Source: Anaerolineae bacterium (GTDB lineage Bacteria; Chloroflexota; Anaerolineae; Epilineales; Epilineaceae). Taken from it: a stretch of DNA of 64,000 bases. The stretch spans positions 83,036 through 147,035 of the forward strand of contig DAOUCP010000035.1 of NCBI GenBank assembly GCA_034432155.1, written 5' to 3'. Under the pieces are notes generated by a model, which was not told the origin of the DNA, ran no database searches, and saw only the letters and a list, made by a program, of their open reading frames with translations. This document shows, in pieces, positions 1 to 64,000 of the stretch. A program made the position numbers and the translations under genes. Positions within the stretch are counted from its first letter, which is position 1; the number at the start of each line of letters is the position of its first letter.

Positions 1-885
1 GGGAATCGATGGCTGCCGCGACCGCCGGCGGGCTGGCAGGCCGGACAGAGGTCCGTGCCGCGACTGTCCAGCAGGCTGGCAGGCCGGACAGAGGTGCGTG
101 CCGCGACCGCCCACCCGAATGCGCACTACCGCCTCGCCGCAGCGCGGACACGGCTGGCCCGTGCGTCGGAAGACATTGAGGGTACCCTGCATCTCGCCTG
201 GATTGCCGGTGAGGTCCCGGAAGCCGCCATCGGCCAGGGTCGTGCCACGAGCCGCCACGGCGCGACGCAGGACGGTGCGAATGGCCCGATGCAGACGAGC
301 TGTCTCATCCGCCGTCAAGCTATCGGCGGTGCGCAGTGGATGCAGCCGAGCGAGCCATAGCGACTCGTCGGCACAGATGTTGCCAATCCCGGCGATCACG
401 GACTGGTTGAGGAGTAGCGATTTCAGCCGGCCGCGCCGCCGCCGCAGGCAGCACTGCAGCCGCTGCCGCGTGAAGTCGGCCGCCAGAGGCTCCGGACCGA
501 GGGGACCAAGCACCGAGGTCGGATCGGCCACCAGGTAGACCCGTCCGAACTTGCGTGGATCGCGAAGCCGCAATTCGGCGCCATCGTCCAGCAGTAGGAT
601 GGTATGGACATGCCGGTCCGCCGGCTGGGCGCCCGGGGCCAGCACCAGGCGGCCACTCATCTTCAGGTGCACCAGCAGCCAGTCATCGTCCAGACGGATG
701 GCCAGGTACTTGCCGCGCCGGCCGAGCTGGCGCACCCGCTGACCACGGATCCGCTCTCCCAGCTCGGCGGGCGTATTCCGCGGTAACTGCGCCGGCCAGT
801 CGCACCAGGCACCACGAAAGATGCGCCCCGCGAGGAGGGGTGCCAGGTCACGGGCGTAGGTTTCGACTTCGGGCAATTCAGGCAC
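1..885 (-). CDS. mutM: Formamidopyrimidine-DNA glycosylase (Fpg/MutM), 3' end truncated by window edge
   Basis: I hand-translated the minus strand from a GTG at 885: VPELPEVETYARDLAPLL...KMSGRLV...C-terminal zinc finger CPRCG...CPACQ. It is open to position 1. It is absent from the ORF track because it runs off the window edge. The N-terminal PELPEVE and the Zn finger are diagnostic of Fpg. Confidence 0.8.
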   Translation of the reverse strand, partial: MPELPEVETYARDLAPLLAGRIFRGAWCDWPAQLPRNTPAELGERIRGQRVRQLGRRGKYLAIRLDDDWLLVHLKMSGRLVLAPGAQPADRHVHTILLLDDGAELRLRDPRKFGRVYLVADPTSVLGPLGPEPLAADFTRQRLQCCLRRRRGRLKSLLLNQSVIAGIGNICADESLWLARLHPLRTADSLTADETARLHRAIRTVLRRAVAARGTTLADGGFRDLTGNPGEMQGTLNVFRRTGQPCPRCGEAVVRIRVGGRGTHLCPACQPAGQSRHGPLSGLPARRRSRQPSIP

Positions 886-1028
886 TTCTGGACTCTCAGG
901 CGATGGCAACAGGGTACGAAGCCGATGGCGACTCGCGTTCCCGATGCCGGCGAATCCTAGGCAGGCGCCGAGAGGCCGCCAAGTCCTGCCGGCAGCCTCA
1001 GCTGCCCGAACGCCCGTTCGCTGATATA

Positions 1029-4000
1029 ATGGCCGCCACCGTCGTCATGGCCAGCTTCACCCACCTCCACGTGCACAGTGAGTACAGCCTGCTCGACGGC
1101 CTCATCCGCCTGCCCGAGTTGGCTCGCGAGGCCAGGCAGGCGGGCTTCCCGGCGTTGGCGTTGACCGATCATGGCGTTATGTATGGCGCAGCGCGCTTTT
1201 ACCACGAGGCACAAGAGGCCGGCATCAAGCCCATCCTTGGCTGCGAGCTGTATGTGGCACGCCGTCTGCGCACCGACCGTCACCCGACCCGCGATCGGCG
1301 GAGCTTCCACCTCACGGTGCTGGCCGAGAACGAGACCGGTTACCGCAACCTGTTGCAGTTGGTCAGTCGCGCCCAGCTCGAGGGCTTCTACTACAAACCC
1401 CGCGTTGATCGCGAGCTCGTGCAGCGGTACGCCGAGGGTCTCGTTGTCCTATCCGGTTGCTTGCAGGGTGAGCTGCCCCAGGCTCTGAAGGACGGCGATG
1501 AGGCAACCGCTCGCCAGACCCTCGCCTGGTATCGAGATGTATTCGGCGATCGCTACTACCTGGAGTTGCAGGACCACAACCTGGACGAGCTAGCAACGGT
1601 CAACCGCGGCCTCTTGGCACTGGCGCGGGAGTTCGAGGTGCCCCTTGTCGCCACCAACGACGTCCACTACCTCCGCGCCACGGACGTGGACGCCCACGAG
1701 GTGCTCATCCAGTTGCAGTGGAAGTCCACAACCCAGGGACGCGAACGGCGCGGCTACGGCCCGACCTATCACCTGCGGTCCGCCGACGAGATGGCGGCCT
1801 TGTTCGGCCACGTGCCGGAAGCGCTGGCGAACACCATGGTCATTGCCGAGCGCTGCAACGTCGATCTGCGCTTTGGGGAGCGCCGGCTGCCCGACTTTCC
1901 GCTGCCCGAGGGTCAAACGGCGGACAGCTATCTGCGACAGCTCTGCGAAGCAGGCGCCATGGAGCGCTACGGCGCGGTCAGCGAGGTCATTCGCGAGCGC
2001 CTGGATCGGGAACTGGCCACCATTGCCGCCATGGGCTTCGCAACCTACTTCCTGATCGTCTGGGACCTTTGTCGGCACGCTCGTGAACGCGGCATTTGGT
2101 ACAACGTGCGCGGCAGCGGCGCCGGGTCCGTCGTCGCCTACGCGTTGCGCATCGCCAATATCGATCCCCTGGCCCACGGACTGATCTTCGAGCGGTTCTT
2201 GAACCCCGCCCGGGTGTCCATGCCCGACATCGATCTCGACCTGGCCGATGATCAGCGCGACGAGCTGATTCGCTACGCCCACGAACGGTACGGCCAGGAT
2301 CATGTCGCTCAGATCATCACCTTCGGCACCCTGGGGGCACGAGCCGCAATCCGAGACGCCGGCCGGGCACTCGAACTGCCGCTCAGTTTGGTGGATCGCA
2401 TCGCCCGTATGATCCCAGCCATCCCGGGCAAGCCATGCTCCCTCGATCAGGTGCTGACGCCGGCGGCGGCCGACGACGAAGACAGCTTCTTCAGCGCCGA
2501 ACTGGCCGAAGCAGTGCATTCGGATCCCGATGTTCGACGCCTGGTGGAGAGCGCCCGCAGCCTCGAAGGCCTGGCGCGCCATGCCTCCACCCACGCTGCC
2601 GGCGTGGTGATCACTGACCGGCCAATCATCGAGTACCTGCCCCTGCACCGCTCCACACACGGCGAGGGGGATCGATCGGGCCTGCCGGTGACCCAGTACG
2701 CCATGAAGGACATCGAGCGCCTGGGCCTGTTGAAGATCGACTTCCTCGGGCTCTCGACCCTCACCGTGCTGCGCCGGGCCGCCGAGCTGGTGGCCGAGCA
2801 CCATGGGGTGTCCATCCGCTTGGAGAGCATACCGTTGGATGACCCGGCCATCTACGAGCTCTTGGGAAGTGGCAACGTGACCGGCGTTTTCCAGGTGGAA
2901 AGCGCGGGCATGCGCCAGATGCTCCGCGAGATGCAGCCGCGAGCCTTCGAGCACGTGACGGCAGCGCTGGCGCTGTACCGTCCCGGGCCGATGCGCTTCA
3001 TTCCCGACTACATCCGCCGCATGCACGGCCAGGAGGAAGTCACGTACCTGCACCCGGCGCTCGTGCCCATCCTTGCGGAAACGTACGGCATTCTCATCTA
3101 CCAGGAGCAAATCATCCGCATCGCCCAGGAGCTGGCCGGCTACGAGCCCGGCAAGGCAGACCTGATCCGCCGCGCGGTCGGCAAGAAGAACCAGGCTGAG
3201 CTACTGAAGCATCATGACGCCTTCGTCGAGGGGGCAACCGAGCGCGGCATCGAGCGCCAGGATGCGGAGCGGATCTTCGAGTTGATCACCAAGTTCGCCC
3301 GTTACGGCTTCAACAAGGCGCACGCCGCCGACTACGCCATGATCGTCTGTCAGACGGCGTGGTTCAAGGCCCGCTACCCGATCGAGTACATGACGGCGCT
3401 CTTGTCCGTGGACCGCCACAATACCGACAAGGTGGCCCTGATTGCCACGGACTGTGCCACCAACGGCATCCGCATCCTGCCGCCAGACGTCAACCAGAGC
3501 CAGCTGGACTTTACTGTTGAGGCACTTCCCCACGATGGCTCCGCTGAGCCGCGCCGGGCAATCCGCTTTGGCCTGGGGGCCATCAAGAACGTAGGCGACG
3601 CCGGCGCGCAAGCCATCCTCGCCGGTCGTGGCGACAGGCCGTTCGCCAATCTTGACGACCTCTGCCGCCGCGTCGATCTCCGCGCCATCGGCAAGCGCGC
3701 CCTGGAGCCGCTCGTACGGGCTGGCGCGCTTGACTGCCTTGGCAGTCGCGACGGCATTCTGGAGCTCTTGGACCGCATCATCAGCCTAAGTGACACCTAC
3801 CATCACGCCAGCGCGGTGGGTCAGATGTCCCTGTTTGGCGATGAGATCGCGCCGGCACTCCCCTCGTTGCTCCCCGAGATCACAAAAGGCCCGGGCGATG
3901 TTCGCCAGCACCTGCAGTGGGAAAAGGAGCTCACCGGGCTCTACCTCTCCGACCATCCCCTCCATCGGGTGGCGGCTGCCCTGCCGCAGGACGTCACGGT

Positions 4001-4619
4001 GTTCCTCGGCGACATCGAACGCAGTCTCGCAGGGACGGTGGTCACCTTCGCTGGCATGGTCACGGCGGTTCGGACACTCACCACCAAGCGCGGCGATCTT
4101 ATGGCCTTCGTCGTTGTCGAGGACCTGAACGGCAGCGTCGAGCTGACGGTCTTTCCGCGCGTCTACGAGGCCACCAAGGACCTCTGGCGACCAGACGTCC
4201 TCGTCCTGGTGCGCGGCAAGGTCGAACCACGAGAGGACCGCCTCCAGGTGGTGGTGGCCAGTGCCCAGTCCTACGCGCCGGATTCGCTCGCCGAGGTGGA
4301 GGAACCCGGCGCCAGCCAGTCGGCTGAGCCAGCCCAACGACCGCTAGGGCAGTACCGTCTTTCCGTCACTGTGCCTCGAACGGCGGACGATTCCCAGGAC
4401 CTGTCCCGTCTCGAGGAGATCTTCCGCCTGCTCACCAGCTTTCGGGGCCAAGACCGCTTCGCCCTGGTGGTCCCACGGGCCGAGGGCATGGTCGAGCTGG
4501 AATTCCCGAACGCCTCGACGCGCTACTGCGTCGCCCTGGTCCAGGAGCTGCAGCGCCTCGTGGGGGCAGGCGCCGTGCAGGTCACCCACGTCGCACACGG
4601 AAGGGAGAACGGTCCATGA
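1029..4619 (+). CDS. dnaE: DNA polymerase III alpha subunit
   Basis: The track ORF 555..4619 contains, from the in-frame ATG at 1029, MAATVVMASFTHLHVHSEYSLLDG. This covers the PHP domain, the polymerase core and a C-terminal OB fold. The likely true start is the second ATG at 1047 (MASFTHLHVHSEYS), downstream of a TGnTATAAT at 1022-1030. The stop overlaps the next gene (ATGA). Confidence 0.95.
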   Translation: MAATVVMASFTHLHVHSEYSLLDGLIRLPELAREARQAGFPALALTDHGVMYGAARFYHEAQEAGIKPILGCELYVARRLRTDRHPTRDRRSFHLTVLAENETGYRNLLQLVSRAQLEGFYYKPRVDRELVQRYAEGLVVLSGCLQGELPQALKDGDEATARQTLAWYRDVFGDRYYLELQDHNLDELATVNRGLLALAREFEVPLVATNDVHYLRATDVDAHEVLIQLQWKSTTQGRERRGYGPTYHLRSADEMAALFGHVPEALANTMVIAERCNVDLRFGERRLPDFPLPEGQTADSYLRQLCEAGAMERYGAVSEVIRERLDRELATIAAMGFATYFLIVWDLCRHARERGIWYNVRGSGAGSVVAYALRIANIDPLAHGLIFERFLNPARVSMPDIDLDLADDQRDELIRYAHERYGQDHVAQIITFGTLGARAAIRDAGRALELPLSLVDRIARMIPAIPGKPCSLDQVLTPAAADDEDSFFSAELAEAVHSDPDVRRLVESARSLEGLARHASTHAAGVVITDRPIIEYLPLHRSTHGEGDRSGLPVTQYAMKDIERLGLLKIDFLGLSTLTVLRRAAELVAEHHGVSIRLESIPLDDPAIYELLGSGNVTGVFQVESAGMRQMLREMQPRAFEHVTAALALYRPGPMRFIPDYIRRMHGQEEVTYLHPALVPILAETYGILIYQEQIIRIAQELAGYEPGKADLIRRAVGKKNQAELLKHHDAFVEGATERGIERQDAERIFELITKFARYGFNKAHAADYAMIVCQTAWFKARYPIEYMTALLSVDRHNTDKVALIATDCATNGIRILPPDVNQSQLDFTVEALPHDGSAEPRRAIRFGLGAIKNVGDAGAQAILAGRGDRPFANLDDLCRRVDLRAIGKRALEPLVRAGALDCLGSRDGILELLDRIISLSDTYHHASAVGQMSLFGDEIAPALPSLLPEITKGPGDVRQHLQWEKELTGLYLSDHPLHRVAAALPQDVTVFLGDIERSLAGTVVTFAGMVTAVRTLTTKRGDLMAFVVVEDLNGSVELTVFPRVYEATKDLWRPDVLVLVRGKVEPREDRLQVVVASAQSYAPDSLAEVEEPGASQSAEPAQRPLGQYRLSVTVPRTADDSQDLSRLEEIFRLLTSFRGQDRFALVVPRAEGMVELEFPNASTRYCVALVQELQRLVGAGAVQVTHVAHGRENGP

Positions 4620-7600
4620 TCCTCCATCGCCGTCTGCTCATCGTTGTCCCGCTTGCGCTGGCCACCCTCGGGCCGTCTTTGGCCGCGGGCAAGCCATCTC
4701 GAGCCGTCGCCCGGGCCCTCGACCCATCCCTGGCCGCGGGCAAGCCATCTCGAGCCGTCGCCCAGGCCCTCGACCCATCCCTGGCCGCAGGCGAGGCATC
4801 CCGGGCCATCGCCCAGGCCCTCGACCCATCGCTAGCGACGCATCCAGCCTGGCTGCTTGCCGAAGAGCCGCTGCCGGTGGTGGTTGCCTTGCGCGGGGAA
4901 ACGGCCTTCGACCGCTATCAGCGCGCACAGGAAGCCACGCCCGGCATCACCACGGCGCGAGAGCAAGCGCGAGCACGCGACGAGGCCTTCGACGCGCTGG
5001 CCGCTCTGCAGGCGCCGGCCCGAGAGGCCATTGTCGAGACAGGGGCCACCATTGTGAGCACCTACGATGCCGCCATGAACGGCTTCCTCGTCTGGGCGAT
5101 ACGGCGCCAGGTTCTGGCCATGGCCGCCGCACCAGGCGTCGAGCGCATCTACCGGGCGCCGGAACATGTTCCGGCACTGGCCAACGCCGTGCCCCTCGTG
5201 GGTGGCGAAGCAGCCCGGGAGCAGCTTCACCTGAGCGGCAAGGACGTCACCATCGCCATCGTCGACACCGGCATCGACTACACCCACTTGTCCCTGGGCG
5301 GCAGCGGCCGGGCTCGGGATTTCCAGGAGAACAACCCACGCACCGTGGAACCGCGCTCGTTCCCCACCGAGAAGGTCATCGGTGGCTACGACTTCGCCGG
5401 TACTTACTACGTGGGCGGCAACATGCCTACCGCCGACGCCGATCCACTGGACGAGAACGGCCACGGCAGCCACGTGGCGGGCATCGCCGCTGGCATGACC
5501 GGCAACCCTAAGGTCTTTCACGGCATGGCCCCCGACGCCAAGCTCATCGCCCTCAAGGTCTTCGGCGCCCGGGGCGGCACCAACCTGGTCATCGATGCCG
5601 TGGAATGGGCCATCGAGGCCAACATGGGCCGCCGCATCAAAGGCATTTGCCAGATGCCCGACGGCGGCGACTGTCGTGTTGACGTACTGAACATGAGCCT
5701 GGGGGCCGCCTTCGCCTCGGACGTTCTGGAGCAGCAAGGCGTGATGCGCCGGGCGCTTGAGGCAGGCATCGTGGTCATCGCCGCCGCCGGCAATGACGAG
5801 GACGTGCCCTTCATCACCGGCGCCCCCGGTGCTTCCGACGTCGTGGTCAGCGTGGCCAACACCTACCCCAGCGGCCAGAAGGCTGACGTGGTGCAGGTGA
5901 GCCACGACGGTGTCACCGAGGATCTGGAGGCTCTGGAAGCCGATCGCAGCTTGTCGCGGCCGATGGCCGAAGTTGGCGAGTTGCGGGCGCCCCTCGGTTG
6001 GTTGGGGCGCGGTTGCCAAGGCGATGCGCCAGCCAGTGACGTCGCCGGCAAGATTGCGTTGATTCCGCGTGGCGACTGTTCCTTCCAGGAGAAGCTGGCC
6101 GCCGCCGCGGCCAACGGCGCTTTGGGTGGCCTCATCTTCAACAACGAGCCCGGCGTCCTGGTCATGGGAGCGTCGCCGCCGAACCCCGTCGCCATCCCGG
6201 CCTATTCGATCGGCCAGGCGGACGGCGAGCGACTGCGCGGGCTGATCGAAGCTGGCACCGAGGTCCGCTGCCGCATGGCCGCCAGCCTGAACAAGACGCT
6301 GGACCGCAGCTACTTGACCGACGTCATCAGCCCATCCAGCAGCCGTGGTCCGAGCCGGATCGGCATTTTGAAGCCCAACTTGAGCGCCCCCGGTACCCAG
6401 ATCGTGGCGCCGTACATCGGTCACGGTGACGAGGGCGTGGCCCTCACCGGCACCTCCATGTCCTCGCCACTGGTCGCTGGCGCGGCAGCCCTGGTGGTCG
6501 AGCGGCTTCGCCAGGATGGCCTGGCGCCGGTGAACCGCCCGCTCAACGACCGAACCAAGCTCACGGCACGGGACGTGGGCGCCATGCTCATGAACTACGC
6601 CGGGGCCACCGTTTGGTGGCGCGACAGCCGGGAGGGGGTGCCGGTGCCGCTAGCCCGGCAGGGAGCGGGCCGCCTCGATGTGCTCTCGGCACTGCGCGGT
6701 CACACCCTTGCTCGTTCCGGCGTCATCGCCGAGATCAACCTTGGTTTCACGGCCGTCGCCGACGCCTGGAGTGGCCGGGCCCCCTTCACCGTGCGCAACC
6801 TGGGTCCGACCGCCAGGCGGTACGCCCTGGGCACGCAGTTCCTGACGACCGAGGAGTCGCAGGCTGGAGTCGAGTACGAGATCGAACCGCAGAGTCTGAC
6901 CGTCGAGCCCGGCCAGGAGCTCGAAGCGAGCCTCCAAGCCTTCGTCGATGCCGGTGCGCTGCGGCCGTACGGCGGCTATGGTGGTGCCAGCTGCCTCAGC
7001 ACCCGCAGCCTGTCCGACACCGAGGTGGATGCCTTCGTCACCATCAACGAAGTCGACGGGCAGGGCCAACCGGTCCCCGGCGGCGACCACCTGCGTCTGC
7101 CCATCTACCTTGTTCCTCGTCCTGCCTCGGACCTGCGCCTGTCGCCGGATCCGGTCTATGTCAGCCCTGCCCTGGGCCAGACGCAGGTGAGCATCGCCAA
7201 CAGCGGTGCGGCGAGCGGTGAGGCAGCGCTCTTTTCGGCCCTGGCGACCGATCCGGTGGAGCAAAACGTCGATCGGCGCATCAACATCGATCTGCTTGCG
7301 GTGCGCCGCGGCAAGGACAGTCGCGGTCAGGGGGTGGTGGAGTTCCTGGTGCATACCGCCGGTGCCCAGGCGGTGCCGCTGGACAGCCAGACGCACATCT
7401 TCGTCGACACCAATCTCGACGGCGAGCTCGATCACGCCATCTTCACCCAAATCGCCCGCAGTGGCCAACAGTACGTCGTGTTCAGTGCTACCAGTCCCGT
7501 CCAGCGACAGCAGCCGATCACGCTGCAGCGCACCATCGCCATGGACTACTACGCCAACGTCGATCTGCAGTCGCGCATCCTCGGCCTGCCGGTCCGGGCG

Positions 7601-8107
7601 AGTCGCCTCGGCCTGTCCGCCGATGGGCCGATTCACGTGCAGGCCGTTGCGATTCGTCGCGCCCAGTTTAGCGATCTCGCCAGTGGCCGCGGCTATGTCG
7701 GCTACGACTACGTGCCAGATCGTGGGTTGGTCGCCGACGCCAACGGCCAGCTCAGTGCCGGTGAAGACCGCATCAGCCTCGACGAAACCACCGCCGCATA
7801 CAGCCTGAGTGCACCGGGCGTGGCCGTCGACGCCGGCGGTTCGGCGTCCATCCTGCTCACCTTGCTGCGTCCTCTGCCGACCGAAGGCGATTCGCTCCTG
7901 GCGGTCTACCCCCAGAACGCGCCGGGCGAGGAGGACATGCAGCTCGTTCGCGTCCTGGCTGGCGAACCGCCCACTGCGACACCGGCTCCCATCACCGCCA
8001 CCTCGCCCCCCACCATCGCGCCCACCGCCACTGCCGAAGCGACGCGGCCGAAGCCCGTGGGTCGCTTGCTGCTGCCCATGGTGTTGCTTGGCTGGGCCAG
8101 AAACTGA
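4616..8107 (+). CDS. Secreted S8 subtilisin-like serine protease A (I9 propeptide + S8 catalytic domain with PA insert; cell-envelope proteinase/pyrolysin-like)
   Basis: Signal peptide MILHRRLLIVVPLALATLG. Catalytic triad contexts IAIVDTGIDYTH, HGSHVAGIAAG and GTSMSSPLVAGAAAL. PA domain GKIALIPRGDCSFQEKLAAAAANGALGGLIFNNEPG. PT-rich linker and a C-terminal hydrophobic tail LLLPMVLLGWARN. The start is coupled to the dnaE stop. Confidence 0.85.
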   Translation: MILHRRLLIVVPLALATLGPSLAAGKPSRAVARALDPSLAAGKPSRAVAQALDPSLAAGEASRAIAQALDPSLATHPAWLLAEEPLPVVVALRGETAFDRYQRAQEATPGITTAREQARARDEAFDALAALQAPAREAIVETGATIVSTYDAAMNGFLVWAIRRQVLAMAAAPGVERIYRAPEHVPALANAVPLVGGEAAREQLHLSGKDVTIAIVDTGIDYTHLSLGGSGRARDFQENNPRTVEPRSFPTEKVIGGYDFAGTYYVGGNMPTADADPLDENGHGSHVAGIAAGMTGNPKVFHGMAPDAKLIALKVFGARGGTNLVIDAVEWAIEANMGRRIKGICQMPDGGDCRVDVLNMSLGAAFASDVLEQQGVMRRALEAGIVVIAAAGNDEDVPFITGAPGASDVVVSVANTYPSGQKADVVQVSHDGVTEDLEALEADRSLSRPMAEVGELRAPLGWLGRGCQGDAPASDVAGKIALIPRGDCSFQEKLAAAAANGALGGLIFNNEPGVLVMGASPPNPVAIPAYSIGQADGERLRGLIEAGTEVRCRMAASLNKTLDRSYLTDVISPSSSRGPSRIGILKPNLSAPGTQIVAPYIGHGDEGVALTGTSMSSPLVAGAAALVVERLRQDGLAPVNRPLNDRTKLTARDVGAMLMNYAGATVWWRDSREGVPVPLARQGAGRLDVLSALRGHTLARSGVIAEINLGFTAVADAWSGRAPFTVRNLGPTARRYALGTQFLTTEESQAGVEYEIEPQSLTVEPGQELEASLQAFVDAGALRPYGGYGGASCLSTRSLSDTEVDAFVTINEVDGQGQPVPGGDHLRLPIYLVPRPASDLRLSPDPVYVSPALGQTQVSIANSGAASGEAALFSALATDPVEQNVDRRINIDLLAVRRGKDSRGQGVVEFLVHTAGAQAVPLDSQTHIFVDTNLDGELDHAIFTQIARSGQQYVVFSATSPVQRQQPITLQRTIAMDYYANVDLQSRILGLPVRASRLGLSADGPIHVQAVAIRRAQFSDLASGRGYVGYDYVPDRGLVADANGQLSAGEDRISLDETTAAYSLSAPGVAVDAGGSASILLTLLRPLPTEGDSLLAVYPQNAPGEEDMQLVRVLAGEPPTATPAPITATSPPTIAPTATAEATRPKPVGRLLLPMVLLGWARN
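4679..4831 (+). repeat. 3 x 51-nt in-frame tandem repeat (17-aa unit LAAGKPSRAVAQALDPS) just after the signal peptide of protease A
   Basis: Copies 1 and 2 differ by a single base; copy 3 is more diverged. The repeat is seen directly in the sequence. Confidence 0.8.
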
Positions 8108-8273
8108 CGTCCGAACGGGTGGCAGGGGCCTGCCCTTCGCATCCTGCCTCCGAAGGACGCATAATCAGGGGCGTGGGTCGACGCATGGTCGGCCCGCGCT
8201 CCCTCTTGACCGACATCGTCGGCGGCCGGGAACCGACGGTCGCTGGCCATTCCAGCTTGACGGAGGCTCTGGG

Positions 8274-11200
8274 ATGCACCGTATTCTGAGGTTGGCGATC
8301 CGCGCCCTCGCTCTCGCGGCGCCGTTGGCTCTTGCCCGACCGGCGCTGGCAATCCAGTTGCCCGCAGTAGCGGACTCCTCTCTGCGCGCCATTCTGACCT
8401 GGCCCCCGAGTGATGGGCAGCAACCCATGGCGGTGATCGTCGAACTGCGAGGCCCAACGACCTTCGACTTGGTCCGGCGATCCGCCCACAAGCTCGGCGC
8501 AGGCACGGTGCTGGCGACTGCAGCGCGCGACGCGGCCTTTGCCACCGTGGCCGCTGCGCAAGCCCCAGCCCGACGGTATGTGGAGGCCACAGGGGCGCAG
8601 ATCATTAGCACGTACGACACCGCCCTTAACGGCTTCCTGGTGCGTGCCACGCCAGCCCAGCTGGAGCGCCTTGCGGCCACGCCGGGCATCGCGCGCATCT
8701 ACCGCGCGCCGGAGCACTATCCGCTACTCGGCGACGCCGTGCCGCTGGTCGGAGGCCAGCAGGTGGTGGAGAGCCTCGGGTACACCGGCAAGAATGTGAC
8801 CATCGCCATCATCGACCAAGGGATCGACTACACCCACAAGTCGCTTGGCGGGCGCGGACGCACCCAGGATTACGCCAACAATAATCCGAGCGTCGTCGAG
8901 CCGGGCTCCTTTCCCACCGACAAGGTCATCGGCGGCTACGACTTCGCCGGCACCGACTACGGCGCCACCGGCGTGCCGCGGCCCGATGACGATCCGTTGG
9001 ATGAGGGTGACCACGGTACCCACGTGGCGGGCATCGCTGCTGGCATGAAGGGCAACCCCAAGGTCCATCACGGCGTGGCCCCCGACGCCAAGCTGATCGC
9101 CCTCAAGGTGTTCGGTCGTGGTGGCGGAACCAACCTGTCCACCGACGCCATCGAGTGGGCCATCGAAGCCAACCTGGGGGCTACGGTTCCCGGCTCCTGC
9201 CAGATGCCGGGCGGCCAGCAGTGTCGCGTCGACGTCCTCAACATGAGCCTCGGTTCCCCTTGGGCGAACGGTGTGCTGGAGCAGACCGGTGCTGTTCAGC
9301 GGGCGGTGGAGGCGGGTATCGTGCTGGTCGCGGCCTCAGGCAACGACGATGACGTGCCGTTCATTCATGGCGCCCCCTCAGCTTCGCCGATGGCCCTGGC
9401 GGTCGCCAATACCTTCCATGGCGGCCTCAAGGGAGACGTCGTGGAAGCGACGGTTGGCTCCCAAACGGTGCAGCTGGAGGCCCTGCAAGGCGGCACCGAC
9501 GCCACTGGCCAGCTCAGGCTGGGGAAAGCCATGGACGAGGTGGGTGAGATCAAGGCACCCCTGGCCGACTTCGGACGCGGCTGCACCGCCGATCAGCCGT
9601 CCGCACCGGAGGTGACGGGCCAGGTGGCGCTGATCGAGCGCGGCACCTGCTCCTTTAGCGAGAAGGTCGCCAACGCAACCGCCAAGGGGGCCGTGGCGGC
9701 CCTGGTCTTCAACAACCAGCCGGGCATCCTGGTGATGGGGCCCACCGCCGGCTTCCAGGCGGACGACATCCCGGCCTACCTCATTCGGCAGGAAGATGGG
9801 CTGGCCCTGCGAGAGCAGCTGCGGTCTGTTGCCGTGCGCATCCGCATGGCCAAGGCGCTCAACGGCACCTTCGTGCGCAGCTATCTGGCGGATGTGATCG
9901 GCCCAGGCAGCAGCCGGGGGCCCGCTCGATCCGGCGCGTTCAAGCCCAACATCTCGGCACCGGGCACCGAGATTGTCGCCCCCAAGCGTGCCCAGGGCGA
10001 TGCCGGGATCGCCTTTTCCGGCACTTCCATGGCAGCACCCTTGGTGGCGGGCGGGGCTGCGGTGCTGATCGAGCGGTTGCGGGCCGAAGGCCTGGCCCCA
10101 AAGGATGCGCCCCTGGCCGATCCGAACCAGGTCACCGCCGCCGACGTCGCCGCTCTGCTCATGAACTACGCCACAGCGCACGTCTACCGCGACGACAATC
10201 GCCTACCCGACTACGTCCCCCTCGCCCGCCAGGGATCGGGGCGCATGAACCTGCTGGCGGCCGCCAAGGGCCACACCTTAGCCCGCGCTGGCTACCTGGC
10301 GGAGATTGACTTCGGAATCCGAGGTCTGGTCGAGGACTACACCGACAGCGCCACCGTGACCATTCGCAACCTGAGCCGTGAGACCAGGAGCTACGATCTC
10401 TCGACGGAGTTCAACACACCGGGGAAAGCCAACCGGGGAGTCCGGTACGATGTGACGCCGGCCAGCCTGGTATTGGAGCCCGGCGCTTCGGCCGAGGTGC
10501 GTGTCCAAGCCTCCGTGGCGACGGCCCTGCTCGCGCCCTTTGGCGCATACGGCGGCGCCAGGGCGCTCCAAAGCGGACCGATCGGGGATGCCGAGATCGA
10601 CGGCTTCGTCGTTGTGACCTCGCGGGTGGAGGGAGGCGAGCCGGAAGTCAGCCACCTGCCCATCTACTTCCTGCCCCGGCGGGCGGCCGCCGTGGTGGCT
10701 TCGCCGGACCCCTTGCGCATCAGCCCCACGACAGGCAGCGGCACCATCGTTTGGCAGAATAACGCACCCGGCGACGGTGTTGCCGAGCTGTTCGCCCATC
10801 TCGGTTCCGATGCGCTCGGCGAGGCCCCCCCGCGCTTGGACGTGGACCACGTCGGGGCCCGTCTGGGCGTGGACAGCCAAGGTCGCCGCATGGTCAGCCT
10901 GGCGGTGCATACCCAGGCGGCGCGGCGCGTACCGATTGATTCCGACACCTTCGTGCTCATCGATGCCAACCGCGACGGGACGTACGATCAAGCGGCCCAC
11001 GTGGGCCTGGTGAACGGCGTGCTCGTCACGGCGGTGCAGCAAGTCACCCGCCAGGAGCCGCTCGCGTTCTCGCGCCAGGCGGTCGCCGACTTCGAGGCCG
11101 ATGTGAACATCGAGAGTGGCATCGTCATCCTGCATGTGCTGGCCAGCCGGATCGGCGTGGACGAGAGTGGACCGGTACGGATCGACCTCGGTGTGTTGCA

Positions 11201-11624
11201 CCTCGCGAATTTCGCCGATGTCGCCGGTGCGCTGGATGCCATCCCCTTCGATGCCGCGCCCGACAACGCGTTTATCTTCAGTCCGCAAGGGGCGATTTCG
11301 GCCGGCCCGGACCGATTCCACCTTGCCAGCGACGAGCTGGGATACCGCCTGGATCAGTGGACGGTGCCGATGAGCTGGGGATCCCAGACCACGCAGGCCA
11401 TCCAGAGGGTCAACGGGGCACCGCTGGCCGGTCAGCGAATCCTGGCCCTCTATCCGCAGAATGTGCCCGGCGACGGGGACATGCAGCTTCTGGCCATTCT
11501 AGAGGAGGAGGCGCCGACGCCGACGCCCATCGCCTTCCCGACCGACGAGCCGCCAGACCGCGACCACGACATCTTCCTGCCGGCAGCCCTGGTCAACGAG
11601 GTCATTGGCGTGGCCTCACCCTAG
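8274..11624 (+). CDS. Secreted S8 subtilisin-like serine protease B, paralog of A (I9 + S8 + PA)
   Basis: The track ORF 7809 overlaps protease A. The in-frame ATG at 8274 (MHRILRLAIRALALAAPLALA) gives a signal peptide with GGAGG 9 nt upstream. Motifs IAIIDQGIDYTH, HGTHVAGIAAG, GTSMAAPLVAGGAAVL. PA domain GQVALIERGTCSFSEKVANATAKGAVAALVFNNQPG. Long collinear identity to A. Confidence 0.85.
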   Translation: MHRILRLAIRALALAAPLALARPALAIQLPAVADSSLRAILTWPPSDGQQPMAVIVELRGPTTFDLVRRSAHKLGAGTVLATAARDAAFATVAAAQAPARRYVEATGAQIISTYDTALNGFLVRATPAQLERLAATPGIARIYRAPEHYPLLGDAVPLVGGQQVVESLGYTGKNVTIAIIDQGIDYTHKSLGGRGRTQDYANNNPSVVEPGSFPTDKVIGGYDFAGTDYGATGVPRPDDDPLDEGDHGTHVAGIAAGMKGNPKVHHGVAPDAKLIALKVFGRGGGTNLSTDAIEWAIEANLGATVPGSCQMPGGQQCRVDVLNMSLGSPWANGVLEQTGAVQRAVEAGIVLVAASGNDDDVPFIHGAPSASPMALAVANTFHGGLKGDVVEATVGSQTVQLEALQGGTDATGQLRLGKAMDEVGEIKAPLADFGRGCTADQPSAPEVTGQVALIERGTCSFSEKVANATAKGAVAALVFNNQPGILVMGPTAGFQADDIPAYLIRQEDGLALREQLRSVAVRIRMAKALNGTFVRSYLADVIGPGSSRGPARSGAFKPNISAPGTEIVAPKRAQGDAGIAFSGTSMAAPLVAGGAAVLIERLRAEGLAPKDAPLADPNQVTAADVAALLMNYATAHVYRDDNRLPDYVPLARQGSGRMNLLAAAKGHTLARAGYLAEIDFGIRGLVEDYTDSATVTIRNLSRETRSYDLSTEFNTPGKANRGVRYDVTPASLVLEPGASAEVRVQASVATALLAPFGAYGGARALQSGPIGDAEIDGFVVVTSRVEGGEPEVSHLPIYFLPRRAAAVVASPDPLRISPTTGSGTIVWQNNAPGDGVAELFAHLGSDALGEAPPRLDVDHVGARLGVDSQGRRMVSLAVHTQAARRVPIDSDTFVLIDANRDGTYDQAAHVGLVNGVLVTAVQQVTRQEPLAFSRQAVADFEADVNIESGIVILHVLASRIGVDESGPVRIDLGVLHLANFADVAGALDAIPFDAAPDNAFIFSPQGAISAGPDRFHLASDELGYRLDQWTVPMSWGSQTTQAIQRVNGAPLAGQRILALYPQNVPGDGDMQLLAILEEEAPTPTPIAFPTDEPPDRDHDIFLPAALVNEVIGVASP

Positions 11625-11680
11625 AGCGGCCGGCAGCTTGCGCCGGCAACGCGGCAGCGCCCGTGTATACTGGTGGCCGC

Positions 11681-12970
11681 ATGTCGGTGCCGCGCATTGC
11701 CATCGACGCCCGACTGCGTGCCTATCGCAGCGCGGGCATTGCCAGCCACGTCGAGTGCCTGCTCGACGGGCTGCAACAACTCCGGCTCGACGAGCCGTTT
11801 GTGGTGCTGCTCCACCGTCGCGATCGGAGCAGTGTGCCAGTGTCGCCCGTCGATCGAAGCAGTGGGCCCCTCTCTTCCACAGATTGTGGCCGGGGGGCCG
11901 TGTTCTCCGCCGATCCGGGCCGGAGGCCCGTGTCTTCCCCGGCCCTTTCTGGGACAGCCATCGGCCAGCGGCGGCTGTGGACCCCACCCCACCATCGTTG
12001 GGAGGACTGGTTGCTGCCGCTGGAACTGGCCAGTCACCGCATCCATCTGTTCCATGCCACTGACTTTGTCGTGCCCCGCGGCTGGCGCGGCGCCGCCGTG
12101 GCCACGGTGCACGACCTGGCTTTCCTGCGACATCCCGAGTTCGTCACCCCCTCCAGTGCCCGTTACTACGCGGGCGTTCACCACACTGTGCATCGCGCCC
12201 AGCGGATCATCGCCGTTTCGGAGCACACGCGGCGCGAGTTGCTGGCACTAACGGACATCCCTGCCGACCGCATTCGCGTCGTGCCGAACGCGCTCCGCCC
12301 GGCCTTCCGTGCGCCCGCCGACCCGGACGCCGAGGCAGCGGTGGTTGCCGGCCGCGGTGTCCGCGAGCCCTTCCTGCTGTTTGTGAGCACGGTGGAGCCT
12401 CGCAAGAACGTAGTCACCCTCCTGGACGCCTTTCGGAGCCTGCTGGACGAGGGTCGCCAGCTCGACCTCGTCCTCATCGGCGCCGATGGGTGGAACAGCC
12501 GGCTGGTCTACGAACGGGCGCAACAGCTGGCGCTGGCCGACCGGGCGCACTTCCTCGGCTTCGTGCCCGATGCCGAACTCGTGGCCTTCTACCGCCGGGC
12601 GGCAGTGCTGGCCCACCCGGCGCACGACGAGGGCTTCGGCTTTGCCCCTTTGGAGGCCATGGCGTCCGGCACACCTGTTGTTGTCGCCGATGCCGGCGCC
12701 CTACCCGAGGTGGTTAGCCAGGCAGGCCTGCAGGTTCCCGCCACCGAGCCTGGTGCATGGGCGACGGCGTTGGCGCGACTGTTGGACGATCGGCAACTGG
12801 CCGTTTCGCTCGCGGCAGCGGGTCGCGAGCGCGCGGCGCATTTCAGCTCTCGCCGCATGGCCGAGCGCACCGTTGCCGTCTACCGGGAGGCCTGGGCGGT
12901 CGCCGGCCACTCGTCGCGCGAGACAGCGAAGGACGCCGAATCGACCACCGGCGGCAACGACGGGCCATGA
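11681..12970 (+). CDS. Glycosyltransferase family 4 (GT-B fold)
   Basis: In-frame ATG at 11681 (MSVPRIAID...). C-terminal GT4 signature EGFGFAPLEAMASGTPVV. The N-domain contains an imperfect-repeat insertion (RDRSSVPVSPVDRSSGPLSS.. / ADPGRRPVSSPALSG). TATACT at 11666-11671 lies 9 nt upstream of the ATG, so the mRNA is likely leaderless. Confidence 0.8.
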   Translation: MSVPRIAIDARLRAYRSAGIASHVECLLDGLQQLRLDEPFVVLLHRRDRSSVPVSPVDRSSGPLSSTDCGRGAVFSADPGRRPVSSPALSGTAIGQRRLWTPPHHRWEDWLLPLELASHRIHLFHATDFVVPRGWRGAAVATVHDLAFLRHPEFVTPSSARYYAGVHHTVHRAQRIIAVSEHTRRELLALTDIPADRIRVVPNALRPAFRAPADPDAEAAVVAGRGVREPFLLFVSTVEPRKNVVTLLDAFRSLLDEGRQLDLVLIGADGWNSRLVYERAQQLALADRAHFLGFVPDAELVAFYRRAAVLAHPAHDEGFGFAPLEAMASGTPVVVADAGALPEVVSQAGLQVPATEPGAWATALARLLDDRQLAVSLAAAGRERAAHFSSRRMAERTVAVYREAWAVAGHSSRETAKDAESTTGGNDGP

Positions 12971-13010
12971 AGGAGCGGCTGACGCAACCCGCTGCCCGCG
13001 GAGCCGTCTG

Positions 13011-14318
13011 ATGGCCAGCGCATTGCCGGTAGGGTCCCAACCGGCCCCAGGCACAGGGAGCGAGCCTCGGCCGCCGCGTAGGGGGCGCGTGTTGCTCCTG
13101 ACACCGCAATCGCCCTGGCCGCCGCGGCAGGGCACGGCCGTCCGCAACTGGCACATCGCCCGAGAGCTCGCTTCGCGCTACCGTGTCAGCATCCTCGCCT
13201 TCGGCAGCTCCGACGACGCAGTGGGGCTGCGCCAGGCAGGCATCGAACCATTCCTGGTGCCCTCCCCAGCCCAGCGGTCCCTCCTACGACGGGCCACCGA
13301 GCTCGCCATCACCCTGACGCCCGACCTGGTGCGGCGCTTGCGCTCGGCGGCCATGACGAACGCCCTCTTGCGGCTTCTCGACGAATCCCGCATCGAGGCG
13401 GATCCCTTCGCGGTGATCCAAGTCGAGGGGCTGGAAATGGCCGCTTACGGCGAGGCAGCACGCAACTGGTGGCTGCGATCCGGAACCGCCGGGCGGCTGA
13501 TCTACGATGCGCACAACGCCGAGTGGCTGCTCCAGCACCGCGCCTGGCAGGCGGACCTGCGGCGGCTTACTGGCTGGCCCGGTGCCGCCTACTCGTTCGT
13601 CCAGACGCTCAAGCTACGCCGCTTCGAAGCCCACTTCCTGCGGCGGGTCGATGGCGCCATCGCCGTGAGTCGCGCCGACCGGCTGGCGCTGCAGCGGCTG
13701 GCACCTCGCCAGCAGGTGGTCGAAGTACCCAACGGTGTTGACACCGACTACTACCGGCCCGCGGACCGGGCGCGGGAAGTACCGGGCCGCTGCCTGTTCG
13801 TGGGCAAGATGGACTTCCGGCCCAACATCGACGCCATGGCCTGGTTCGTGACGCAGGTCTGGCCACGGATTCGCCGCGAGCAGCCGCACGCGGAGTTGCG
13901 CATCGTGGGCCGCCAACCGGTGCCGCGTGTCCTGGCCTTGGCGGGCGATGGTGTGGCGGTGGCCGGCGAGGTGGCCGACGTGCGGCCCGAGCTGGAGGCG
14001 GCCGCCGTCGTGCTGGCGCCATTGCGTGTGGGAGGCGGCACCCGCCTGAAGATCCTGGAGGCCATGGCGATGGCCAAAGCAGTTGTGGCCACCTCGCTGG
14101 GTGCCGAGGGACTCGAGGTCAAAAGGGACGAGGAGCTGCTGGTGGCCGACGAGCCAGCCGACTTGGCGCAAGCCGTGGTGACGGCCTTGCGCGACCCTCA
14201 GCGCCGTGCGCAGCTTGGGGAGTGCGCGCGGGCTCGGGTCGAAGCGTGCTATCGTTGGCAGACGCTGGTGCCACGAATGGAAGGCTTGTATCCGCCTGCC
14301 ATCCGTCCGGAAGTGTGA
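13011..14318 (+). CDS. Glycosyltransferase family 4 (second, tandem)
   Basis: In-frame ATG at 13011 (MASALPVGS...). C-domain carries the EX7E-type motif ...RLKILEAMAMAKAVVATSLGAEGL. The N-domain VLLLTPQSPWPPRQGTAVRNWHIARELA is typical of a GT4 N-domain. Confidence 0.8.
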   Translation: MASALPVGSQPAPGTGSEPRPPRRGRVLLLTPQSPWPPRQGTAVRNWHIARELASRYRVSILAFGSSDDAVGLRQAGIEPFLVPSPAQRSLLRRATELAITLTPDLVRRLRSAAMTNALLRLLDESRIEADPFAVIQVEGLEMAAYGEAARNWWLRSGTAGRLIYDAHNAEWLLQHRAWQADLRRLTGWPGAAYSFVQTLKLRRFEAHFLRRVDGAIAVSRADRLALQRLAPRQQVVEVPNGVDTDYYRPADRAREVPGRCLFVGKMDFRPNIDAMAWFVTQVWPRIRREQPHAELRIVGRQPVPRVLALAGDGVAVAGEVADVRPELEAAAVVLAPLRVGGGTRLKILEAMAMAKAVVATSLGAEGLEVKRDEELLVADEPADLAQAVVTALRDPQRRAQLGECARARVEACYRWQTLVPRMEGLYPPAIRPEV

Positions 14319-14552
14319 CGAACCCAGCTCGCCGTTGGCCCGGCCCTCGACCGGCTGGCCACTGGGCCGGCCGACAAGGCGAAGTGGCTGCTGGCACCGG
14401 TGCTGGAGGCACCCCTTTTTCCCACACCCCAACGCGGCCGTATAATGCGCCCTGCACGGCTCGCAACACGTGTCCGGCAGGTGCGGGTTGCCGTGCCGGC
14501 CCGCAGCCAGCGGAGCGAAGTCGCTTGGGCCTCGGCCGAGCGGAGACGACGG

Positions 14553-15284
14553 ATGACCCAGATACTGGACCTGGCGGCAATCGCCGAACAAGTGGAGGTG
14601 CCGTACCACTGCATCCCGGTGGCTCATCTGGGCAGCGCCGAGGTGTCACTGTTCATCTGCCAGGGCGCTCGGAGCTGGCATCGAAGACTGGCGCGGCCTC
14701 ACATGCTGATCGTCACCGAGGGCGTAATCACCGTCGATTGTGCTTCGGGCAAGACGATCGTCGGCGAGGGGGAAGTCGTGTCCGTGCCGGCGGAGGTGGC
14801 GTACAACACCTATTCGGGCATGCGTTCGACGGTGCTCAGCATCGAGAACCTGGGCACCACAGGACGCGACAATGGCCACGAAACGCTAGCCCCGCCAGGG
14901 CGGGCCTCAGTCACCAAGGTAAGCGCTGCTGTAACGGCCCGCAAGGCGCCCGAGTTCGCCTGGTTGCCGTGCGGCGCGGCGGGCAGCACCGTGGCTGCAG
15001 CCAGCCGCCTGCGCGGCTCGAGCGGCTTCTACGTCGTGCCCAGCGGATCGCTTCTCTTGGCCGTCTACCGCGGCGTGCTTGACTACCGCTCGGGCGAGGA
15101 AGAAGGCACGGTGGTAGGCAACCAGCTGCTCTTGGTTAACTCTGGCGAAGACCTGACACTCCGCTCGGGGCATGGCGCTACCGTCATGGCCATCGTGGCG
15201 CGCGGCGTGCCACTGCCAGCTCCGGCTGCAGCCGGCCCTGAGCCCCGCCAGGGGCAGCGCTCCGATCCACCGCCCGGTGAGTAG
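14553..15284 (+). CDS. Cupin-fold hypothetical protein
   Basis: The ORF 14400..15284 is open from 14400. A TATAAT at 14441-14446 lies inside it, so the likely start is the ATG at 14553 (MTQILDLAAIAEQVEVPYHCIPVAHLGSAEVSLFICQG...). The beta-rich sequence is consistent with a double cupin. Function is unknown. Confidence 0.45.
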   Translation: MTQILDLAAIAEQVEVPYHCIPVAHLGSAEVSLFICQGARSWHRRLARPHMLIVTEGVITVDCASGKTIVGEGEVVSVPAEVAYNTYSGMRSTVLSIENLGTTGRDNGHETLAPPGRASVTKVSAAVTARKAPEFAWLPCGAAGSTVAAASRLRGSSGFYVVPSGSLLLAVYRGVLDYRSGEEEGTVVGNQLLLVNSGEDLTLRSGHGATVMAIVARGVPLPAPAAAGPEPRQGQRSDPPPGE

Positions 15285-15368
15285 GGCGGCAGCGCTCCGA
15301 ATGACTGCCAGCGATCTGCCGCGTCCCCGCCGACCGGCGGTGCCACGTTCTTCTGGGGAGCGAAGGCC

Positions 15369-18300
15369 TTGCCGCAGCCGAGCCCGCACCCGGTGAGTTC
15401 TCGGTTCCGTCTCTGGCGCGCGGTGCTGGGAGGCTTGCTGCTCCTAACCGTAGCTGTGTGGCCCCTCGCCGAGGCCCATTCGCGAGCCGTAGCCGGCCTT
15501 GTGCGACCGCCGGCCGTGGCAGACCATCGTGCGGCAGACCGGTCGCCGACCGCAGCACGGACCCTCCCCGGCGGACGGGGTCCCCGTGCCGTGGTGGATC
15601 CCGCGCTGCGACGCGAACTGGCCCACGCGGGCGAGCGCCACATTCCGGTGATCGTCCACTTGGCTCTACCCGAAAAGAGTGAGCCCGCGGCCTCATCGGG
15701 CAATGCTCTGACCAGTCTGCAAGCGCGTCCGCTGGCCTTTGCGCGCTATGCCCAGCCGCTGCTGGCCTATCTGGAGCGCGAGCGGCAGGCCGGTCGGATT
15801 GGGCGCGTGACATCCCTGTGGCTGGCCAACGCCGTAGCAGTCACCGTGGCACCTGCGGCCCTGCCCGACCTGGCGGCGGCGCCCGGCGTGCGTTTCCTTG
15901 CCCTTGACGGCTCGCTGCATCTCGAACCCTGGCAGTCCTTGGGCGCGGATCCCGGCCGGGCAGCGGAAAGCCCGCCGCCATGGAACATCCGGGCGGTGCG
16001 GGCCGATGAGGTGTGGCGGCTCTTTGGCATCGACGGCAGCGGTGTCACCATCGCCGTCCTGGATACCGGTGTCGACGTTCACCACCCCAGCCTCCGAACG
16101 CGCTATCGGGGCTATCTGTCCGGAGGCTTCCGGAACCGGGGCAACTGGTGGTGCCGACCGGAAGACCCACTGTGCGGGTTCGGCAACGCCTACCCCGTGG
16201 ACAGCATTGGCCATGGTACCCACGTCGCCGGCACCGCCGTCGGCGGCGATGGCATCGGCGTCGCCCCCGGGGCGCACTGGATTGCTGCTCGCGTGTGCGC
16301 CGACGTCACCTGCCAGGTCAGCTGGATCATCGAAGGCCTGCAGTGGCTGTTGGCTCCGGGCGGAGCGAGCGACCTGCGTCCGGACATCGTGAACCTGAGT
16401 CTGGGCAATGAGGACAGCGACGGGAGTCTCGTGCTCAAGAACAGCATCGATGCCCTCACAGCAGCCGGCATCGTCGTCGTGGCCTCCGCCGGCAACCGCG
16501 CCGGCACCGTGACCGAGCCGGCCAGCTACCCGAACGTGATTGCCGTCGGCGCCGTGGATTCCAGCCTCCGTCGCTGGCCGCAGAGCGGCTACGGATCGAC
16601 CCTTTGGCAACAGAACAAGCCCGAACTGATGGCTCCGGGGGTGGCGATCACCTCGGCCATCCCCGGCGGCGGTTTGGGCGTGAAGACCGGCACCAGCATG
16701 GCCGCGCCACACGTCAGCGGCGTGATCGCCTTGCTCAAGCAAGCCAAGCCGGATCTTACGCCGGCCACGGTGGCAGTTATCCTGAAGCGAACGGCGACAG
16801 CTGTGGGACCCATCCAGCCGAACGCCCAGTCGGGCTGGGGCCTCGTCAACGCCTATGCGGCCGTAGCCACCGTGGGTGAGGTCGGCTTCGTGCGCGGGCG
16901 CGTGACCCGGCTCGACGGCACCGCCATTCCCTGGGCGCGCATCGGGCTGCACGAACTGGGCGGCGGTGCGCTGGCCACTGTCGAGGTGGACGAGGACGGC
17001 AAGTACGAACTCGCCGTCCGGCCTGGGGTTTACAGCCTGACGGCGGAAGCCTTCGCCTTCGGCCCTCGGACCGAGCGGCCGGTGACGGTGCAGAAGGACG
17101 AGACCAGCCAAGTGGATTTCGTCCTGGAGCCCCTCCCTTCGGTGGGCCAGTTCGCCGGCTGGGTGTACGCCCGTCGAGGTAGTCAGCGGATCCCGATGGC
17201 TGCCCGGCTGGAGCTACTGAATGTGCCAAGCGAGTTTGCCCTGCGGTCGAACCCCGACACCGGATTCAGCGCCCAACTGCCTGCCGGCCGCTACACGGTG
17301 CGTATCCGCGAGCTAGGCTACCGCATCCTGACCGACACCGTCACCATCACTGCCGGAGCCACCATCACCCGCTCCTATGAGCTTGACCCGGCACCGCGCA
17401 TCCTCCTCGTGGACGGCGACGCCTGGCTCTATCGACCGGCCATCGATCGCTTTCGCCAGGCGCTGGATCGCACCGGCTACCCGTTCGATGAGTGGCCGGT
17501 GATCGATGATTCGGCCGGACCCGGCGCCGACGGCGGCCCGCCGCGGCTGGAAGACCTCCAGCGCTACGACATCGTTGTCTGGTCGCACCATACCAGTTCG
17601 CCAGGCACGGTGAATGCCGCCGAAGTGTTGGACAAGTACCTGGCGGCAGGTGGAAGACTGTTCCTGACCGGGCAGGACATCCTGTGCCTGGATGGCGGCT
17701 CGGACGCCGGCAGCGACGCCTGCAACCGTCAGCCACAACAGCACCCGTACGTGGAGCGCCGCTTGCGCAGCCGCGTGGTGCGCGACAACTCCGGCAGCCT
17801 GACCATCATGGGCACGCCGAGCGGGCTCTTGTCAGGCCTGCGGCTGACGCTCAATGGGCCGGACAGCGCCGACAATCAGGTCGCTCCCGACGTGCTTCGG
17901 CCGCTTGATCCGTTGGCGGCAGCGCCCATTGCCACGTACGAGGGCGGTGGCGACGCCGGGATGCAGGTGGGGCCATGCGCCGCTGGGCGCGCGGTGATCT
18001 TCGGCTTCGGGTTCGAAGGCATCGCTGGGGCACGGCTGCGGGACCAGGTGATGGCACGTGTGATCGAGGGCTTGTGGCGTGCCGAACCCCCGAACCGACT
18101 GCGCCTTCGGGCGGACCTCGATCGCCGATCAGCGGACGTCGGCAGGACACTCAGTTTCACCGTCACGCTGCGCAACGTCAGCACGCTGAGCGCGACCGTC
18201 GACATTCGGTTGGCGAATCACGCCTGGCCGTGGACGCTTTGGCAGGCAGGCTTTGACAAACCGCTCGGCGAGCCACTGACGCTCGGCGGTTGCGCGCAGG

Positions 18301-19856
18301 TCGACTTCGGCGTCCGAACACGCGTGCCGGACGTGCCCCGTGGCGCCTTGGACCACGCCACCGTAGTGGCTTCCGATGGACGTGCCAGCTCCGCCGTCAG
18401 TCTTACGCTGACCGCATCTCGACTGGCCCCCCTCTTGCTCGTCGACGGCGACTTCTTCTACCAGAGCGAGGACCGGTACGTGGCCGGGCTCCGGCGGCTC
18501 GGCCTGGCATACGACCACTGGGAGCTCGGACTCTTGCGCCATGCGCCTGACATTCCGTCGGCGGCCGATCTGGCCGCCTATCCGGCGGTCATCTGGTTCA
18601 CGGGCTACGACTGGCGGCCCGACGGCAGCCTCAACCTCGACGGCCAGCGCGCCCTGGCCACGTACCTGGGAGCGGGCGGTCGGCTGCTGTTTTCCAGCGA
18701 AGACTACTTACTGATTCGTGCTACCACCCCATACACCGCCGACCGGCTGTTTCACGCCGATTTTCTGGGCGTCGCCGGCTACGCCATCGATGACGGACAA
18801 GCCCACCAGGGTCCCCTGCGCGGGGCGAAGGAGAGCATCTTGGCCGGCCTCGATGGCTGCCGTCTGCCGCTGCGCAGTCCAAGAGATGACCTCAGCGACG
18901 CGCTCGTGCCTAGACCCGAGGCTCGGCCAGCGCTGCTGGATGGCGCCGGTCAGGCCGTCGGCCTGGAGGTGGCCGTCCCACCGTTCAAGTCCCTGTTCCT
19001 GGCGCTTGACCTGGGCCTCATGGATTCGGAGTGCAGCGCCGAGATCATCCGGCGCGCGGTGGACTGGTTCAGCCCCATGCATCCAAGCTCCCTCCAGGTG
19101 GCGGATGGCCGTCTCGTCCTTGCGGGCGGCGACGACGTGCGCCTCGACTTGAAGCTGTGCAACGAAGGCCGGCAGGTGGCCTCCGGGGTGGCCGTTCACT
19201 GGGATCTGCCACCCAGCACAACGGTTACGGCGCCACCCGCGGACTGGGATTTCCTGCCGCCACGAACCCTGCGCTGGACCGGTTCGCTGGCTGCCAGCGA
19301 GCGGCGCCTCGTCACCACAGAGCTGCGTCTGGCCGACGACGTGCCGCCCAACAGCCACCTGCAGACCTCGGTGGCCATCACGGACCCGCAGGGGCTGCCC
19401 CTGCGCCGCAGCCTCAGCCTGCGAGCCAATGCCCCCGATCTGGCGCCCTCGCACAAGGCCGTCCATACCGGCCAGAGTCCACCTGCATTCGGCGAGCTGG
19501 CGACGTTCACCATCGTCGTCCGCAACTCGGGAACGCGCATCGCAAGCGCCGTGGCCGTCACCGATTGGCTGCCCAGCGGGCTGCGCCTGGTACCCCAATC
19601 GGTCCACGTCGACAGCGGTGAGGCGGCGGTAGGCGCCGATGGCCGCAGCCTGGTTTGGCATACCTCGGTGGCACCGGGGCGTGTCGCGGCCGTGTCGTAC
19701 GATGCGCGGGTGGTTACATCCGCTGGCGGACGTCTTCGCAACGTGGCGTTGGTGCGCGATGAATCGGGCACCGAGGTGTGGCTCAGCTCCGAACTGGCAG
19801 CGCAGGCGCGGTTGCCGCTCCCCTGCCTGCTCGTGGGGAGTGCGCCCGGCCGCTGA
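15369..19856 (+). CDS. Giant secreted multidomain S8 protease C (I9 + S8 + two beta-sandwich domains + two ThuA/GATase1-like domains + DUF11-like domain)
   Basis: TTG start with GGGGAG RBS. Signal peptide RLWRAVLGGLLLLTVAVWPLAEA. Motifs VTIAVLDTGVDVHHPSL, HGTHVAGTAVGG, GTSMAAPHVSGVIALL. Two ThuA-like segments (YDIVVWSHHT...GGRLFLTGQD and YPAVIWFTGYDW...GGRLLFSSED) follow. A C-terminal DUF11-like region ATFTIVVRNSGTRIASAVAVTDWLPSGL follows. Confidence 0.8.
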   Translation: MPQPSPHPVSSRFRLWRAVLGGLLLLTVAVWPLAEAHSRAVAGLVRPPAVADHRAADRSPTAARTLPGGRGPRAVVDPALRRELAHAGERHIPVIVHLALPEKSEPAASSGNALTSLQARPLAFARYAQPLLAYLERERQAGRIGRVTSLWLANAVAVTVAPAALPDLAAAPGVRFLALDGSLHLEPWQSLGADPGRAAESPPPWNIRAVRADEVWRLFGIDGSGVTIAVLDTGVDVHHPSLRTRYRGYLSGGFRNRGNWWCRPEDPLCGFGNAYPVDSIGHGTHVAGTAVGGDGIGVAPGAHWIAARVCADVTCQVSWIIEGLQWLLAPGGASDLRPDIVNLSLGNEDSDGSLVLKNSIDALTAAGIVVVASAGNRAGTVTEPASYPNVIAVGAVDSSLRRWPQSGYGSTLWQQNKPELMAPGVAITSAIPGGGLGVKTGTSMAAPHVSGVIALLKQAKPDLTPATVAVILKRTATAVGPIQPNAQSGWGLVNAYAAVATVGEVGFVRGRVTRLDGTAIPWARIGLHELGGGALATVEVDEDGKYELAVRPGVYSLTAEAFAFGPRTERPVTVQKDETSQVDFVLEPLPSVGQFAGWVYARRGSQRIPMAARLELLNVPSEFALRSNPDTGFSAQLPAGRYTVRIRELGYRILTDTVTITAGATITRSYELDPAPRILLVDGDAWLYRPAIDRFRQALDRTGYPFDEWPVIDDSAGPGADGGPPRLEDLQRYDIVVWSHHTSSPGTVNAAEVLDKYLAAGGRLFLTGQDILCLDGGSDAGSDACNRQPQQHPYVERRLRSRVVRDNSGSLTIMGTPSGLLSGLRLTLNGPDSADNQVAPDVLRPLDPLAAAPIATYEGGGDAGMQVGPCAAGRAVIFGFGFEGIAGARLRDQVMARVIEGLWRAEPPNRLRLRADLDRRSADVGRTLSFTVTLRNVSTLSATVDIRLANHAWPWTLWQAGFDKPLGEPLTLGGCAQVDFGVRTRVPDVPRGALDHATVVASDGRASSAVSLTLTASRLAPLLLVDGDFFYQSEDRYVAGLRRLGLAYDHWELGLLRHAPDIPSAADLAAYPAVIWFTGYDWRPDGSLNLDGQRALATYLGAGGRLLFSSEDYLLIRATTPYTADRLFHADFLGVAGYAIDDGQAHQGPLRGAKESILAGLDGCRLPLRSPRDDLSDALVPRPEARPALLDGAGQAVGLEVAVPPFKSLFLALDLGLMDSECSAEIIRRAVDWFSPMHPSSLQVADGRLVLAGGDDVRLDLKLCNEGRQVASGVAVHWDLPPSTTVTAPPADWDFLPPRTLRWTGSLAASERRLVTTELRLADDVPPNSHLQTSVAITDPQGLPLRRSLSLRANAPDLAPSHKAVHTGQSPPAFGELATFTIVVRNSGTRIASAVAVTDWLPSGLRLVPQSVHVDSGEAAVGADGRSLVWHTSVAPGRVAAVSYDARVVTSAGGRLRNVALVRDESGTEVWLSSELAAQARLPLPCLLVGSAPGR

Positions 19857-19963
19857 GCGCATTGCGCCTGCGCCGTCGGGCGGGCAATACGCTATAATGC
19901 GGCAGGTGCCCCAGGGCCCCACGCCGCCTCCCCGCACCGCAGCCGAAAGCGGAGCCCATCGCC

Positions 19964-21061
19964 GTGGATCGTCTTGACGAAATGGCCCGGGTCGTTCGCG
20001 ACCTGGCCGCCCAGGTCGAGGCCTTGCGCGCTAACGCCACCGGGGTGCAGGCGCGTCTGACCACCATCGAGGGACAACTCGCCGCGACGTTGGCCGCCCA
20101 GGCCGACCTGGCCGGCCAGCTGGAGCATGTGCGACTCGATCGCACGCGTTTGGCGACCTTGGAGCGAAGCCTCGGCCAGCTTGGCGAAGACCGCCAGCGA
20201 ACCATCGACCAGTTGGCAGCCGATGTGCGGCGCACCGCGGACGAAGCGCTGCGGCGCATGGCGGGGCAGTTGCAGCAGAGAAGTCATGAGCTGGCAGCGC
20301 TAGCCATGCGCGTCGATGCCTTGGAAAAGGAGGCCCAGTTCGGGACCTTGGCGGGCCAAATGGACCTCCTCGGCCAGCAGCTCGCCGCGCTGGCGGTGCG
20401 CCTGGACGAAATGCAGCGCGAGCGCCAGGCCATCGAGGAGACCGCGCGCCAGCGCGAAGACCGTACCGCAGGACGGCTGGCCGACCTCCAACGCCAGCTC
20501 GGCCAACAAGAGCAGAATGTGGCCGGCTGGCAGGCGCGAATCGAGGCCCAGAGCGAGACCGTTCGGCAGAGCCAGGCGCTCGCCGAACAGATGGCGGAGG
20601 AGGTGCGCGGACTGCAGCGCGCCCAGCACGAGCTGGCCGAGGCACAGCGCGTGTGGCGGGAGCAGCTGAGCGGCTCGCTGGCTGAGCGGCTGGCTTCCTG
20701 GGAGTCCGAGTGGCAGGCCTTCCTGGTGCAGCAAGAGCAGGCGAGGCGGCTCCGCGATGGGCATATTTCGGCCATGGAGGCTACCTTGCGCTCGCTGGAG
20801 GAACGAGTGGTCGAACTGGCCGGCCAGATCCAGGGGCAAGCGGATGCGGCGCGGCAGGAGGCACAGGCGCATGCCGACGCCCTTCGGGCCAGCCGGGAGG
20901 AGCTGCTGCGGGTGGTGACCGCGGTGCATGATCGGCTGGGCCAGGTGATCCGCGACTGGGAAGCCGACTTGCCGTACGAAGCGCGGCCGTCGGTGGTGGA
21001 GGAGCGGCGACGGGCACTCCGTCGGGAGCGCCGCGCACGGCAGGAGGCGCCCGAGGACTAG
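19964..21061 (+). CDS. Coiled-coil hypothetical protein
   Basis: GTG start with GGAG 10 nt upstream. The protein is heptad-like and Ala/Gln/Leu/Arg-rich (…LAAQVEALRANATGVQARLTTIEGQLAATLAAQADLAGQLE…). The stop lies 4 nt before the selB start. Confidence 0.5.
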   Translation: MDRLDEMARVVRDLAAQVEALRANATGVQARLTTIEGQLAATLAAQADLAGQLEHVRLDRTRLATLERSLGQLGEDRQRTIDQLAADVRRTADEALRRMAGQLQQRSHELAALAMRVDALEKEAQFGTLAGQMDLLGQQLAALAVRLDEMQRERQAIEETARQREDRTAGRLADLQRQLGQQEQNVAGWQARIEAQSETVRQSQALAEQMAEEVRGLQRAQHELAEAQRVWREQLSGSLAERLASWESEWQAFLVQQEQARRLRDGHISAMEATLRSLEERVVELAGQIQGQADAARQEAQAHADALRASREELLRVVTAVHDRLGQVIRDWEADLPYEARPSVVEERRRALRRERRARQEAPED

Positions 21062-21064
21062 CCG

Positions 21065-22987
21065 ATGCTCCAGGACAAGGTGGTCGTGATCGGCACCGCG
21101 GGCCACGTCGATCACGGGAAGAGTGCGCTCCTCAAAGCACTTACGGGCACCGATCCCGATCGCCTGGCCGTGGAACGCGAACGGGGCATGACGATCGATC
21201 TGGGCTTCGCTTGGTGCCGACTGGCCAGCGGCATGCTCGCCAGCTTCGTCGATGTGCCAGGCCACGAGGATCTCGTCCATCACATGGTCGCGGGCGCAAC
21301 GGCAACGGATGCGGTTCTCCTGGTCGTTGCCGCTGACGAGGGGCCCATGCCTCAGACCCTCGAGCACCTCCAGATCCTCGATCTCCTCGGAATCACTCGC
21401 GGTGTGGTGGCGCTGACCAAAACCGACCTGGTAGACGCCGAGTGGCTGGCGCTCATTCGTCAGGCTGTCCACGAGATGCTGGCGTCCACCTCGCTGGCCG
21501 ATGCACCCCTGGTCGAGGTGAGCGCCGTCACCGGCGACGGCCTGGGAAATCTCACCACTGCCCTGGACCGCATCCTCGCCAGCACCCCTCCTCCTTTGGA
21601 CCGCGGCCGTCCGCGATTGCCGATCGACCGCGTCTTCACATTGGCCGGACTTGGCACCATCGTCGCCGGCACGCTGCGCGATGGGACGCTCGGGGTGGGG
21701 CAAGCGGTTGTCCTTCTGCCTTCGGGCTTGCGCTCGCGGGCGCGCAGCATCCACACCTACGGCCAAGCTACGTCCACCGCCGGCCCGGGCGCCCGCACGG
21801 CCGTCAACGTGGCCGGCGTAGACGTGGGGCAGATCCGTCGGGGCGACGTGCTCGTCGCGGACATGCCGTATCCGGTTAGTCAGCGGCTGGACGTCGAGTT
21901 GCGCGTTCTGCCGACCGCCAGGCCGGTGCGGCACGACATGACGGTGGCCTTCTTCCACGGCGCAGGCCAGATTCCAGCGCGCGTGCGCACCATCGGCGGG
22001 GCGGCGATCGGGTCCGGCGAGTCGGGCTATGCCCAGCTCATTCTGGCCACGCCGGCAGTGGTGGCGGCTGGCGACCGCTTCGTGATTCGCCAGCCGTCGC
22101 CGTCGAGGACGCTGGGCGGTGGCCGCGTGCTCGACCCCTGCGCGCCCCGGCGCTGGCGAAGGCTCCGGCCCGAGACCCGCCAGCGATTCGAGGATTTGGC
22201 CAGCGGTGCAGCCGATCGCGCACTCTGGCACCTTGTCGAGGAACGTCAACCGTGTCGGCTGGCGGCTCTGCCTGCTGCCGAGAGCGGTCTGGAGGCCCAC
22301 GAGCGAGACCTTGCTGCCGCGATGCTCGAAGCGGACGGCCGAGTGAAGCGCCTTGGCGAGGTGTGGTTCACCGACCGTGGTTGGGATGCCTTGCGACGAC
22401 GGGCCGAGGCAACGGTGGCCGGCTACCATGCGCGCCATCCGTTGCGCCAGGGAATGGCGGTGGAGGAGCTTCGGCAACGACTCGGCCTGGACGGCGAAGC
22501 CTTTGCCGCCTTCTTGGTCCAGGCTGCAGCCGAAGGTTGGCTGGTGAGGGCGCCTCGAACCGTTGCTTTGCCTCGTCACCAAGTGCGTTTCCGGCCCGAG
22601 GAGCAGGCGGCGGCCGCGGCGCTCCTGGCTCGCTTCCGGACCGCACCCTACACTCCGCCCTCGGCCAAGGAGGCACGACTGGCGGTCGGTCCCGAGGTGT
22701 TGGCGGCTTTGGTCGAGCGCCAGGAACTGATGGAGGTCAGCGACGAGGTTCTGTTGAGCCACGATGCCTACGAACAGATGCGCCAAGCGGTGCTGGACAT
22801 CCTGGCCAGCGCAGGGCAGATCACCATTGCCGATCTGCGCGATCGTTTCAAGACCAGCCGTCGCTATGCCCAGGCCTTTCTGGAGCACTTGGACCGGCTG
22901 CACGTGACTCGTCGCCAGGGCGATGCCCATGTGGCAGACGTAACGAGTGAGCGTGGCGGCTCGCCGCGTGACGAGGGGCATGCGTGA
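21065..22987 (+). CDS. selB: Selenocysteine-specific translation elongation factor SelB
   Basis: G1 GHVDHGKS, G2 RGMTIDLG, G3 DVPGHE. G4 is TKTD (E. coli SelB has TKAD). G5 SAVTGDG. C-terminal winged-helix domains end ...ITIADLRDRFKTSRRYAQAFLEHLDRLHVTRR, typical of the SelB mRNA-binding domain. Confidence 0.85.
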   Translation: MLQDKVVVIGTAGHVDHGKSALLKALTGTDPDRLAVERERGMTIDLGFAWCRLASGMLASFVDVPGHEDLVHHMVAGATATDAVLLVVAADEGPMPQTLEHLQILDLLGITRGVVALTKTDLVDAEWLALIRQAVHEMLASTSLADAPLVEVSAVTGDGLGNLTTALDRILASTPPPLDRGRPRLPIDRVFTLAGLGTIVAGTLRDGTLGVGQAVVLLPSGLRSRARSIHTYGQATSTAGPGARTAVNVAGVDVGQIRRGDVLVADMPYPVSQRLDVELRVLPTARPVRHDMTVAFFHGAGQIPARVRTIGGAAIGSGESGYAQLILATPAVVAAGDRFVIRQPSPSRTLGGGRVLDPCAPRRWRRLRPETRQRFEDLASGAADRALWHLVEERQPCRLAALPAAESGLEAHERDLAAAMLEADGRVKRLGEVWFTDRGWDALRRRAEATVAGYHARHPLRQGMAVEELRQRLGLDGEAFAAFLVQAAAEGWLVRAPRTVALPRHQVRFRPEEQAAAAALLARFRTAPYTPPSAKEARLAVGPEVLAALVERQELMEVSDEVLLSHDAYEQMRQAVLDILASAGQITIADLRDRFKTSRRYAQAFLEHLDRLHVTRRQGDAHVADVTSERGGSPRDEGHA

Positions 22988-23892
22988 CTCGACAGCTCGA
23001 CGTCGCGGTGGCCATTGTGAGCTTCGAGACGGCACCGCTGCTCGAGCGGTGCTTGCGCTCCTTGCACGAGGGTGGCTTGGACGGCCTGGCCGCCGGAGTG
23101 TGGGTTTTCGACAACGCCTCGCAAGACGGCAGCGTTGCCGTGGTGCAGCGAGAGTTCCCCGACGTGCACCTCCTGATGAGCGACCGCAATCTCGGCTATG
23201 CCGCAGCGAACAACCAACTGCTGCGCGATGCGGGCTTTGCCGCCGGCGGCAGCGCCCTCGCCCGGCACGCGCTGCTGCTCAACCCCGACACCGTCGTGCC
23301 GCCGGGCGCCATTGCAGAGCTGGTGGCCTTTCTGGAAGCCGAGCCGGATATCGGCGTGGTCGGCCCCAAGCTGGTGCGCGCCGACGGTTCGCTGGACCTG
23401 GCTTGCCGCCGCAGCTTCCCCACTCCGGCCGTGTCCCTCTACCGCTTCGCGGGCCTGTCGCGCCTGTTTCCTGGAAGTCGACGGTTCGGCCGGTACAATC
23501 TGACCTACTTGGACCCAGACCTGCCCGTGGACGTGGACGCTGTGGTCGGTGCTTGCATGCTGGTCCGAGGTACGGCCATCGAGCAGGTCGGCCTGCTGGA
23601 CGAGCGCTTCTGGATGTACGGCGAAGATCTTGATTGGGCGTTCCGGATCCGCCAGGCCGGCTGGCGGGTGGTGTATCGCCCGCAGGTGACGATCCAACAC
23701 GTCAAGCGCGCTGCCGCGGCGCGAAGCTCGCGGGCCAGCTATGAGTTCACGCGTGCGATGTGGTTGTTCTATCAGAAGCACTATGCTCGCACTACGAGCC
23801 GGCCCATCCATTGGCTGATCGTGCTGGCCCTCGCCTTGCGTGGGGGTCGGCGGCTGATCGCCGAGATGCGTGCTGCCCGGAGTGGTCCGTGA
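22984..23892 (+). CDS. Glycosyltransferase family 2
   Basis: VAIVSFETAPLLERCL...VFDNASQDGS...NLGYAAANN fits the GT-A fold. The GTG start overlaps the selB stop (GTGA). The stop overlaps the next start (GTGA). Confidence 0.75.
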   Translation: MTRQLDVAVAIVSFETAPLLERCLRSLHEGGLDGLAAGVWVFDNASQDGSVAVVQREFPDVHLLMSDRNLGYAAANNQLLRDAGFAAGGSALARHALLLNPDTVVPPGAIAELVAFLEAEPDIGVVGPKLVRADGSLDLACRRSFPTPAVSLYRFAGLSRLFPGSRRFGRYNLTYLDPDLPVDVDAVVGACMLVRGTAIEQVGLLDERFWMYGEDLDWAFRIRQAGWRVVYRPQVTIQHVKRAAAARSSRASYEFTRAMWLFYQKHYARTTSRPIHWLIVLALALRGGRRLIAEMRAARSGP

Positions 23893-25319
23893 AGCGTGAT
23901 GCCCGTTGTCGCCGCCTTTGGCTGGAGCGACTGTCGCAGCTGGCGCTCGACCTCCTTGGCTTCGCCCTGGGCATTTGGCTGGCCTACGCGGTGTACCTCC
24001 GGACGGTGGTGCAGGATGCGACCGCGCCCCCCAGCGGCTTTGGGGAGTACGGCGTCGAAGTGGGACTCGGCTACCTGGTGCTGGTGCAAGTTCTCACCCT
24101 CTCGGTGGTGTTCTTCAGCGCCCGGCTTTACCACCAGCCGCGAGGAGTGTCGCGGGTGGATCTGGCGGCGCACATCCTGCGGGCCGTGTCGATTGGGATT
24201 CTCCTATCCATGGCCGTGATCAGCCTGGTGTTGCCCAGACTGGAGGTCTCGCGTCGCATCCTGGTCTACGACTGGCTTCTCACCTTCGCTCTGGTCCTCG
24301 GGCTGCGTCTTGTTCACCGGTCGGTATGGAGCAGCATTCGAAAGCGCGGCATTGGTTGCGACCGCGTGCTGGTGGTCGGAGCCGGTACCGAGGCGCAGGA
24401 CCTGCTGACGCGTATCCAGGCCCGGCCCGCCTTGGGCTACCAGGTGGTGGGCGTGGTGGCCGATGTGCCACGCTTGTCCCGCGTCCGCGGCGTGCCGATC
24501 GTCGGCCGCACGAGCCAGCTCGCGGACCTGGTCGAGCGCCTGGCGGTGGATGAGGTTCTGATTGCCCTGCCGGAGCCGTCGCGGCAACAGCTGCTGGAAC
24601 TTACGAGCCAGTGTTCGCGCGAAGGTCTGTCCGTCCGCATCTATCCCGACGTGTTTCAGATCCTCGCCAGCGAGCTGCGCATGGGGCACCTGGATGGCTT
24701 GCCGCTATTAACGATGCACGACGTGGCACTCAGCGGCTGGCGTCGATCGTTGAAGCGCTTGATCGACATCGCCTTCAGCGGCACCGCCCTAGTGCTGCTC
24801 TCGCCGCTCATGCTCCTCGTCGCCATCCTGGTGAAACTGGACTCGCCGGGCCCGGCCTTCTACGTGCAGGAACGCATGGGGCTGGACGCGCGCCCCTTTC
24901 CGATGCTGAAGTTCCGCACCATGCGGGCCGATGCCGAGCGGGATTCGGGCGCCGTCTGGGCGGTACGCGAGGATCCGCGGCGCACCCGCATTGGCCGCTG
25001 GTTGCGGCGAACGAGCATCGACGAACTGCCGCAGCTCATCAACGTGCTCCTCGGTCACATGAGCGTAGTCGGGCCGCGCCCCGAACGGCCCGAGTTCGTG
25101 CGCGAGTTCCAGCGTCAGATCCCGCGTTACATGGAGCGGCATCGCGAGAAGTCAGGCATCACCGGCTGGGCGCAGGTGAACGGGCTGCGGGGCAGCACTT
25201 CAATTGCTGAACGCACGAAATATGACCTATACTACGTTGAGAACTGGTCCCTTCTGTTTGACTTTCGCATCATGGCACTGACAGTCCTCCAGTTCTTCCG
25301 CGATCCCAACGCTTACTGA
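23889..25319 (+). CDS. Polyprenyl (undecaprenyl)-phosphate glycosylphosphotransferase, WbaP/WcaJ type (exopolysaccharide priming enzyme)
   Basis: N-terminal TM helices. C-terminal bacterial sugar transferase domain LKRLIDIAFSGTALVLLSPLMLLVAILVKLDSPGPAFYVQERMG...IDELPQLINVLLGHMSVVGPRPERP. In-frame GTG at 23889 overlaps the GT2 stop. Confidence 0.8.
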   Translation: MKRDARCRRLWLERLSQLALDLLGFALGIWLAYAVYLRTVVQDATAPPSGFGEYGVEVGLGYLVLVQVLTLSVVFFSARLYHQPRGVSRVDLAAHILRAVSIGILLSMAVISLVLPRLEVSRRILVYDWLLTFALVLGLRLVHRSVWSSIRKRGIGCDRVLVVGAGTEAQDLLTRIQARPALGYQVVGVVADVPRLSRVRGVPIVGRTSQLADLVERLAVDEVLIALPEPSRQQLLELTSQCSREGLSVRIYPDVFQILASELRMGHLDGLPLLTMHDVALSGWRRSLKRLIDIAFSGTALVLLSPLMLLVAILVKLDSPGPAFYVQERMGLDARPFPMLKFRTMRADAERDSGAVWAVREDPRRTRIGRWLRRTSIDELPQLINVLLGHMSVVGPRPERPEFVREFQRQIPRYMERHREKSGITGWAQVNGLRGSTSIAERTKYDLYYVENWSLLFDFRIMALTVLQFFRDPNAY

Positions 25320-25364
25320 CGTCTGACAAGGGCCGAACGCAGGCGGCGAGAGACCGTCGCTGTG

Positions 25365-25544
25365 GACGCCGGGCGGAGAGGAATCGCCGGTCTCGACGCC
25401 GGACGGACGGGAATCCCCGCTGTCGACGGCGGCCCGCGAGGGAGCGCAGGGGTTGACGCCGGACGGACAGGAATCCCTGGTGTCGACGGCCGGCAGAGAG
25501 GCAGCGCGGGTGTTGACGGCGGGCGAAGAGGAAGCTAGGATTAG
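25365..25544. repeat. 6 x 30-nt tandem array (two alternating unit subtypes) between the sugar-transferase stop and hrcA
   Basis: Unit starts fall at 25365, 25395, 25425, 25455, 25485 and 25515. One forward frame (GTG 25362 to TAG 25536-25538) reads a clean decapeptide repeat DAGRxGIxxV / DGGxRGSAGV. Confidence 0.65.
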
Positions 25545-25607
25545 TGCGCCGGCCGCGGCGCTTCGCCGGCGGCGAGCACCAGCCGAGGAGGCTGAGCGCC
25601 GACGACG

Positions 25608-26690
25608 GTGCCATGGGCCGCGGCCCGACGGGGAACGATGATTGCAGGCCCTCCGCCTTCGCGCGAGCTGACCGAGCGGCAAACCCGCATCCTCATGCTG
25701 GTGGTGCAAGAGCACATTCGGACCGGCCAGCCAGTGCCGTCTGCCGCTCTGGCCCGGCGTAGCGACGTTGCCGTAAGCCCGGCTACCGTCCGCGCCGAGA
25801 TGGCAGCGTTGGAGGAGCTGGGGTTGCTCACCCATCCCCATACCTCCGCCGGCCGGGTACCGACCGTTGCCGGGTATCGGTACTTCGCCGAGCACCTGCT
25901 CCGGCGGGGCACCCTGTCGGCCCAGGAACGGCGGGCCATTCGGGCCCGCTTTCTGGCCGCCGGCTGGGACCCGGAGCGCTGGATGCAGATCGCCGCGGAT
26001 ATGATCTCTCAGCTCTCGGGAGTGGCGGGGCTAGCCGCCGCTTTGCCCAGTATTGGCGCAGCGCTACGGCGCCTCGAGTTGGTGGACCTAGGCGGTGGCG
26101 TGGTGCAGATCGTCGTCGTCCTCGACGACGGACAGGTGCGTCAGGTGCGCTGGTGCCCGCAGCACGAATATGACCAGGAGCTCCTCGACCGGTTCAGTCG
26201 GCGGGTCAACGAGCACGTGGCCGGCTTCGCCCAGACCGATTGGACCGGGGCCGGGTGGACAACGCCTTTCCAGGAGGAGGCTGCCCTTGCCATTCGAGAG
26301 CTGGTGAGCAGCCCCCGTCGCCGTGCCGTCCGCCCACCGCGGCTGTACCACTCGGGGTTGGCGCGCATTGTCGAGGAGCCCGAGTTGGCGGTGAGCGGCC
26401 AGCTGCGCCACGTGGTCTCCGTCCTGGAGCATGGCGAGGGGCTGGACATCTTGGTGACCAGGCTGCGCCTTCAGGGTGCCCACGTCTTCATCGGCGGCGA
26501 GCCGCCACTGGAGGAGTGGCCCCCCATTACGCTCATCCTGTCGCGCTTCGGAGGTCGAACCCGTCAGGATGGGCTCGTGGGTGTGGTGGGCCCAACGCGG
26601 CTGCCCTACGAGCGTGCCGTGCCGGCGGTCGAATACGTGGCCGAACTGATGACCCATTTGCTGGCCGGCCAACCGGTCATGCCGGCGTGA
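25608..26690 (+). CDS. hrcA: Heat-inducible transcription repressor HrcA
   Basis: N-terminal winged HTH LTERQTRILMLVVQEHIRTGQPVPSAALARRSDVAVSPATVRAEMAALEELGLL. The C-terminal domain is typical of HrcA. An alternative start is the ATG at 25638. Confidence 0.85.
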   Translation: MPWAAARRGTMIAGPPPSRELTERQTRILMLVVQEHIRTGQPVPSAALARRSDVAVSPATVRAEMAALEELGLLTHPHTSAGRVPTVAGYRYFAEHLLRRGTLSAQERRAIRARFLAAGWDPERWMQIAADMISQLSGVAGLAAALPSIGAALRRLELVDLGGGVVQIVVVLDDGQVRQVRWCPQHEYDQELLDRFSRRVNEHVAGFAQTDWTGAGWTTPFQEEAALAIRELVSSPRRRAVRPPRLYHSGLARIVEEPELAVSGQLRHVVSVLEHGEGLDILVTRLRLQGAHVFIGGEPPLEEWPPITLILSRFGGRTRQDGLVGVVGPTRLPYERAVPAVEYVAELMTHLLAGQPVMPA

Positions 26691-26735
26691 CGTTGCGGCG
26701 GGCCCGCGCTCTCGCATCTGCAGACGAAGCAGCCG

Positions 26736-27851
26736 ATGAAACGCGACTACTACGAGGTGCTGGGCGTCGACCGCAGGGCCACCAGCGACGAGATTCGCCA
26801 GGCCTACCGGCGCCTGGCCCGGCAGCATCATCCGGACGTCCGGGGGAACGAACCGGGGGCCGAGGCGCGCTTCAAGGAGATCAACGAGGCCTACGAGGTG
26901 CTGCGTGATCCCGAACGACGAGCCCTGTACGATCGGTATGGCCACGCCGGCTTGGACTCCCGCACGGCTGCCGACGCCGGCTATCCGTTCAGCGATCTGG
27001 GGGACATCTTCGACCAGCTGTTCGGTTTCGGGTCGCGACCGCGCCCTCGGAGCCGACCTGCCGTCGAGCGCGGTCAGGATCGGCGCGTCCGACTGCGACT
27101 GGATTTGCCCGAGGCGGGCTTCGGAGTCACGCGGACGATCGAGGTGGATCGCTTCGAGCGCTGCGAAGCGTGCGGCGGCACGGGTGCCGAACCGGGTAGC
27201 GGCTCGGTGATCTGCAGCACATGTCAAGGTCAGGGTGAGATCCGCCGCGCCCAGGAGGTGCTCTTCGGCAGATTCGTTACATCCCAGACCTGCCCCCAGT
27301 GCCGCGGCGAGGGCCAGGTGATCGGCACGCCCTGCGCCACTTGCCGAGGGGATGGCCGGATCCTGAAGCGTCGCCGCCTGGAGGTGGACATTCCGCCCGG
27401 CATTGAGGACGGCATGCAGATTCGGTTGACCGGCGAGGGCGACGCGGGGCTGCGGGGTGGTCCGCATGGCGACCTGTTTGTGGTCGTCGAGGTCGCACCC
27501 CACCCCTTGTTCGAGCGGCAGGGCGGTGATTTGCACCTCGTGGTGCGCATCAATCCCGCCGAGGCGGCACTGGGCAGCGCCATCGAGGTGCCAACGTTGG
27601 ACGGTGCCACCACGCTGGTCGTTCCTGCCGGCACGCAGACCGGCGACACGGTGGTCGTGGAGGGCAAGGGAGTGCACCGTTTGGGCAGCGAGCGGCGCGG
27701 TAACCTGGTGGTCACCGTCCAGGTCATCACGCCCACCAAGCTCAGCCGCGAGGAGCGCCGCCTCTTCGAGCAGTTGCGGCTGAGCCTGCCGTCGGCCCAG
27801 GTGGTCGACCGTCGGAGTGTGTGGGAGCGCGTTCGCGAGCGGCTGGGGTGA
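26736..27851 (+). CDS. dnaJ: Chaperone DnaJ
   Basis: J domain MKRDYYEVLGVDRRATSDEIRQAYRRLARQHHPDV. G/F region. Four CxxCxGxG zinc-finger repeats (CEACGGTG, CSTCQGQG, CPQCRGEG, CATCRGDG). Confidence 0.95.
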   Translation: MKRDYYEVLGVDRRATSDEIRQAYRRLARQHHPDVRGNEPGAEARFKEINEAYEVLRDPERRALYDRYGHAGLDSRTAADAGYPFSDLGDIFDQLFGFGSRPRPRSRPAVERGQDRRVRLRLDLPEAGFGVTRTIEVDRFERCEACGGTGAEPGSGSVICSTCQGQGEIRRAQEVLFGRFVTSQTCPQCRGEGQVIGTPCATCRGDGRILKRRRLEVDIPPGIEDGMQIRLTGEGDAGLRGGPHGDLFVVVEVAPHPLFERQGGDLHLVVRINPAEAALGSAIEVPTLDGATTLVVPAGTQTGDTVVVEGKGVHRLGSERRGNLVVTVQVITPTKLSREERRLFEQLRLSLPSAQVVDRRSVWERVRERLG

Positions 27852-28747
27852 GTGAGTCGGCCGGCACCCTCATCGAGCTGAGCGTCGAAGTCGACGGCGA
27901 GGCCGCGGAGGCGGTGGCCGAGCTGTTCGAGCGCTACGGTGGTGGCGCCGTCGTGCACACCGAGGTCACCGCAGGGCCCGACGATGGCGCCAACCTGGCG
28001 GTGCCGATTACCCACGTCCGAACGTACCTCCCAGCCGACGACGTCGAAGCGCGCGCCCGACTCGAGCTCGGCTTGTGGTATCTCGGCCGGCTCCGGCCTA
28101 TTCCCGAAGCCACCATCCGTCAGCTGTCGCCGACCGACTGGGCCGAGGCCTGGAAGGAGCGCTACGTGCCGCAACGAATCGGTCGGCACTGCCTGGTGGT
28201 GCCTTCTTGGTGCCACGTCGAGCCGGCGCCGAGCGATCGCGTCATCGTGCTGGACCCGGGCATGTGCTTCGGAACCGGCCTGCACCCGACCACGCGACTC
28301 TGCCTGGCCTCGTTGGAGGACCTGGTCCGGCCTGGCGACCACGTTTTGGACGTGGGCACAGGGAGCGGCATTCTGGCGATTGCGGCAGCCAAGATGGGTG
28401 CTGGCCATGTGGTGGCTCTGGACATCCAGCGCGAGGCGGTGGACACCGCGAGGGCCAATGCGCAGCGCAACGGCATCGAGCTTGCGACATTCGTGGGCGA
28501 GACCTGGGAGTTGCCAGCGCAGGTGTTCGATGTCCTGGCCGCCAACTTACTGGCCGGGACCATTGTCACCCTGGCCCCCGAGTTCGCTCGTCGGCTGGTG
28601 CCAGGAGGCCGACTCGTGGCCTCCGGCATCCTCGTTGACCAAGGCCCACAGGTCGCCGAGGCCTTGCGCGCCGCCGGCTTTCGCATTGCGGCTGAGCCTT
28701 GCAGCGGGGACTGGCTGGCCCTGGTGGCGGTGAGGCCCGAAAGCTGA
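27821..28747 (+). CDS. prmA: Ribosomal protein L11 methyltransferase
   Basis: SAM-binding VLDVGTGSGILAIAAAKMGA. The PrmA N-domain is present. The start is either the ATG at 27821 or the GTG at 27848, which overlaps the dnaJ stop. Confidence 0.85.
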   Translation: MGARSRAAGVSESAGTLIELSVEVDGEAAEAVAELFERYGGGAVVHTEVTAGPDDGANLAVPITHVRTYLPADDVEARARLELGLWYLGRLRPIPEATIRQLSPTDWAEAWKERYVPQRIGRHCLVVPSWCHVEPAPSDRVIVLDPGMCFGTGLHPTTRLCLASLEDLVRPGDHVLDVGTGSGILAIAAAKMGAGHVVALDIQREAVDTARANAQRNGIELATFVGETWELPAQVFDVLAANLLAGTIVTLAPEFARRLVPGGRLVASGILVDQGPQVAEALRAAGFRIAAEPCSGDWLALVAVRPES

Positions 28748-28761
28748 ACACGCCGTCGCTG

Positions 28762-29481
28762 GTGCCGCGCCTGTTTGTGCCGGCGGGCAGCATCGTCGGC
28801 GGGAGACTCACACTGCGCGGGACGGACGCGGCTCGGGCCGTGGCGCGCGGAGTGCAGCCCGAAGGCGAACTAATAGCTTTGGACAACTCGGGTTGGGAGA
28901 CCGTTGTCCGCGTGGAGGGCTGCAGCGCCGACCTGTGCACCGGCGTCGTCTCCGGGCGTCGCCTTTCGCCCGAGCCGCGCACCAAGATCAGCCTGTACCA
29001 TGCGCTCCTCCATCCAGCCGACTACCGCCGGCTCATCATCGAGGGCACGGCACTCGGCGTGGTGGCGTTTGTGCCGCTCGTCTCGGATCGCTGTGAACTA
29101 CGCCGCCTGGACTATGGGGTCACGGCGGAGCCCGCGAACCACTGGACGGTTGTCGCTCGTGACGCGGCGGAGATTCACGGTCGCGGTCGCTGCCCCGTAC
29201 TGGCGCCGCCGATGCTCTACGATCAGGCGTTGGATGCCTGCCAGGTGAGCAGCCTGGCGTTGCTCCTATGCCCCGGCGGAAAGCCGCTGGCCAAGACCCT
29301 CGAAGGACGCCCCTTCTCGGTGGACGTCCTCTGTCCGCCGCCCAGCGGCTTCTCGGAGGCTGAGGTACGACGTGCCCAGAGCCGCGGTCTGGTGCTCACC
29401 GACTGGCCACGTGCCGGCATCGATCCGGTGGCGCCTGGCCTGGCGGTGGTGCGGGCCATCCTGTCGCTGACGGAAAGTTGA
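28762..29481 (+). CDS. rsmE: 16S rRNA (uracil1498-N3)-methyltransferase RsmE
   Basis: In-frame GTG at 28762 gives VPRLFVPAGSIVGGRLTLRG.., matching the RsmE N-terminus. A SPOUT C-domain is present. The gene order dnaJ-prmA-rsmE is conserved. Confidence 0.8.
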   Translation: MPRLFVPAGSIVGGRLTLRGTDAARAVARGVQPEGELIALDNSGWETVVRVEGCSADLCTGVVSGRRLSPEPRTKISLYHALLHPADYRRLIIEGTALGVVAFVPLVSDRCELRRLDYGVTAEPANHWTVVARDAAEIHGRGRCPVLAPPMLYDQALDACQVSSLALLLCPGGKPLAKTLEGRPFSVDVLCPPPSGFSEAEVRRAQSRGLVLTDWPRAGIDPVAPGLAVVRAILSLTES

Positions 29482-29508
29482 CAGCGGCCTGGCTGCGATC
29501 CTATAATC
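29478..29508 (+). promoter_or_regulatory. Consensus sigma70-type promoter: -35 TTGACA (29478-29483), 19-nt spacer, -10 TATAAT (29503-29508)
   Basis: A perfect TTGACA overlaps the rsmE stop. TATAAT is isolated in the GC-rich background and lies about 40 nt upstream of the ATG at 29551. Confidence 0.5.
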
Positions 29509-29550
29509 CTCGTTTGCGCGCCGCATGCCCGAGCGAGCTCTTCCCCGGAA

Positions 29551-30300
29551 ATGCCGAAACCAATCGACACGCCTGAATACTGGCTGGAATCGTTCACACC
29601 CACAAGCCACGAGCTGGACCACGTCTACGAGCGCGTTCTGGAAGCGGGCCGCCCGGCGGAGTTGGAGCAGTTGGCCCGGGAGCTGATCCGCTACCACGTG
29701 GACCGGATCACGCAAGCTCACCGCGCCAGTGCCAGTGGCGGCGTTCTGTATCGGCCGGCCGATCGATACACCGTCGGCCAGAAGGTGGTCTTCCCGATCC
29801 TGGAAGGCGCCGTGGGGACGGTCGATCGGGTGCGGCCGGGCAACAATCCGCACTACGGCCCGTATGAGGTCATTCGAGTCAAACTGCCCGGTGGCAGCCG
29901 CGAGTTCGCCGCCGGCCTGCAGACCGAACATGCCCTCAACCAGCAGCTGGGCGAGGTCGACCCCGAGGCCATTGCGGAGCGCTTCGCCGATCTCGTGACT
30001 CATCAGCTGCGCGAGATCCTGGGCGCCGATGCGGAGTGGGTCTCCCAGGGCGATCGCTGGGTCATCCGAGCCCTTCTGCCGGAAATCAACATGGGGCACT
30101 GCAACCTGGCCGAAGCCGTCCTGCTCTTGAGCGGCAATCCGTTGCCGGCGTCTGAGATCCTGCCGGAGCTGGGGGTCGATGAGAGCGCCCCTCTGGAAGC
30201 CTGGTCGATGGCCCTGGACCTGGCACTCGCTGCCGATGATCGTTTCCGCAACGTAGGCACCATCGATGCGCCGCTCTGGGCGCTCAAGGCGGCCTACTAG
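29551..30300 (+). CDS. Hypothetical protein (no recognisable domain)
   Basis: 249-aa ORF with no antisense competitor of note. It sits downstream of a strong promoter. Confidence 0.55.
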   Translation: MPKPIDTPEYWLESFTPTSHELDHVYERVLEAGRPAELEQLARELIRYHVDRITQAHRASASGGVLYRPADRYTVGQKVVFPILEGAVGTVDRVRPGNNPHYGPYEVIRVKLPGGSREFAAGLQTEHALNQQLGEVDPEAIAERFADLVTHQLREILGADAEWVSQGDRWVIRALLPEINMGHCNLAEAVLLLSGNPLPASEILPELGVDESAPLEAWSMALDLALAADDRFRNVGTIDAPLWALKAAY

Positions 30301-30414
30301 TGCCCCGCCGGGCGCGTCGTCTCGATGACGGCATGACGAGCCAAGACCGCCGCAGCGGCGACGACCAACTTGGCTCGGAAACCGCCGATCGGCCAGAGAA
30401 GAGCTGAAACGCCG

Positions 30415-30849
30415 ATGCACCCGTACGTCGACGTCCATACGCCATTTGCCATCGACCTCGAGTGGTGGCGAAGCCGGCATCGCCGACTGGAGCAAATCCT
30501 CGCCGACATGCTCAGCGAAAGCGACCCGGGAGCATTCGATGGTCCACCCATGGACTATGTCGACCCCGACACGGCGGAAGTCCATCAGCTGCCGCCCTTG
30601 TGGGTTCGCGTGCTCGTGGAGCGAGCCCCCAAGCCCGACTACCTAGACCCCGCCATTCCCCTCGCCACCGCGGTCCTGCGTACGCTTATCGAGAACCTCA
30701 ATCGCCCGATGACGGCGACGGAAATCTATCGTCGCATCAGCCGCACCAGCCCGGAGACCATTCTGCGCCTGCTGCGCGCTGCCGAGGAGCAGTACGGAAT
30801 CATTCCGATTGTCGGCCAGACGAAGCCACGCCAGAAGCCGCGGCGCTAG
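30415..30849 (+). CDS. Hypothetical protein
   Basis: The ORF 30370..30849 is likely to start at the ATG at 30415 (MHPYVDVHTPFAIDLEWW...). The C-terminus is basic. There is no recognisable domain. Confidence 0.45.
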   Translation: MHPYVDVHTPFAIDLEWWRSRHRRLEQILADMLSESDPGAFDGPPMDYVDPDTAEVHQLPPLWVRVLVERAPKPDYLDPAIPLATAVLRTLIENLNRPMTATEIYRRISRTSPETILRLLRAAEEQYGIIPIVGQTKPRQKPRR

Positions 30850-30909
30850 GCATTCCTGAAGGCGGCGCCGCCGGGCAAGCGGCGATCGGCTCGCACCGTC
30901 CAGCCTGCG

Positions 30910-33348
30910 ATGCTTGCGCCACGAAGGGGGAGCGCGAAGGAACGGGAGAGACTCCCGTGGCTGTGGCGCGGAGGCGCGGTGACGCTCGTGGTTGCCGCCT
31001 TCTTGGCCCGGTCCTACCGGCTGGATACCCAGAGTCTCTGGTACGACGAGGGCCTTAGCGTCGCGCTCGCGGGGCGCAGTCTGGTCACCATCGCCCGCAA
31101 CGCTGCTGCCGACATCCATCCGCCGCTGTACTATGTCGCGCTGGCCGGGTGGACGCGCTTCGTTGGCTCGAGCGCCTTCGCCGCCCGCTTTCTGTCCGTC
31201 GTCGCCGGCACCTGTCTGGTGGCGCTGACCTGCGCCCTTGGCCGTCGCCTATGGTCCCCTGTCGTAGCTCTGGGCGCGTGCTTGCTGGCCGCCATCTCAC
31301 CGTACCTGATCTGGTACAGCCAGGAAGCCCGGATGTACATGCTGGTCGCCACCCTGGGGGCCGCGGCCCTGTGGCTGAGCCTGGATCTCCTGGCCGCTCC
31401 GGCGTCCGCGAGCCGAGGGCACGGCAGTCGCTGGTTGGCCCTCCTCGCCCTAGAGACCGCCAGTTTGTACAGCCACTACCTGGTCGGAGCGAGCGTCGCC
31501 GCCGCCCTGAACGTCACGGCGCTGCTCGCGATCCGAGCCGGGAACTCCGGCCGCCAAGCGGGATGGTGCCGGCCCGAGACCCGGCTTGCCCGTCGGACGC
31601 CAAGGGGGTGGCGGCCCGACACGCTGCTCGCCCCACGGACGCCAAGGCGGTGGCGCCTCGACACCCTGCTCGCCCCCCAGACGGCGCGCCGGGGGCACAT
31701 TCGCGCGGCCGCCGACGCGGAGCCATCGGAGGGCGCTCTTGTGGCTCGGACGGCCTGGCTCCGGCGCTGGCTCGGGGTGCAACTGGCAGCCTTCCTATTG
31801 TTCGCGCCTTGGCTGTGGTGGGCCTGGCCGACGCTGGCCCAGTGGCCAGCCACCAGCTCGCCCTTCGGCATCCGCTATGCCCTGGCCGAAGCCTTGCGGG
31901 TGTTCTCCCTCGGCGCGCGACGCCCGGACCAGGCCGCTGCCTGGACCTGGCTTTGGGCGGCAACCGCGGCCCTGGGACTTGTCAGCCCTGGGCGCCGCGG
32001 CCAGCGCCTCGGGCCGTGCCTGGCACTCACCTGGGCGATCCTGCCGCCCCTGGGCCTGTGGCTGGCGGGGCTCTCGCGGCCAGCCTGGGAGGCCAAGCAA
32101 CTCATCGCTGGCGCGCTCGGCTTCGAGCTGCTCGCGGCAGCCGGCGCCGTCCATTTGGCTCGCTTGGCCGGCGGCGGTCTGGGCGTTGGAGCCCCACGGA
32201 ACCTTGCCGCGGCGCCGGCCGCGCTCGACAGGGCCCTGCGCTCGGCGGTGGTCGGCGGTGTGCTCCTGGCTGCTCTCGGGTTGCCCCGGCTCGCAAGCCT
32301 GCTTGCCACGTGGCACGACCCACGGCTGCAACGGGACGACTACCGGGGCATTGCGCAGACGGTGGCGCAATGGGCAGGCCCCGGCGATGCAGTGCTGCTC
32401 AATGCACCGACGCAGATTGAGATCTTCGAGTACTACGATCGCCGCGCCCATCCCACCTACCCGCTGCCTCGCTCGCGGCCGCCCGACCGAACCGCGACCG
32501 AGCTCGAACTGGGCGCCATCGCCAGGCGGCACCGGGACTTGTTCGCCGTGTTGTGGGCGACCGAGCAGAGCGACCCGGATGGTATCGTGGAGCACTGGCT
32601 CAACCGCCAGCGCTACAAGGTCTTCGATCGCTGGTTCGGCAACGTGCGGTTGGCGCTGTGGGCCGAGGCGCGCCAGCCACTCCGACCTCGGGCGCTCGGC
32701 GCGGGCGTCGATTTTGGCGGCCAGCTGTGTCTGCGCCGGCTGGCACACTCGCCGCTCCGTGTGCCACGGGGCGAGATCCTCACTCTCGACGCGTGGTGGC
32801 AGGCGCTTCGCCAACCTGAGGCTGACTACGTCGTCTTCGTGCAGCTCCTGGATGCCTCGGGGCGTCTGGCCGCGCAGCGGGACATGCCCCCTGGCGGTGG
32901 ATCGGAACGGACCTCCCGCTGGCTCGCCCACGCGCCGGCGACGCCGTCAGCCACCGCCGGCGACGCAAGCACATGCGGGCTGGCGACTACCGCCGGCACC
33001 CGCGAGGCAGCCGCCGGCGGGAAAGCGACTGCCACCGCCGCCCGCGAGGGAACCGCAAGCCCGATCGCGACTGCCACCGCCGCCCGCGAGGCAACGGCCA
33101 GTGGAACTGCGACCGCCGTCGCTGTGCATGATGCTGGGGCCAGCCAGGAGGCGACGGCTGTCACCCGCGGCTGGCACCTGGACCGAATCGGCCTTCGGCT
33201 GCCGCCGGACCTGGCACCCGGACGCTACACCCTCATCCTGGGGCTTTACCATCCGACCACGCGCCAGCGCCTGGCGCCGGACTCGGCGGCCACCCGGTCG
33301 CCCGGTGCGCCGGATGCGCTGACCATCGGCAGCGTCATCGTGCCATGA
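30910..33348 (+). CDS. Polytopic membrane glycosyltransferase, GT39/GT83 (PMT_2 / ArnT-like, protein O-mannosyltransferase family)
   Basis: Loop-1 motif SLWYDEGLSVALA...DIHPPLYY. Many TM helices. Large C-terminal soluble domain. Inserted 2 x 42-nt repeat and Ala/Thr-rich low-complexity stretch. Confidence 0.75.
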   Translation: MLAPRRGSAKERERLPWLWRGGAVTLVVAAFLARSYRLDTQSLWYDEGLSVALAGRSLVTIARNAAADIHPPLYYVALAGWTRFVGSSAFAARFLSVVAGTCLVALTCALGRRLWSPVVALGACLLAAISPYLIWYSQEARMYMLVATLGAAALWLSLDLLAAPASASRGHGSRWLALLALETASLYSHYLVGASVAAALNVTALLAIRAGNSGRQAGWCRPETRLARRTPRGWRPDTLLAPRTPRRWRLDTLLAPQTARRGHIRAAADAEPSEGALVARTAWLRRWLGVQLAAFLLFAPWLWWAWPTLAQWPATSSPFGIRYALAEALRVFSLGARRPDQAAAWTWLWAATAALGLVSPGRRGQRLGPCLALTWAILPPLGLWLAGLSRPAWEAKQLIAGALGFELLAAAGAVHLARLAGGGLGVGAPRNLAAAPAALDRALRSAVVGGVLLAALGLPRLASLLATWHDPRLQRDDYRGIAQTVAQWAGPGDAVLLNAPTQIEIFEYYDRRAHPTYPLPRSRPPDRTATELELGAIARRHRDLFAVLWATEQSDPDGIVEHWLNRQRYKVFDRWFGNVRLALWAEARQPLRPRALGAGVDFGGQLCLRRLAHSPLRVPRGEILTLDAWWQALRQPEADYVVFVQLLDASGRLAAQRDMPPGGGSERTSRWLAHAPATPSATAGDASTCGLATTAGTREAAAGGKATATAAREGTASPIATATAAREATASGTATAVAVHDAGASQEATAVTRGWHLDRIGLRLPPDLAPGRYTLILGLYHPTTRQRLAPDSAATRSPGAPDALTIGSVIVP
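31594..31677 (+). repeat. 2 x 42-nt in-frame tandem repeat (RTPRGWRPDTLLAP / RTPRRWRLDTLLAP) inside the GT39-like gene
   Basis: Direct repeat read in the sequence. Confidence 0.6.
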
Positions 33349-33382
33349 GCGCCCAGTCTGGCAGGGCTGCCGGGCACCGACG

Positions 33383-33411
33383 TTGCGCCCCTCGGCAGCG
33401 GCTGCCATAAT
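33383..33411 (+). promoter_or_regulatory. Putative promoter of yhhQ-queF: -35 TTGCGC (33383-33388), 17-nt spacer, -10 CATAAT (33406-33411), flanked by two GGCAG(n)GCTGCC palindromes
   Basis: Isolated AT-rich hexamer 24 nt upstream of the ATG at 33435. Palindromes at 33360-33371 and 33394-33406. Confidence 0.4.
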
Positions 33412-33434
33412 CGCTTGGCCAAACAGGACACCTC

Positions 33435-34184
33435 ATGGCCAATCGCGACAAGCTCCCCACCGCCGGTGCGGCGCGGCCATACCGGTTCTTGAGCACCATC
33501 ACCGCCTTGTTCGTCACGGCCTTGATCACGGCCAACATCCTGGCGGTCAAGCCGGTTGAGCTCGGCAAGCTCGTGTTCCCGGCGGCTGTCGTCATCTTTC
33601 CTTTGAGCTATCTCTTTGGCGATGTCCTTACCGAGGTCTACGGCTACGCCCGCGCCCGCGAGGTTATCTGGACGGGCTTCGCCTGCAACCTAATCGCCGT
33701 GCTGGCGATTGCCATCGCCGGCGCGCTGCCGGCGGCGACCTTCTGGTCCGAAGGGCAGAATGCCTACCGTCTCATCCTTGGCGCCACGCCCCGTATCTTG
33801 GCGGCATCCTTCGCCGCTTACCTCGTCGGGGAGTTCCTGAACGCCTATGTGTTGGCTCGGCTCAAGGTAATCACCGGTGGCCGCTGGCTGTGGAGCCGGA
33901 CCATCGCAAGCACTCTTCTCGGCCAGCTTGGCGACTCCGCGGTCTTCATCACCGCTGCCTTCGGCGGGGTCTGGCCAACCGACCGGCTAGGCGGGGCGGT
34001 TATCACCCAGTGGCTTCTCAAGAGCGGCTACGAAGCCCTCGCCACGCCGCTCACATACGCGGTGGTGAACTTTCTCAAGCGGCAGGAAGTCGAGGACTAC
34101 TTCGACCGCCACACCGACTTCAGCCCCCTCCGGCTGCGTCGGCTGAGCCGTGCCTCCCGGCCCGAGAAAGGAGTCCCGCCATGA
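33435..34184 (+). CDS. yhhQ: Queuosine precursor (preQ0/preQ1) transporter, YhhQ/DUF165 family
   Basis: 6-TM protein LFVTALITANILAVKPVELG...FPLSYLFGDVLTEVYGY. It is collinear with E. coli YhhQ and is immediately followed by queF with an ATGA overlap. Confidence 0.75.
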   Translation: MANRDKLPTAGAARPYRFLSTITALFVTALITANILAVKPVELGKLVFPAAVVIFPLSYLFGDVLTEVYGYARAREVIWTGFACNLIAVLAIAIAGALPAATFWSEGQNAYRLILGATPRILAASFAAYLVGEFLNAYVLARLKVITGGRWLWSRTIASTLLGQLGDSAVFITAAFGGVWPTDRLGGAVITQWLLKSGYEALATPLTYAVVNFLKRQEVEDYFDRHTDFSPLRLRRLSRASRPEKGVPP

Positions 34185-35134
34185 ACCAGGGCACAACACC
34201 CTCACGGAAGCGAATGGGCGTTCCATCGCCTGAGCAGCGCTCGCGGCCCGAGGGGCCCCCGCGAGCCATCCGCGCCATGGCAGGTACGAAGGACCGGCGC
34301 TCCAGTCCGCCCGCCGGGGCGGGCAGACCCGAACGGAGAAGCAGCAAGGACCGACGCTCCGGTCCGCCCGCCGGTGCGGGCAGACCCGAACGGAGAAGCA
34401 GCAAGGACCGACGCTCGGGTCCGCCCGCCGGGGCGGGAAGACTCGCACGCGGAGGCGGCAAGGAGCGCCGGTCGGGCCCGCCAGTCGGCACGGGCAAGCC
34501 CCGACGAGCGCCTCAGGAACGCACCGGCGCTGGGTCCGTCCGCCAGCCGCCGCCGCAGCGCGCCCCACGACGCGGCCCGGCATCGCGATCCGAGGGCCAA
34601 GCCGACTTCCCAAGACCCGGCCACCGGCGGTCATCCCCGGCAGCCGGGTCGCAGCGGTCGCGCTGGCAAGCTTCCCCCGCTCCGACCGCCGAAGCGTCGC
34701 CAAGCGCGGAGCCAGGCGCACCGCCCACTGCGCCGGCGCGTGAGGACCTTCTTTCCGGTCTTACCCTGTTGGGATCGCCCACCACGGGCCCGACGCGGCA
34801 GCTGGAGACCTTCGCCAACCTCCACCCCGAACGGCCGTATGTCGTCACCCTGAGCTGTCCGGAGTTCACTTGTCTATGCCCGGCCACCGGTCAGCCTGAC
34901 TTCGCGCGACTGACCATTCGCTACGTGCCCAACGAGCGCATCCTGGAGAGCAAGTCCTTGCGCCTCTACCTTTGGTCATTCCGCAACGAAGGCCACTTTC
35001 ACGAGCACGTCACCAACCGCATCTTGGACGACCTCGTGGCCGCCCTCGCGCCCCGATCGTGCGAGGTCATCGGGCGCTTCCATGTCCGCGGCGGCATCGC
35101 CATCACCGTGGAAGCCCGCTACCCAAGCCCGTAG
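34181..35134 (+). CDS. queF: NADPH-dependent 7-cyano-7-deazaguanine reductase QueF (type I) with an about 190-aa low-complexity N-terminal extension; the true start may be internal
   Basis: C-terminal 130 aa is LETFANLHPERPYVVTLSCPEFTCLCPATGQPDFARLTIRYVPNERILESKSLRLYLWSFRNEGHFHEHVTNRILDDL...GGIAITVEARY. It carries the catalytic Cys and the QueF motif E(S/L)K(S/A)hK(L/Y)(Y/F/W), here ESKSLRLYLW. The ATG at 34181 overlaps the yhhQ stop. No ATG or GTG lies between 34181 and the QueF core. Confidence 0.7.
   Translation: MNQGTTPSRKRMGVPSPEQRSRPEGPPRAIRAMAGTKDRRSSPPAGAGRPERRSSKDRRSGPPAGAGRPERRSSKDRRSGPPAGAGRLARGGGKERRSGPPVGTGKPRRAPQERTGAGSVRQPPPQRAPRRGPASRSEGQADFPRPGHRRSSPAAGSQRSRWQASPAPTAEASPSAEPGAPPTAPAREDLLSGLTLLGSPTTGPTRQLETFANLHPERPYVVTLSCPEFTCLCPATGQPDFARLTIRYVPNERILESKSLRLYLWSFRNEGHFHEHVTNRILDDLVAALAPRSCEVIGRFHVRGGIAITVEARYPSP
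34270..34440 (+). repeat. About 3 x 57-nt in-frame tandem repeat (19-aa unit PERRSSKDRRSGPPAGAGR) within the queF 5' extension
   Basis: Units at 34327-34383 and 34384-34440 are near-identical; a partial copy lies upstream. Confidence 0.7.
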
Positions 35135-35282
35135 CCAGGGCGCCTGCCGCAGGGGATCCCGGCGTGGCCGCGCCCTGCGGCCGTCCGCCGCATTTGAGGT
35201 TCCCTTGTCAGCGCTCACTCGCCCTCTGCCACCACCGACACTGCCTGGCCCGCGCTCTCTCGCCCTGCGGCCGTCCGCCGGC

Positions 35283-37127
35283 CTACTCCCACTCGATGGT
35301 GCCCGGCGGCTTGGTGGTAACATCCAGTGCCAGCCCGCTCACCCCCGGCAGGGTTAAGAGATCGCGCCGCAGCTCGGCGAGCAGGGCGTCGGGCAGCCGA
35401 GCCGGTGCAGCGGTCATGGCGCGCTCCGAAAGCACCGGCCGGACGACCACCAGCTCAGTGCCCTGGCCATCGAGCGACAGGGGAACGAGCAGCGTCGGGC
35501 ACTGCCAGATCGAGTCGTAGACGCCATGGCGACGCAATCCCGCATGGACGATGGCGTCCGCTTCGCGCAGCAGGTCCAGCCGCTCGCGGGTCACAGTGGC
35601 CGCGCGCGGCTCGGCGTGCCGCGGAGCGGCCAGGCCTAGATTCCACAGCGCCCGGTTGACGCCCGGCACCTCGCGGAAGATGCGCCCGGCGAGGCGGAGA
35701 AGATCGTCCCAGGGCAGGTTGCCGGTGAGCAGCACCGGATGTTCATAGCTCCGCAGGTCGGCCTTGACGCCGACCGAGCGGATGGGCAGCGCCAGCGCCT
35801 CCACACCGACCTCGACTGCCAGGCGCGCCAATGCCGGCTCCAGTTCCGCAAAGCCGTGCCGATCGGGCTCGCCGGACGAGCAGAGCAGCCTCACCGCGAG
35901 GCCAGGACCTGGAAATGGGTGGCGCCAGACGGCCGCACGCGGCATCCCGATCCTCTCACCCAGTTCCCGAACCTCTACCTTGTACAGGTCGGCCAGGGGC
36001 TCCACCACCCGGCCAGCGGCGATCATTTCGGCGACGATGGGCACGCGGTTGTGATGGGTCTTGATGACATCGGCTCGCGCGGTGCCGCCCGTCTCGATGG
36101 TGTCCGGATAGATGGTTCCCTGGCCGAGCAGGAAGTGCTCGATCCCCAGCCTGCGCGCCTCGCGCTCGAACACGGCGATGAACGTCTCGCCGATGCGGCG
36201 CCGCTTCTCCTCGGGCTCGACAACGCCCGCGAGAGCCGACAGAAACTCCGCGCTGGCATCGACGAAGACGAGGTGCCGGTCCAACCCCAGCTCCGATAGC
36301 ATCGCGAGGACCTCGCGACTCTCATTCTTGCGCAAAAGGCCGTTGTCGATGTGCAGGAGCTGCAGGCGGTCAGGCCCCAGCGCTCGGCTCAGCAACATCG
36401 CCGCCACCGTCGAGTCCACCCCGCCTGAGACCAACAGGAACACGCTTTGCTCGCCGACTTGCGCTCGCACGCGCTCCACCGCCTCCTCGAGGTAGCGCTC
36501 CAGGGTCCAAGTGGGTCGACAGCCGCAAATGCGCAACACGAAGTTGCCCAGCATCTCGGCGCCATGAACGGTGTCGTCCACCTCGGGATGGAACTGAAAG
36601 CCATAGCGACGCAGCCCGTCGTGGGCAATCGCCGCATTCCGCTGCTTGGGGCTCGCGTTCTCGCCTAGCGTGGTGTAGCCAATCTCGCGAAACCCCGGGC
36701 CCAGCTCGGTGACCGAGTCATAGTGGCTCATCCAGACCGTCTCGACCGGGCCCAAGCCCTCGAAGAGTGGATGGGGGGTCACATGCAAGTCGGCGGGCCC
36801 CCACTCGCGGCCCCCGTGCACTACCCGGCCGCCATAGTGCTTGGCGATCTCCTGGTGGCCGAAGCAAAGCCCTAGGATCGGCACCGGCAATTCGTAGATC
36901 GCCTTGTTGTATCCGGCATCCTCATCAAATGCCGAAAGGCTCGGACTGCCAGAGAGCACAATGCCGCGATAGCCGACAAAGGTTTGCAAGGGGGCTTCGG
37001 GTTGCTGAATCTCGGCTAGGACATGAAGCCGTCGGATCTGGGTGGCGATCAGGTGGGCATACTGGCCGCCAAAATCGACGACGGCGATCCTGTCGTGACG
37101 GCTGTCGCGCCTGCGACCCTGGGACAT
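35283..37127 (-). CDS. guaA: GMP synthase (glutamine-hydrolysing)
   Basis: GATase IAVVDFGGQYAHLIA...LGLCFGHQ. ATP-PPase P-loop SGGVDSTV. C-terminal ...KPPGTIEWE. An extra copy of about 90 aa of the dimerisation-domain motif (PIRSVGVKADLRSYEHPV...) is inserted before the canonical one. Confidence 0.9.
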   Translation of the reverse strand: MSQGRRRDSRHDRIAVVDFGGQYAHLIATQIRRLHVLAEIQQPEAPLQTFVGYRGIVLSGSPSLSAFDEDAGYNKAIYELPVPILGLCFGHQEIAKHYGGRVVHGGREWGPADLHVTPHPLFEGLGPVETVWMSHYDSVTELGPGFREIGYTTLGENASPKQRNAAIAHDGLRRYGFQFHPEVDDTVHGAEMLGNFVLRICGCRPTWTLERYLEEAVERVRAQVGEQSVFLLVSGGVDSTVAAMLLSRALGPDRLQLLHIDNGLLRKNESREVLAMLSELGLDRHLVFVDASAEFLSALAGVVEPEEKRRRIGETFIAVFEREARRLGIEHFLLGQGTIYPDTIETGGTARADVIKTHHNRVPIVAEMIAAGRVVEPLADLYKVEVRELGERIGMPRAAVWRHPFPGPGLAVRLLCSSGEPDRHGFAELEPALARLAVEVGVEALALPIRSVGVKADLRSYEHPVLLTGNLPWDDLLRLAGRIFREVPGVNRALWNLGLAAPRHAEPRAATVTRERLDLLREADAIVHAGLRRHGVYDSIWQCPTLLVPLSLDGQGTELVVVRPVLSERAMTAAPARLPDALLAELRRDLLTLPGVSGLALDVTTKPPGTIEWE

Positions 37128-37334
37128 GCCCCCGCCCTCAACCTCCTTGGACAGTATGCGCATTTCGCTGCGGCCCGCCAAGGAGCAAGCGCCAGGGCAG
37201 CTCTGCTCTGGCGCGCCCGCCCACGCTTCCCGGCTGCACCGTCCGCCGGCCGTCCCTGGGCGCGTCCCTGCCAGCTGCAGCCATCCCCGCGCTCCCGCGT
37301 GTCACCGGCACACCCCAATGCGCCTCGCGCTGGC

Positions 37335-39947
37335 TCACCACACTGCCACCTCGCCGAGGATCACCGCCCTCGTTGCCGGTTTGGCGCCGGGACCGCGCAC
37401 CGGCCACCGTTCGCCAGTCTGTGCCTCGTACACCCCGATCTCCACCGTGTAGGCACCCGGCGGCGCCGAATCGGGCACCCGCAACAGGTGTCGATCGAAG
37501 ACAACGGCTCCCGCAGGCCTCCCTCCTTCCTGCCAGGGCCACCGTCCCCCGGAGGGTGGCCCATCCTGGCCCGCCCACAGGAGGCTGCCCTCGGGCCCGT
37601 GGGGCGGCCCCAATAGATGGGCAAACACCAGCGGCGATCCGGCGGGAGACATTGCCCGCCCAGGCAATGTCCAGCACAGATCGACAACCACGGCTCCGCC
37701 CGCACGCACCCGGTGCGGCACGATCCGCCCGGAGTGCAGCACCATCGGGCCGACGTGTACCGCCTCGCCAGCTCGCGCGCCACTGCACGGCGGTCCCGAC
37801 AAGGCTGGGTTTTCGCGCACCGCCACTTCGCCACTGGCCGCACATTCGGGCTGGCCCCTCGCCGTGAGGGCCTCGACGGTGGCCCGCCAGTGCAAGCGCC
37901 CGCCCGGCAACCGGTCGTCGACGCTGAGTTGAAGCGGCAAGCGCAGCCAAGCCGGCGCGCTCGGCAGGGGACCATTCGCCGCATCGCCGGCCATTACTTC
38001 GGACACCGCCAGTACCGACTGGCCGACGGGGACGGTCATGGCCGCTGGGGAGGCGAAGAGCTCGAGACGCGCCACGTCACCCTTGCGCAGCCCCGAGGCA
38101 AAGACGCTAACGTACAGCGTGTCCCCGGGCCGAGCAGCACGGCTGGCGAAGCCCACCAGGGGCGCCATGCGAGGCCCGGACCTCGTCCTTGGGGCGGCCT
38201 CCTGTAACCTCGATCGCTCCGTTTCGGCATGCGCAGTGCTGGCGATCATCGTGCCGGGAAAGCGACTTGACAGTCCGGTGGTGAGAGGTCGAAGGCCGTC
38301 GGAGGCATAGAGGTGCAGGGCATCGGCGCCGTAGCCCTCGCTCAACACCCGCGGCAGCCGGCGCGTCAGCCAGGCCTCGACTTCGCGCCCGGGATCCTGT
38401 AGTTCGCGTCCCCACTCCACGAGCCAGACCCTGCGATGCTCCCGCGCCAATCGAGCTAGTTCGTTTTGCCACGCCGTCTCGCCGAGCATGTCGCTGCCCC
38501 GGCTGGGGAACTCGACCACCATCGGCCGATCGGCCCAGGCGGGCGGTGACTCGGCCGGTAGCTCGAACGAAGGCCGGTTCCAGGGTTGCACCCACGCCCG
38601 ATCGTAGTAGTAGCGAAAGAGCGGATAGCGGTTGCCGCTCACCAGGAGGACCACGTCGTCCGGTCTGGCCTGACTCCAGATGGCCAGCACCATGGCGTAG
38701 GGATCGGCCTGCAGCCGTCGCGCGGTGTAATGACTTGGCAGACTGACAAGCCCCGGGCCAAACAGGCACAGCGCAGCGGCAAGCCCTACTGGCCGGTGGG
38801 CTCGCACCAGCCGAGCCAGACCCCATGCCAGAAGCGCATAGACGGGCACGAGGAAGGGCACAAAGTAGCGCGCTTCGACGCGGGGGGTGTAGAACACCGA
38901 TCGAGGCTGGGCGACGCCCCAGATGACGAGGGGCGCCAGAACGAGGAGGCCTCCCGCGAGCAGGAAGGCCCCAGGCGGTCCGGCCGGTGCCGCGGTGGCT
39001 GGGCCTACCTTGCCCATGGGGGCAGATCGCCTTAGCAAGGGATAGGCCAGGGCCGCAATCGCCGCGCTGCCACCCAACCAGAAGACCGCCGTCGCTGCGC
39101 GGCAATCGTTTAGCTCCGTCGATCGCCCGGTCGCCAGGAGTGTCAACCATAGCTGGGCGACGAAGCCCAGCCTGGGCGCCGGCTCCGGCAGGCGCCAGCT
39201 GGCCATCCGCGGCACGGCATAGGCAAGCCAGGGCGCGAAGGCCAACGCCAAACCCGCCAGGCCCGTCAGCCAGGCAACGAACCACTGCCGGGAGGTGCGC
39301 CGGCGGAGCAGGACGAGCCACGTCGCAGCGGCAAGCCAGGTCACCATCAGGGCCGCCAGGTAGACGCTATACAGCGCCGCCAGCGATCCCGCGACTGCCG
39401 CCAGCCATCCCCCGTTCCAGGGCCTTCCCGCCCTGCGCTGCGCAGCCGAGAGCCAGCAGATAGCGCCATAGGTCGCCCAGGCAATCGCCAAGGCGGCCAG
39501 CATGTACATTCGCAGCTCCATGGACCACCACACGGCAAACCGGGAGGTGGCAACCAGTGCCAGGGCGAATCCTCCGGCCAGCCGACCACCAAGGCGTCTT
39601 GCGAGGGCCCAGGCCATCACCGCGCTCAGCACACCCGCGATGACGCTTAGGTAGCGCAAGGCGAATTCCGTCTCTCCGACCAGTCGCTGCCAGGGCCAAA
39701 GCGCCCAGAAGAACAGGGGAGGATGGACGTCGCTTGCCGTCCAGGCGGTCATCTCGCTCCAGGGCTTGCGGACCGCCCAGACGGCCAAGGCCTCGTCCCA
39801 CCAGACGTTGGCGTCGCCCAGGCGAACCAGGCGCACGAGGAACGCCAGCCCGACAAGGAGCAGAGGCAGCCACCGCCCCTCGGTTCGCGCCGCGCCCACG
39901 GCAACCGTCAGTCCGCCCTGGCGGTCCGTGGCCGTCGCCGCAGCCAT
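37335..39947 (-). CDS. Polytopic membrane glycosyltransferase, GT39/GT83 (PMT_2-like), paralog of 30910-33348
   Basis: WWDEALAVWAV...DVHPPLFFW loop-1 motif. Many TM helices. Large C-terminal domain. The start is uncertain: the track ORF extends to 40004 and overlaps the upstream GH gene. Confidence 0.7.
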   Translation of the reverse strand: MAAATATDRQGGLTVAVGAARTEGRWLPLLLVGLAFLVRLVRLGDANVWWDEALAVWAVRKPWSEMTAWTASDVHPPLFFWALWPWQRLVGETEFALRYLSVIAGVLSAVMAWALARRLGGRLAGGFALALVATSRFAVWWSMELRMYMLAALAIAWATYGAICWLSAAQRRAGRPWNGGWLAAVAGSLAALYSVYLAALMVTWLAAATWLVLLRRRTSRQWFVAWLTGLAGLALAFAPWLAYAVPRMASWRLPEPAPRLGFVAQLWLTLLATGRSTELNDCRAATAVFWLGGSAAIAALAYPLLRRSAPMGKVGPATAAPAGPPGAFLLAGGLLVLAPLVIWGVAQPRSVFYTPRVEARYFVPFLVPVYALLAWGLARLVRAHRPVGLAAALCLFGPGLVSLPSHYTARRLQADPYAMVLAIWSQARPDDVVLLVSGNRYPLFRYYYDRAWVQPWNRPSFELPAESPPAWADRPMVVEFPSRGSDMLGETAWQNELARLAREHRRVWLVEWGRELQDPGREVEAWLTRRLPRVLSEGYGADALHLYASDGLRPLTTGLSSRFPGTMIASTAHAETERSRLQEAAPRTRSGPRMAPLVGFASRAARPGDTLYVSVFASGLRKGDVARLELFASPAAMTVPVGQSVLAVSEVMAGDAANGPLPSAPAWLRLPLQLSVDDRLPGGRLHWRATVEALTARGQPECAASGEVAVRENPALSGPPCSGARAGEAVHVGPMVLHSGRIVPHRVRAGGAVVVDLCWTLPGRAMSPAGSPLVFAHLLGPPHGPEGSLLWAGQDGPPSGGRWPWQEGGRPAGAVVFDRHLLRVPDSAPPGAYTVEIGVYEAQTGERWPVRGPGAKPATRAVILGEVAVW

Positions 39948-41656
39948 CCTAGCCCGGTCAAGGCGACGACGAGCGCAGACAGCAATGCCCACGCGGCAAT
40001 CCAAAGCGGCCTGAGGGGCGAGGGCGGCGGGAGGCCAGTGACGTGCACCGCCGCCAGGGTGAGCTGGCCCGCGTCGACCCGCAGCTTGACCGCGTGCTCG
40101 CCGGGTGCCAGAGGGGCAACCACCAGCTGTTTCCGGTCGGCGAGCGCCTGGATGGCCGCCGAGCGGACCTCCTGGTCGACCACCAGGTACAATTCCGGTG
40201 GCGGGGCTTCCGCGGCTGGCCCCAGGTCGAGCCGAAACCCGCTGCCGGCGAAGCTAAACTGGAGCTCGGCGTCCGGTAGCCCAACCCGGACCGGCGCCCC
40301 GCCTGGCCCTTGTGCCTCTTGCCACGGCCCGGCGTAGACAAGTCCCCAGTCATCGGGCCAATGAACGCCCGCCGCCAAGACGACCGGACGCCGGCGGGCC
40401 AGCTCCTGCAACGCCCCGAAGACCGGCAGCTCCACCCAATCGGGTTCGACCAGCCGGAAGTAGCCCTCGGGTCGCTGATGCCACTCGAAATCGGGCCGAC
40501 GGAAGAACCAGACGAAGGCCGGGCCGATCCAGGGCCACTCACGGCCAATGCGCTCGTAGGCGGCCACGGTGTAGCGGGCCCGAGTCGCCTCGGTCACTCG
40601 CCCGTAGGGCGCCGGCAATTCCTTGGGCGGGCTGTCCCAGCCCATTTCGGTAATCCAGACTGGCTTATGGGCATCGCCATGACGCACCATGATGTCACGC
40701 GCCAACAGCGGCCGCACGAAATTGGTTCGCTCGCGGCTCACTCGACAGTCTGTCGGACCGGTCCATAGGCCGAAGGCCTGGACAGCCAGGACATCGAAGT
40801 CATCGGCCCAGCCTGCCTCGTAGAGCGCCTCCAGGTAGGCCAGGTCGTCCATGTTGCGCCCGCCCGCTTCGGTCGTCTGCGCCAAGGCGGCGCTGACGAT
40901 CACCACGCCCGGGCATGCCCCACGGGCTCGCTTGGCCGCCAACGCGAGCAGACGGGCGTAGCCGGCTGGATCCACGTCACGCTCGCCCCACTCGGGGTAG
41001 ATGTTCGGCTCGTTCCAGATTTGGTAGTAGCGGATTCGCCCGCAATAGCGTCCCACCACCGTGGCGACGAAATTGCCGAAGTCGCGCCAGTCGTCCGGGG
41101 GGCCCTTCTCCCCGGAGGCCGCAGGATCGGCAAATGCCCAGTCCGGAGGGTTGTCGAGTCGGACGAGAAGCTCGAGATGATGGTCGCGCGCCAAGTCCAC
41201 GATGCGGTCGTACTTCTCCCAAGCCACACGCGGCGGGTCGTTGCGGCGGTCGAGGAAGTCCCCCCGCCCGTGGATCTCGATGTCCTCCCACGGGAACTCT
41301 TGCCGCACCCAGCCAAACCCGGCGTCCTTGATGAGGGCAAGCGAGCGACGAACGTTCTCCGGCTCGACCTCCAACTGCAGGAAAGTGTTCACGCCAAACG
41401 GATTCGACCCGCGGTGGGCCAGGACGTCATCCGGCGCCAAGGCAAGCTCGGGCCCCTGGCGCTCGATCTGAACGAGAGCGATGAGGCCCTTCACACCCTC
41501 CCAGACGTTCTCCTCGCCTGTGACGCGCCACAAGTAGCTGCGGCTGGGCGGCGACAGGACGACCAGCACCCCCAGCGCGACGGCGCCACCGAGCGTCAGG
41601 ACAAGACGGCGGCCACGCACGAGCGCCGATTCTAGGCGTTCGACGTCGTGCCGCAA
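39908..41656 (-). CDS. Membrane-anchored glycoside hydrolase, clan GH-A (GH5-like)
   Basis: Catalytic acid/base context YYQIWNEPNI and nucleophile context VWITEMGWDS. N-terminal TM VLTLGGAVALGVLVVL and C-terminal hydrophobic segment + RRRPR tail. Confidence 0.65.
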   Translation of the reverse strand: MRHDVERLESALVRGRRLVLTLGGAVALGVLVVLSPPSRSYLWRVTGEENVWEGVKGLIALVQIERQGPELALAPDDVLAHRGSNPFGVNTFLQLEVEPENVRRSLALIKDAGFGWVRQEFPWEDIEIHGRGDFLDRRNDPPRVAWEKYDRIVDLARDHHLELLVRLDNPPDWAFADPAASGEKGPPDDWRDFGNFVATVVGRYCGRIRYYQIWNEPNIYPEWGERDVDPAGYARLLALAAKRARGACPGVVIVSAALAQTTEAGGRNMDDLAYLEALYEAGWADDFDVLAVQAFGLWTGPTDCRVSRERTNFVRPLLARDIMVRHGDAHKPVWITEMGWDSPPKELPAPYGRVTEATRARYTVAAYERIGREWPWIGPAFVWFFRRPDFEWHQRPEGYFRLVEPDWVELPVFGALQELARRRPVVLAAGVHWPDDWGLVYAGPWQEAQGPGGAPVRVGLPDAELQFSFAGSGFRLDLGPAAEAPPPELYLVVDQEVRSAAIQALADRKQLVVAPLAPGEHAVKLRVDAGQLTLAAVHVTGLPPPSPLRPLWIAAWALLSALVVALTGLGWLRRRPRTARAD

Positions 41657-41668
41657 GTCAGTCCTGCC

Positions 41669-41697
41669 TTGGCGAGGGCGCGCTGCGAGGCTATACT
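41669..41697 (+). promoter_or_regulatory. Putative rpsU promoter: -35 TTGGCG, 17-nt spacer, -10 TATACT (41692-41697)
   Basis: Followed by RBS GGGGGTGA 8 nt before the ATG at 41746. Confidence 0.5.
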
Positions 41698-41745
41698 GAC
41701 AGTTTGCCGCGCTAGCGAGATTCGACGAAGGGGGGTGAGAAGCGG

Positions 41746-41940
41746 ATGACGGTGGAACTGAAGCCCGGCGAGAGCTTTGAGAGCCTGCTCAAACGCTTCC
41801 GCAAGGAAGTGTCCAAAGCGCGCATCCTAAGTACGTACCGGCGCAAGCGCTGGTTCACCCCACTCAGCGAAGAGCGTCGCCTGGCCAAGAAGAAGGCCGA
41901 GCGCCGCGCCCGTCGGCGATTGCTGCGCAGCAGTCCCTAA
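41746..41940 (+). CDS. rpsU: 30S ribosomal protein S21
   Basis: 64 aa: ...ESLLKRFRKEVSKARILSTYRRKRWFTPLSEERRLAKKKA.., diagnostic of S21. Confidence 0.85.
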   Translation: MTVELKPGESFESLLKRFRKEVSKARILSTYRRKRWFTPLSEERRLAKKKAERRARRRLLRSSP

Positions 41941-42001
41941 GCGCGGGCGGAGCGCTCGATTCGGGTGCCCCGGGGCGCAGCGCGACCCCCATCGGAACAG
42001 C

Positions 42002-42043
42002 CGCCACCCGTCGTCAGGCACGGCGGGTGGCGTTGTTCTCTTG
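42002..42043. terminator. Rho-independent terminator between convergent rpsU and the dnaI-like gene
   Basis: Stem cgccacccg / cgggtggcg with a 13-nt loop, followed by ttgttctcttg. Confidence 0.6.
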
Positions 42044-42073
42044 CCAGCACCGGTTCGCCATTGCCAGCCTGGT

Positions 42074-43567
42074 TCACCGTGGTCGGCCGCGTCGGGCAGG
42101 CGGCGGACGGTCGGCGTACGATTCGTAGTACGCTGGCGCGATGATCTCGAAGATGGTGCATAGCCGGGTGTCCAACATGCGCGATCGCAAGCGCGCCGGC
42201 ACCTCTTCGAGCCGCAGGGCCATGGTGATCACCGTCGCCAGCCGCGCTGCATAGCGGTAGTTCAGGATCTGGAAGAGCTTCTCCTTTGCCCAAGGGGTCG
42301 CACTCTCAACCCCCAGATCGTCCAGCACCAGAAGCGGGGTCGAGCGGACCTCGTCGAAGCGACGATCGTATTGCACGCGGCTTGTCGGGCTATAGGTAGC
42401 TCGCAGGTGATCGAGAAGGTCGGGCACCACCACGAAGAGCGCTGGCGCACCTACGGCGACTCGCTGATTGGCGATCGCCGCCGCCAGGTGCGTCTTGCCG
42501 CAGCCATGCTGGCCCATGAAGACCAGCCAGCCACTCGGGGCCGCAGCAAACTGGCGCGCCAGCTCGAATGCCCGCTGGGCGTTCTCGGCTAGCTCGCGCC
42601 GCAGCACCGTCGCCCGGCTGTCCCAGCTTTCGAACGTCAAGCCACGATAGAGGTGAAGAGTTGAGAGCTCGGTGCCCTGGTCAGCCGTTCCGGCGCGGAA
42701 ATCGAGGGCGCGGATCTCCACCGCTCGCACCAGGCCGACGTGGCACAGTCGAGAGCGAATCCGGTCGTCGAGATCCTCCAGCCGGCAGTTGGTGGTCACC
42801 ACGGTGGGCAAACGATTGTTGTACCGATGGTTGAGCAGTTGGTACAGCTTCTCCGCCGCCCACGGCGTCGGCGCTTGAGCCCCCAGGTCGTCCAGGACCA
42901 GCAGTGGTACCTCGCGCACCGCTTCGAAGCGGTCCTCGTAGCTGTCGGCACTATCATCGGCAAAGGTGGCGCGCAGCTCATCGAGCAGATCCGGCAGCAC
43001 AACAAAGAGTGCTGGCAGGCCCCTGCGGAGTCGCTCATTCACGATTGCCGCCGCGAGATGCGACTTGCCACAGCCATAGCCGCCCCGCAAGAGTAGCCAG
43101 CCCGACGGGTTGGCGGCGAACTCCCGCGCTGCCTCGAAGGCCGCCCGGAGACTGAGGACCTGGTCGGGCGAGTTGCCCGGCGCCTCCACCTGGAAGGTCT
43201 CGAAGGTCATCTCGGCGAGGGCGGCCATCTGAGCGAAGCTGCGCACCGACTCCAGCTCACGACGAGCCAGCTCGTCAGCCATGCACCGGCAAGGCACCGC
43301 TTCGCTGAAGCGCGGGTCGTCGAGCGGCACATCGAACGTCACGTAGCCGATGCCACCGCAAATGGGGCACACTTCGTCTGCGGCAGCCGGCGCACCAACG
43401 CCCGAGGCGGCAGGGGCACGTGTCGCCGTGGCCTGGGGGCCAGCCGTCGCCGGCGAGCGGTCCGGCTCGTCGTCGGCAGGCTTTCGGCTAGCGCCGGATG
43501 TAGCGGCCGAATGGGCCCTCCTCAGTTCTTCGGCCCGTCGCTTCGCCAAGTCGCCGATCGGCTTCAT
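42074..43567 (-). CDS. DnaI/DnaC-like helicase loader with N-terminal Zn-ribbon and TWO tandem AAA+ modules
   Basis: Zn ribbon CPICGG...CRC. Module 1: Walker A GGYGCGKSHLAAAI, Walker B LLVLDDLGAQ, sensor VVTTN. Module 2: Walker A GQHGCGKTHLAAAI, Walker B LLVLDDLGVE, sensor replaced by TVITMA. Likely start is M6 (43567) with GGAGG 8 nt upstream. Confidence 0.7.
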   Translation of the reverse strand: MKPIGDLAKRRAEELRRAHSAATSGASRKPADDEPDRSPATAGPQATATRAPAASGVGAPAAADEVCPICGGIGYVTFDVPLDDPRFSEAVPCRCMADELARRELESVRSFAQMAALAEMTFETFQVEAPGNSPDQVLSLRAAFEAAREFAANPSGWLLLRGGYGCGKSHLAAAIVNERLRRGLPALFVVLPDLLDELRATFADDSADSYEDRFEAVREVPLLVLDDLGAQAPTPWAAEKLYQLLNHRYNNRLPTVVTTNCRLEDLDDRIRSRLCHVGLVRAVEIRALDFRAGTADQGTELSTLHLYRGLTFESWDSRATVLRRELAENAQRAFELARQFAAAPSGWLVFMGQHGCGKTHLAAAIANQRVAVGAPALFVVVPDLLDHLRATYSPTSRVQYDRRFDEVRSTPLLVLDDLGVESATPWAKEKLFQILNYRYAARLATVITMALRLEEVPARLRSRMLDTRLCTIFEIIAPAYYESYADRPPPARRGRPR

Positions 43568-44210
43568 CCTCGTTTCCTCCACGGCCTTCGCGGCCCCATC
43601 GTTCTAAGACGCGGCGGACATACGACCACTTGCGGACGTTGTTGACCACCGCCATCTGGATCGCGTCTTCGATCCACCTCTCCGGATAGGTCGCGGCGGC
43701 ATCCCGCAATTCGTCGGCCATCATCGGGGTGAGAAGACCGATGTTGTCCTCATAGAGCGCAAAGATGTTGGGGCGTCCATCCACACCCTCGCCTGCCGAC
43801 GGCCACACGGGCAGGGTCAGCCCGCCGTCGCGCCAGCGTTGATACAGCGCCCGACCCTGTCGGCAGTTCACGAACAGCCAGCGCTGGGGGCCGGTCTCGC
43901 TCGCGACCTCAGCGGTCAGACACAGGCCCCGATCGACAAGGCAATCGATGGCCGCCGTGACCGCTTCCGCGACTTGCTCCTCGGCCACCCCCAGCGAGCG
44001 CGCCCCCCGCCGCAGCACCGGGTCGAGCACCAGATCCGCCAAGCGCAAGGCCGCTGGCACCCCTCGCGGCCGTCGATGCAAGCGCCACACGAGGTGCAAG
44101 AAGGCCTTGATGGCCAGCGGATCCTCGAGCTCGGGCAGGTAGCGACTGAAGAACAGGTCCGGCACGGGGGTCCAGCGCGCACCGTCTGGGAAGCCACGCC
44201 GGCGAGGCAT
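43488..44210 (-). CDS. DnaD-domain replication initiation/primosome protein
   Basis: C-terminal DnaD-like domain NIFALYEDNIGLLTPMMADELRDAAATYPERWIEDAIQMAVVNNVRKWSYVRRVLERW. Start ATG at 44210 overlaps the dnaB stop (TGATG). Confidence 0.65.
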   Translation of the reverse strand: MPRRRGFPDGARWTPVPDLFFSRYLPELEDPLAIKAFLHLVWRLHRRPRGVPAALRLADLVLDPVLRRGARSLGVAEEQVAEAVTAAIDCLVDRGLCLTAEVASETGPQRWLFVNCRQGRALYQRWRDGGLTLPVWPSAGEGVDGRPNIFALYEDNIGLLTPMMADELRDAAATYPERWIEDAIQMAVVNNVRKWSYVRRVLERWGREGRGGNEDEADRRLGEATGRRTEEGPFGRYIRR

Positions 44211-45565
44211 CAGAACGGGACCTTCTCGGGCGGAGGGGCAGCCGGGACATCCTCGAACAGCGTCTCCTTGCCGACGAAAACGAGCGGCACCGTGCACGTC
44301 TTGCCGTGACGATGCTTGGCAATGTGCACCTGACAAAGCTGACTGTCGTCCTGCTCCGTGCTGGCGTTGGGTTCAGTATCGCGGTCGAGGAAAATCACAA
44401 TGTCCGCGTCCTGCTCGATGCTGCCCGAATCCCGCAAGTCGGAGAGCAGCGGCGCCTTGCTTTTCCGATGTTCGATCGCGCGCGACAGTTGGCTGGCGGC
44501 GATGACCGGCACGTTCAGCTCGCGTGCCAGCGCCTTCAGCGATCGTGAGATCAGACTGATCTCCTGGACCCGGTTCTCGAACGACCGCCCGCCGTGCATG
44601 AGCTGCAAGTAGTCGATGCACACGAGGTCGACTCGCTCGCGGTCGTGCAGCTGACGAACCTTCGTGCGGAGTTCGAACGGCGTAAGCCCGGCGGTATCGT
44701 CGATGTAGAGCGGCATCTCCGCGAGCTCCGCAATGTTGCGCAGCACCAAGTCGAAATCCGACTCGGAGCCGAACCGACCGTTGCGAAGCTCACTGACCGG
44801 GATATGGGTGCGCCCCGAAATCAGCCGCAACAGAAGTTGCTCGCCGGCCATTTCCAGACTGAACACGGCCACCGTGTGGCCCTGGGTGGCGGCGTGGGTG
44901 GCCACTGTCAGCAGCCAGCTGGTCTTGCCGGTACCCGGCCGCCCGGCAATGATGACCAGATCGGAGCCGTGCAGCCCTCCCAGCGCCACGTCCAGCTTCC
45001 GGAAGCCAGTCTGCACGCCGCGCGGCACGTGGCGCTGCTCGCGCGATTGCTCCAGCCTCTCGTGGAAATCCTCCACCAGGCGCACAATGGGCACCAGGTC
45101 CCGCCGGCCCTGACGCTCGCTCACCCGAAACAGCAACTCCTGGGCTTGGTCGATCAGCTCTTGCGACGTGCACTGGCGCCGGGTGTACGCTAGCTCGGCG
45201 ATTCCGTCGGCAGTGGCGATGAGGCGACGGCGCAGCGCCTCGTTCTCGACCATCCCCGCGTAGTGGTCAACGTGGGCGGAGGTCGGCGTTCGCGTGATCA
45301 GCTCCGTGAGGTAGGCTTCGCCACCGACCTCAGCCAACTGCCCCCTCCGCTCCAGCTCCCACTGGACGGTCATGGTGTCGATCGGCTCCTGGCGCTCGTA
45401 CAGGGCCGTTATGGCACGGTAGATCTTGGCGTGGGCGGGGCGCGAGAAGTCTTCCGGCTGAAGCTTGGCCGCGACCCGAAGTACTGCCGTGGGATCGAGC
45501 AGGAGGGCTCCTAGAACGGATTCTTCCGCCTCGACGTTGGCCGGGGCCAGCCTGTCGGTCAGCAT
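44210..45565 (-). CDS. dnaB: Replicative DNA helicase DnaB
   Basis: N-domain EESVLGALLLDP. Walker A GRPGTGKTS, Walker B/H3 VCIDYLQLM, H4 SRSLKALARELNVPVIAASQLSR. The ATG at 45565 is the only in-frame start downstream of the BFN stop. Confidence 0.9.
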   Translation of the reverse strand: MLTDRLAPANVEAEESVLGALLLDPTAVLRVAAKLQPEDFSRPAHAKIYRAITALYERQEPIDTMTVQWELERRGQLAEVGGEAYLTELITRTPTSAHVDHYAGMVENEALRRRLIATADGIAELAYTRRQCTSQELIDQAQELLFRVSERQGRRDLVPIVRLVEDFHERLEQSREQRHVPRGVQTGFRKLDVALGGLHGSDLVIIAGRPGTGKTSWLLTVATHAATQGHTVAVFSLEMAGEQLLLRLISGRTHIPVSELRNGRFGSESDFDLVLRNIAELAEMPLYIDDTAGLTPFELRTKVRQLHDRERVDLVCIDYLQLMHGGRSFENRVQEISLISRSLKALARELNVPVIAASQLSRAIEHRKSKAPLLSDLRDSGSIEQDADIVIFLDRDTEPNASTEQDDSQLCQVHIAKHRHGKTCTVPLVFVGKETLFEDVPAAPPPEKVPF

Positions 45566-45626
45566 GCGCGTGCAACCTTCTTGCCCTCCGAGGCAGTCCC
45601 GGAAGGCGGGGAGAAAACGATGAGGC

Positions 45627-46145
45627 TTAGGTCGGCTCGTCCGACTCGTCACCCAGGTCGAGATCGAGCTCTTCGATGAAGTCGCGGAACACCTGGAGCT
45701 GATCGTCCTCGTCGCCTCGCTCCGGCTGCTCCTCCTCGTCCTCGGTGATCACCTGGCCGGCACGGTCCATCACGTCCTCGCTCACCAGGATCGGCACCTC
45801 GGCGCGAACGGCCAGTGCGATGGCGTCACTGGGACGGGAATCGACTTCGATCACCTCGCCGTCGCGGCGGAGGATGATCCGGGCGTAGAACGTTTCCTCG
45901 CGCAAGTCGCTCACCTCGATGCGCTCCACCGCTGCCCCTAAGTGCCCCACGAGGCCGCACAACAGGTCGTGCGTCATCGGCCGGCCCACTTGGGTGCGGT
46001 GCAGCCCCATGGTGATCGCCTCGGCCTCGAAGGGACCGATCCAGATCGGCAGGTAACGGGGGCCGCTCGCTTCGCGCAACACCACCAGCCGTTGCTGCTG
46101 ATTCATCAGGCTGACGCGAACACTCTCAACCACGACTTCGATCAT
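45627..46145 (-). CDS. Bifunctional nuclease domain protein (DUF151/BFN)
   Basis: VVLREASGPRYLPIWIGPFEAEAI...THDLL matches the BFN domain. Acidic C-tail. GGAGG RBS 7 nt upstream. First gene of the BFN-dnaB-dnaD-dnaI string. Confidence 0.75.
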   Translation of the reverse strand: MIEVVVESVRVSLMNQQQRLVVLREASGPRYLPIWIGPFEAEAITMGLHRTQVGRPMTHDLLCGLVGHLGAAVERIEVSDLREETFYARIILRRDGEVIEVDSRPSDAIALAVRAEVPILVSEDVMDRAGQVITEDEEEQPERGDEDDQLQVFRDFIEELDLDLGDESDEPT

Positions 46146-46185
46146 GCAGCCACTCCTTCCCGGCCAGGCGCGAAACCTGTGGCTC

Positions 46186-46195
46186 CATTATAGCA
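46186..46195 (-). promoter_or_regulatory. Extended -10 (TGcTATAAT) on the minus strand, upstream of the BFN-dnaB operon
   Basis: Plus-strand ccattatagcac reads as GTGCTATAATGG on the minus strand, about 40 nt upstream of the BFN ATG. A similar GTGCTATACT lies at about 47786-47797 upstream of the TlpA-like gene. Confidence 0.35.
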
Positions 46196-46401
46196 CCCCC
46201 TCGGGTGGTGCCCAACGCTCCTCCGGCGACTGGTAGGACGCGGCACCGCGGCCTATAATCGGGCTTTCGGTGCTTCGGCTTTCCGTACGGCCCGCTCTGC
46301 CCCGGGGCGGCCAGAGGGACAGCCGTCACGGGGCCGGCCCGTCCGCAAGACGTGCCGACCCAAGCCCCATTCCGGCAGACAACGCCAGTCAGGAGAACAG
46401 C

Positions 46402-46773
46402 GTGTGGAACTCGTTGCCCGGTCCCGCCACGGTGGTGCTGCAATTGGGCGCCATGCTGTGCGGCGCCGCTGTCGGGCTGCTCTACTTGAGCGCACTCGTA
46501 TGGACCGCTCGTGACATCCGCGCCCGCTCCCGGGACGGGCTCATTCGGCTGGCGGCCGTTCTCCTCGTCTTGCTGCTGAACGTCGTCGGCTTGGCCATCT
46601 ACGTGCTCTTGCGGCCCAGCGAGACGCTCGCGGAGCGGTACGAACGGGAGCTGATCGAGGAGGTGCTGGCCCGCGAGGTTGCTAGCCGGGTACGGCCTGT
46701 CTCCCGTCTCCAGGCCTCCCCTACCGGCCACCGGCCGTCGGTCGAGCAGCCCCCCACCGACGCTGCTCCGTAA
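46402..46773 (+). CDS. Small 2-TM membrane protein, PLD nuclease N-terminal-domain-like (PLDc_N)
   Basis: GTG at 46402 preceded by AGGAGA at a 5-nt spacing. Two TM helices ending ...NVVGLAIYVLLRP, resembling the PLDc_N family signature. A 5' leader of about 140 nt follows the TATAAT at 46254-46259. Confidence 0.5.
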   Translation: MWNSLPGPATVVLQLGAMLCGAAVGLLYLSALVWTARDIRARSRDGLIRLAAVLLVLLLNVVGLAIYVLLRPSETLAERYERELIEEVLAREVASRVRPVSRLQASPTGHRPSVEQPPTDAAP

Positions 46774-46844
46774 CCGCACTTCGGCCTTGCCAGAAGGCGA
46801 CCGCCAGGGGGAACGGCGGCCACGATCCGCATCAGGAGAGTGGG

Positions 46845-47630
46845 CTACGGCGGGCTGGCGGTGCCAGCAAGCCCCAACAGGCGGCGGACCTTGAGCTCGA
46901 GAGTGGCCCCGTTGGGGAACATGCCCGTGTGCAGGTCAACGACGGTACCCGAGGGATCCACGAAGTACGTTGCTGGCAGGCCGGCCACTGAGTAAGCGCG
47001 CTGCACTTCAATGCTGCTGTCCAAGTCGCCGAACAGGACGGGGAACGTCAGGGCCATCATCTCCACGAACGCAGAGACGGTGGCCGCGGCCCTGTCCTGG
47101 CTCACCTTCTCACCCGCGTTGACAGCCAGGACCTCCAGGCCCTGGTCCCGATAGGCATCGTAGACGGCCTGAATCCACGGCATCTCATGACGACAGGGTG
47201 GGCACCACGTCGCCCAGAAGTTGATCATGATCGGTTTGCCGGCCAGGTCGCGCAAGGTCACCGATTCCTCAGTCCCCAAGCGGGGCATGGTGAAATCGGG
47301 AGCCGGGTGGTAGAGCAGCGGATGGGCTGGCACCGGCAGATCAAGCGCCTGACTGGAGCCTGGGCTCTCGTCGAAGAACGACGGCGGCAGCACATCGCCG
47401 CCCGAGGCACCTGGCACCACCAGACCTTGTCCAGCGGCGGAAGGAACCGCCGCCGAGGCCTGGCTGCCCGATGCCTGGGGCCCTGCCGCTGCCGTGCGAC
47501 GGTTCGACATCGCGCGGCCGGCGATGAAGCCGACCGCCAGCACAGCAATCCCCAGGAGCGACACGGCGATCGGCTGCCAGCCGATCACGATCACTCGCCC
47601 TTGGTCGTCGTGTCCGGTTTCGTCTGCCAA
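46845..47630 (-). CDS. Membrane-anchored thioredoxin-like thiol:disulfide oxidoreductase (TlpA/ResA family)
   Basis: Signal anchor QPIAVSLLGIAVLAVGFIAG. Trx domain with active site NFWATWCPPC. In-frame TTG at 47630 preceded by GAGAGG. The track ORF extends to 47987. Confidence 0.7.
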   Translation of the reverse strand: MADETGHDDQGRVIVIGWQPIAVSLLGIAVLAVGFIAGRAMSNRRTAAAGPQASGSQASAAVPSAAGQGLVVPGASGGDVLPPSFFDESPGSSQALDLPVPAHPLLYHPAPDFTMPRLGTEESVTLRDLAGKPIMINFWATWCPPCRHEMPWIQAVYDAYRDQGLEVLAVNAGEKVSQDRAAATVSAFVEMMALTFPVLFGDLDSSIEVQRAYSVAGLPATYFVDPSGTVVDLHTGMFPNGATLELKVRRLLGLAGTASPP

Positions 47631-47825
47631 CGTGACCCTCTCGGTCCAGCGGCTCGAGGATCTGAGACCTGGCCGACCAGCCCAACGCGATGCCACCGAG
47701 CGAAGCCCGCGAACCCCTGGCTGGGCCGCAGGCCGCCACGGGCACCATCTCGCCCCTAGGATCCCCGGCAAGCGGAAAACAGCGTCGCAGTATAGCACAG
47801 GGATCGGCGCTGGCGGACGGGCCAG

Positions 47826-47854
47826 TTGGTGGCGCGCTTGCCCGCGCCTATAAT
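47826..47854 (+). promoter_or_regulatory. Putative promoter: -35 TTGGTG, 17-nt spacer, -10 TATAAT (47849-47854)
   Basis: Upstream of the GTG at 47889; RBS GGAGA is present. Confidence 0.45.
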
Positions 47855-47888
47855 CGGCGGCACCGACTTTCCCTAGGAGATTCCTTTC

Positions 47889-48767
47889 GTGACAACGCGC
47901 CTCCTGGCCGTCGCGTGGTTCGCATTGCTCCTCGGCGGCTGCCAAGCCACGCAACCTCCGCCGGGCAACACCACGGCCGGTCCGCAAGCCATTGAGGCTC
48001 CCCGGCCTCAGACCGGCACCGACGCCGCCGGCAACCCCCAGATGGCTACGCCGGGCGACGACTCGGCGGCCGCGACCACCTCACTCGAGGAGCCGACCTC
48101 GGACGAGGCCATGGTGGCGGCGACGGGCCAGCCGGTTGGCGAAGCCCAAGCCAGCCCGGCCATCACCCAGACGGAAGCTACGCCCGATCCGACCATCGTT
48201 GCCCTGGCGGCCAGCTTCGAGTTCCCTCGGCAAGGGCGGGCGGACGCCCCGCTGCAGATCTACGAGTTCTCGGACTACCTCTGTCCCTACTGCCGGAAGC
48301 TGGCTTTGGAGACGGTGCCCAAGGTGGTCAAGGATTACGTGAATACCGGCCAGGCGGCCATCACCTTCGTCGATTTCCCGCTCGTACAGCTCCACGGCTA
48401 CACCACGCTGGTCTGTCATGAGGCGGCCCATTGCGCGGGCGAAGAAGGCAAGTACTGGCCGATGCACGACGCTATCTTCCGGCAGGCTGAAAAGCTGGAC
48501 GCGGTGGGTGCCACCGATGAGGCCGCTGCCAGGGCAGTCCTGGTAGCGATGGCCCGACCCGCCGGCGTCGATCCGGATCGCCTGCGCATCTGCCTCGAGT
48601 CCGGCAAGTACCGACCGATCGTCGCCTCCATCATGCAGGATGCTGCCAATCACGGCGTGGAGATGACCCCCACGCTCCTGGTGGGCGATCAGACGGTGCC
48701 TGGCTACGTGCCGTACGAGCAGTTGAAGGCGCTGATCGACGAGCAGCTGGCCAAACAGAAGCCGTGA
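47889..48767 (+). CDS. DsbA-like thioredoxin-fold lipoprotein
   Basis: Lipobox ALLLGGC. Pro/Thr-rich linker. DsbA domain with active site CPYC (EFSDYLCPYCRKL). Confidence 0.75.
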   Translation: MTTRLLAVAWFALLLGGCQATQPPPGNTTAGPQAIEAPRPQTGTDAAGNPQMATPGDDSAAATTSLEEPTSDEAMVAATGQPVGEAQASPAITQTEATPDPTIVALAASFEFPRQGRADAPLQIYEFSDYLCPYCRKLALETVPKVVKDYVNTGQAAITFVDFPLVQLHGYTTLVCHEAAHCAGEEGKYWPMHDAIFRQAEKLDAVGATDEAAARAVLVAMARPAGVDPDRLRICLESGKYRPIVASIMQDAANHGVEMTPTLLVGDQTVPGYVPYEQLKALIDEQLAKQKP

Positions 48768-48768
48768 G

Positions 48769-50922
<2,154 letters not shown>

Positions 50923-50930
50923 CTACCTCG

Positions 50931-51821
50931 CTACCACAAGCTCGCGGCCAGCAACGCCCGATACTGCTGCGTCAGCTCGTGGTCGTCGCCGAGAACGCGA
51001 AAGACATCCACCATCGCCGATCGTGCCTGGTCGGCGGCGGCGCGATCTTCCCCCTGGATCACCACCAGCAAGCCCTCCAACGCCTCACGATAGGCGCCAC
51101 GCGCCGCCAACGCAGTGGCCAGGGCTAGGCGGGCGGCAACATCCGTGGGATTGGCGGACAGTCGCCGCCGCGCATCCACCTCGCCACCCGTGAGCGAGCT
51201 ATCCCTGCGAAAGCGCGCCTGCGCCAGCCACATCTCGGCTTCCGCACGCTCCGGACTGCGCTGCGGGACCGCCTCCAGCAACTTCGCTGCTGCCTCATAG
51301 TGCTCCGTCTGGAAAAGCACCCGGCCCAGGCCCAGCATGGCAGCCGGATGGTCGCTCTGCTCGGCCAGCGCTCGCCGGTAGCCTGCTTCGGCGGCCTCGA
51401 GGTCGCCGGCCAACTCACGGTCGCGGGCCGCTTGCGCCAGCCGATCGGCGACGCTCGGCAAGAGGCCCTTCAAGAACTCACGGACGGCCGACTCGGGCTG
51501 GTAGCCCACGAACTCCGCCACTACCCGGCCGTTCCGAAAGGCCTTGACCGCCGGTATGCCCTGGATGCCCCACTGCTGAGCCAAACTCGGATGCTCGTCG
51601 GTGTTCACCTTGACCAGCAACCACTCGCCGTGCGCTTCCTGGGCCAAACGCTCGAGCACAGGTCCCAGCATGCGGCACGGCCCACACCACGATGCCCAGA
51701 AATCGACCACCACCGGCACCGACTTCGAGCGCCGCAGTACTTTCTCCGCAAAGTCGGCGGTTCCCACATGCTCGACGGCAGCGCCACGGGCGCTCACCGA
51801 ACTCTCCTTATGCACCACCAT
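50931..51821 (-). CDS. Thioredoxin fused to C-terminal TPR domain (CnoX/YbbN-like)
   Basis: FWASWCGPCR active site, followed by TPR-like helical repeats. Likely start MVVHKESS at 51821. Confidence 0.75.
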   Translation of the reverse strand: MVVHKESSVSARGAAVEHVGTADFAEKVLRRSKSVPVVVDFWASWCGPCRMLGPVLERLAQEAHGEWLLVKVNTDEHPSLAQQWGIQGIPAVKAFRNGRVVAEFVGYQPESAVREFLKGLLPSVADRLAQAARDRELAGDLEAAEAGYRRALAEQSDHPAAMLGLGRVLFQTEHYEAAAKLLEAVPQRSPERAEAEMWLAQARFRRDSSLTGGEVDARRRLSANPTDVAARLALATALAARGAYREALEGLLVVIQGEDRAAADQARSAMVDVFRVLGDDHELTQQYRALLAASLW

Positions 51822-51875
51822 CCTCCCATCGAGTCGCGAGCCGGATGTCGGCCGGTCCGCCGGGCCCAAGTATAG

Positions 51876-53228
<1,353 letters not shown>

Positions 53229-53302
53229 CAGCCCAGGCGCCTGCCGCCTTGCGAGCTCGGGCGCCGTGCTCGCCGCGAACCGTGGGCCGGCGGCGGTGGG
53301 CG

Positions 53303-56300
53303 ATGGTGGCCTTCGCCAGCGCCATGCTGGGGACGCTGGCCGTCCCGCAGACGTCCCACCTTGCCGCCCAGGATGCACGCGGCATTCCCCCAGGAGCGCG
53401 TGGTGCTGCGCCGGAGGCACCTGTCGTGCCCCCGCTGCAAGTGCGCGCTGCTGCCCCGGAGGCACCCATCGTGCCCCCGCCACAAGTGCGCGCTGCTGCC
53501 CCGGACGCAAGGGGCCTGCCGCCCTGGCAGCTGCCTGGGCTTGTCCCTGGCGCGAAGAGCTTGTCTCCCGGACCCGCGAGGGGACGAGCAGCGCTGACAT
53601 GGAGCACCGGGAACCGTGGCCCAGACGCCATCACGAGCTGGCTCCTCGAGCTGGCCCAACCGTCCATCGCCGCTCAGCTGTTGGGCACGGGCCAGCCGCA
53701 TGAAGAAGGGAGGCTCGCCGGCCATGGGCAGCGAATCGAGCTGCGGCCAGCGCCCCAGGTGCTCGAGCTCTGGCGCCGACGACTGGTCCAGGAGCAGGCA
53801 CCCTATGTCTCGGCTGTCCAGGCCGCAGGCGGGCAGGTCATTGACTCATACCAGGTGGTGGTGAATGGCCTGCTGGTCCACGGCAGCCAGGCGCTGGCCA
53901 CCAAGCTGGCAGAGCTCGATGGTGTGGCTCGCATGTGGCCCGTGGTGCCGGTTGCGCCTCTGCTTGCCGAGTCGATGCCGCTCATTGGGGCCGATCGCGT
54001 CACCCAGGAGCTCGATCTCGACGGTGAGAACGTTGTGGTGGCCATCGCCGACTGCGGGATCGATTACTACCATGCGGCCTTCGGCGGCTCGGGCAGGCTG
54101 CGGGACTACGATCCGGACGACGAGAACGTAGTCGAACCCGGCACCTTCCCTACCGCTCGCGTCGTGGGAGGCTACGATTTCGCCGGCCAGCGTTACTCGC
54201 CCAACTGCGCCAGCCTGCCCTTTCGCTTGCCCGACTGCCACACCGAGCCCAGCCCGGACCCTGATCCGTTGGAGCCGCGAGAGCTGAACCACGGGACCCC
54301 CGTGGCCTCCATCCTGGCCGGACAAGCCACGGAGCGAGTGCCGGCTGGTGTAGCGCCCGCAGCGAAGCTGGTGGCCCTCAAGATCATGGGCAATCCCATC
54401 GGTGCACCGCCGGCCACCGATCTCCTGCCGAGCGCCCTGGAATGGGTAGTGGCCCACAATCTTGGCCTCGCCGTGCCGGGCATCGCACCGCCCCTGGCCA
54501 TCGACGTCCTCAACCTGAGCGTCGGCTATCCGTGGGCTGGTGGGCTGCCACCGATCGAGCGGGCCATCGACGCCGCGGTGGCCACTGGCATCACTGTCAT
54601 CGGGGCCAATGGCGACGGCGGTGACGTTCCGTTCATTGCCGGTCAGCCAGCGGCGGCGTCGCAGGTGCTGGCCGTTGGCGCTTCCGTCCCACCTGGCCGC
54701 GCCGAACAGGTCTTCGGCATTCGCGCCGAGTGGCCGGCCGGCGACGAGACGCGTCGCCTGACAGCCCCAGCCCTGGAAGCGGACTTCACGCCGACGTTGC
54801 GTCAGACAGGACCCATCACCCTGCCACTGGCTTACTACGGCCTGGCCTGTTCGGACGCAGAAGGCAGACCCGAGCCGCCCGCCCAGGATGTCGCCGGCCG
54901 CGTGGCACTCATTGCCCGTGGCACGTGCTCGTTCTATGACAAGTTGTGGAACGCCGCCAAGGCGGGTGCCCGAGCGGCCATCGTCTTCAGTGACGACCGC
55001 GATCCGGTGGTCATGTCGTGCCAGGCTCCCTCGGACTGCAGCCATGCACCGCCCCTGCCGGCGGTGATGATCCAGCGTCGGCCCGGCGTCACGCTGGCGG
55101 ACCTCTTGGCGGTCCAAACGCCGGTTACGGTGGGCATGGCAGCCGACCTGCTGGTCGATGAGGAGAACCTGACGGACATCGCAGCCAGTTACTCCAGCCG
55201 TGGCCCGGCCCGGAGCGGGGCCCTGAAGCCGCAACTCGTGGCTCCGGGCGCGGCCATCTTCGCGGCACGGGCCGGCGGCGGCACCTTCGGCGAGCGTCGC
55301 AGCGGCACGTCCATCGCTGCCCCGTTCGTCGCCGGGGCAGCTGCCGTTCTGCGCCAGCGCAGCCAGCGGGAACGGCTCCACTTGGAGCCCTTGGACATCG
55401 GCGCGCTCCTGGCCAACTACGCCGATGGCGTGGTGCGCATCGGCAACGCCGACACCGGTCCGGCGGCCCCGCCCGCGCTGGCAGGAGCAGGCCGTCTGAA
55501 TGTCTGGCGGAGTGCGCGCGGCGAGCTGCTGGTGCGCGCCGAGGCGAACGAGGGCATCAGCGACCTGGGCCTGGGTCTTGTCCACGTCGGCGATTCTCCG
55601 CTGACGCTTGTACGCCGGCTCACGGTGCGCAACCTGACGTCCCGGGCTCTTGCCTACCGCACGGACCTGGCGCTGCAGTATCCCGGCGAGGACGAGCGGC
55701 GGGGAGTGGAGTGGAGCGCGCCGGCCGAAGTGCGCTTGCCGCCGGGCGGGAGCGTACCTCTGACTGTCACTGTTCGGCTCGACCCGCTCGCTTTGCGACC
55801 GTGGGCCCTGCGCGGCTTCGGGACTCCTCTCGACACGGCCGTAGTGCAGCGACAGGAAGTCGATGGCAGCTTGATGCTCCGGCCGCTGGGCGACTCGGCG
55901 GGCGAGGACCGGACGGTACGCGTGCCCTTCCACGTTCTTCCCCGCCCCCATGCCTGTGTCGTTGGCGAGCCGCAAGGGTCGCTGCTCTTCCTTGCCCGTG
56001 GCCAGGCTCGATCCGAGACATGGCGCAACCTGTGCCCCGCGCCCGGCAGTGTGGAAGCCTTCCGCATTCTCGGACTGGACGGCGCCGAAGCCACCACACC
56101 GGACGCCGCGCGCAGCGACATCGATGCCGTGGCCGTTCGGTATGCCCCGAATCCGAATCGCGAGGGCGATTACCTCCTCGAATTCGCTATTCGGACCCGC
56201 GCGCCGAAGCGCCTGCCCCTGGAGGCAGAGCTCCTTGTCTACCTCGACATCGAGGCGGACGGAGCCTTCGACCGTGTGATTTTCAATCGTCTCGGGCGGC

Positions 56301-56896
56301 GGATCATCGGCCTGCCCGAGGTGGCCAACCGGTGGTTGGTGGCCCAGGCGCCGGTCATCTCCGGAACCCTGACGCCCGACTACGATGCCCTGAGCCTGGA
56401 CTTTTTCGCCCAGCGTTTCGATCTGGACGAGACGGTGACCGTCTTGCAGACCAGCGCGCGCGCCCTGGGTCTGGATCTGGAGTCAGCGGACGCGACCTTT
56501 GCGTTCGGCGTCGTAGCTACCGACAACAGCGGTGACTGGCCCATCACGGGGACGGAGCACGGTCAGGACCTGGCACCCGACGGCCTGGCCGAGGGCGCGC
56601 GCTACACCTTTCGCCGTCGCGAGCTGGACTGTCTCGACCTCGAGGGCGAGGCCGGCCAGGCAGCCCTGACGCCGGTCGGTGGCCTGAATCTCGAAGGTGG
56701 GAGCAGCGCCACGGTGGACATTCGCCTGCGTTGCGACGCCACTCCCCCTGGCGAGGCACTCGGCTTCCTGTTCAGCTATCCCGCGAACTGGCCGGCCGAG
56801 CGCCAATCCGAAGTGCGACTGTGGCGGCCCCTGGGTCGCGGCAATCCGCTCTACGCCCCCGAGCTGCGGCGCAACGCCGGCGCCAGCTTGCCCTGA
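53303..56896 (+). CDS. Secreted S8 subtilisin-like serine protease D (I9 + S8 + PA), paralog of A/B
   Basis: The in-frame ATG at 53303 follows the ahcY stop. An alternative start is the GTG at 53282 (VGRRRWAMVAF...). Motifs VVAIADCGIDYYH, NHGTPVASILAG, GTSIAAPFVAGAAAVL. PA domain GRVALIARGTCSFYDKLWNAAKAGARAAIVFSDD. Confidence 0.85.
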   Translation: MVAFASAMLGTLAVPQTSHLAAQDARGIPPGARGAAPEAPVVPPLQVRAAAPEAPIVPPPQVRAAAPDARGLPPWQLPGLVPGAKSLSPGPARGRAALTWSTGNRGPDAITSWLLELAQPSIAAQLLGTGQPHEEGRLAGHGQRIELRPAPQVLELWRRRLVQEQAPYVSAVQAAGGQVIDSYQVVVNGLLVHGSQALATKLAELDGVARMWPVVPVAPLLAESMPLIGADRVTQELDLDGENVVVAIADCGIDYYHAAFGGSGRLRDYDPDDENVVEPGTFPTARVVGGYDFAGQRYSPNCASLPFRLPDCHTEPSPDPDPLEPRELNHGTPVASILAGQATERVPAGVAPAAKLVALKIMGNPIGAPPATDLLPSALEWVVAHNLGLAVPGIAPPLAIDVLNLSVGYPWAGGLPPIERAIDAAVATGITVIGANGDGGDVPFIAGQPAAASQVLAVGASVPPGRAEQVFGIRAEWPAGDETRRLTAPALEADFTPTLRQTGPITLPLAYYGLACSDAEGRPEPPAQDVAGRVALIARGTCSFYDKLWNAAKAGARAAIVFSDDRDPVVMSCQAPSDCSHAPPLPAVMIQRRPGVTLADLLAVQTPVTVGMAADLLVDEENLTDIAASYSSRGPARSGALKPQLVAPGAAIFAARAGGGTFGERRSGTSIAAPFVAGAAAVLRQRSQRERLHLEPLDIGALLANYADGVVRIGNADTGPAAPPALAGAGRLNVWRSARGELLVRAEANEGISDLGLGLVHVGDSPLTLVRRLTVRNLTSRALAYRTDLALQYPGEDERRGVEWSAPAEVRLPPGGSVPLTVTVRLDPLALRPWALRGFGTPLDTAVVQRQEVDGSLMLRPLGDSAGEDRTVRVPFHVLPRPHACVVGEPQGSLLFLARGQARSETWRNLCPAPGSVEAFRILGLDGAEATTPDAARSDIDAVAVRYAPNPNREGDYLLEFAIRTRAPKRLPLEAELLVYLDIEADGAFDRVIFNRLGRRIIGLPEVANRWLVAQAPVISGTLTPDYDALSLDFFAQRFDLDETVTVLQTSARALGLDLESADATFAFGVVATDNSGDWPITGTEHGQDLAPDGLAEGARYTFRRRELDCLDLEGEAGQAALTPVGGLNLEGGSSATVDIRLRCDATPPGEALGFLFSYPANWPAERQSEVRLWRPLGRGNPLYAPELRRNAGASLP
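53405..53510 (+). repeat. About 2.3 x 45-nt in-frame tandem repeat (AAPEAPVVPPLQVRA) near the N-terminus of protease D
   Basis: Read directly in the sequence. Confidence 0.6.
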
Positions 56897-57283
56897 CGCA
56901 GAAGCTACCGCCTGGTCGCGCCCAGCCGGCGGGCCATACGCCTGCGGACCCGTAACAGACTACCGCATCGGGGGTACGTCTGGGGCACCATGACAGGCTG
57001 GCAACCGCGTTCGAGGGCCTGCTTGGTTCCGGGAGCTTCCGCACTCCGGGCCCCAGGTGGGGCCATGATCCAGCCCTTCGCACGGGCTTGTTGACCGCTG
57101 GCAGGACGTCTTTTCGCGCTTTGAGCAGGCAACAGGGGGCGCTCTTGGACCAGCGGCCGCCGGAGTGCTTTGCGCCTTGCTACGATCTGTGTTGGAATAG
57201 CCGCCGGAGCTACACACGCATGGCTTGCAAGAGGATCACCCAGCGCGTCAACGGCAAGGAGTACGACAAACCCCGCCGCGCCA

Positions 57284-59341
57284 ATGGCCACCCCCCCACT
57301 CCGGGACCTTCTTCGACGCCAACGGCTTCACCCGCTCCACCATGCGCACAACCGCCTAGCCTTGGCTGACTTCGCTGGGCTCCGTCCCCTATCCAACCCG
57401 CCTGGGACTCCCAGGCCTGCGTGGAGGGCGCGATCGGCACTGGTGCTGCTGATCGGCTCGCAGGTGCTGGCTGTCCGACGCGCGGCACAACCGGCGAACG
57501 CACGAGTCCATGCCTACACGGACATCCAGTTCGACGTTCTTCGGGGCGGATTCAAGCAAGTATTCGATTTGTCCGTCGACGACGGGGGCAACGTTTGGGG
57601 CGCGGGGCTGGGTGGCATTCTCCACCGGGAGAGGGACACCTGGAGGGTTGTTGCCGCGAGAGGGTCCATTGCCGAGGCCATTGACGTGGACGCGCCCGGA
57701 GATGGCTGGGCCCTGGTCGGTGGGCAGCTGTGGCGGTATGACGGCACCGCATGGGCAGCGGTCGAGTCCCCCGCGGGATACGTACTCGACGTGGCGCTCA
57801 CCGAATCCAAAGTAGCTTGGGCTCTGGCCGGGAAAGATGGGTCCACCGTTCTGTGGCGCTATGACGAGTTGGGAGAATGGCGCGAGGCCGGCGTGCGTCT
57901 CACAGCGGGTTACAACACCCTCGACGTGGTTGGTGATGCAGTCTGGCTCTCTGGCCTGCCCGGGATCGCGCGGTGCGAGGGCTCCGACTGCAGTAGCTTC
58001 TCTGTGTCCGCAGTGAACGACATGGACATGCTCGATCCCGACAACGGCTGGGCTGTTGGCGGAGACTGTGGTCCGGGGGGAGCACGGCACCGCGTCATAC
58101 TGCGGTACAACGCCGGGGAGTGGAGGACTCTTGTTGACTCCGAGGACGCGGGCCTGAACACCGTCACCGCCGTAAGTAGGGCATCGGCAATTGCAGGCGG
58201 CGCGAACGGGGTAGTGGTAAGGATCACCGAGGAAGGCGTGAATACCCCGACAACGGAACCTGGGCCCGGTGCACGCTGCGTGGGGGGCCTGGGTGCGTCC
58301 ACGCGACACCTCAAGGACCGTGCGGTGATTCTCGGGGGATTCAGTGACGCTGGTGCAGCGATCGTGATTGCTCCCGACGACGGGGAGACGGCGTGGGTGC
58401 ACGGCTATGGTGCCACCCGACTGGCATTTCGCCAGCCAGAGGAGGGCTGGGTAATCGAAGATGGAGAACTGCTGGGGCACGCCTCGGGCTCCTGGGTGAT
58501 TCAGAGCGCAGGAGAGCCGCCGTGGAACGATGTGTCGGTAGCTGGCGACGGTATGGCCTGGGCGGCCGGCAACGCCGGCCGTCTAGCCGTGAACCGAGCC
58601 GGCGAGTGGCGCGAAATCGACCTCGCCATTCAGGAGGTTCTGCTGCGGGTTGTTCCTTTGCCTGGCGAGACTGCCTTCCTGCTCGCTCGAGGTCGCGTGG
58701 CGCAGGAGAACCGAACGCTAGTATTCCGAACCGACAGCCGGTCTGTAGACCTACTGTATGAAGGCAACACCGATCTGCCCCGGGATATGGCAGTTGCCCC
58801 CGACGGAGCCGTCTGGATTGTAGGCCGTGGCTTCGCCCTCGAGGGACGTGGCACAGAGTGGCATCGGTATGCGACGGGGACAGACCTTTTCGCGGTCACG
58901 GGCACAGAGAAGGGGGTGTGGGCGGTGGCGTCAGACGCTCCCTATCGCTGGACAGGCAGCGCCTGGGAGCCAGACACCAGGTTTACCCCAGAACTCGCTG
59001 ACGAAGTGCGGTTCCTGTCCTTGCGGGGCATCCATGCCCACTCCGCGGAAGATGTCTGGGCTACCGGCCGAGACGGGTCGGTACTGCATTTCGACGGTGC
59101 GCGGTGGGACTTTGCCAGTCGGGGACTAGTACGCCCGGGGGGTTGGTTCAGCGATAACGAGTGGCTGTTGCGGGATGCGACCACGATATCCGATGGGAGC
59201 GAGCGGGTGCTGCTTGTTGCTGGTGACTCGGCCACCGTCATGCGGCATCGCTACGTGCCTGAGGCGAACGCAGCTCCGTCGCCCACAGCTACTCCGAGGA
59301 ACGGAAGGCGGGTGTGTCTGCCCAGGATCGATTCCTCCTAG
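57284..59341 (+). CDS. Membrane-anchored beta-propeller repeat protein (BNR/Ycf48-like), hypothetical
   Basis: The long ORF is open from 57170 and the start is uncertain. Hydrophobic anchor WRARSALVLLIGSQVLAV. Seven or more repeats of the W..G..G.V.R.DG..W type. Confidence 0.5.
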   Translation: MATPPLRDLLRRQRLHPLHHAHNRLALADFAGLRPLSNPPGTPRPAWRARSALVLLIGSQVLAVRRAAQPANARVHAYTDIQFDVLRGGFKQVFDLSVDDGGNVWGAGLGGILHRERDTWRVVAARGSIAEAIDVDAPGDGWALVGGQLWRYDGTAWAAVESPAGYVLDVALTESKVAWALAGKDGSTVLWRYDELGEWREAGVRLTAGYNTLDVVGDAVWLSGLPGIARCEGSDCSSFSVSAVNDMDMLDPDNGWAVGGDCGPGGARHRVILRYNAGEWRTLVDSEDAGLNTVTAVSRASAIAGGANGVVVRITEEGVNTPTTEPGPGARCVGGLGASTRHLKDRAVILGGFSDAGAAIVIAPDDGETAWVHGYGATRLAFRQPEEGWVIEDGELLGHASGSWVIQSAGEPPWNDVSVAGDGMAWAAGNAGRLAVNRAGEWREIDLAIQEVLLRVVPLPGETAFLLARGRVAQENRTLVFRTDSRSVDLLYEGNTDLPRDMAVAPDGAVWIVGRGFALEGRGTEWHRYATGTDLFAVTGTEKGVWAVASDAPYRWTGSAWEPDTRFTPELADEVRFLSLRGIHAHSAEDVWATGRDGSVLHFDGARWDFASRGLVRPGGWFSDNEWLLRDATTISDGSERVLLVAGDSATVMRHRYVPEANAAPSPTATPRNGRRVCLPRIDSS

Positions 59342-59966
59342 ACGAGAGGAGCGGGCAAGCGGACGCCGAGCTAACATCTCGGGGCGCGGTGTACTTCGCC
59401 GGGGTGGACCAGGAGAGCCACCGTGCTTCCTTTCGGCGACGATCCATTCGAGACGATCTGGAGGTAACGACGGGCTGTGGAAAGGATGGCACTCGACCAG
59501 CACCTCCGCATGCGGGGGGGCGGCCGCCACATCGCGCTACTCGGCGACGAGGCCCCGGCAGCACCTCCGCAAGCGGGGGGCTGCCGACTTCCTGCGGGAC
59601 GGCATGGAACTGCTCCGGCTGCTCGAGGGAAGGGAGGTCGAGGAGCACGTAGCCATCGGGACGCACTGCAGCCGGGTGTCAGGATTAGCCTCGCAGCTGG
59701 CAGTCGCGGTGGCAATCGCCCAGCTCTCCGTCCGCCAGCAGTTCTTCCATACGCCGGATGGTGCATGTGAAGGCTTCGCCAGCAGGCCGGCGACTGCGGT
59801 AGGGCTGCGGCCAGGGGCGGCACTTGGTCGGCCAGCCGCGGCTGCACCGCCTTCATCGCCACGTCCCGGTCCGGTGGTCCCATGCTGGCCTCATCCGACG
59901 CGACGGCGAAGAACTCCGCCGGCCCGGCCGAGTGGTTGTCCCCGCCGGGGTGGTGGCGTCCCTCGT

Positions 59967-59985
59967 GGCCAAGGAGTCCTTGGCC
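59967..59985. repeat. Perfect 9-bp-arm palindrome ggccaagga-g-tccttggcc in the lctP 3' flank
   Basis: Seen in the sequence 48-66 nt downstream of the lctP stop. It is either a terminator stem or a protein-binding site. Confidence 0.5.
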
Positions 59986-60032
59986 GGCCGCTCCTTCGCG
60001 CCATCCCCTGCCCCTCGGCCCCCCGCGCGAGA

Positions 60033-61595
60033 CTACCGCCGGGGCAGACCGCCGAGGGCAGCGAAGGTCAGCAGCCCTGCCAGGACCAGCATCGGTGCCG
60101 CCACAACCATGGTGCGGCGCAGCACGGTGTGTTCCTGACCCGCCAGTCCGACCAGGCCGGCGGCCACCGCCACTTTGGCTGGGGAGAAGACGCTGCCCAC
60201 AGCCCCTCCCGCGTTCTGGGCTGCCAGGATCCACACCGGTTCGTAGCCAGCATGGCCGGCCATGGACCGCTGGAGAGCGCCGAAGACAACATTGGAGTGG
60301 GTATTGCTGCCCGTCATGAAGGCGCCAAGAGCTCCCAGCCACGGAGCCACGAGCGGCAACGCCTTACCCATCCCAGCACTGAGCCCCGCCGCCAGACGGT
60401 CCGTCATCCCGCTGTCGGCCATCGTCATGGCCAACGCCATGAGTAACAGGATGGACCCTGTCGGCCGGATGGCCGAGCGCCAGGTGGCAGCCATGATGTG
60501 CCTGCCACTGTCACGACGGTACCGCCCTTGCCAGCGGTACACCAGGTAACTGGCAAGGGCAGCATAGGCGATCAACGCTCCCGAGGAGCCGAGCAGACTG
60601 AAGCTGGCTGCCGCCGCCACGCGATGCGAGCCGGCCACCCCTGGCGACGGTGGCGCTGGCGGGAATTGGAGGGTGACAACCTGGAGCAGCCGAGCAAGGG
60701 GCGGCAGTGCCGCATGGACCAGGACAAACCCCAGCAACAGCCAGTAGCCGGCCACCGCCCAGCGCAGGGGCAGCTGCCGGTCGGCGGCCACGGTCGTCGG
60801 TGCCGGCGTGACTCGAGCCGCCGGCAATCGTCGGTAGCGTGGCCAGCGAGCCACCCATTGGGAGACTCCTAGACCACTCAGGGCGGCCACGAAGGCTGCT
60901 AGATTCCACAGCCTGCTGCTAGCCACCACATACTGGGCGGCGGCCATCACGCCGCCGATCACCAAGATGGCAGCTTGAGCGTGCCGCACCGCCAGCCAGC
61001 CATTGTGAACGTAGGCCACGGTGAGCCCGCAGGCAACACAGACAACACCCAGCACGGCGGCCGAGGCAGGCGCGAGCTGGGCCGGGCTGAGACCGGTGGC
61101 ACCACCCAGGGCGGCCACGGACGAACCCAGGCTGCCGAAGGTCACCGCCCATGCGTGACCGATCGCCGTCGCCACGACGCTCGGCAGCACGGGAAAGCCC
61201 ATCGCCACGAGGAGTGGCGCCACCACCGCGATGGGCACCCCGAAACCGGTGACGCCCTGCACCAGCGCGGCGAAAACCCACGCCAGGATGAGCATCTGCA
61301 GGCTGCGATCGACGGTCAGCCTCGCCACGAGACCGCTGAGCGTGGCCAGGGCACCGGCCTCGGCGATCACATGGGACAGCGCAAACGCCGACCAGATGAT
61401 GGCCAGCACGTCCAGGCTGGCGAAGACTCCCTTGAGCTGCGCCCAGCCCAGGCGGTCCATGGCCATGCCGTAGGGGCCGAAAGCGATCGCCACCGCGGTG
61501 AGCCAGCCGGCGAAGGCGGCTCGTCCGCCGCTCCAGCGACGGCCGGCCATGAGCGCCAAGACAAGCGCCAGGGGCAGCGCCGCCAGGGCAATCAC
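60033..61595 (-). CDS. lctP: L-lactate permease (LctP family)
   Basis: About 12 TM helices with GFGVPIAVVAPLLVAMGF and MTGSNTHSNVVFGALQ, characteristic of LctP. Confidence 0.8.
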   Translation of the reverse strand: MIALAALPLALVLALMAGRRWSGGRAAFAGWLTAVAIAFGPYGMAMDRLGWAQLKGVFASLDVLAIIWSAFALSHVIAEAGALATLSGLVARLTVDRSLQMLILAWVFAALVQGVTGFGVPIAVVAPLLVAMGFPVLPSVVATAIGHAWAVTFGSLGSSVAALGGATGLSPAQLAPASAAVLGVVCVACGLTVAYVHNGWLAVRHAQAAILVIGGVMAAAQYVVASSRLWNLAAFVAALSGLGVSQWVARWPRYRRLPAARVTPAPTTVAADRQLPLRWAVAGYWLLLGFVLVHAALPPLARLLQVVTLQFPPAPPSPGVAGSHRVAAAASFSLLGSSGALIAYAALASYLVYRWQGRYRRDSGRHIMAATWRSAIRPTGSILLLMALAMTMADSGMTDRLAAGLSAGMGKALPLVAPWLGALGAFMTGSNTHSNVVFGALQRSMAGHAGYEPVWILAAQNAGGAVGSVFSPAKVAVAAGLVGLAGQEHTVLRRTMVVAAPMLVLAGLLTFAALGGLPRR

Positions 61596-61641
61596 GGCTG
61601 GAGGACGCGCCAGGGCAATCGAGGCCGGCGAGTGGCGACCC

Positions 61642-62571
61642 TCATGGCGTGTCCATGAGCGGCACGAAGCGAACCTCGAACAACTTGGGCCAAAACTTGC
61701 CGGTGATCAGGAAAGTATCGGCCGTTGGATCGTAGGCGATGCCATTCAGGACGTCGGCTGCCGCAGCCTCCTCGTGCGAGAGCAGTCCAGAGGCGTCGAT
61801 GCTCGCCGTGACCTGGCCAGTCCCAAGATCGATGCGCACGATCTCATCCGTCTGCCAGATGTTGGCGTAGACGGCATCGCCCACGCACTCTAGCTCATTC
61901 AAGCGAGCCACCGGCTCGCCACGGCGCGTGACCTCGACGCGGCCGGTGGCCGTGAAGTCCGTCGCACGATGCAAGGACAGGCTCGAGCTGCCGTCGCTGC
62001 GCACCAGCTGCCGCCCATCGTAGCATAAGCCCCACCCCTCCCCCTCGTAGGCCAGCTCCCGCAGCAAGCGGAGGGAGCGCTGATCCACCTCCCGCACAAC
62101 GTGCTCGCGCCAGGTGAGTTGCAGGAGACGGCCATCCACCCGCGCCAGACCCTCGCCAAAGAGGTCGGCCGGCAGCGTTACCGCTTGCAACACTTCCCCT
62201 GTCCGGGGATCGACGCGTCGCAGGCTGGACTGACCATAGAGGCCCGTGCTCTCAAAGAGCTGGCCCGCATCCCAAAGCAAGCCCTGGGTGAAGGCAGCGC
62301 GATCGTGAGGTCGCACACTCACGACCTCGACCCGCAACGCCACCGGGTTGACGTCCCTGGGCAGCGCTGCTGGCGCCGGCGTAGCGAGGGTACCCTGTTG
62401 CTCGGCGCTGCTCGTTTCGCGGTCGCGGCTTGGCCGGGCGCAGCTGGCAAGCATCCCAAGGCCGATCGCGGCCACCAGCAACGTTCGGCCCGCGGTCCGC
62501 CGCTTACCGTCCGCGGCACCTACCGCGTAGCGGCGGCCGGCCTCGAGCCAGCGCAGCGCGTGGGGTGTCAT
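61642..62571 (-). CDS. Glutaminyl-peptide cyclotransferase (beta-propeller type) lipoprotein
   Basis: Lipobox GMLASC. AFTQGLLWD...ESTGLYGQSSLRRVDPRTGEV matches the plant/bacterial glutamine cyclotransferase family. Confidence 0.8.
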   Translation of the reverse strand: MTPHALRWLEAGRRYAVGAADGKRRTAGRTLLVAAIGLGMLASCARPSRDRETSSAEQQGTLATPAPAALPRDVNPVALRVEVVSVRPHDRAAFTQGLLWDAGQLFESTGLYGQSSLRRVDPRTGEVLQAVTLPADLFGEGLARVDGRLLQLTWREHVVREVDQRSLRLLRELAYEGEGWGLCYDGRQLVRSDGSSSLSLHRATDFTATGRVEVTRRGEPVARLNELECVGDAVYANIWQTDEIVRIDLGTGQVTASIDASGLLSHEEAAAADVLNGIAYDPTADTFLITGKFWPKLFEVRFVPLMDTP

Positions 62572-62898
62572 CCGAGCGCAATGTAGGTCAGATAGCCACC
62601 TCCGTCAAGGGACACCCCGTGAGGGCGAGGGCGCTAGGGCTGGGAGAGCCAGCCGCACGGGACGGATTCCGATACCCCCCCGGGGCACCCACCGGCTACG
62701 TGCCCCCTGCGGGAGTGGCTGCGACACCCTGCGCGAACGCCGGCCCCATCGCGCGATTGCACCGCCGAAAGGCAGCGGCTTCTTGCCTGCCATCGAGCGC
62801 GGGAGGGGCGCCACCGATTCTCCCTGCCACCCGTGCCGGTCCACCGACCTGCGAGCGCTCACGGCAGAGGTGCGAGCCCATCGCACTGGCACGCGAAA

Positions 62899-62920
62899 GA
62901 GGGGGCCTCACGGCCCCCTC
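62899..62920 (-). terminator. Hairpin terminator downstream of the LTXXQ gene
   Basis: gagggggcc-tcac-ggccccctc is a perfect 9-bp stem. On the transcribed minus strand it is followed by TCTTTC. Confidence 0.5.
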
Positions 62921-62943
62921 CTTCGCTCCGCCGCCAACTGCCA

Positions 62944-63687
62944 TCAGGCGTTCTGGCTCGTCGTGGTATTCTCCGGACTCGACTGCTGCTCCGGCACATC
63001 CGACCGCTCTTCCAAACCGGGCACGTCGGCGCCGCCAAAGGGGCCGCCGAAGCCATGATGACCACGACGCATGCCCCAACCGCCCGGGCCACAGGGGCCA
63101 CGCCCCATGTAGCCCTGCTCGATGCCCTTGAGCAGCCAATCGGCCTGCTCCTGCGTCATCTCGCCATTCTCGACCGCCTGGCGGACGCGCTCGCTGGCGA
63201 TCGCCTTTTGCAGCTTCTCGGCGTCCATGCCGCGCGCCTCGGCGATCTCGGTCAGAGTCTTGCCAGCCTTCAGCTCACTCGCCAGCTCGTCCGCGGTCAT
63301 GCCCAACACCTTCGCGACCAGCTCCTGCTCGCGAACCGCCAACGCCAGCCAGTCGCCGTGCTTGCCCAATGGTCCGAAACCTCCGCGCCGGCCGCCAAAC
63401 GGCCAGCGCCCGAGCAATCGGTTCGCCTGCCGCTGCGTCAGTCGGCCGCTCTTCACCGCTTCATCGGAGACTTCCTGACGCGCCTCGGTGATCGCCTTGT
63501 CCAGGTCGGCCCTCGCCACCCCGAGCTTGGCCGCGACCTTGTTCCAGAGTTGTTCAACGATCTCGCTCACCGGATTCGATGGCGTAGCCGGCGTCGCCTC
63601 CTGGGCGCCGACTGCGCGACTTACCATGCCCATTCCCGCGACCGCAATGGCTACCGCCGCGAGAAGGACCAGCCAACGCTTGTTCAT
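62944..63687 (-). CDS. Secreted LTXXQ-motif protein (CpxP/Spy-like envelope stress chaperone family)
   Basis: Signal peptide MNKRWLVLLAAVAIAVAG. Repeated LTxxQ motifs (RLTQRQANRLL, MTQEQADWLL, TLTEIAEARG). GGGAGG RBS. Confidence 0.6.
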   Translation of the reverse strand: MNKRWLVLLAAVAIAVAGMGMVSRAVGAQEATPATPSNPVSEIVEQLWNKVAAKLGVARADLDKAITEARQEVSDEAVKSGRLTQRQANRLLGRWPFGGRRGGFGPLGKHGDWLALAVREQELVAKVLGMTADELASELKAGKTLTEIAEARGMDAEKLQKAIASERVRQAVENGEMTQEQADWLLKGIEQGYMGRGPCGPGGWGMRRGHHGFGGPFGGADVPGLEERSDVPEQQSSPENTTTSQNA

Positions 63688-63845
63688 CTCTGCCTCCCAT
63701 CGACATAACCGGACAACGTCGTCCTCGAGTGACTCCAGTATGCCGGGCGGTTATGGAGATCTGGTGCAGACTTCGTTGGCATTTCGTGAGCGGCCGCCCG
63801 CCGAAGGTCCGGCAGCCGGGACGCCTGCACTTCGCCGCCTTGGGT

Positions 63846-63874
63846 CTTGACCGACCGTCGGCTGGCCGATAGCA
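63846..63874 (+). promoter_or_regulatory. Putative promoter: -35 TTGACC, 17-nt spacer, -10 TAGCAT, 8 nt before an ATG (a leaderless mRNA is predicted)
   Basis: ATG at about 63882 opens an ORF running off the window (MKALARPRAGESFAAGRAVLLLSAAWVVLC...). Confidence 0.4.
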
Positions 63875-63881
63875 TGCCTCG

Positions 63882-64000
63882 CATGAAAGCCTTGGCGCGG
63901 CCAAGGGCGGGCGAATCCTTCGCGGCCGGGCGAGCCGTTCTGCTGCTGTCCGCCGCCTGGGTAGTGCTATGCGCCGCCGTCGCGGTGTTCGCTGGGCCGC
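63882..64000 (+). CDS. Hypothetical protein, 5' fragment (window edge); N-terminal hydrophobic segment
   Basis: Open frame from the ATG to the end of the window. It is not in the track because it lacks a stop. Confidence 0.3.

Follow-up and report, generated by a model that had tools for sequence, protein, structure and literature searches.

Among the closest described relatives of the domains reported here are the non-catalytic GATase1-like domains of GH enzymes (Glyco_hydro_42M/GLMA_2nd; 7vkw, 5gsm, 3tts, 4oif, 6t5o, 7bob). Other close GATase1-like proteins are uncharacterised, namely DUF4159 (PF13709), STM3548 (2gk3) and the Planctomycete protein 3rht; for DUF4159, the literature searched offers only a Pfam mention and no function. 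The same fold is found in the catalytic class-I glutamine amidotransferases, such as HisH, PdxT, the N-domain of GuaA and PabA. ThuA-like proteins (PF06283; 1t0b, 4jqs, 4e5v) consist of one domain, stand alone and have been linked to sugar utilisation. Finally, human site-1 protease (S1P/MBTPS1; 8uw8) is an enzyme anchored in Golgi membranes, with SPRING as its dedicated cofactor.

The window, i.e. the whole stretch of 64 kb that was analyzed, has a G+C content of about 68% throughout and contains at 15369-19856 (+) a real open reading frame of 1495 codons, as announced by an earlier note on this DNA. All features of the encoded protein are given below by residue and by position on the plus strand of the window. 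The frame starts with TTG, about 7 nt downstream of a Shine-Dalgarno-like GGGGAG motif. Read directly from the sequence, the start codon and the first 36 residues (15369..15476) form a signal-peptide-like N-terminus, with a basic n-region (RFRLWR), a hydrophobic core AVLGGLLLLTVAVW and a cleavage-like site between AEA and HS. The signal peptide was judged by eye, and it suggests that the protease is secreted. The pro-region that follows (residues 37-205, 15477..15983) had been called an I9 propeptide. This name was not confirmed by the profile: PF05922 gave no match in the window protein even at E ≤ 10, neither on the whole sequence nor on isolated segments. Full-length PF05922 matches in the orthologs scored 16-19.9 bits, among them P0044 (19.9 bits) and P0036 (18.5 bits), all below the cut-off of 21.2 bits. 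Pro-subtilisin E (3whi_A) aligned from query residue 150 to its own residue 41, i.e. inside its propeptide. A divergent I9-like propeptide is a plausible but unproven reading of the region.

The presence of a peptidase S8 (subtilase) catalytic domain was confirmed at residues 206-500 (15984..16868). PF00082 matched residues 223-491 with E 2e-56 (191.8 bits, cut-off 21.8), subtilisin BPN' matched the protein with E 1.6e-37, and the S8 residues were all present in order: D232 (DTGVD), H282 (HGTHV), N376 of the oxyanion hole (SAGN) and S443 (GTSMA). Downstream, the two carboxypeptidase-regulatory-like sandwiches that had been proposed were recovered by Pfam as two CarboxypepD_reg/PEGA-type beta-sandwiches at residues 505-590 and 591-673 (16881..17387). 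PF13620 covered the stretches 508-587 and about 600-673 (E 1.8e-19, 70.3 bits, cut-off 32.3), and PEGA also matched the second one at residues 636-674.

The centre of the protein is occupied by two modules, A (residues 674-908, 17388..18092) and B (residues 1017-1239, 18417..19085), which BLASTP identifies as paralogues over the first 100 residues of each (E 4e-9). The sequence pattern on which they had first been noticed was found as LLVDGD at 679-684 and 1023-1028, YDIVVW at 733-738, GGRLF at 761-765 and GGRLL at 1103-1107, except that module B reads YPAVIW instead of the proposed YD(I/V)V(V/I)W. The modules had also been described as consecutive, which was not the case: an Ig-like beta-sandwich of 108 residues separates them (residues 909-1016, 18093..18416), and another sandwich follows module B. 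Pfam gave no significant match on the first of these spacers in the window protein; in ortholog P0050 the equivalent region showed weak CARDB and DUF7507 matches, and its length was kept in 65 orthologs (median 107 aa, range 103-122). The second sandwich is NEW3/CARDB-like (residues 1240-1368, 19086..19472). As an isolated segment it matched NPCBM_assoc (E 0.0048) and DUF11 (E 0.026), the equivalent sandwich of ortholog P0020 attained the NPCBM_assoc cut-off (24.4 bits), and it is only weakly related to the spacer 909-1016. Then comes a DUF11/TIGR01451 repeat domain (residues 1369-1465, 19473..19763), assigned by PF01345 (E 1e-15, 58.5 bits, cut-off 24.6) and by the NCBIfam model TIGR01451 (50.5 bits, cut-off 24). 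The earlier note was thus right about this domain and wrong in letting it close the C-terminus, since about 30 residues follow, ending in a tail typical of the family.

Confident AlphaFold models were obtained for module A (pLDDT 80.8, pTM 0.85) and module B (pLDDT 91.8, pTM 0.92), and both modules have a GATase1-like alpha/beta fold. In structural comparisons, STM3548 scored 16.2/16.1 and the Planctomycete GATase1-like protein 15.7/15.0, followed by ThuA-like proteins (15.1/14.1/13.4 for module A and 14.6/14.0/12.4 for module B), with bona fide amidotransferases at about 10-14. IFT52 and OST48, of the "GIFT" branch, were also among the structural matches, and Foldseek was consistent with this list of neighbours. 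These matches to GATase1-like proteins show that the fold proposed for the two domains was right at the superfamily level, where a ThuA-like fold is also recognized; neither module fell into a different fold without ThuA relationship.

Family membership was another matter. PF06283 (ThuA) gave no match at E ≤ 10 on the whole protein or on the isolated modules (cut-off 33.4 bits), and its best score in the module family, in P0010, was 21.2 bits; membership of the ThuA family was rejected on this basis. The hypothesis that the middle domains are ThuA-family sugar-utilisation modules, brought by a rare fusion into an extracellular protease, has the fold on its side. However, both structure and sequence place the modules nearer to other GATase1-like groups, and together with the missing PF06283 match this leaves it very improbable. 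The GIFT-type models PF09822 (ABC_transp_aux) and PF03345 (OST48_N) gave no qualifying profile match either. DUF4159 (PF13709) was the sole profile hint in the middle region of the window protein, at no more than 13.7 bits (E 0.046, residues 728-767; cut-off 25.9); ortholog P0041 passed this cut-off (30.9 bits), its match spanning positions 23-88 of the 202 in the profile, i.e. about one third of it. A few module copies matched GLMA_2nd, DUF4159 or DUF2194 at E ≤ 1e-5. When a module profile was run on the sequences of the whole PDB, the one match was to a fumarase and spurious (E 1.3). The family has a motif set consisting of LLVDDD, WFTG, GGxLFxSGQD, NQxxPD and FGFE. The module is covered by neither Pfam nor NCBIfam, and no description of it was found in the literature searched.

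An exhaustive profile search with the module against 1.84 billion representatives recovered 8,797 proteins (representatives at 50% identity) with E ≤ 1e-3, while 1,676 had E ≤ 1e-30. Orthologs of the window protein matched it with E values as low as 1e-134. Such matches go far beyond what chance would give. The module is a very large unnamed family in the class-I glutamine-amidotransferase-like superfamily. It was found fused to peptidases of families S8, C1, C11, C25, M1, M6 and M28, in bacteria as well as archaea, and T9SS sorting domains, CARDB/Ig domains or FlgD_ig frequently occur beside it. Giant proteins contain it in tandem arrays of 3-6 copies, the spacing of which varies. Among the named sources are Candidatus Auribacterota (PVC group) and an archaeon of the Thermoplasmatota. 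Annotations in these sources are generic, such as "S8 family serine peptidase", "uncharacterized repeat protein (TIGR01451 family)" or "hypothetical protein". An S8 domain was present in 83 of the best 158 representatives, and 65 of these 158 showed the exact arrangement of S8, CarboxypepD_reg and two modules with the conserved spacer; DUF11 was detected in at least 42 of the 65. The window protein has every one of the elements, i.e. S8, CarboxypepD_reg, two modules, the spacer of about 107 aa, DUF11 and the C-terminal tail.

A scan of one genome per species detected the cassette in at least 473 genomes. Among the best 80 of these, almost all were Chloroflexota, mostly Anaerolineae, and 2 had no phylum label. 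The cassette of the window protein was 57% identical to that of P0020 and 44% to that of P0001, and no cassette in the genome scan was more than 51% identical to it. S8 adjoins the modules directly upstream in all 64 independent loci with enough flank (64/64), so that the fusion is not an artefact, and a misassembly was rejected as its origin. The window protein is an ordinary member of a lineage-wide Anaerolineae protease family in which its layout is standard, and the description of this architecture as unusual did not survive the comparison. These numbers of representatives and genomes, and the many peptidase families involved, also speak against the rarity that a ThuA-type fusion would assume.

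Residue conservation was assessed on 330 aligned module copies from 158 proteins. The Cys and His of the GATase-like fold, whose retention had been left as a question by the earlier note, form no conserved column in these copies, the maximum being 28% for Cys and 23% for His. The strand-4 elbow, where the nucleophile would stand, reads S/T-G-Q-D in the family, with TGQD at 767-770 in module A and SSED at 1109-1112 in module B. FGFE (880-883, module A) sits where the FHPE of amidotransferases falls in the order of structural elements, and only the Glu is kept; in module B, LDLG (1213-1216) replaces FGFE and the NQ motif is lost. The mapping of the triad follows the order of structural elements only, since an hhalign comparison of the module profile with the GATase domain of the window GuaA gave a probability of 0.4% and a meaningless alignment. 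In this GuaA-like GMP synthase (35283-37181, -) the GATase motifs are intact, with GLCFG at the elbow and FHPE. The Cys-His-Glu triad is lost in both modules and in the family, and as the whole family lacks both Cys and His, no glutaminase activity is possible. In the A-type module of the S8 family, one Cys (C870 in the window protein) was conserved in 65/65 clusters, away from the ancestral nucleophile position. A Cys pair, C773/C785, was observed in the subclade of the window protein, in an inserted loop modelled by AF2 with low confidence. The residues C773, C785 and C870 possibly form disulfides.

A set of polar residues was retained at other positions. In module A, D682, Q769/D770, N836/Q837, D841, E883 and R891 are conserved in 55-100% of the copies, and the AF2 model places them at the C-terminal ends of beta1 and beta4, within two loops and downstream of the last strand. 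These positions correspond to the sheet edge that carried the active site in the ancestor, and their placement relative to the secondary-structure elements suggests that they cluster in one pocket. Most of them are lost in module B of the window-protein subclade. As for conserved carboxylates, they are as compatible with catalysis or metal binding as with ligand binding. In one alternative explanation, the modules would be enzymes with a new catalytic apparatus on the GATase1 scaffold, for example a carboxylate-based hydrolase or amidase acting on glycans or peptide modifications, which would make the protein bifunctional. We consider this improbable, as no conserved nucleophile (Cys, His or Ser-His) was found anywhere in the 330 aligned copies, the nearest structural relatives are non-catalytic domains, and module B is maintained without the conserved residues.

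We hypothesize instead, with a probability of about one half, that S8 would be the sole catalytic centre of the protease and that the modules would be non-catalytic accessory domains binding a ligand in the relic pocket. In this mechanism the protein would be a secreted, probably envelope-associated protease of Anaerolineae-type Chloroflexota, built in the order signal peptide, divergent I9-like pro-region, S8, two CarboxypepD_reg domains, twice a GATase1-like module with an Ig-like sandwich, DUF11 and tail. The ligand would most plausibly be a glycan of the cell envelope, of the matrix or of the substrate, and by binding it the modules would position the protease or tether it. Of the two copies, A would be competent, and B would be degenerate and structural. 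Binding of a ligand, probably a glycan, is favoured by the polar relic pocket, the kinship with CAZyme accessory domains and the extracellular contexts of the module. Nevertheless, the idea of sugar binding by GIFT domains is itself only a proposal, and the homologous domain in GH42 enzymes and S1P acts mainly via protein-protein packing.

The latter point leads to a different explanation, in which the modules would be purely structural and would stabilise or regulate the protease by oligomerisation or intramolecular packing, without binding any small ligand. The GATase1-like domain in GH42 beta-galactosidase trimers and the GIFT subdomain of site-1 protease are precedents for it. However, pure scaffolds rarely conserve polar surface-loop residues (NQ, D, E, QD) across seven unrelated peptidase families, and here the pocket residues are conserved in both bacteria and archaea. 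Also, arrays of 3-6 copies with variable spacing fit an autonomous unit better than the dedicated partner of one catalytic domain. A purely structural role appears unlikely to us for these reasons, and ligand binding that positions the protease is retained as the working hypothesis.

The C-terminal tail (residues 1466-1495 and stop codon, 19764..19856) reads ...AQARLPLPCLLVGSAPGR. Its end, ...RLPLPCLLVGSAPGR, is a variant of the [YF][LF]P[LIV]xx[KR] ending of the family, which a strict regular expression found within about 10 residues of the C-terminus in 44/66 orthologs. This motif is a candidate for a signal that sorts or anchors proteins by their C-terminus and is specific to the lineage. 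The window encodes three further large subtilases at 4616-8107, 7809-11624 and 52841-56896 (all +; 1163, 1271 and 1351 aa as listed), which carry a PA domain inserted in S8, one of them with an I9 match. None of the three contains the GATase1-like module. Similar tails were observed on two of them (2/3), the secreted subtilases at 4616-8107 and 7809-11624, ending in ...GRLLLPMVLLGWARN and ...HDIFLPAALVNEVIGVASP. These two frames overlap by about 300 nt as listed, so that the true start of the second one is probably further downstream.

The protease gene is flanked by genes of polysaccharide biosynthesis. Upstream of it lie two GT4 glycosyltransferases (11357-14318, +), and downstream a GT2 together with a Bac_transf/CoA_binding_3 sugar transferase (22984-25319, +); conservation of this arrangement, and of the SelB gene described below, is limited to the 7-10 loci most closely related. 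Directly adjacent to the protease gene are a frame of 294 aa at 14400-15284 (+), without Pfam or NCBIfam match, and a coiled-coil-like frame of 365 aa at 19964-21061 (+), with weak SMC and SpiroCoCo matches only; about 7 of the most closely related loci conserve both frames. No operon partner of the protease gene was found in the genomic context, and a promoter/terminator scan around the gene was uninformative. The neighbours thus offer no functional hint, which counts against the ligand-binding hypothesis. At 21065-22987 (+), a gene for the selenocysteine-specific elongation factor SelB was detected (GTP_EFTU, SelB beta-barrel, winged helices); it implies selenoprotein synthesis in this organism. 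Housekeeping genes were also present, among them DnaE (DNA polymerase III alpha, 555-4619, +), and with the GuaA-like gene they indicate that the window is chromosomal and not a mobile element.

Wastewater, sediments and hot springs harbour Chloroflexota in abundance, and naming and characterising the module would annotate much of the "dark" sequence in their secreted proteases. On a wider scale, one may speculate that the module is an ancient "peptidase-associated GATase1-like" domain whose relic pocket would serve as a glycan or metal exosite, targeting or gating extracellular proteases of many classes in bacteria and archaea, with the GIFT subdomain of S1P as an evolutionary or functional counterpart. 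This generalization is doubtful in our opinion; if true, it would give a function to thousands of unannotated regions and a general principle for the positioning of secreted proteases. For the GIFT-type domain of human site-1 protease, which is poorly understood, the module would also offer a model that is tractable in bacteria.

Compared with the systems mentioned at the beginning, the window protein has its own combination of features. The layout of S1P is analogous to that of the window protease. However, S1P has one GIFT subdomain where the window protein has two modules, no sequence similarity is detectable between S1P and the module, and S1P is a lower structural match to the modules than the GH-type domains are. 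Catalytic class-I glutamine amidotransferases have the fold in common with the modules, but the module family is devoid of their Cys and His. Unlike the ThuA proteins, the modules have no PF06283 match and are extracellular, occurring as repeats within multidomain peptidases. With the GH-type domains the kinship is among the closest, but their partner is a glycosidase whereas that of the window modules is a peptidase; the Glyco_hydro_42M and GLMA_2nd models do not match the window protein, and the module family is characterized by a motif set of its own.

What the first reader, a model, noticed from the sequence alone, without database searches (positions are those of the whole stretch)
19964..25319. 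selB is translationally coupled to exopolysaccharide genes in a four-gene string: coiled-coil protein, SelB, GT2, WbaP
The stop and start codons of the four genes are 4 nt apart or overlap (TAG..ATG, GTGA, GTGA), implying co-translation. SelB has all the Sec-specific features: a TKTD G4 box like E. coli TKAD, and C-terminal winged helices. No selA, selD, tRNA-Sec or selenoprotein gene is visible in 64 kb. Embedding selB between an unknown coiled-coil protein and polysaccharide-priming enzymes is not a described arrangement. Two readings are possible. One is that the organism uses selenoproteins and this is an accidental operon fusion. The other is that the SelB paralog and its coiled-coil partner have a function tied to envelope glycan synthesis.
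Basis: partly seen in the sequence, partly recalled or inferred. Interest (0 to 1): 0.6.

Follow-up and report, generated by a model that had tools for sequence, protein, structure and literature searches.

The report
Ordinary selB behind a coiled-coil gene
This is a normal-looking selenocysteine elongation factor gene (selB) of a Chloroflexi bacterium; its link to sugar-transferase genes is a lineage-specific accident of gene order, but its pairing with an uncharacterised coiled-coil gene upstream is conserved across the whole clade and remains unexplained.

Summary
The four-gene string is real: a coiled-coil protein (19964-21061), SelB (21065-22987), a GT2 (22984-23892) and a phosphoglycosyl transferase (23889-25319). 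The junctions are TAG-ccg-ATG, GTGA and GTGA, and each start has a Shine-Dalgarno-like motif.

SelB passes the NCBIfam equivalog cut-off. It aligns end to end with E. coli SelB and keeps the D180/R181/R236 pocket positions and the last winged-helix motif. The window holds no selA, selD, tRNA-Sec or selenoprotein gene.

Ten relatives' loci separate the two linkages. GT2 and the transferase follow selB only in one monophyletic subclade; elsewhere they are replaced by NurA/HerA-type, groEL-side or other genes. The same gene string continues into hrcA-dnaJ-prmA-rsmE, and dnaE overlaps a secreted subtilase by ATGA in this window. Overlap is therefore not evidence of shared function here.

The deeply conserved feature is the upstream coiled-coil gene. 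All 9 relatives' loci reached through SelB have it abutting selB, as does the window. It occupies the position selA has in E. coli selAB. The family is large, has no Pfam match, and carries only Chloroflexi names where a name is given. In Aggregatilinea lenta it occurs with no selB nearby.

Verdict: a canonical selB in an undescribed operon layout. A role in glycan synthesis is not supported.

The parts
19857..19963 (+). 107-nt spacer upstream of the coiled-coil gene. It contains TATAAT at 19893-19898 and GGAG at 19952-19955. It is the presumed promoter and 5' UTR of the string.
   Evidence: Read from the sequence. The consensus scan found no full -35/-10 pair here, so the promoter assignment is inferred.
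19964..21061 (+). Gene for a 365-aa all-helical coiled-coil protein with a basic C-terminal tail (ERRRALRRERRARQ). It belongs to a family with no Pfam match; every family member that carries an organism name is Chloroflexi.
   Evidence: ORF. No Pfam or NCBIfam hit above cut-off. AlphaFold2 gives helices 2-117, 128-335 and 344-360. Homologues lie directly upstream of selB in all relatives' loci reached through SelB. The family has 112 proteins in the word-indexed search and at least 270 clusters at E<=1e-30.
21065..22987 (+). selB, the selenocysteine-specific elongation factor, 640 aa.
   Evidence: TIGR00475 at 326.6 bits, above the 242.25 cut-off. Five SelB/EF-Tu Pfam domains. Aligns with E. 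coli SelB residues 2-604 at E=1e-75, with IDR (D180/R181), GAR (R236) and the C-terminal SRRYA..LEHLDR..TRR..GD motif conserved.
22984..23892 (+). Family-2 glycosyltransferase, 302 aa. Its start overlaps the selB stop (GTGA).
   Evidence: Pfam PF13641 and PF00535. It is 64-78% identical to orthologues in the same position in L002, L003, L004, L006 and L008.
23889..25319 (+). Polyprenyl-phosphate hexose-1-phosphate transferase of WcaJ/EPS type, 476 aa from GTG 23889. Its start overlaps the GT2 stop (GTGA).
   Evidence: TIGR03025 at 481 bits and TIGR03023 at 470 bits, both above cut-off; WbaP TIGR03022 below cut-off. Pfam Bac_transf plus CoA_binding_3. It is 90.5% identical over residues 1-476 to the L002 gene, which has the same 4-nt overlap.
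25320..25607 (+). 288-nt spacer that ends the string. It holds a 30-nt tandem array (25361-25533) and the only sigma-70-like promoter match in the region (25513-25541), just ahead of hrcA.
   Evidence: No CIRCE element was found anywhere in the window.

Best explanation
This is the canonical selB of an Anaerolineae-type Chloroflexi bacterium that most likely makes selenoproteins. The other Sec genes (selA, selD, selC) would lie outside the 64-kb window.

In this clade selB is the second gene of a tight two-gene unit headed by a Chloroflexi-specific coiled-coil protein gene. That gene sits where selA sits in the E. coli selAB operon. The stop and start are 3 nt apart, and a GAGGA motif lies inside the end of the upstream gene. 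selB is therefore probably co-transcribed with the upstream gene and translated by ribosomes that have just finished it, which would tie its level to the upstream gene.

In one subclade a GT2 gene and a WcaJ-like priming transferase gene came to lie directly behind selB and have been inherited vertically since. This is a neighbourhood effect in a compact genome, not a functional tie between selenocysteine decoding and glycan synthesis.

Shown: the gene identities, the junctions, and the two different depths of synteny conservation. Inferred: co-transcription, translational coupling, the Sec trait of the organism, and the absence of a functional link.
For: SelB identity:
- Equivalog HMM score above cut-off.
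- Full-length alignment to E. coli SelB (5lzb) at E=1e-75.
- The positions that align with E. coli D180, R181 and R236 are conserved, as is the last winged-helix motif, in all 10 Chloroflexi SelB sequences compared.

Sec trait:
- In more than 5200 genomes SelB presence matched the Sec trait perfectly. Anaerolinea thermophila, Caldilinea aerophila and other Chloroflexi have SelA, SelB and SelD plus 1-9 selenoproteins (PMC5029168).
- Chloroflexi tRNA-Sec has been described (PMC5389517).

GT linkage is shallow:
- GT2 and PGT follow selB in the window, L002, L003, L004/5, L006 and L008/L011 only.
- These loci form one clade in a SelB neighbour-joining tree.
- In L009 the following genes have NurA and DUF87 (HerA-type) domains. 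In L010 there is a convergent gene followed by groEL-groES. In L013 there is an HHH protein. In Ardenticatena (L007) neither is called.
- Even within the clade, the selB-GT2 spacing ranges from -13 to +39 nt and the GT2-PGT spacing from -11 to +96 nt.

cc linkage is deep:
- A cc gene lies directly upstream of selB in all 9 relatives' loci reached through SelB, as in the window.
- The gap is -4 to +8 nt in 9 of the 10 junctions measured (window plus nine loci).

Controls:
- dnaE and a secreted subtilase share ATGA in this window.
- The same strand continues into hrcA-dnaJ-prmA-rsmE.
- E. coli selA and selB also overlap by 4 nt.
Against: - No selA, selD, tRNA-Sec, SECIS family or selenoprotein gene is present in the window or in about 228 kb of relatives' loci. 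The Sec trait therefore rests on inference.
- Gene order conserved between proteins only 13-30% identical (cc) and about 48% identical (SelB) is more than neutral drift usually preserves. Some functional or regulatory tie between cc and selB cannot be dismissed.
- Co-transcription is not shown. The promoter and terminator scans are crude, and Chloroflexi promoters may not fit the sigma-70 consensus.
Confidence: 0.75

Rival explanations
1. The coiled-coil protein is a lineage-specific working partner of SelB. It might act as a scaffold or RNA-binding adaptor that helps SelB find SECIS-bearing mRNAs or ribosomes, or as a regulator of SelB level. Selection for co-expression would then maintain the cc-selB pair.
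For: - A cc gene abuts selB in all 9 relatives' loci reached through SelB and in the window, across SelB identities of 47-72%. The flanking genes differ completely between the two subclades.
- cc occupies the slot that selA has in E. coli.
- One subclade of the family has a conserved arginine-rich C-terminal tail, ERRQALRRALRARR.
- The family is coherent. Matches run end to end, lengths are about 390 aa, and there are at least 270 clusters at E<=1e-30.
Against: - In Aggregatilinea lenta the cc homologue stands alone. Two divergent GT4 genes lie on one side and a convergent EPSP-synthase-family gene on the other. tblastn finds no trace of selB within 10 kb.
- No cc-SelB fusion proteins were seen.
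- cc sequences diverge much faster than SelB: 13-30% against 47-57% identity for all relatives except the closest, L002 (58% against 72%).
- The basic tail is missing in L007, L009 and L010.
- No RNA-binding or translation-related domain was found by Pfam, NCBIfam or Foldseek.
- SelB works without such a factor in E. coli.
Confidence: 0.13
2. The SelB-like GTPase and the coiled-coil protein have been recruited to envelope polysaccharide synthesis or its regulation. The four genes would then form one functional module.
For: - Junctions are tight across all four genes.
- The block is conserved in six loci of one subclade.
- The neighbourhood is rich in envelope genes: GT4, two PMT_2 genes and secreted S8 peptidases.
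- cc in A. lenta also lies beside GT4 genes.
Against: - GT2 and PGT are absent beside selB in four sister lineages.
- SelB retains the Sec-pocket positions and the SECIS-binding winged-helix motif. A non-Sec role would not be expected to keep these.
- The selB-GT2 and GT2-PGT spacings are not conserved.
- The same kind of overlap links dnaE to a protease.
- No precedent was found in the literature searches.
Confidence: 0.03
3. The lineage has lost selenocysteine use, and this selB is an orphan: either decaying or serving another recoding task, such as Cys insertion at UGA as proposed for SelB*.
For: - No other Sec component lies within 64 kb, nor in any of the relatives' loci.
- SelB* paralogues exist in Deltaproteobacteria (PMC5389517).
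Against: - The ORF is intact in every relative examined and the pocket residues are conserved.
- Orphan SelB was not seen in more than 5200 genomes (PMC5029168).
- sel genes are often dispersed, so absence from 64 kb says little.
- No selC*-like tRNA lies next to it.
Confidence: 0.07

Closest known systems
E. coli selAB operon (selA stop overlaps selB start)
   Same: selB is the downstream, tightly abutted second gene of a small operon. E. coli selA 3759858-3761249 and selB 3758017-3759861 overlap by 4 nt. The SelB protein aligns end to end at E=1e-75.
   Different: The upstream gene here is not selA. It is an uncharacterised 365-aa coiled-coil protein. Its weak SelA Pfam hit (E=0.0076, below cut-off) occurs in only 1 of 27 family members and is a chance match. 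Two glycan genes also follow selB here.
Bacterial SelB (TIGR00475; structures 5LZB E. coli, 4ZU9 Aquifex aeolicus)
   Same: The domain order is the same: GTPase, domain II, beta-barrel, then winged helices. The TKxD G4 box, the D/R/R aminoacyl-pocket positions and the C-terminal winged-helix motif are all present.
   Different: No difference was detected at the sequence level. Only the genomic context differs.
selC nested in or overlapping selB (Alpha- and Gammaproteobacteria, Nitrospirae; Mukai 2021, as cited in PMC13188914)
   Same: It is another case in which the gene layout around selB is thought to set the SelB level.
   Different: No tRNA-Sec lies inside or beside selB here, by ARAGORN or by Rfam down to E=5.
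SelB*/selC* tRNA-Cys modules of Deltaproteobacteria (PMC5389517)
   Same: A selB-family gene sits in an unusual context.
   Different: Those modules are second copies placed downstream of a selC* tRNA gene, sometimes with cysS*. Here there is no adjacent tRNA, no cysS, and no sign of a second copy.
EPS/colanic-acid type initiation pair (GT2 plus WcaJ-like phosphoglycosyl transferase)
   Same: The transferase has the Bac_transf catalytic domain with an N-terminal membrane and CoA_binding_3 region. It scores above the TIGR03023 and TIGR03025 cut-offs, and a GT2 gene is overlapped with it.
   Different: No flippase, polymerase, chain-length regulator or export gene lies in the string. The nearest other glycan genes (GT4, PMT_2) are several kilobases away.

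Membership tests
Bacterial SelB (selenocysteine-specific EF) | Score above the curated equivalog cut-off (TIGR00475) | tested here: met
   326.6 bits against a cut-off of 242.25, covering residues 7-623 of the protein and positions 1-578 of the 581-position profile.
Bacterial SelB (selenocysteine-specific EF) | EF-Tu-like domains I-III followed by a C-terminal winged-helix extension | tested here: met
   PF00009, PF03144, PF25461, PF09106 and PF09107 all score above their gathering thresholds. The protein aligns with E. coli SelB residues 2-604.
Bacterial SelB (selenocysteine-specific EF) | Aminoacyl-pocket residues at E. coli positions D180, R181 and R236. Their role in Sec recognition is recalled from the SelB structure literature, not tested here. 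| tested here: met
   PIDRVF and GARTAVN align with E. coli AIDRAF and GQRIALN. The positions are conserved in all 10 Chloroflexi SelB sequences compared.
Bacterial SelB (selenocysteine-specific EF) | Co-occurrence in the genome with selA, selD, tRNA-Sec and UGA/SECIS selenoprotein genes | not testable with these tools
   None was found in the 64-kb window or in the relatives' loci. The rest of the genome could not be reached: there was no exact contig record, and the genome scan found only a 35%-identical Planctomycete locus.
Bacterial SelB (selenocysteine-specific EF) | Binds Sec-tRNA-Sec, GTP and SECIS RNA | not testable with these tools
   This needs biochemistry.
WbaP (Und-P galactose phosphotransferase, TIGR03022) | Score above the curated cut-off | tested here: not met
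   266.6 bits against a cut-off of 403.
WcaJ-type / EPS polyprenyl glycosylphosphotransferase (TIGR03023, TIGR03025) | Score above the curated cut-off, plus a Bac_transf catalytic domain | tested here: met
   470.4 bits against 410.75 and 481.4 bits against 295.55. PF02397 hits at E=1e-69, with PF13727 also present.
Glycosyltransferase family 2 | GT-A fold Pfam models score above threshold | tested here: met
   PF13641 at 64.7 bits and PF00535 at 47.5 bits. No specific equivalog was reached.
SMC / chromosome segregation ATPase (the name JGI gives to many coiled-coil homologues) | ABC-type ATPase head domains, and a score above the SMC cut-offs | tested here: not met
   TIGR02168 scores 23 bits against a cut-off of 567. 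Only the coiled-coil part matches and there is no ATPase domain. The Foldseek best match has E=0.12, to an SMC arm fragment.
SelA (the gene that precedes selB in E. coli) | PF03841 scores above threshold and the hit is consistent across the family | tested here: not met
   15.7 bits against a cut-off of 22.8, seen in 1 of 27 family members only. The protein is predicted to be all-helical.
Translationally coupled operon | Stop and start overlap or lie within a few nt, with a ribosome-binding motif inside the upstream gene | tested here: met
   The gaps are +3, -4 and -4 nt. GAGGA, GAGGGG and GGAG lie 5-7 nt before the three downstream starts.
Translationally coupled operon | Downstream translation depends on upstream translation, on a single transcript | not testable with these tools
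   No internal sigma-70-like promoter was found, and terminator-like sites do not exceed chance. This is weak negative evidence only.

The most novel reading that the evidence does not exclude
The coiled-coil protein, from a family whose named members are all Chloroflexi, is an accessory factor of the selenocysteine-insertion machinery. It would be a bacterial protein that works with SelB, for example by tethering or regulating it. That would explain why its gene has stayed abutted to selB across an entire class while everything else around it changed.
Probability: 0.12. Interest if true: 0.7.

Novelty: new variant of a known kind. Interest (0 to 1): 0.3.

Why it matters
For selenium biology the result is modest. 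It documents a selB operon layout (coiled-coil gene then selB) that the two literature searches run here did not turn up. The layout is typical of Anaerolineae-type Chloroflexi, and it yields one testable candidate for a SelB-associated protein.

For genome interpretation it is a useful caution. Overlapping stop and start codons in a compact, GC-rich genome join unrelated genes here, both dnaE/protease and selB/GT2. Comparing relatives quickly separates shallow linkages from deep ones.

It gives no reason to think that selenocysteine decoding is tied to envelope glycan synthesis.

Tried and rejected
- The sub-threshold SelA hit of the coiled-coil protein was rejected. It appears in 1 of 27 family members; the others hit only generic coiled-coil families.
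- A tRNA-Sec nested in or next to selB, or a SECIS-like Rfam family, was not found by ARAGORN or by Rfam at gathering score, at E<=5 locally, or at E<=0.5 window-wide. None was found in 12 relatives' loci either.
- A selenoprotein gene in the window was not found. Pfam domains of the ORFs scanned are unbroken. The three thioredoxin-fold genes (46845-47987, 47889-48767, 50931-51869) are uninterrupted ORFs. The same-frame TGA continuations (GT4 into 14319-15284, rsmE into 29482-30300, hrcA into dnaJ) are separate genes in L002.
- A fold-based function for the coiled-coil protein was not obtained. The best Foldseek PDB match has E=0.12 and all matches are generic antiparallel coiled coils (SMC arms, chemoreceptor, RipA/PcsB/EnvC).
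- Domain fusions in longer family members were uninformative.
- A read-through fusion of cc and SelB was rejected. The two genes are in the same frame in 4 of 10 loci, which is about chance.
- Fetching the source genome failed. The exact-protein look-ups returned nothing, and the genome scan returned only a Planctomycete locus.
- The metagenome scan with the cc alignment gave one locus that duplicates L008.
- A CIRCE operator before hrcA, as a marker of the operon boundary, was absent.
- Whether Aggregatilinea lenta or Ardenticatena maritima carry the full Sec trait could not be established from the papers available.


Full report
**Observation**

The window is about 68% GC. Third-position GC bias marks a run of plus-strand genes. 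Four of them lie at the reported coordinates:
- a 365-aa protein with no family assignment (19964-21061);
- SelB (21065-22987);
- a GT2 glycosyltransferase (22984-23892);
- a large phosphoglycosyl transferase, here PGT. Its ORF opens at 23760, but its likely start is GTG 23889, and it ends at 25319.

The junctions were read directly from the sequence. They are TAG-ccg-ATG (a 3-nt gap), GTGA and GTGA. GGAG, GAGGA, GAGGGG and GGAG motifs lie 5-9 nt before the four starts. The gap is 3 nt rather than 4. The transferase scores above the WcaJ/EPS cut-offs (TIGR03023 at 470 bits, TIGR03025 at 481 bits) but below the WbaP cut-off.

**SelB identity**

- It scores 326.6 bits on the NCBIfam selB equivalog, against a cut-off of 242.25.
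- It carries GTP_EFTU, domain 2, the SelB beta-barrel and two SelB winged-helix Pfam domains.
- It aligns with E. coli SelB (PDB 5LZB) from residue 2 to 604 at E=1e-75.
- In that alignment the G4 box is LTKTD (E. coli LTKAD). The residues opposite E. coli D180, R181 and R236 are D, R and R. To my knowledge these form the selenocysteine-recognising pocket.
- The last winged helix keeps the SR(R/K)YA..LE.LDR..TRR.GD motif.
- All of this is conserved in the ten Chloroflexi SelB sequences compared.
- Nothing marks the protein as a degenerate or re-purposed paralogue.

**Other Sec genes in the window**

- ARAGORN finds no tRNA.
- Rfam finds nothing at gathering score or at E<=0.5 over the whole window, and nothing relevant at E<=5 around the string.
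- Pfam scans of about 35 ORFs give dnaE, four S8 subtilases, a GT4, two PMT_2 proteins, hrcA, dnaJ, prmA, rsmE, guaA, dnaB, ligA, three thioredoxin-fold proteins, ahcY, a lactate permease and others.
- There is no SelA, SelD or formate dehydrogenase, and no domain is interrupted by a stop.
Sixty-four kilobases is a small part of a genome, and sel genes are often dispersed.

**Source and relatives**

- An identical SelB sits on a 161-kb NCBI contig, but its contig record could not be fetched.
- Named homologues are Chloroflexi: Anaerolineae MAGs, Ardenticatena maritima and 'Chloroflexi bacterium B3_Chlor'.
- Contexts were retrieved for nine SelB homologues of 47-72% identity and for two homologues of the upstream protein.

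**Comparative result**

GT2 and PGT follow selB in the window, L002, L003, L004/L005, L006 and L008/L011. These loci form one clade in a neighbour-joining tree of SelB.

In the sister group the downstream genes differ:
- L009 has NurA-domain and DUF87 (HerA-type) genes.
- L010 has a convergent small gene followed by groEL-groES.
- L013 has an HHH protein.
- Ardenticatena (L007) has nothing comparable.

Even within the GT clade the spacings drift. The selB-GT2 spacing ranges from -13 to +39 nt and the GT2-PGT spacing from -11 to +96 nt. The glycan genes therefore joined selB once and have been inherited since. Selection does not appear to hold the junctions.

In every relative's locus reached through SelB (9 of 9), as in the window, the gene immediately upstream encodes a 364-414-aa protein with no Pfam match. 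Its stop is -4 to +8 nt from the selB start in 9 of the 10 junctions measured. The exception, L006, has a 79-nt gap that may reflect a mis-called start.

**The upstream protein**

- The sequences align along their whole length, but only at 13-30% identity outside the closest relative.
- Profile searches show a coherent family. The word-indexed search finds 112 proteins of 340-431 aa plus one outlier of 723 aa; every hit that carries an organism name is from Chloroflexi. The exhaustive search finds at least 270 clusters at E<=1e-30 and 651 at E<=1e-10. Most matches run end to end, at about 390 aa.
- JGI labels many of them 'chromosome segregation ATPase'. This is a coiled-coil artefact. The SMC models score about 20 bits against cut-offs above 500, and there is no ATPase head.
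- AlphaFold2 predicts three helices (2-117, 128-335 and 344-360) with mean pLDDT 80.
- Foldseek against the PDB gives no match better than E=0.12. All matches are generic antiparallel coiled coils.
- Longer family members carry no informative extra domains.
- The sub-threshold SelA hit of the window protein is not shared by the family.
- One subclade, including the window, has an arginine-rich C-terminal tail.

**Is cc a partner of SelB?**

The depth of the synteny is the argument for. It is also suggestive that cc sits where selA sits in E. coli, where selA and selB overlap by 4 nt.

Against it:
- In Aggregatilinea lenta a clear family member (P0182, E=1.7e-31) stands alone. Two divergent GT4 genes lie on one side and a convergent EPSP-synthase-family gene on the other. 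tblastn finds no trace of selB within 10 kb.
- The second locus found through cc (L013) does have selB 2 nt downstream.
- No fusions and no translation-related domains were found.

I put this reading at about 0.13.

**Does overlap imply function here?**

The window has its own control. dnaE ends at 4619. A secreted S8 subtilase, whose signal peptide starts at residue 1 and which has a GGAAGGGAG motif upstream, starts at 4616, giving ATGA. The string itself is followed on the same strand by hrcA-dnaJ-prmA-rsmE, a conserved housekeeping cluster present in L002, L003 and L006 as well. Tight packing of unrelated genes is normal in this genome.

**Does the organism use selenocysteine?**

This could not be tested directly. 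Two published results make it likely:
- A survey of more than 5200 bacterial genomes found SelB presence perfectly consistent with the Sec trait. It lists Anaerolinea thermophila, Caldilinea aerophila, Chloroflexus, Sphaerobacter, Thermomicrobium and others with SelD, SelA and SelB plus 1-9 selenoproteins (PMC5029168).
- Chloroflexi tRNA-Sec with an 8/4 acceptor/T-stem structure has been described (PMC5389517).

Together with the intact pocket and winged-helix motifs, I estimate about 0.85-0.9 that this is a working Sec factor.

**Operon boundaries**

- Upstream, a 107-nt spacer contains TATAAT (19893-19898) but no recognisable -35 element.
- Downstream, a 288-nt spacer contains a 30-nt tandem array and the only sigma-70-like match of the region, just before hrcA.
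- No internal promoter-like site was found, and terminator-like sites do not exceed chance.
- This is consistent with a four-gene transcript but does not prove one.

**Conclusion**

The interpretation that SelB and its neighbour act in envelope glycan synthesis is not supported. The 'accidental juxtaposition in a Sec user' reading is the best fit. The feature worth recording is the clade-wide coiled-coil-gene/selB pair. My two literature searches did not turn up this selB operon layout. Its meaning, whether expression coupling only or a real partnership, is open.

Noticed in passing
window 25361-25533: A tandem array with a 30-nt period and 5.8 copies (also read as a 60-nt period, 2.3 copies, 82% match). 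It lies in the spacer between the transferase gene and hrcA. The units carry TCGACG/TTGACG, and the last one forms the only sigma-70-like promoter match of the region (25513-25541). No CIRCE operator exists anywhere in the window although hrcA is present, and hrcA is followed directly by dnaJ with no grpE or dnaK between them.
   Followed up: partly
window 4616-4619: dnaE (555-4619) and a secreted S8 subtilase (4616-8107) overlap by ATGA. The subtilase has a signal peptide from residue 1. This is an example of stop/start overlap between unrelated genes in the same genome.
   Followed up: yes
L001:10001-11860 (Planctomycetales MAG, CAYUQT010000034.1): This SelB homologue, 35% identical, reads N and C at the positions aligned with E. 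coli SelB D180 and R236 (PINRSFS, GQCSAVNV). It may have an altered aminoacyl pocket.
   Followed up: no
window 4616-8107, 7809-11624, 15369-19856, 52841-56896: Four very large S8 subtilases of 1163-1495 aa. Three have PA domains. One has CarboxypepD_reg, PEGA and DUF11 domains. The one before the coiled-coil gene is syntenic in L002, L004-L006 and L008.
   Followed up: partly
L004:6104-6763, L006:5948-6607, L008:8104-8763, L009:8193-8849: A stand-alone PhoU-domain gene (218-219 aa) lies directly upstream of the coiled-coil gene in both subclades. PhoU-cc-selB may therefore be the ancestral order. It is absent at this position in the window, L002 and L003.
   Followed up: no
L004:13498-13694, L008:14554-14744: An FMN riboswitch lies ahead of the rib operon shortly after the transferase gene. 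It marks the end of the selB-containing string in those relatives, where hrcA-dnaJ is not adjacent.
   Followed up: no
L012:10001-11215 (Aggregatilinea lenta BFCB01000003.1): The coiled-coil family member stands alone here. It is flanked by two divergent GT4 genes and a convergent EPSP-synthase-family gene, with no selB within 10 kb. A CBASS-like E2/ThiF cluster lies 8 kb downstream.
   Followed up: partly
window 19964-22987: The coiled-coil gene and selB are in the same reading frame, separated only by TAG-CCG. The frame is shared in 4 of 10 loci, about the chance rate, so programmed read-through is unlikely.
   Followed up: yes

Follow-up and report, generated by a model that had tools for sequence, protein, structure and literature searches.

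The hrcA locus and its neighbours

The window analysed here is a 64-kb stretch of DNA (64,000 nt) from an Anaerolineae bacterium. Within it, hrcA (25638-26690, plus strand; Pfam HrcA, 1.1e-29) is the first gene of a contiguous hrcA-dnaJ-prmA-rsmE block and encodes a protein of 350 aa, to which P0001 is 100% identical over 350 aa. Upstream of it lies the gene for a polyprenyl-phosphate sugar transferase (23760-25319, plus strand; CoA_binding_3 and Bac_transf, Pfam 1.6e-22 and 1e-69), the true start of which is probably near 23890 and which ends with a TGA stop codon at 25317-25319. Five orthologous Chloroflexota loci, termed L003 (assembly GCA_900174595.1), L005, L001, L002 and L007, were compared with the window. 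The gene order agrees with that of the Pfam-annotated L003 locus, where the sugar-transferase orthologue is 476 aa in length, and the C-terminal residues of the sugar transferase (FFRDPNAY, followed by the stop codon) are conserved in L003, L005, L001 and L002. The spacer between the sugar-transferase gene and hrcA is nearly filled by an array of 30-nt tandem repeats, together with one degenerate copy of the repeat unit.

Anatomy of the repeat array

The array consists of six head-to-tail, gap-free units at 25361-25540 (no strand assigned; consensus TGTCGACGCCGGGCGGAGAGGAAGCGCCGG). Tandem Repeats Finder reports it twice, as a 30-nt period at 25361-25533 (5.8 copies, 67% matches, 0% indels) and as a 60-nt period at 25395-25533 (2.3 copies, 82% matches), and a second repeat search recovered six copies in register at a spacing of exactly 30 nt. 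The match fraction of the array is 0.67 at a lag of 30 nt and 0.75 at a lag of 60 nt; when all 180-nt stretches of the 64 kb were scored at their best lag the median was 0.39 and the 99th percentile 0.59, and those equalling or beating the hrcA array were exclusively other tandem arrays. The 30-nt tandem array of the original prediction is therefore genuine, and with spacer-free head-to-tail copies of a unit in the 10-100-nt range, matching well above chance, it is a minisatellite. Its register begins at 25361 rather than at 25365 as first proposed, and whilst the count of six gap-free units stands, a seventh, degenerate unit at 25331-25360 (unit 0, no strand assigned) had been overlooked. This unit is identical to the six others at 14-18 of 30 positions, with a mean of 15.8/30 compared with 8.6 +/- 2.0 for random 30-mers (p = 0.0007), and was also recovered by the repeat search as a 63% copy in its family D1.

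The units share 60-80% identity, with 13 of the 30 columns invariant across all six, and fall into two subtypes. Alternation of these subtypes, as originally described, holds for units 2-5, where it gives rise to the 60-nt period, but the full order is A A B A B B. Units 2 and 4, and likewise 3 and 5, are identical at 24/30 positions, compared with 18-19/30 for the adjacent pairs 2 and 3 and 4 and 5; units 2-3 and 4-5 thus form a duplicated 60-nt dimer. No further copy of the unit was detected by nhmmer and blastn in the 64-kb window or in eight related loci. Several other readings of the units were set aside on inspection: a G-quadruplex, as the G-tracts lie approximately 30 nt apart; H-DNA, as the polypurine runs are short; a palindromic operator, as the palindromes are inconsistent between units; and a pho-box-like element.

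The array is not the only one of its kind in this genome. Six further minisatellites, of period 42-57 and with unrelated consensus units, are present in the window, two of them as in-frame insertions in a PMT_2 gene that are missing from its L003 orthologue. In total, seven unrelated 30-57-nt minisatellites are found in 64 kb, and none in the syntenic relative.

The predicted hrcA promoter and its conservation

A promoter scan predicts a single sigma-70-like promoter between 25000 and 26000 (0.0 expected), TTGACG-17-TAGGAT at 25513-25541, which is one of only nine such sites on both strands of the 64-kb window. The predicted -35 hexamer, TTGACG (25513-25518, plus strand), is within the last repeat unit and the predicted -10 hexamer, TAGGAT (25536-25541, plus strand), follows directly after the array; TAGGAT is the only TANNNT in the entire sugar-transferase/hrcA intergenic region. 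Every unit contains a -35-like hexamer (TGGACG once, TCGACG three times, TTGACG twice) and a 17-nt spacer, and T-N-GACG is invariant in all six. It is only in the last unit, however, that a TANNNT is found 17 nt downstream of the -35-like hexamer, and since this promoter-proximal unit alone retains a -10, it alone would be expected to work as a promoter.

Promoter function is predicted from conservation at six loci. Indeed, a TTGACN-17-TAnnnT promoter precedes hrcA in all five orthologous loci, with -10 hexamers of TAACAT, TACCAT or TACCGT each 17 nt past the -35. The position is also similar: the promoter is 125 nt upstream of the ATG in the window, 123 nt upstream in L003 (TTGACA/TAACAT) and 107 nt upstream in L005 (TTGACC/TACCAT). 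Promoters were anchored by their hexamers because MAFFT aligned the intergenic sequences of the window, L003 and L005 at their coding ends only. The array itself is missing from all five loci, which keep the synteny of sugar transferase and hrcA or the promoter, and these include the loci with 79% and 70% HrcA identity; no relative above 79% was found in the genome, metagenome and protein collections that were scanned with HrcA. In the window, 193 nt separate the upstream stop codon from the -35, compared with 108, 36, 92 and 110 nt in relatives. With no counterpart at the orthologous site in these relatives, the array qualifies as a lineage-specific expansion. In L007, a distant relative, an unrelated and perfect 21-nt repeat (2.2 copies) stops 4 nt short of the hrcA -35 of that locus.

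As the predicted -35 is within the last unit, the array precedes the predicted transcription start and is outside the predicted hrcA 5' UTR. The latter, as deduced from the promoter position, would comprise about 90 nt of GC-rich sequence (25547-25637, plus strand). A GCGCCG-GCCG-CGGCGC hairpin is present at 25546-25561 in this leader, and the repeat search places its inverted repeats I2-I4 in the predicted 5' UTR. The original prediction noted that hrcA is not preceded by a canonical CIRCE element, and this is borne out: no match was found at up to three mismatches, nor anywhere in the window at up to five. The same scan does detect CIRCE in L001, at 3 mismatches, and in L007, at 2, where it sits between a promoter of the shared type and hrcA. 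The absence of CIRCE is not peculiar to this genome, since three relatives without the array also lack it. The degenerate half-site that had been placed at about 25549 corresponds to TTAGTGCGC (25541-25549, plus strand), which by hand count agrees with the left CIRCE half-site at 6/9 positions and, at the expected position of the right half-site, at 2/9; it is not a CIRCE. L001 likewise has TTAG straight after its -10 (TACCAT, then TAGG), in addition to a separate, real CIRCE further downstream. Comparison by eye of the three CIRCE-less leaders for a shared operator yielded only a GAGCACC heptamer common to the window and L003, which was judged to be due to chance.

Origin and function of the array

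It is probable that the array is a decayed, lineage-specific minisatellite that arose by tandem duplication of a piece of the hrcA promoter, and of which only the last copy is active. A promoter piece of approximately 30 nt, comprising the -35 hexamer and the 17-nt spacer, would have been tandemly duplicated through replication slippage or unequal recombination, and the higher-order pattern would stem from a subsequent event in which units 2-3, a 60-nt dimer, were duplicated to yield units 4-5, with point mutations afterwards eroding the copies to their present identity. The promoter-proximal unit alone would then drive hrcA-dnaJ-prmA-rsmE, and the upstream copies would be an inert or near-inert spacer that has pushed the sugar-transferase gene about 150-180 nt further from the promoter. 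The suggestion that the array is a variable-number repeat thus holds in part: it is a true minisatellite and is missing at every orthologous locus compared, but units that are only 60-80% identical are a poor substrate for slippage today. Two observations count against this explanation. The -35-like block is more conserved than the remainder of the unit, with five of its six columns invariant compared with 13/30 overall (hypergeometric p = 0.04), which might point to selection acting on the upstream copies; this signal derives from six copies only and would not withstand multiple-testing correction. The second is a pN/pS of 0.44 between units in the frame of the original prediction, for which the accompanying periodicity test was not significant. 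The array is known from one genome, and a single genome is insufficient to establish the neutrality that we favour here.

A functional promoter tandem repeat is the foremost alternative, and we regard it as unlikely. The upstream units would act as decoy -35 sites for region 4 of the RNA polymerase sigma factor, or their T-N-GACG motif would be a binding site for a regulator, and the amount of heat-shock repressor would be adjusted through copy number. The parallel would be Mycobacterium tuberculosis, where copy-variable promoter repeats have been documented (PMC12817950). The array does adjoin and contain the -35 box, T-N-GACG forms its most conserved six-column block and is found in all six units, and the 21-nt repeat of L007 occupies a comparable place beside the hrcA -35. 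Against this, change in copy number by slippage should now be rare at the observed unit identity, the upstream units have no -10 hexamer, unlike the M. tuberculosis repeats, our own inspection found no consistent palindrome in them, and the unit matches nothing else in the 64 kb. Moreover, the relatives all lack the array yet keep the promoter, and the conservation signal comes from six copies and would be lost on correction for multiple testing. The stronger form of this idea, that the array is a working dosage dial in which conserved, copy-variable -35-like boxes determine the levels of HrcA and DnaJ by titrating RNA polymerase or binding a regulator, seems to us improbable. Were it true, such a dial would operate in a lineage of uncultured Chloroflexota where hrcA is no longer autoregulated through CIRCE in the usual way, and would be one product of an unusually high rate of minisatellite formation that also remodels protein loops in frame.

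It had also been proposed that the array is a small gene for a repetitive peptide. The open reading frame in question does exist and is present in the ORF list: it runs on the plus strand from the GTG at 25362 to the TAG at 25536-25538, and its 58 codons specify a decapeptide repeat, (VDAGRRGIAG...)n, that includes VDAGRRGIAGLDAGR. The minus-strand frames are open across the array as well, as had been described. A gene for such a (VDAGRxGIxG)n protein, possibly translated from read-through of the sugar-transferase transcript, is nonetheless very improbable, and we judge the frame to be open by chance. The window has a GC content of 68%, and 47-53% of 58-codon frames taken arbitrarily from it are free of stops; across the array, five of six frames are open. 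The stop codon of the ORF is simply the TAG with which the -10 hexamer, TAGGAT, begins. The codon log-likelihood of the ORF is -0.32 per codon, compared with 0.34 +/- 0.15 for real genes, and by our own count it uses AGA, which is nearly absent from the genes (0.8 per 1000 codons), four times. GC content at codon positions 1/2/3 (0.80/0.71/0.66) similarly departs from that of genes (about 0.73/0.50/0.80). Codon usage alone cannot exclude coding, since arrays that are certainly within the PMT_2 coding sequence score just as badly, and this test was down-weighted for that reason. Also in favour of a gene are the pN/pS of the frame, which is the lowest of the six frames, and the absence of a predicted intrinsic terminator between the sugar-transferase gene and the ORF; the 3-nt periodicity of variation between units was not significant (permutation p = 0.32-0.35). 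No Pfam match was obtained for the peptide and no orthologue in L003 or L005, and a search of 1.84 billion protein representatives gave nine weak matches (E <= 0.001), the five of which that were examined being unrelated proteins with 10-residue repeats. In short, the ORF is no more open than chance allows, its codon usage is atypical, and these searches gave no homologue beyond unrelated repeat proteins. A further frame across the array ends in a TGA that overlaps the hrcA ATG, in the manner of MIRU elements, and has no start codon at the upstream gene; this reading was rejected because L003, which has no array, has an identical ATGA.

Least probable of all is a structured RNA, whether a long hrcA leader, a thermosensor or an element between the cistrons of a joint sugar-transferase-hrcA transcript. 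Read-through transcripts could include the array, given that no intrinsic terminator is predicted upstream, and the sequence, being GC-rich, has a stable absolute fold energy (-84 kcal/mol over 180 nt), but the array is upstream of the conserved promoter and missing from relatives, and its fold energies are within the range of shuffled sequences (z = -1.4, -1.7 and -0.9, the predicted 5' UTR being at -0.94). A search of Rfam at the gathering threshold and at E <= 10 returned no family above its cut-off, the best sub-threshold match, to CcsR1 on the leader's minus strand, reaching 18.9 bits compared with a 65-bit cut-off. Nor is the ribosome-binding and start region of hrcA sequestered: it is mostly unpaired from 37 to 70 C, its unpaired probability rising only from 0.59 to 0.69. 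On these predictions the array resembles neither an RNA thermometer nor a structured leader.

If the array is indeed a decayed promoter duplication, its consequence for hrcA is small, as the gene has kept the promoter of all its relatives and gained repeats without demonstrable function. It would then provide a clear case of a tandem duplication for which the source, one particular promoter segment made up of the -35 box and spacer, can be identified, and would illustrate the growth and decay of promoter-proximal DNA in a high-GC bacterium. It also calls for caution, as micro-ORFs or thermosensors are easily over-read in GC-rich repeats, where composition alone leaves five of six frames open. 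The more interesting lead is at the level of the genome, namely the density of minisatellites, including the in-frame insertions in a glycosyltransferase.

Comparison with known repeat systems

The element expected before hrcA is the CIRCE operator of the HrcA regulon, TTAGCACTC-N9-GAGTGCTAA, a 9-nt inverted repeat. The array, unlike CIRCE, is made of direct repeats, and no such operator occurs in the window at up to five mismatches. Promoter contingency loci, such as those of Neisseria and Haemophilus, carry short repeats in or near the -35/-10 spacer; their units measure 1-7 nt, the copies are perfect and slippage is frequent. These resemble the hrcA array in that the repeats are situated at a core promoter, so that a change in copy number might affect expression; the array differs from them in that its 30-nt units are degenerate and lie upstream of the -35/-10 spacer and not within it.

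The MIRUs (mycobacterial interspersed repetitive units) are a dispersed family of about 40-50 loci with related units of 40-100 bp (Supply et al. 1997, via PMC3184786); they are located within operons and transcribed, and their ORFs overlap the genes on either side (PMC3184786). They share with the hrcA array the character of intergenic tandem repeats of tens of bases in a GC-rich genome, with several open frames and missing at the homologous site of a related species. The array is, unlike the MIRUs, confined to one locus within the window and the loci searched, and is situated upstream of a promoter. Indeed, no further copy of its unit was found and the six other arrays are unrelated to it; the unit is 30 nt, and a predicted promoter separates the sugar-transferase gene from hrcA.

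The nearest known counterparts are the promoter tandem repeats (PTRs, or VNTRs) of M. tuberculosis, which are found upstream of dop, lpdA (VNTR3690) and cysG and have been described as tandemly repeated promoter sequences, with nearly identical units of 54-58 bp (PMC12817950). Their copy number varies among strains and within cultures, an effect on expression has been proposed, and a strain engineered to carry a second copy of the lpdA repeat formed more biofilm (PMC12817950). The hrcA array is set apart from the PTRs by its 30-nt units of 60-80% identity, which are far from near-identical copies and comprise the -35 and spacer only, the last alone having a -10. What the two have in common is that both are repeats of minisatellite size in a high-GC bacterium, positioned directly upstream of a gene and composed, in the case of the hrcA array, of putative promoter sequence, and both presumably originated from slippage or unequal recombination.

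Anatomy of the array and its setting

The intergenic region upstream of hrcA (318 nt from the sugar-transferase stop codon to the hrcA ATG, in a window of 68% GC) is largely occupied by a tandem array of six 30-nt units. Upstream lies the sugar-transferase ORF (23760–25319; Pfam Bac_transf, 1e-69, plus CoA_binding_3) and downstream hrcA itself (25638–26690; Pfam HrcA, 1.1e-29), the start codon of which is fixed by a 350-aa database protein that is 100% identical. Tandem Repeats Finder reported a 30-nt period (5.8 copies, 67% matches, zero indels, 25361–25533) and a 60-nt period (2.3 copies, 82%, 25395–25533), and a repeat search placed six copies in register at an exact spacing of 30 nt. The match fraction of the array rises from 0.67 at lag 30 to 0.75 at lag 60, compared with a median of 0.39 and a 99th percentile of 0.59 for all 180-nt windows of the sequence taken at their best lag. 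By all three approaches the tandem array of the original prediction is real, and its 30-nt register stands once the start is corrected slightly, to 25361. A seventh, degenerate unit was found at 25331–25360 (mean identity to the six units 15.8/30, where random 30-mers reach 8.6 ± 2.0; p = 0.0007), and the array therefore occupies nearly everything between the upstream stop codon and the −10 hexamer of the predicted hrcA promoter. The unit subtypes follow the order A A B A B B; identity is 24/30 for unit pairs 2/4 and 3/5 and 18–19/30 for adjacent units, which is the trace that duplication of a 60-nt dimer would be expected to leave.

The genes hrcA, dnaJ, prmA and rsmE adjoin or overlap one another (25638–29481), with no grpE-dnaK between hrcA and dnaJ, and the same order is seen in the relative L003. 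The next strong promoter-like site (TTGACA-18-TATAAT, 12/12) lies at 29478, ahead of the gene that follows rsmE, and a Shine-Dalgarno-like GAGGAGG motif is present at 25585–25591, 47 nt 5′ of the hrcA ATG.

The predicted hrcA promoter and CIRCE

A consensus scan of 25000–26000 returned a single sigma-70-like site, TTGACG-17 nt-TAGGAT at 25513–25541 (0.0 expected from shuffles); the same criteria gave only nine sites in the full 64 kb, both strands counted. Its −35 hexamer is formed by positions 3–8 of the last repeat unit, and its −10 hexamer, the sole TANNNT of the whole intergenic region, begins directly after the array. Orthologous hrcA loci were taken from public assemblies of Chloroflexota relatives: L003 (79% HrcA identity, with full synteny of selB, glycosyltransferase, sugar transferase, hrcA, dnaJ, prmA and rsmE), L005 (70%), and L001, L002 and L007 (52–55%; labelled Anaerolineales or Anaerolineae in those records that give an organism). 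A common promoter architecture precedes hrcA in all five: TTGACA/TAACAT in L003, TTGACC/TACCAT in L005, L007 and L001, and TTGACG/TACCGT in L002, with the −35 lying 123 nt from the ATG in L003, 107 nt in L005 and 125 nt in the window. This conservation across six loci is the main support for the predicted promoter, which implies a transcription start near 25547–25550; the array would therefore lie upstream of the hrcA transcript, outside its leader.

CIRCE, the inverted-repeat operator of the HrcA heat-shock repressor, was absent from the whole window at up to 3 and up to 5 mismatches, bearing out the earlier observation that no canonical copy precedes hrcA. The same scan found it directly before hrcA in L001 (5955–5981, TTATCACTC-N9-GAGTGCCAG, 3 mismatches) and L007 (663–689, CTAGCACTC-N9-GACTGCTAA, 2 mismatches). 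No CIRCE was detected at up to 5 mismatches in L003, L005 or L002, which keep the TTGACN-17-TAnnnT promoter; the absence of CIRCE is therefore a trait of part of the clade and unrelated to the array. On these sequences, part of the clade seems to have lost CIRCE-mediated hrcA autoregulation. The array itself was rejected as a CIRCE element, as was the ‘half-site’ TTAGTGCGC: its first base is the T that closes the −10 hexamer, and the same TTAG follows the −10 in L001, where the real CIRCE is separate and further downstream.

Origin of the array and alternative readings

No array, nor any repeat with a period of at least 15 nt, occurs at the corresponding place in any relative. In the window 193 nt separate the upstream stop codon from the −35, compared with 108, 36, 92 and 110 nt in L003, L005, L001 and L002, respectively; the extra distance is about the length of the additional units. 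Other copies of the 30-mer, which the original prediction had raised, were found neither elsewhere in the window nor in eight related loci (nhmmer profile of the six units with filters off; short-word blastn of the array), and a dispersed element such as a REP, MITE or MIRU is therefore excluded. All six units carry a −35-like hexamer (TGGACG once, TCGACG three times, TTGACG twice), and the −10 position of the upstream units reads GCCGGT, CCCGCT, GCAGGG, CCTGGT and GCGGGT. In the simplest history, the ‘−35 plus spacer’ segment of an ancestral promoter would have been duplicated in tandem, a 60-nt dimer would have been duplicated next, and the copies would then have decayed, leaving the last unit alone to work as −35 and spacer for the hrcA-dnaJ-prmA-rsmE promoter. 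The array is thus probably the relic of a duplicated promoter segment, neutral or nearly so, with only its last unit functioning as part of the predicted promoter.

That the array as a whole acts as a functional promoter repeat is rather unlikely. T-N-GACG is unchanged in all six units, with five of the six columns in the −35 block being invariant compared with 13/30 overall (p = 0.04), and L007 independently has a perfect 21-nt × 2.2 repeat, which stops 4 nt short of the −35 of that locus; however, the copies are degenerate, the −10 is missing from every upstream unit, relatives keep the same promoter without the array, and the statistics come from six copies only. The L007 repeat (540–585, unit GCGCAGCGAGGCGGGGTGAGG) is unrelated in sequence to the array and constitutes a second independent repeat upstream of an hrcA promoter.

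A small gene for a repetitive peptide, also proposed originally, is most improbable, and nothing was found in its support. The 58-aa ORF is present (GTG 25362 to TAG 25536–25538), but such openness is expected, because T makes up only 10% of the array and 47–53% of arbitrary 58-codon frames in the window are stop-free; all but one of the six frames through the array are open. GC at the three codon positions is 0.80/0.71/0.66, compared with about 0.73/0.50/0.80 in genes, and AGA occurs four times by our own count, against a gene rate of 0.8 per 1000 codons. The codon log-likelihood is −0.32 per codon, compared with 0.34 ± 0.15 (5th percentile 0.11) for in-frame 58-codon windows of real genes, a score that was down-weighted because two arrays certainly within PMT_2 coding sequence score −0.20 and 0.06. 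The lowest pN/pS among units, 0.44, falls in this frame, but the third-position excess of variation between units is not significant (permutation p = 0.32–0.35). The ORF has no Pfam match, and when 1.84 billion representatives were scanned in full with HMMER, nine weak matches emerged, none an identical or clearly bacterial counterpart; the five inspected were unrelated proteins with 10-residue repeats (e.g. LDGSRKGASG, VDAGQTGEPT). In L003 and L005 the corresponding frames are interrupted by stops. A second frame of 62 aa (TTG 25453 to TGA 25641) overlaps the hrcA ATG with its TGA, probably by coincidence, since L003 has the same ATGA without any such ORF.

A structured 5′ UTR or thermosensor is very unlikely and has nothing in its favour, as the array lies upstream of the predicted transcript, fold z-scores against dinucleotide shuffles are unremarkable (whole spacer −1.40, array −1.69, predicted leader −0.94), the predicted unpaired fraction of the hrcA start region rises only from 0.59 at 37 °C to 0.69 at 70 °C, and membership of an Rfam family was rejected, with nothing at gathering thresholds and only far sub-threshold matches at E ≤ 10.

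Other minisatellites in the window

The window holds seven arrays in total, about one per 9 kb, with unrelated units and periods of 30–57 nt, six of which are multiples of 3. Apart from the hrcA array these are a 43-nt array, apparently intergenic, upstream of dnaE (14–111); a 51-nt array in the N-terminal part of a subtilase ORF (4680–4830); two 42-nt arrays (31565–31683 and 32983–33117) in frame within a PMT_2 glycosyltransferase gene (30910–33348); an apparently intergenic 57-nt array (34289–34504); and a 45-nt array in or before a second subtilase (53404–53509). The dnaE ORF (DNA polymerase III alpha, 555–4619) has a PHP domain that begins only at residue 170, and either its listed start is too far upstream or it carries an N-terminal extension. 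The PMT_2 protein measures 812 aa in the window but 728 aa in L003, with the gaps in their alignment located at the arrays (about residues 214–260 and 690–752), which indicates tandem duplication lengthening protein loops. No such arrays were found in the syntenic 21-kb L003 locus or the 13-kb L001 locus, suggesting a tendency towards tandem duplication that is particular to this lineage. Copy identity is 76–93% in the six other arrays and lowest, 67%, in the hrcA array, the most decayed of the seven; this range suggests a mutational process that continues in the lineage and that gave rise to the hrcA array long ago. Genome-wide minisatellite density and in-frame insertion into genes are a better lead than the hrcA array.

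Relation to known repeat systems

The hrcA array is an intergenic, promoter-proximal minisatellite, a real feature with an ordinary explanation and of a kind already known. It is not a contingency-type simple-sequence repeat, and it lacks the defining features of MIRUs, a dispersed 40–100-bp family within operons with ORFs that overlap the flanking genes (PMC3184786). The array's nearest known counterparts are the promoter tandem repeats of Mycobacterium tuberculosis, in which 54–58-bp promoter sequences lie in tandem upstream of dop, lpdA and cysG, with a copy number that varies within and between strains and a proposed change in expression (PMC12817950). The hrcA array resembles these repeats in its location and its promoter origin, but its units have a different length and contain only part of a promoter, and its copies have decayed.

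Follow-up and report, generated by a model that had tools for sequence, protein, structure and literature searches.

The closest characterized counterpart of the protein described here is the type I QueF of Bacillus subtilis (YkvM; PDB 4F8B, 165 aa), with which it shares the motifs xELxGxTLLG, CPxTGQPD, ESKSxKLY and FHE. Compared with 4F8B, the QueF encoded in the window (the whole 64,000-nt stretch of DNA that was analysed) has about 183 extra N-terminal residues, which are basic, predicted to be disordered and without homologues. The type II enzyme of V. cholerae/E. coli (YqcD; PDB 3BP1, 290 aa) is similar in length (317 vs 290 residues), and its C-terminal half is homologous to the window protein (E 1e-8). 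However, the N-terminal half of the type II proteins is a second T-fold domain (QueF_N), whereas that of the window protein has no fold and is of low complexity. Another member of the same enzyme family, Slr0711 of Synechocystis, has been cross-linked to RNA in vivo even though it acts on a free base (PMC12475003), and that work credits no tail with RNA binding. The gene preceding queF in the window belongs to the YhhQ family, the E. coli member of which functions in transport of the queuosine precursor (PMC5372724).

The host genome is GC-rich and Chloroflexota-like. In the window yhhQ (33435..34184, forward strand; COG1738/Vut_1) is recovered by Pfam PF02592 with an E-value of 4.2e-50 and is predicted to encode a preQ0/preQ1 salvage transporter. 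Both the Vut_1 domain and the adjacency to queF that characterize YhhQ/COG1738 were found, and the same adjacency is seen in 48 related loci. The gene is intact and has normal codon statistics, and the C-terminus of its product is 13 aa longer than in relatives. Upstream of it we noted, by reading the sequence, a promoter-like site (TTGCGC, 17 nt, CATAAT with a preceding TG; 33383..33411, forward strand), which we regard as a putative promoter since it was missed by the consensus scan. A 13-mer within this region, CTGCCATAATCGC (33402-33414), recurs upstream of the queF of locus L081, which carries an RGP-rich extension. Rfam searches detected no preQ1 riboswitch (preQ1-I, -II or -III) at the gathering threshold in the whole window, nothing relevant and no preQ1 riboswitch at E <= 10 over 33200-35300, and neither a preQ1 riboswitch nor any other relevant match in 13 related loci.

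The full queF ORF extends over 34181..35134 on the forward strand and comprises 317 codons and a stop (35132-35134). Its ATG shares the tetranucleotide ATGA (34181-34184) with the TGA of yhhQ (34182-34184), so that the coupling of the queF start to the yhhQ stop can be read as in the initial annotation, and a strong Shine-Dalgarno sequence, GAAAGGAG (34166..34173, forward strand; likewise read by eye), lies 7 nt 5' of this ATG. The ATG at 34181 had been taken to be the only one in frame, which is incorrect, as 34214 and 34277 are in frame too; all three lie upstream of the repeat. The accompanying statement that no ATG or GTG occurs nearer to the core is borne out: over 34278-34765 (codon 33 to codon 196) there is no in-frame ATG, GTG, TTG, CTG, ATT, ATC or ATA. 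The only candidate internal starts are CTG 34766 and TTG 34769 (34766..34771, forward strand), both inside LTLLG. Neither is preceded at working distance by a Shine-Dalgarno sequence; GAGGA (34742-34746), 19-22 nt upstream, is the purine-rich stretch closest to them. The sole queF ORF with a canonical start is that of 317 aa. In relatives with the same yhhQ-queF gene order queF also starts at the yhhQ stop or directly beside it, with junctions such as ATGgcTGA (L016), GTGgcTGA (L018) and TGAcATG (L162), and in L002 and L005 the queF start overlaps it. Because these relatives start at the same place, the window retains the coupled start of the ancestor, with the extra sequence lying between that start and the core.

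The core itself (aa 187-317; 34739..35134, forward strand) is that of a type I QueF. Pfam QueF (PF14489) matches aa 239-315 with an E-value of 7e-33 (113 bits vs a cutoff of 27.3), and residues 187-316 align over their whole length with residues 5-139 of 4F8B (E 2.7e-36), the segment 187-198, REDLLSGLTLLG, matching both the B. subtilis KESELEGVTLLG and close relatives. The motifs CPATGQPD, ESKSLRLYLW and FHEH are intact. In an alignment of 46 sequences C233, P234, T236, G237, Q238, P239 and D240 of the catalytic cysteine motif are invariant, E256, K258, S259, L260 and Y263 of the QueF motif are conserved, and every invariant residue of the alignment is kept in the window protein. At position 261 an arginine conservatively replaces the lysine of at least 90% of relatives. 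AlphaFold2 models the core as a single T-fold domain with high confidence (pLDDT 94-98). The gene is not in decay, its core being intact and of normal codon usage (z = +0.4), and its product is predicted to be an NADPH-dependent preQ0-to-preQ1 reductase. A weak QueF_N match was obtained inside the core (aa 236-288; 20.3 bits, below the cutoff of 25.6); the protein is not a type II QueF, as residues 1-186 have neither a Pfam match nor a predicted structure. The median length of QueF in 150 unbiased cluster representatives is 155 aa, in agreement with the range of about 120-165 aa given in the initial annotation; our first protein search was left out of this estimate because it was biased, every match in it being at least 174 aa long. 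The window polypeptide is thus about twice the usual length, although its catalytic part is a single domain.

The N-terminal extension (codons 1-186; 34181..34738, forward strand) is in frame with the core and is, as had been described, a long tract of low complexity. It is rich in arginine (19%), proline (17%), glycine (13%), alanine (13%) and serine (12%), and is basic, with a net charge of +27 and a pI of 12.0. AlphaFold2 predicts residues 1-180 to be entirely coil, with a pLDDT of about 50. A Pfam search of residues 1-186 gave no match, and the tract alone retrieved no homologue at E <= 0.01 from 5.8 billion protein clusters. Scans of GTDB genomes and JGI metagenomes and a protein search found it in no relative, the closest relatives recovered by them being 72-78% identical on the core. 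A signal peptide or a second domain was rejected, as the extension has no hydrophobic segment and no fold. Two antisense ORFs (33987..34721 and 34120..34497), which overlap the 3' end of yhhQ, were likewise dismissed since they show no coding signal. Nor does the extension have the sequence of an RGG/RG-box or SR-like region: it contains one RGGG and several RRS(S/G), while an RGG array and runs of RS dipeptides are absent, and shares with such RNA-binding regions only its basic, disordered character.

The expansion of tandem repeats in frame, creating disordered segments, is a general phenomenon in bacterial proteins. The extension contains a tandem array (34289..34504, forward strand), with a unit of 57 nt, or 19 codons, encoding KDRRSGPPAGAGRPERRSS and variants of it. 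Tandem Repeats Finder (TRF) counts 3.8 copies, where about 3 had been noted, with 84% matches and 0% indels. The array resembles such expansions in that its unit is a multiple of 3, the identity of its copies is graded and it occupies a permissive site (terminus/loop). The first two copies differ at 3 of 57 nt; for copy 3 the number of differences is 9-10 and for copy 4 it is 23-24, a gradient that supports the earlier description of the tract as still expanding. There are no indels over the 3.8 copies despite the 42% divergence of copy 4, and the differences fall at codon positions 1, 2 and 3 in the numbers 8, 9 and 18. An excess of pS over pN is seen in the queF frame only, with none in frames +1 and +2. 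Between copies 3 and 4 in the queF frame pS is 0.60 and pN 0.32, and in the first 12 codons 0.55 and 0.12 (Fisher p = 0.012), values that come from few substitutions and from a post hoc split of the repeat unit. Each unit also carries two small palindromes, GGTCCGCCCGCCGGGGCGGGCAGACC and GGACCG..CGGTCC, which cause the array RNA to fold better than its shuffles (z = -3.9). In copy 4 the hairpin is degraded while the encoded KxRRSGPPxGxG is retained. The 26-nt core of the unit is absent elsewhere in the 64 kb, and a dispersed repeat element could be ruled out, the unit being confined to the array.

The codon usage and GC3 comparison suggested in the initial annotation gave intergenic-like values for the tract beside the normal ones of the core. 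The GC content of the tract is 0.757, with GC1, GC2 and GC3 about equal and no 3-periodic signal, and both this GC content and the flat profile are similar to those of true intergenic gaps of the genome (GC 0.70-0.82). Under a 3-periodic Markov model none of the six frames is positive across the tract, and the queF frame (-0.060 per base) is the lowest of them, while in repeats inside other genes of the window the host frame still scores best. Synonymous codon usage, for which true-frame windows give 0 +/- 2, has a z of -3.7 in the tract, or -2.6 after removal of the duplicated copies; it includes 6 AGA and 8 CGA codons, AGA making up 1% of the arginine codons in sampled window genes. Other in-gene arrays of the genome, in a GT39-like gene and two S8-peptidase-like genes, keep the codon signal of the host frame, whereas the queF tract does not. 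The open frame was dropped as evidence of coding, as the repeat array has no stop in any of the six frames and frame 0 stays open in about 12.5% of shuffles. A GC-rich array with a 30/60-nt period also occurs in a true intergenic gap at 25361-25533, so that a period divisible by 3 is not proof of coding. In addition, most relatives start queF at a canonical codon 9-20 codons before LTLLG. Such a core-proximal start in relatives and an intergenic-like GC3 had been named beforehand as the observations that would speak against a translated extension. Both are formally what we found, yet neither turned out to be decisive: a flat GC profile is seen in every N-terminal QueF extension for which DNA is at hand, including that of L081, and no start codon that could be used near the core of the window protein would spare DLLSGLTLLG. 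In all five extensions with DNA, GC1, GC2 and GC3 are flat and GC3 is lower than in their own core, and this neutralises the compositional argument against coding.

Comparable tails are present in several other QueFs, and those we compared are all basic, with flat GC1, GC2 and GC3 wherever the DNA was at hand. At L081 (73% GC) a promoter-like site is followed by GGGGAG, an ATG, a 95-aa RGP-rich tail and the QueF core (protein P0005), and no further ATG, GTG, TTG or CTG occurs until codon 122, past the invariant LETFPN. A relative of this protein, P0006, has a 118-aa tail. The two form one local alignment, with an overall identity of 68% and almost no differences in the core; the tails align poorly and with gaps, so that they differ by many indels, and despite this divergence both ORFs are called from the far-upstream ATG. 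These RGP-rich tails (95-118 aa) have net charges of +9 to +12. K/R-rich N-terminal tails of 38-69 aa are found in L082, P0001, P0003 and P0004, and L082 and L163 have a strong Shine-Dalgarno sequence at the far-upstream start of K/R-rich tails of 38-47 aa; the tails of this group are less certain because an ATG directly before LSGLTLLG offers an alternative start. One further family has basic C-terminal tails of 90-165 aa ending in RRTTKSLGETRTWRKRT. Among close relatives no N-terminal tail is longer than that of the window protein and no other consists of a 57-nt array, and it has no detectable sequence similarity to the other QueF tails. Homology with the RGP-rich tails of P0005 and P0006 was rejected, as their BLASTP matches (E 0.95-2.4) reflect composition only.

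Of the two alternatives posed in the initial annotation, a translated and expanding tail is the one we favour, though it is unproven, and initiation at the internal TTG or CTG is viable, because many QueFs and that of PDB 5UDG begin at about TTG 34769. The latter is the main rival, though an unlikely one: QueF would be a protein of about 121 aa made from TTG 34769 (or CTG 34766), similar to the many QueFs without a TLLG segment, and preceded by an untranslated spacer in which GC-rich intergenic repeats have expanded, any translation from ATG 34181 being incidental. Many QueFs that are 57-68% identical to the core do begin with M(P/A)TxPSKxLETFPN, 8-10 codons before LETF, where TTG 34769 lies 11 codons before it, and 5UDG aligns only from residue 208 onward. 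The intergenic-like codon statistics of the tract, without a coding signal in any frame, the second array in a true intergenic gap, the chance openness of the frame and the lack of an extension in most close relatives agree with a spacer as well. On the other hand, the TTG and CTG have only the GAGGA at 19-22 nt, a consensus scan detected no promoter or terminator inside the tract, and the 10 residues DLLSGLTLLG directly before the TTG still match relatives as protein, unexpectedly for a leader. A spacer would also require the Shine-Dalgarno sequence, the ATG/stop overlap, the phase and the lack of stops all to be coincidences; it does not account for copies that diverge mainly at third positions of the queF frame without indels, and L081 has no equivalent escape route.

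It is more doubtful, and in our view quite improbable, that queF is crippled or mis-assembled, its start having been lost in an incipient pseudogene or the real one being hidden by an assembly or sequencing artefact. A canonical start is indeed missing where relatives have one, tandem repeats at 76% GC are hard for assemblers, and in a sequence set made up mostly of MAGs the queF of L078 lacks any canonical start too; but the core with its full set of invariant residues and ordinary codon usage, the frame continuous from a Shine-Dalgarno-backed ATG to the stop and the intact partner yhhQ speak against a damaged gene, and the graded copy differences are unlike a collapsed or duplicated assembly. 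Least probable, we believe, is that the tract acts mainly as a structured element of RNA or DNA, such as a queF leader/attenuator or a REP-like sequence, rather than peptide-coding. The palindromes in each unit and the fold of the array point in this direction, but codons for Pro-Pro-Ala-Gly-Ala-Gly are inherently self-complementary, and copy 4 has lost the hairpin while keeping its peptide. Moreover, neither this locus nor the 13 related ones has an Rfam family or preQ1 riboswitch, the unit is not dispersed in the window and a terminator-like site is absent.

We therefore consider that the queF tail is probably translated. The locus would then be a two-gene preQ0 salvage operon, in which YhhQ is the predicted importer of the precursor and QueF would reduce preQ0 to preQ1 for tRNA queuosine. 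Translation of queF would begin at ATG 34181, coupled to the termination of yhhQ and served by GAAAGGAG, and the ribosome would read 186 young, fast-evolving codons of low complexity before an ordinary type I QueF domain. A polypeptide of about 34 kDa is predicted, in which a normal catalytic core would carry a disordered, strongly basic N-terminal tail of pI 12. Most likely this tail grew in frame within the short, permissive N-terminal segment of QueF, probably through slippage during replication and the tandem duplication of 57-nt units, a process seen in other genes of this genome too, and it appears to be weakly constrained. What we most likely have is an ordinary QueF enzyme with a floppy, positively charged tail, a modest curiosity and not a new system. 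The tail may be ballast that does no harm; alternatively, it may keep the enzyme on polyanions, for instance tRNA or other RNA. By analogy, the RNA binding of Slr0711 makes an RNA-directed role of a basic tail conceivable as a hypothesis. A bolder proposal, to which we give little credence, is that QueF has acquired basic disordered tails repeatedly, in independent events, because it works on RNA or close to it and not as a free soluble enzyme. The oligomer, through its polycationic tails, would hold QueF on tRNA or on a TGT-tRNA complex, preQ1 might be handed directly to the transglycosylase, and the 57-nt array would provide a selectable tuning of valency; such tethering would also explain the cross-linking of the Synechocystis enzyme to RNA. 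The examples cited for this proposal are the window N-terminal tail, the L081/P0006 RGP pair, the K/R group and the C-terminal tails of the RRTTKSLGETRTWRKRT family.

Were the tail untranslated, queF would have a TTG start without a Shine-Dalgarno sequence after a 560-nt repeat spacer, a matter of local interest only. If it is translated, it is a clear natural case of a housekeeping enzyme gaining a large disordered polycationic segment by in-frame tandem duplication at a coupled gene junction, with its catalytic domain unchanged. The tract is also of value for annotation, in that compositional gene-finding calls non-coding a region where the gene structure demands translation, and this conflict recurs in several QueF lineages. 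Finally, the recurrent basic tails of QueF, taken together with the RNA-bound cyanobacterial enzyme (PMC12475003), provide a cheap and testable lead, namely a possible physical link between tRNA and the last soluble step of preQ1 synthesis.

The yhhQ gene (33435..34184, forward strand; Pfam Vut_1, E 4e-50) and the queF frame adjoin closely in this window, which has a GC content of 68%. The TGA of yhhQ and ATG 34181 overlap as ATGA, as the initial annotation had read it, and the Shine-Dalgarno sequence GAAAGGAG lies 7 nt 5' of this ATG. From 34181 the queF frame runs uninterrupted over 317 codons to the stop at 35132-35134. A single in-frame ATG had been claimed upstream of the core; we count three (34181, 34214 and 34277), each 5' of a 57-nt tandem array. 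Beyond 34277 the first in-frame codons of the ATG, GTG, TTG, CTG or ATH type are CTG 34766 and TTG 34769 within LTLLG, neither with a Shine-Dalgarno sequence within range, in agreement with the claim that no ATG or GTG lies nearer the core and that a TTG or CTG in TLLG is the sole alternative. A search for a preQ1 riboswitch found none here and none in 13 related loci. The 13-mer CTGCCATAATCGC occurs 5' of yhhQ (33402-33414) and at 134-146 of locus L081, on an unrelated metagenome contig, 5' of a queF with an RGP-rich extension; its context at both sites is a promoter-like TTGnGC-17-CATAAT, and it is absent from the remaining related loci.

The QueF portion comprises only the final 131 residues of the ORF. 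The Pfam PF14489 match spans aa 239-315 (E 7e-33), aa 187-316 align to residues 5-139 of the Bacillus subtilis QueF (PDB 4F8B; E 2.7e-36), and all invariant columns of a 46-sequence alignment are kept, among them those of the CPATGQPD cysteine and ESKS..LY motifs; the AlphaFold2 model of this core has a pLDDT of 94-98. Judged from its sequence, this catalytic core is a genuine type I QueF. A type II identity was ruled out because the N-terminal half of the protein has no fold, in which it differs from type II QueF. Directly 5' of the internal start candidates, REDLLSGLTLLG resembles KESELEGVTLLG of B. subtilis and the corresponding segments of close relatives (...ELLKDLTLLG, ...EMLSGLTLLG), and this segment is therefore still maintained as protein. 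Given that YhhQ belongs to a preQ0 transporter family and QueF converts preQ0 to preQ1 (PMC5372724), the gene pair fits a preQ0 salvage module.

The N-terminal 186 residues are of a very different nature, being rich in R (19%), P (17%), G (13%), A (13%) and S (12%), with a net charge of +27 and a pI of 12.0. They show no Pfam match, and AlphaFold2 predicts coil (pLDDT ~50). The low-complexity tract, in which about three copies of a 57-nt repeat had been reported, holds an array of 3.8 copies of this 19-codon unit (34289..34504, forward strand; 84% matches, no indels). Divergence rises along the array, from 3 of 57 nt between copies 1 and 2 to 9-10 for copy 3 and 23-24 for copy 4, a gradient which points to recent growth on the 5' side of the array and bears out the suggestion that the repeat is still expanding. 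The C-terminus of the yhhQ product (..RLRRLSRASRPEKGVPP*; 34135-34184) extends 13 aa past that of relatives, and the R/S/P-rich low complexity thus starts within the yhhQ 3' end and crosses the gene junction.

Searches of the GTDB species genomes, JGI metagenomes and a 5.8-billion-cluster protein set recovered no homologues of the tract and nothing closer than 72-78% identity, over the core only, the top matches being Chloroflexota/Anaerolineae MAGs. The extension is not general: across 80 GTDB loci the queF ATG almost always lies 9-20 codons 5' of LTLLG, and the median QueF length among 150 unbiased cluster representatives is 155 aa, in line with the 120-165 aa initially given for type I QueF. 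The closest relatives keep the yhhQ-queF order, with queF starting at or adjoining the yhhQ stop (ATGgcTGA in L016, GTGgcTGA in L018, TGAcATG in L162, overlapping genes in L002 and L005). In the window ~450-600 extra nt separate the body of yhhQ from the QueF core, and despite these a queF start coupled to the yhhQ stop is retained. Start-codon turnover seems to be common at this junction; L078 (a Spirochaetia MAG) has no queF-frame ATG, GTG or TTG from the preceding stop to LETF (2941-3045), and L082 has ATT at ~2985-3010, with GAGGGAG 8 nt before, where the related proteins P0001 and P0003 have ATG.

Several features of the tract speak against coding, and the comparison of codon usage and GC3 with the core, which the initial annotation had proposed, gave an intergenic-like result. 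GC1/GC2/GC3 are flat at 0.745/0.793/0.734, versus 0.62/0.49/0.82 in the core and typically ~0.72/0.50/0.81 in window genes, and the overall GC of 0.757 is on par with real intergenic gaps (0.70-0.82). Under a 3-periodic second-order Markov model trained on 23 window genes, yhhQ and the core are clearly positive in their own frames, and tandem arrays within other window genes score best in the host frame; in the tract no frame is positive, the queF frame scoring -0.060 per base. Synonymous codon usage, for which true-frame windows give z = 0 +/- 2 and antisense frames about -3, stands at z = -3.7 (-2.6 without the two youngest copies), with six AGA and eight CGA codons. One 564-nt true-frame stretch of a confidently called training gene is a far outlier at z = -9.5, and may be mis-called or foreign DNA. 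All six frames are open over the 57-nt array, the queF frame is open in 12.5% of shuffles, and a GC-rich array of period 30/60 nt (5.8/2.3 copies; 25361-25533) is apparently intergenic, in the 288 nt that separate a sugar-transferase-like ORF (23760..25319) from an hrcA-like ORF (25608..26690); an open frame or a period divisible by 3 therefore counts for little.

Nevertheless, we consider it likely that the tract is translated from ATG 34181. The three upstream ATGs are the only canonical starts, and the first has a strong Shine-Dalgarno sequence and keeps the ancestral stop/start coupling with yhhQ. Differences between copies fall 8/9/18 on codon positions 1/2/3, and Nei-Gojobori estimates put pS above pN in the queF frame only (copy 3 vs 4, 0.60 vs 0.32; frame +1, 0.23 vs 0.45; frame +2, 0.40 vs 0.41). 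In the first 12 codons of these two copies (KDRRSGPPAGAG) pS is 0.55 against a pN of 0.12 (Fisher p = 0.012) and position 3 takes 8 of 10 differences (binomial p = 0.003), in a test of small numbers with a post hoc split of the unit. This codon-structured divergence is suggestive of translation. The array has also stayed free of indels, even in copy 4 with its 42% divergence. Moreover, five N-extensions compared as DNA (L081, L082, L162, L163 and the window) all show flat GC with a GC3 far below that of their own core, so that a non-coding-like composition is general to such tails rather than specific counter-evidence.

An untranslated spacer followed by a QueF start at TTG 34769, the other option of the initial annotation, appears unlikely. 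It is viable in that many QueFs, like PDB 5UDG, have no TLLG segment and begin near this position; however, TTG 34769 has no Shine-Dalgarno sequence, and the upstream Shine-Dalgarno sequence, the ATGA, the in-phase open frame and the codon-structured repeat divergence would all have to be coincidental. We would give still less credence to decay of queF or an assembly artefact, against which stand the intact core with its normal codon usage and the graded differences between copies. That the tract is a structured RNA or DNA element is highly improbable: the Rfam results oppose it, the unit has no dispersed copies, and its internal hairpin has decayed in copy 4 with the peptide motif retained, which argues against an RNA-structure explanation of the repeat.

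Translation of such a tail has a parallel in L081 (73% GC; protein P0005), where a promoter-like TTGTGC-17-CATAAT is followed by GGGGAG, an ATG and a 95-aa RGP-rich tail (net +10). This frame has no further ATG, GTG, TTG or CTG until codon 122, past the invariant LETFPN, so the tail must be translated there for a complete enzyme. In the relative P0006 the tail is 118 aa long. Both ORFs have their called start at an ATG far upstream; their local alignment is 68% identical overall, with near-identical cores and poorly aligned, gapped tails. Another, sizeable family (P0015, P0023, P0032, P0037, P0038, P0040, P0041, P0047 and others) bears C-terminal tails of 90-165 aa, which are basic (net +10 to +15), contain repeats and end in the conserved motif ..ERRTTKSLGETRTWRKRT; for these tails a start-codon artefact is impossible. 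P0164 and P0247, 50%-identity cluster representatives, are apparent QueC-QueF fusions. Our first protein search was biased to long, compositionally similar proteins, and few clean basic tails occur in the unbiased set. Full-text literature searches pairing QueF with 'intrinsically disordered' or 'N-terminal extension' turned up no account of such tails.

If the tract is translated, ribosomes ending yhhQ, or loading at GAAAGGAG, would initiate at ATG 34181 and yield a ~34 kDa product with a 186-residue polycationic disordered tail ahead of a normal QueF domain of type I. Slippage and tandem duplication probably extended the tail in frame, inside a short unconstrained N-terminal segment. In-frame arrays also occur at two sites in a GT39/PMT_2-like ORF (30910..33348; 31565-31683 and 32983-33117, 42 nt each) and in two S8-peptidase-like ORFs, just past a signal-peptide-like N-terminus (4680-4830, 51 nt; 53404-53509, 45 nt), suggesting that such growth is general in this organism, whose genome seems liable to gain repeat-driven, low-complexity insertions within its proteins. 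The sole array with a period that is not a multiple of 3 is a 43-nt repeat of 2.3 copies at 14-111. Weak constraint, orphan status and poor codon usage fit a tail that is tolerated ballast. Basic QueF tails in several lineages, and the in vivo cross-linking of Synechocystis QueF to RNA (PMC12475003), hint that the tail might bind RNA or another polyanion. The finding is modest and adds no new system; the window queF provides a useful lesson for annotation and a testable lead on a connection between QueF and RNA.
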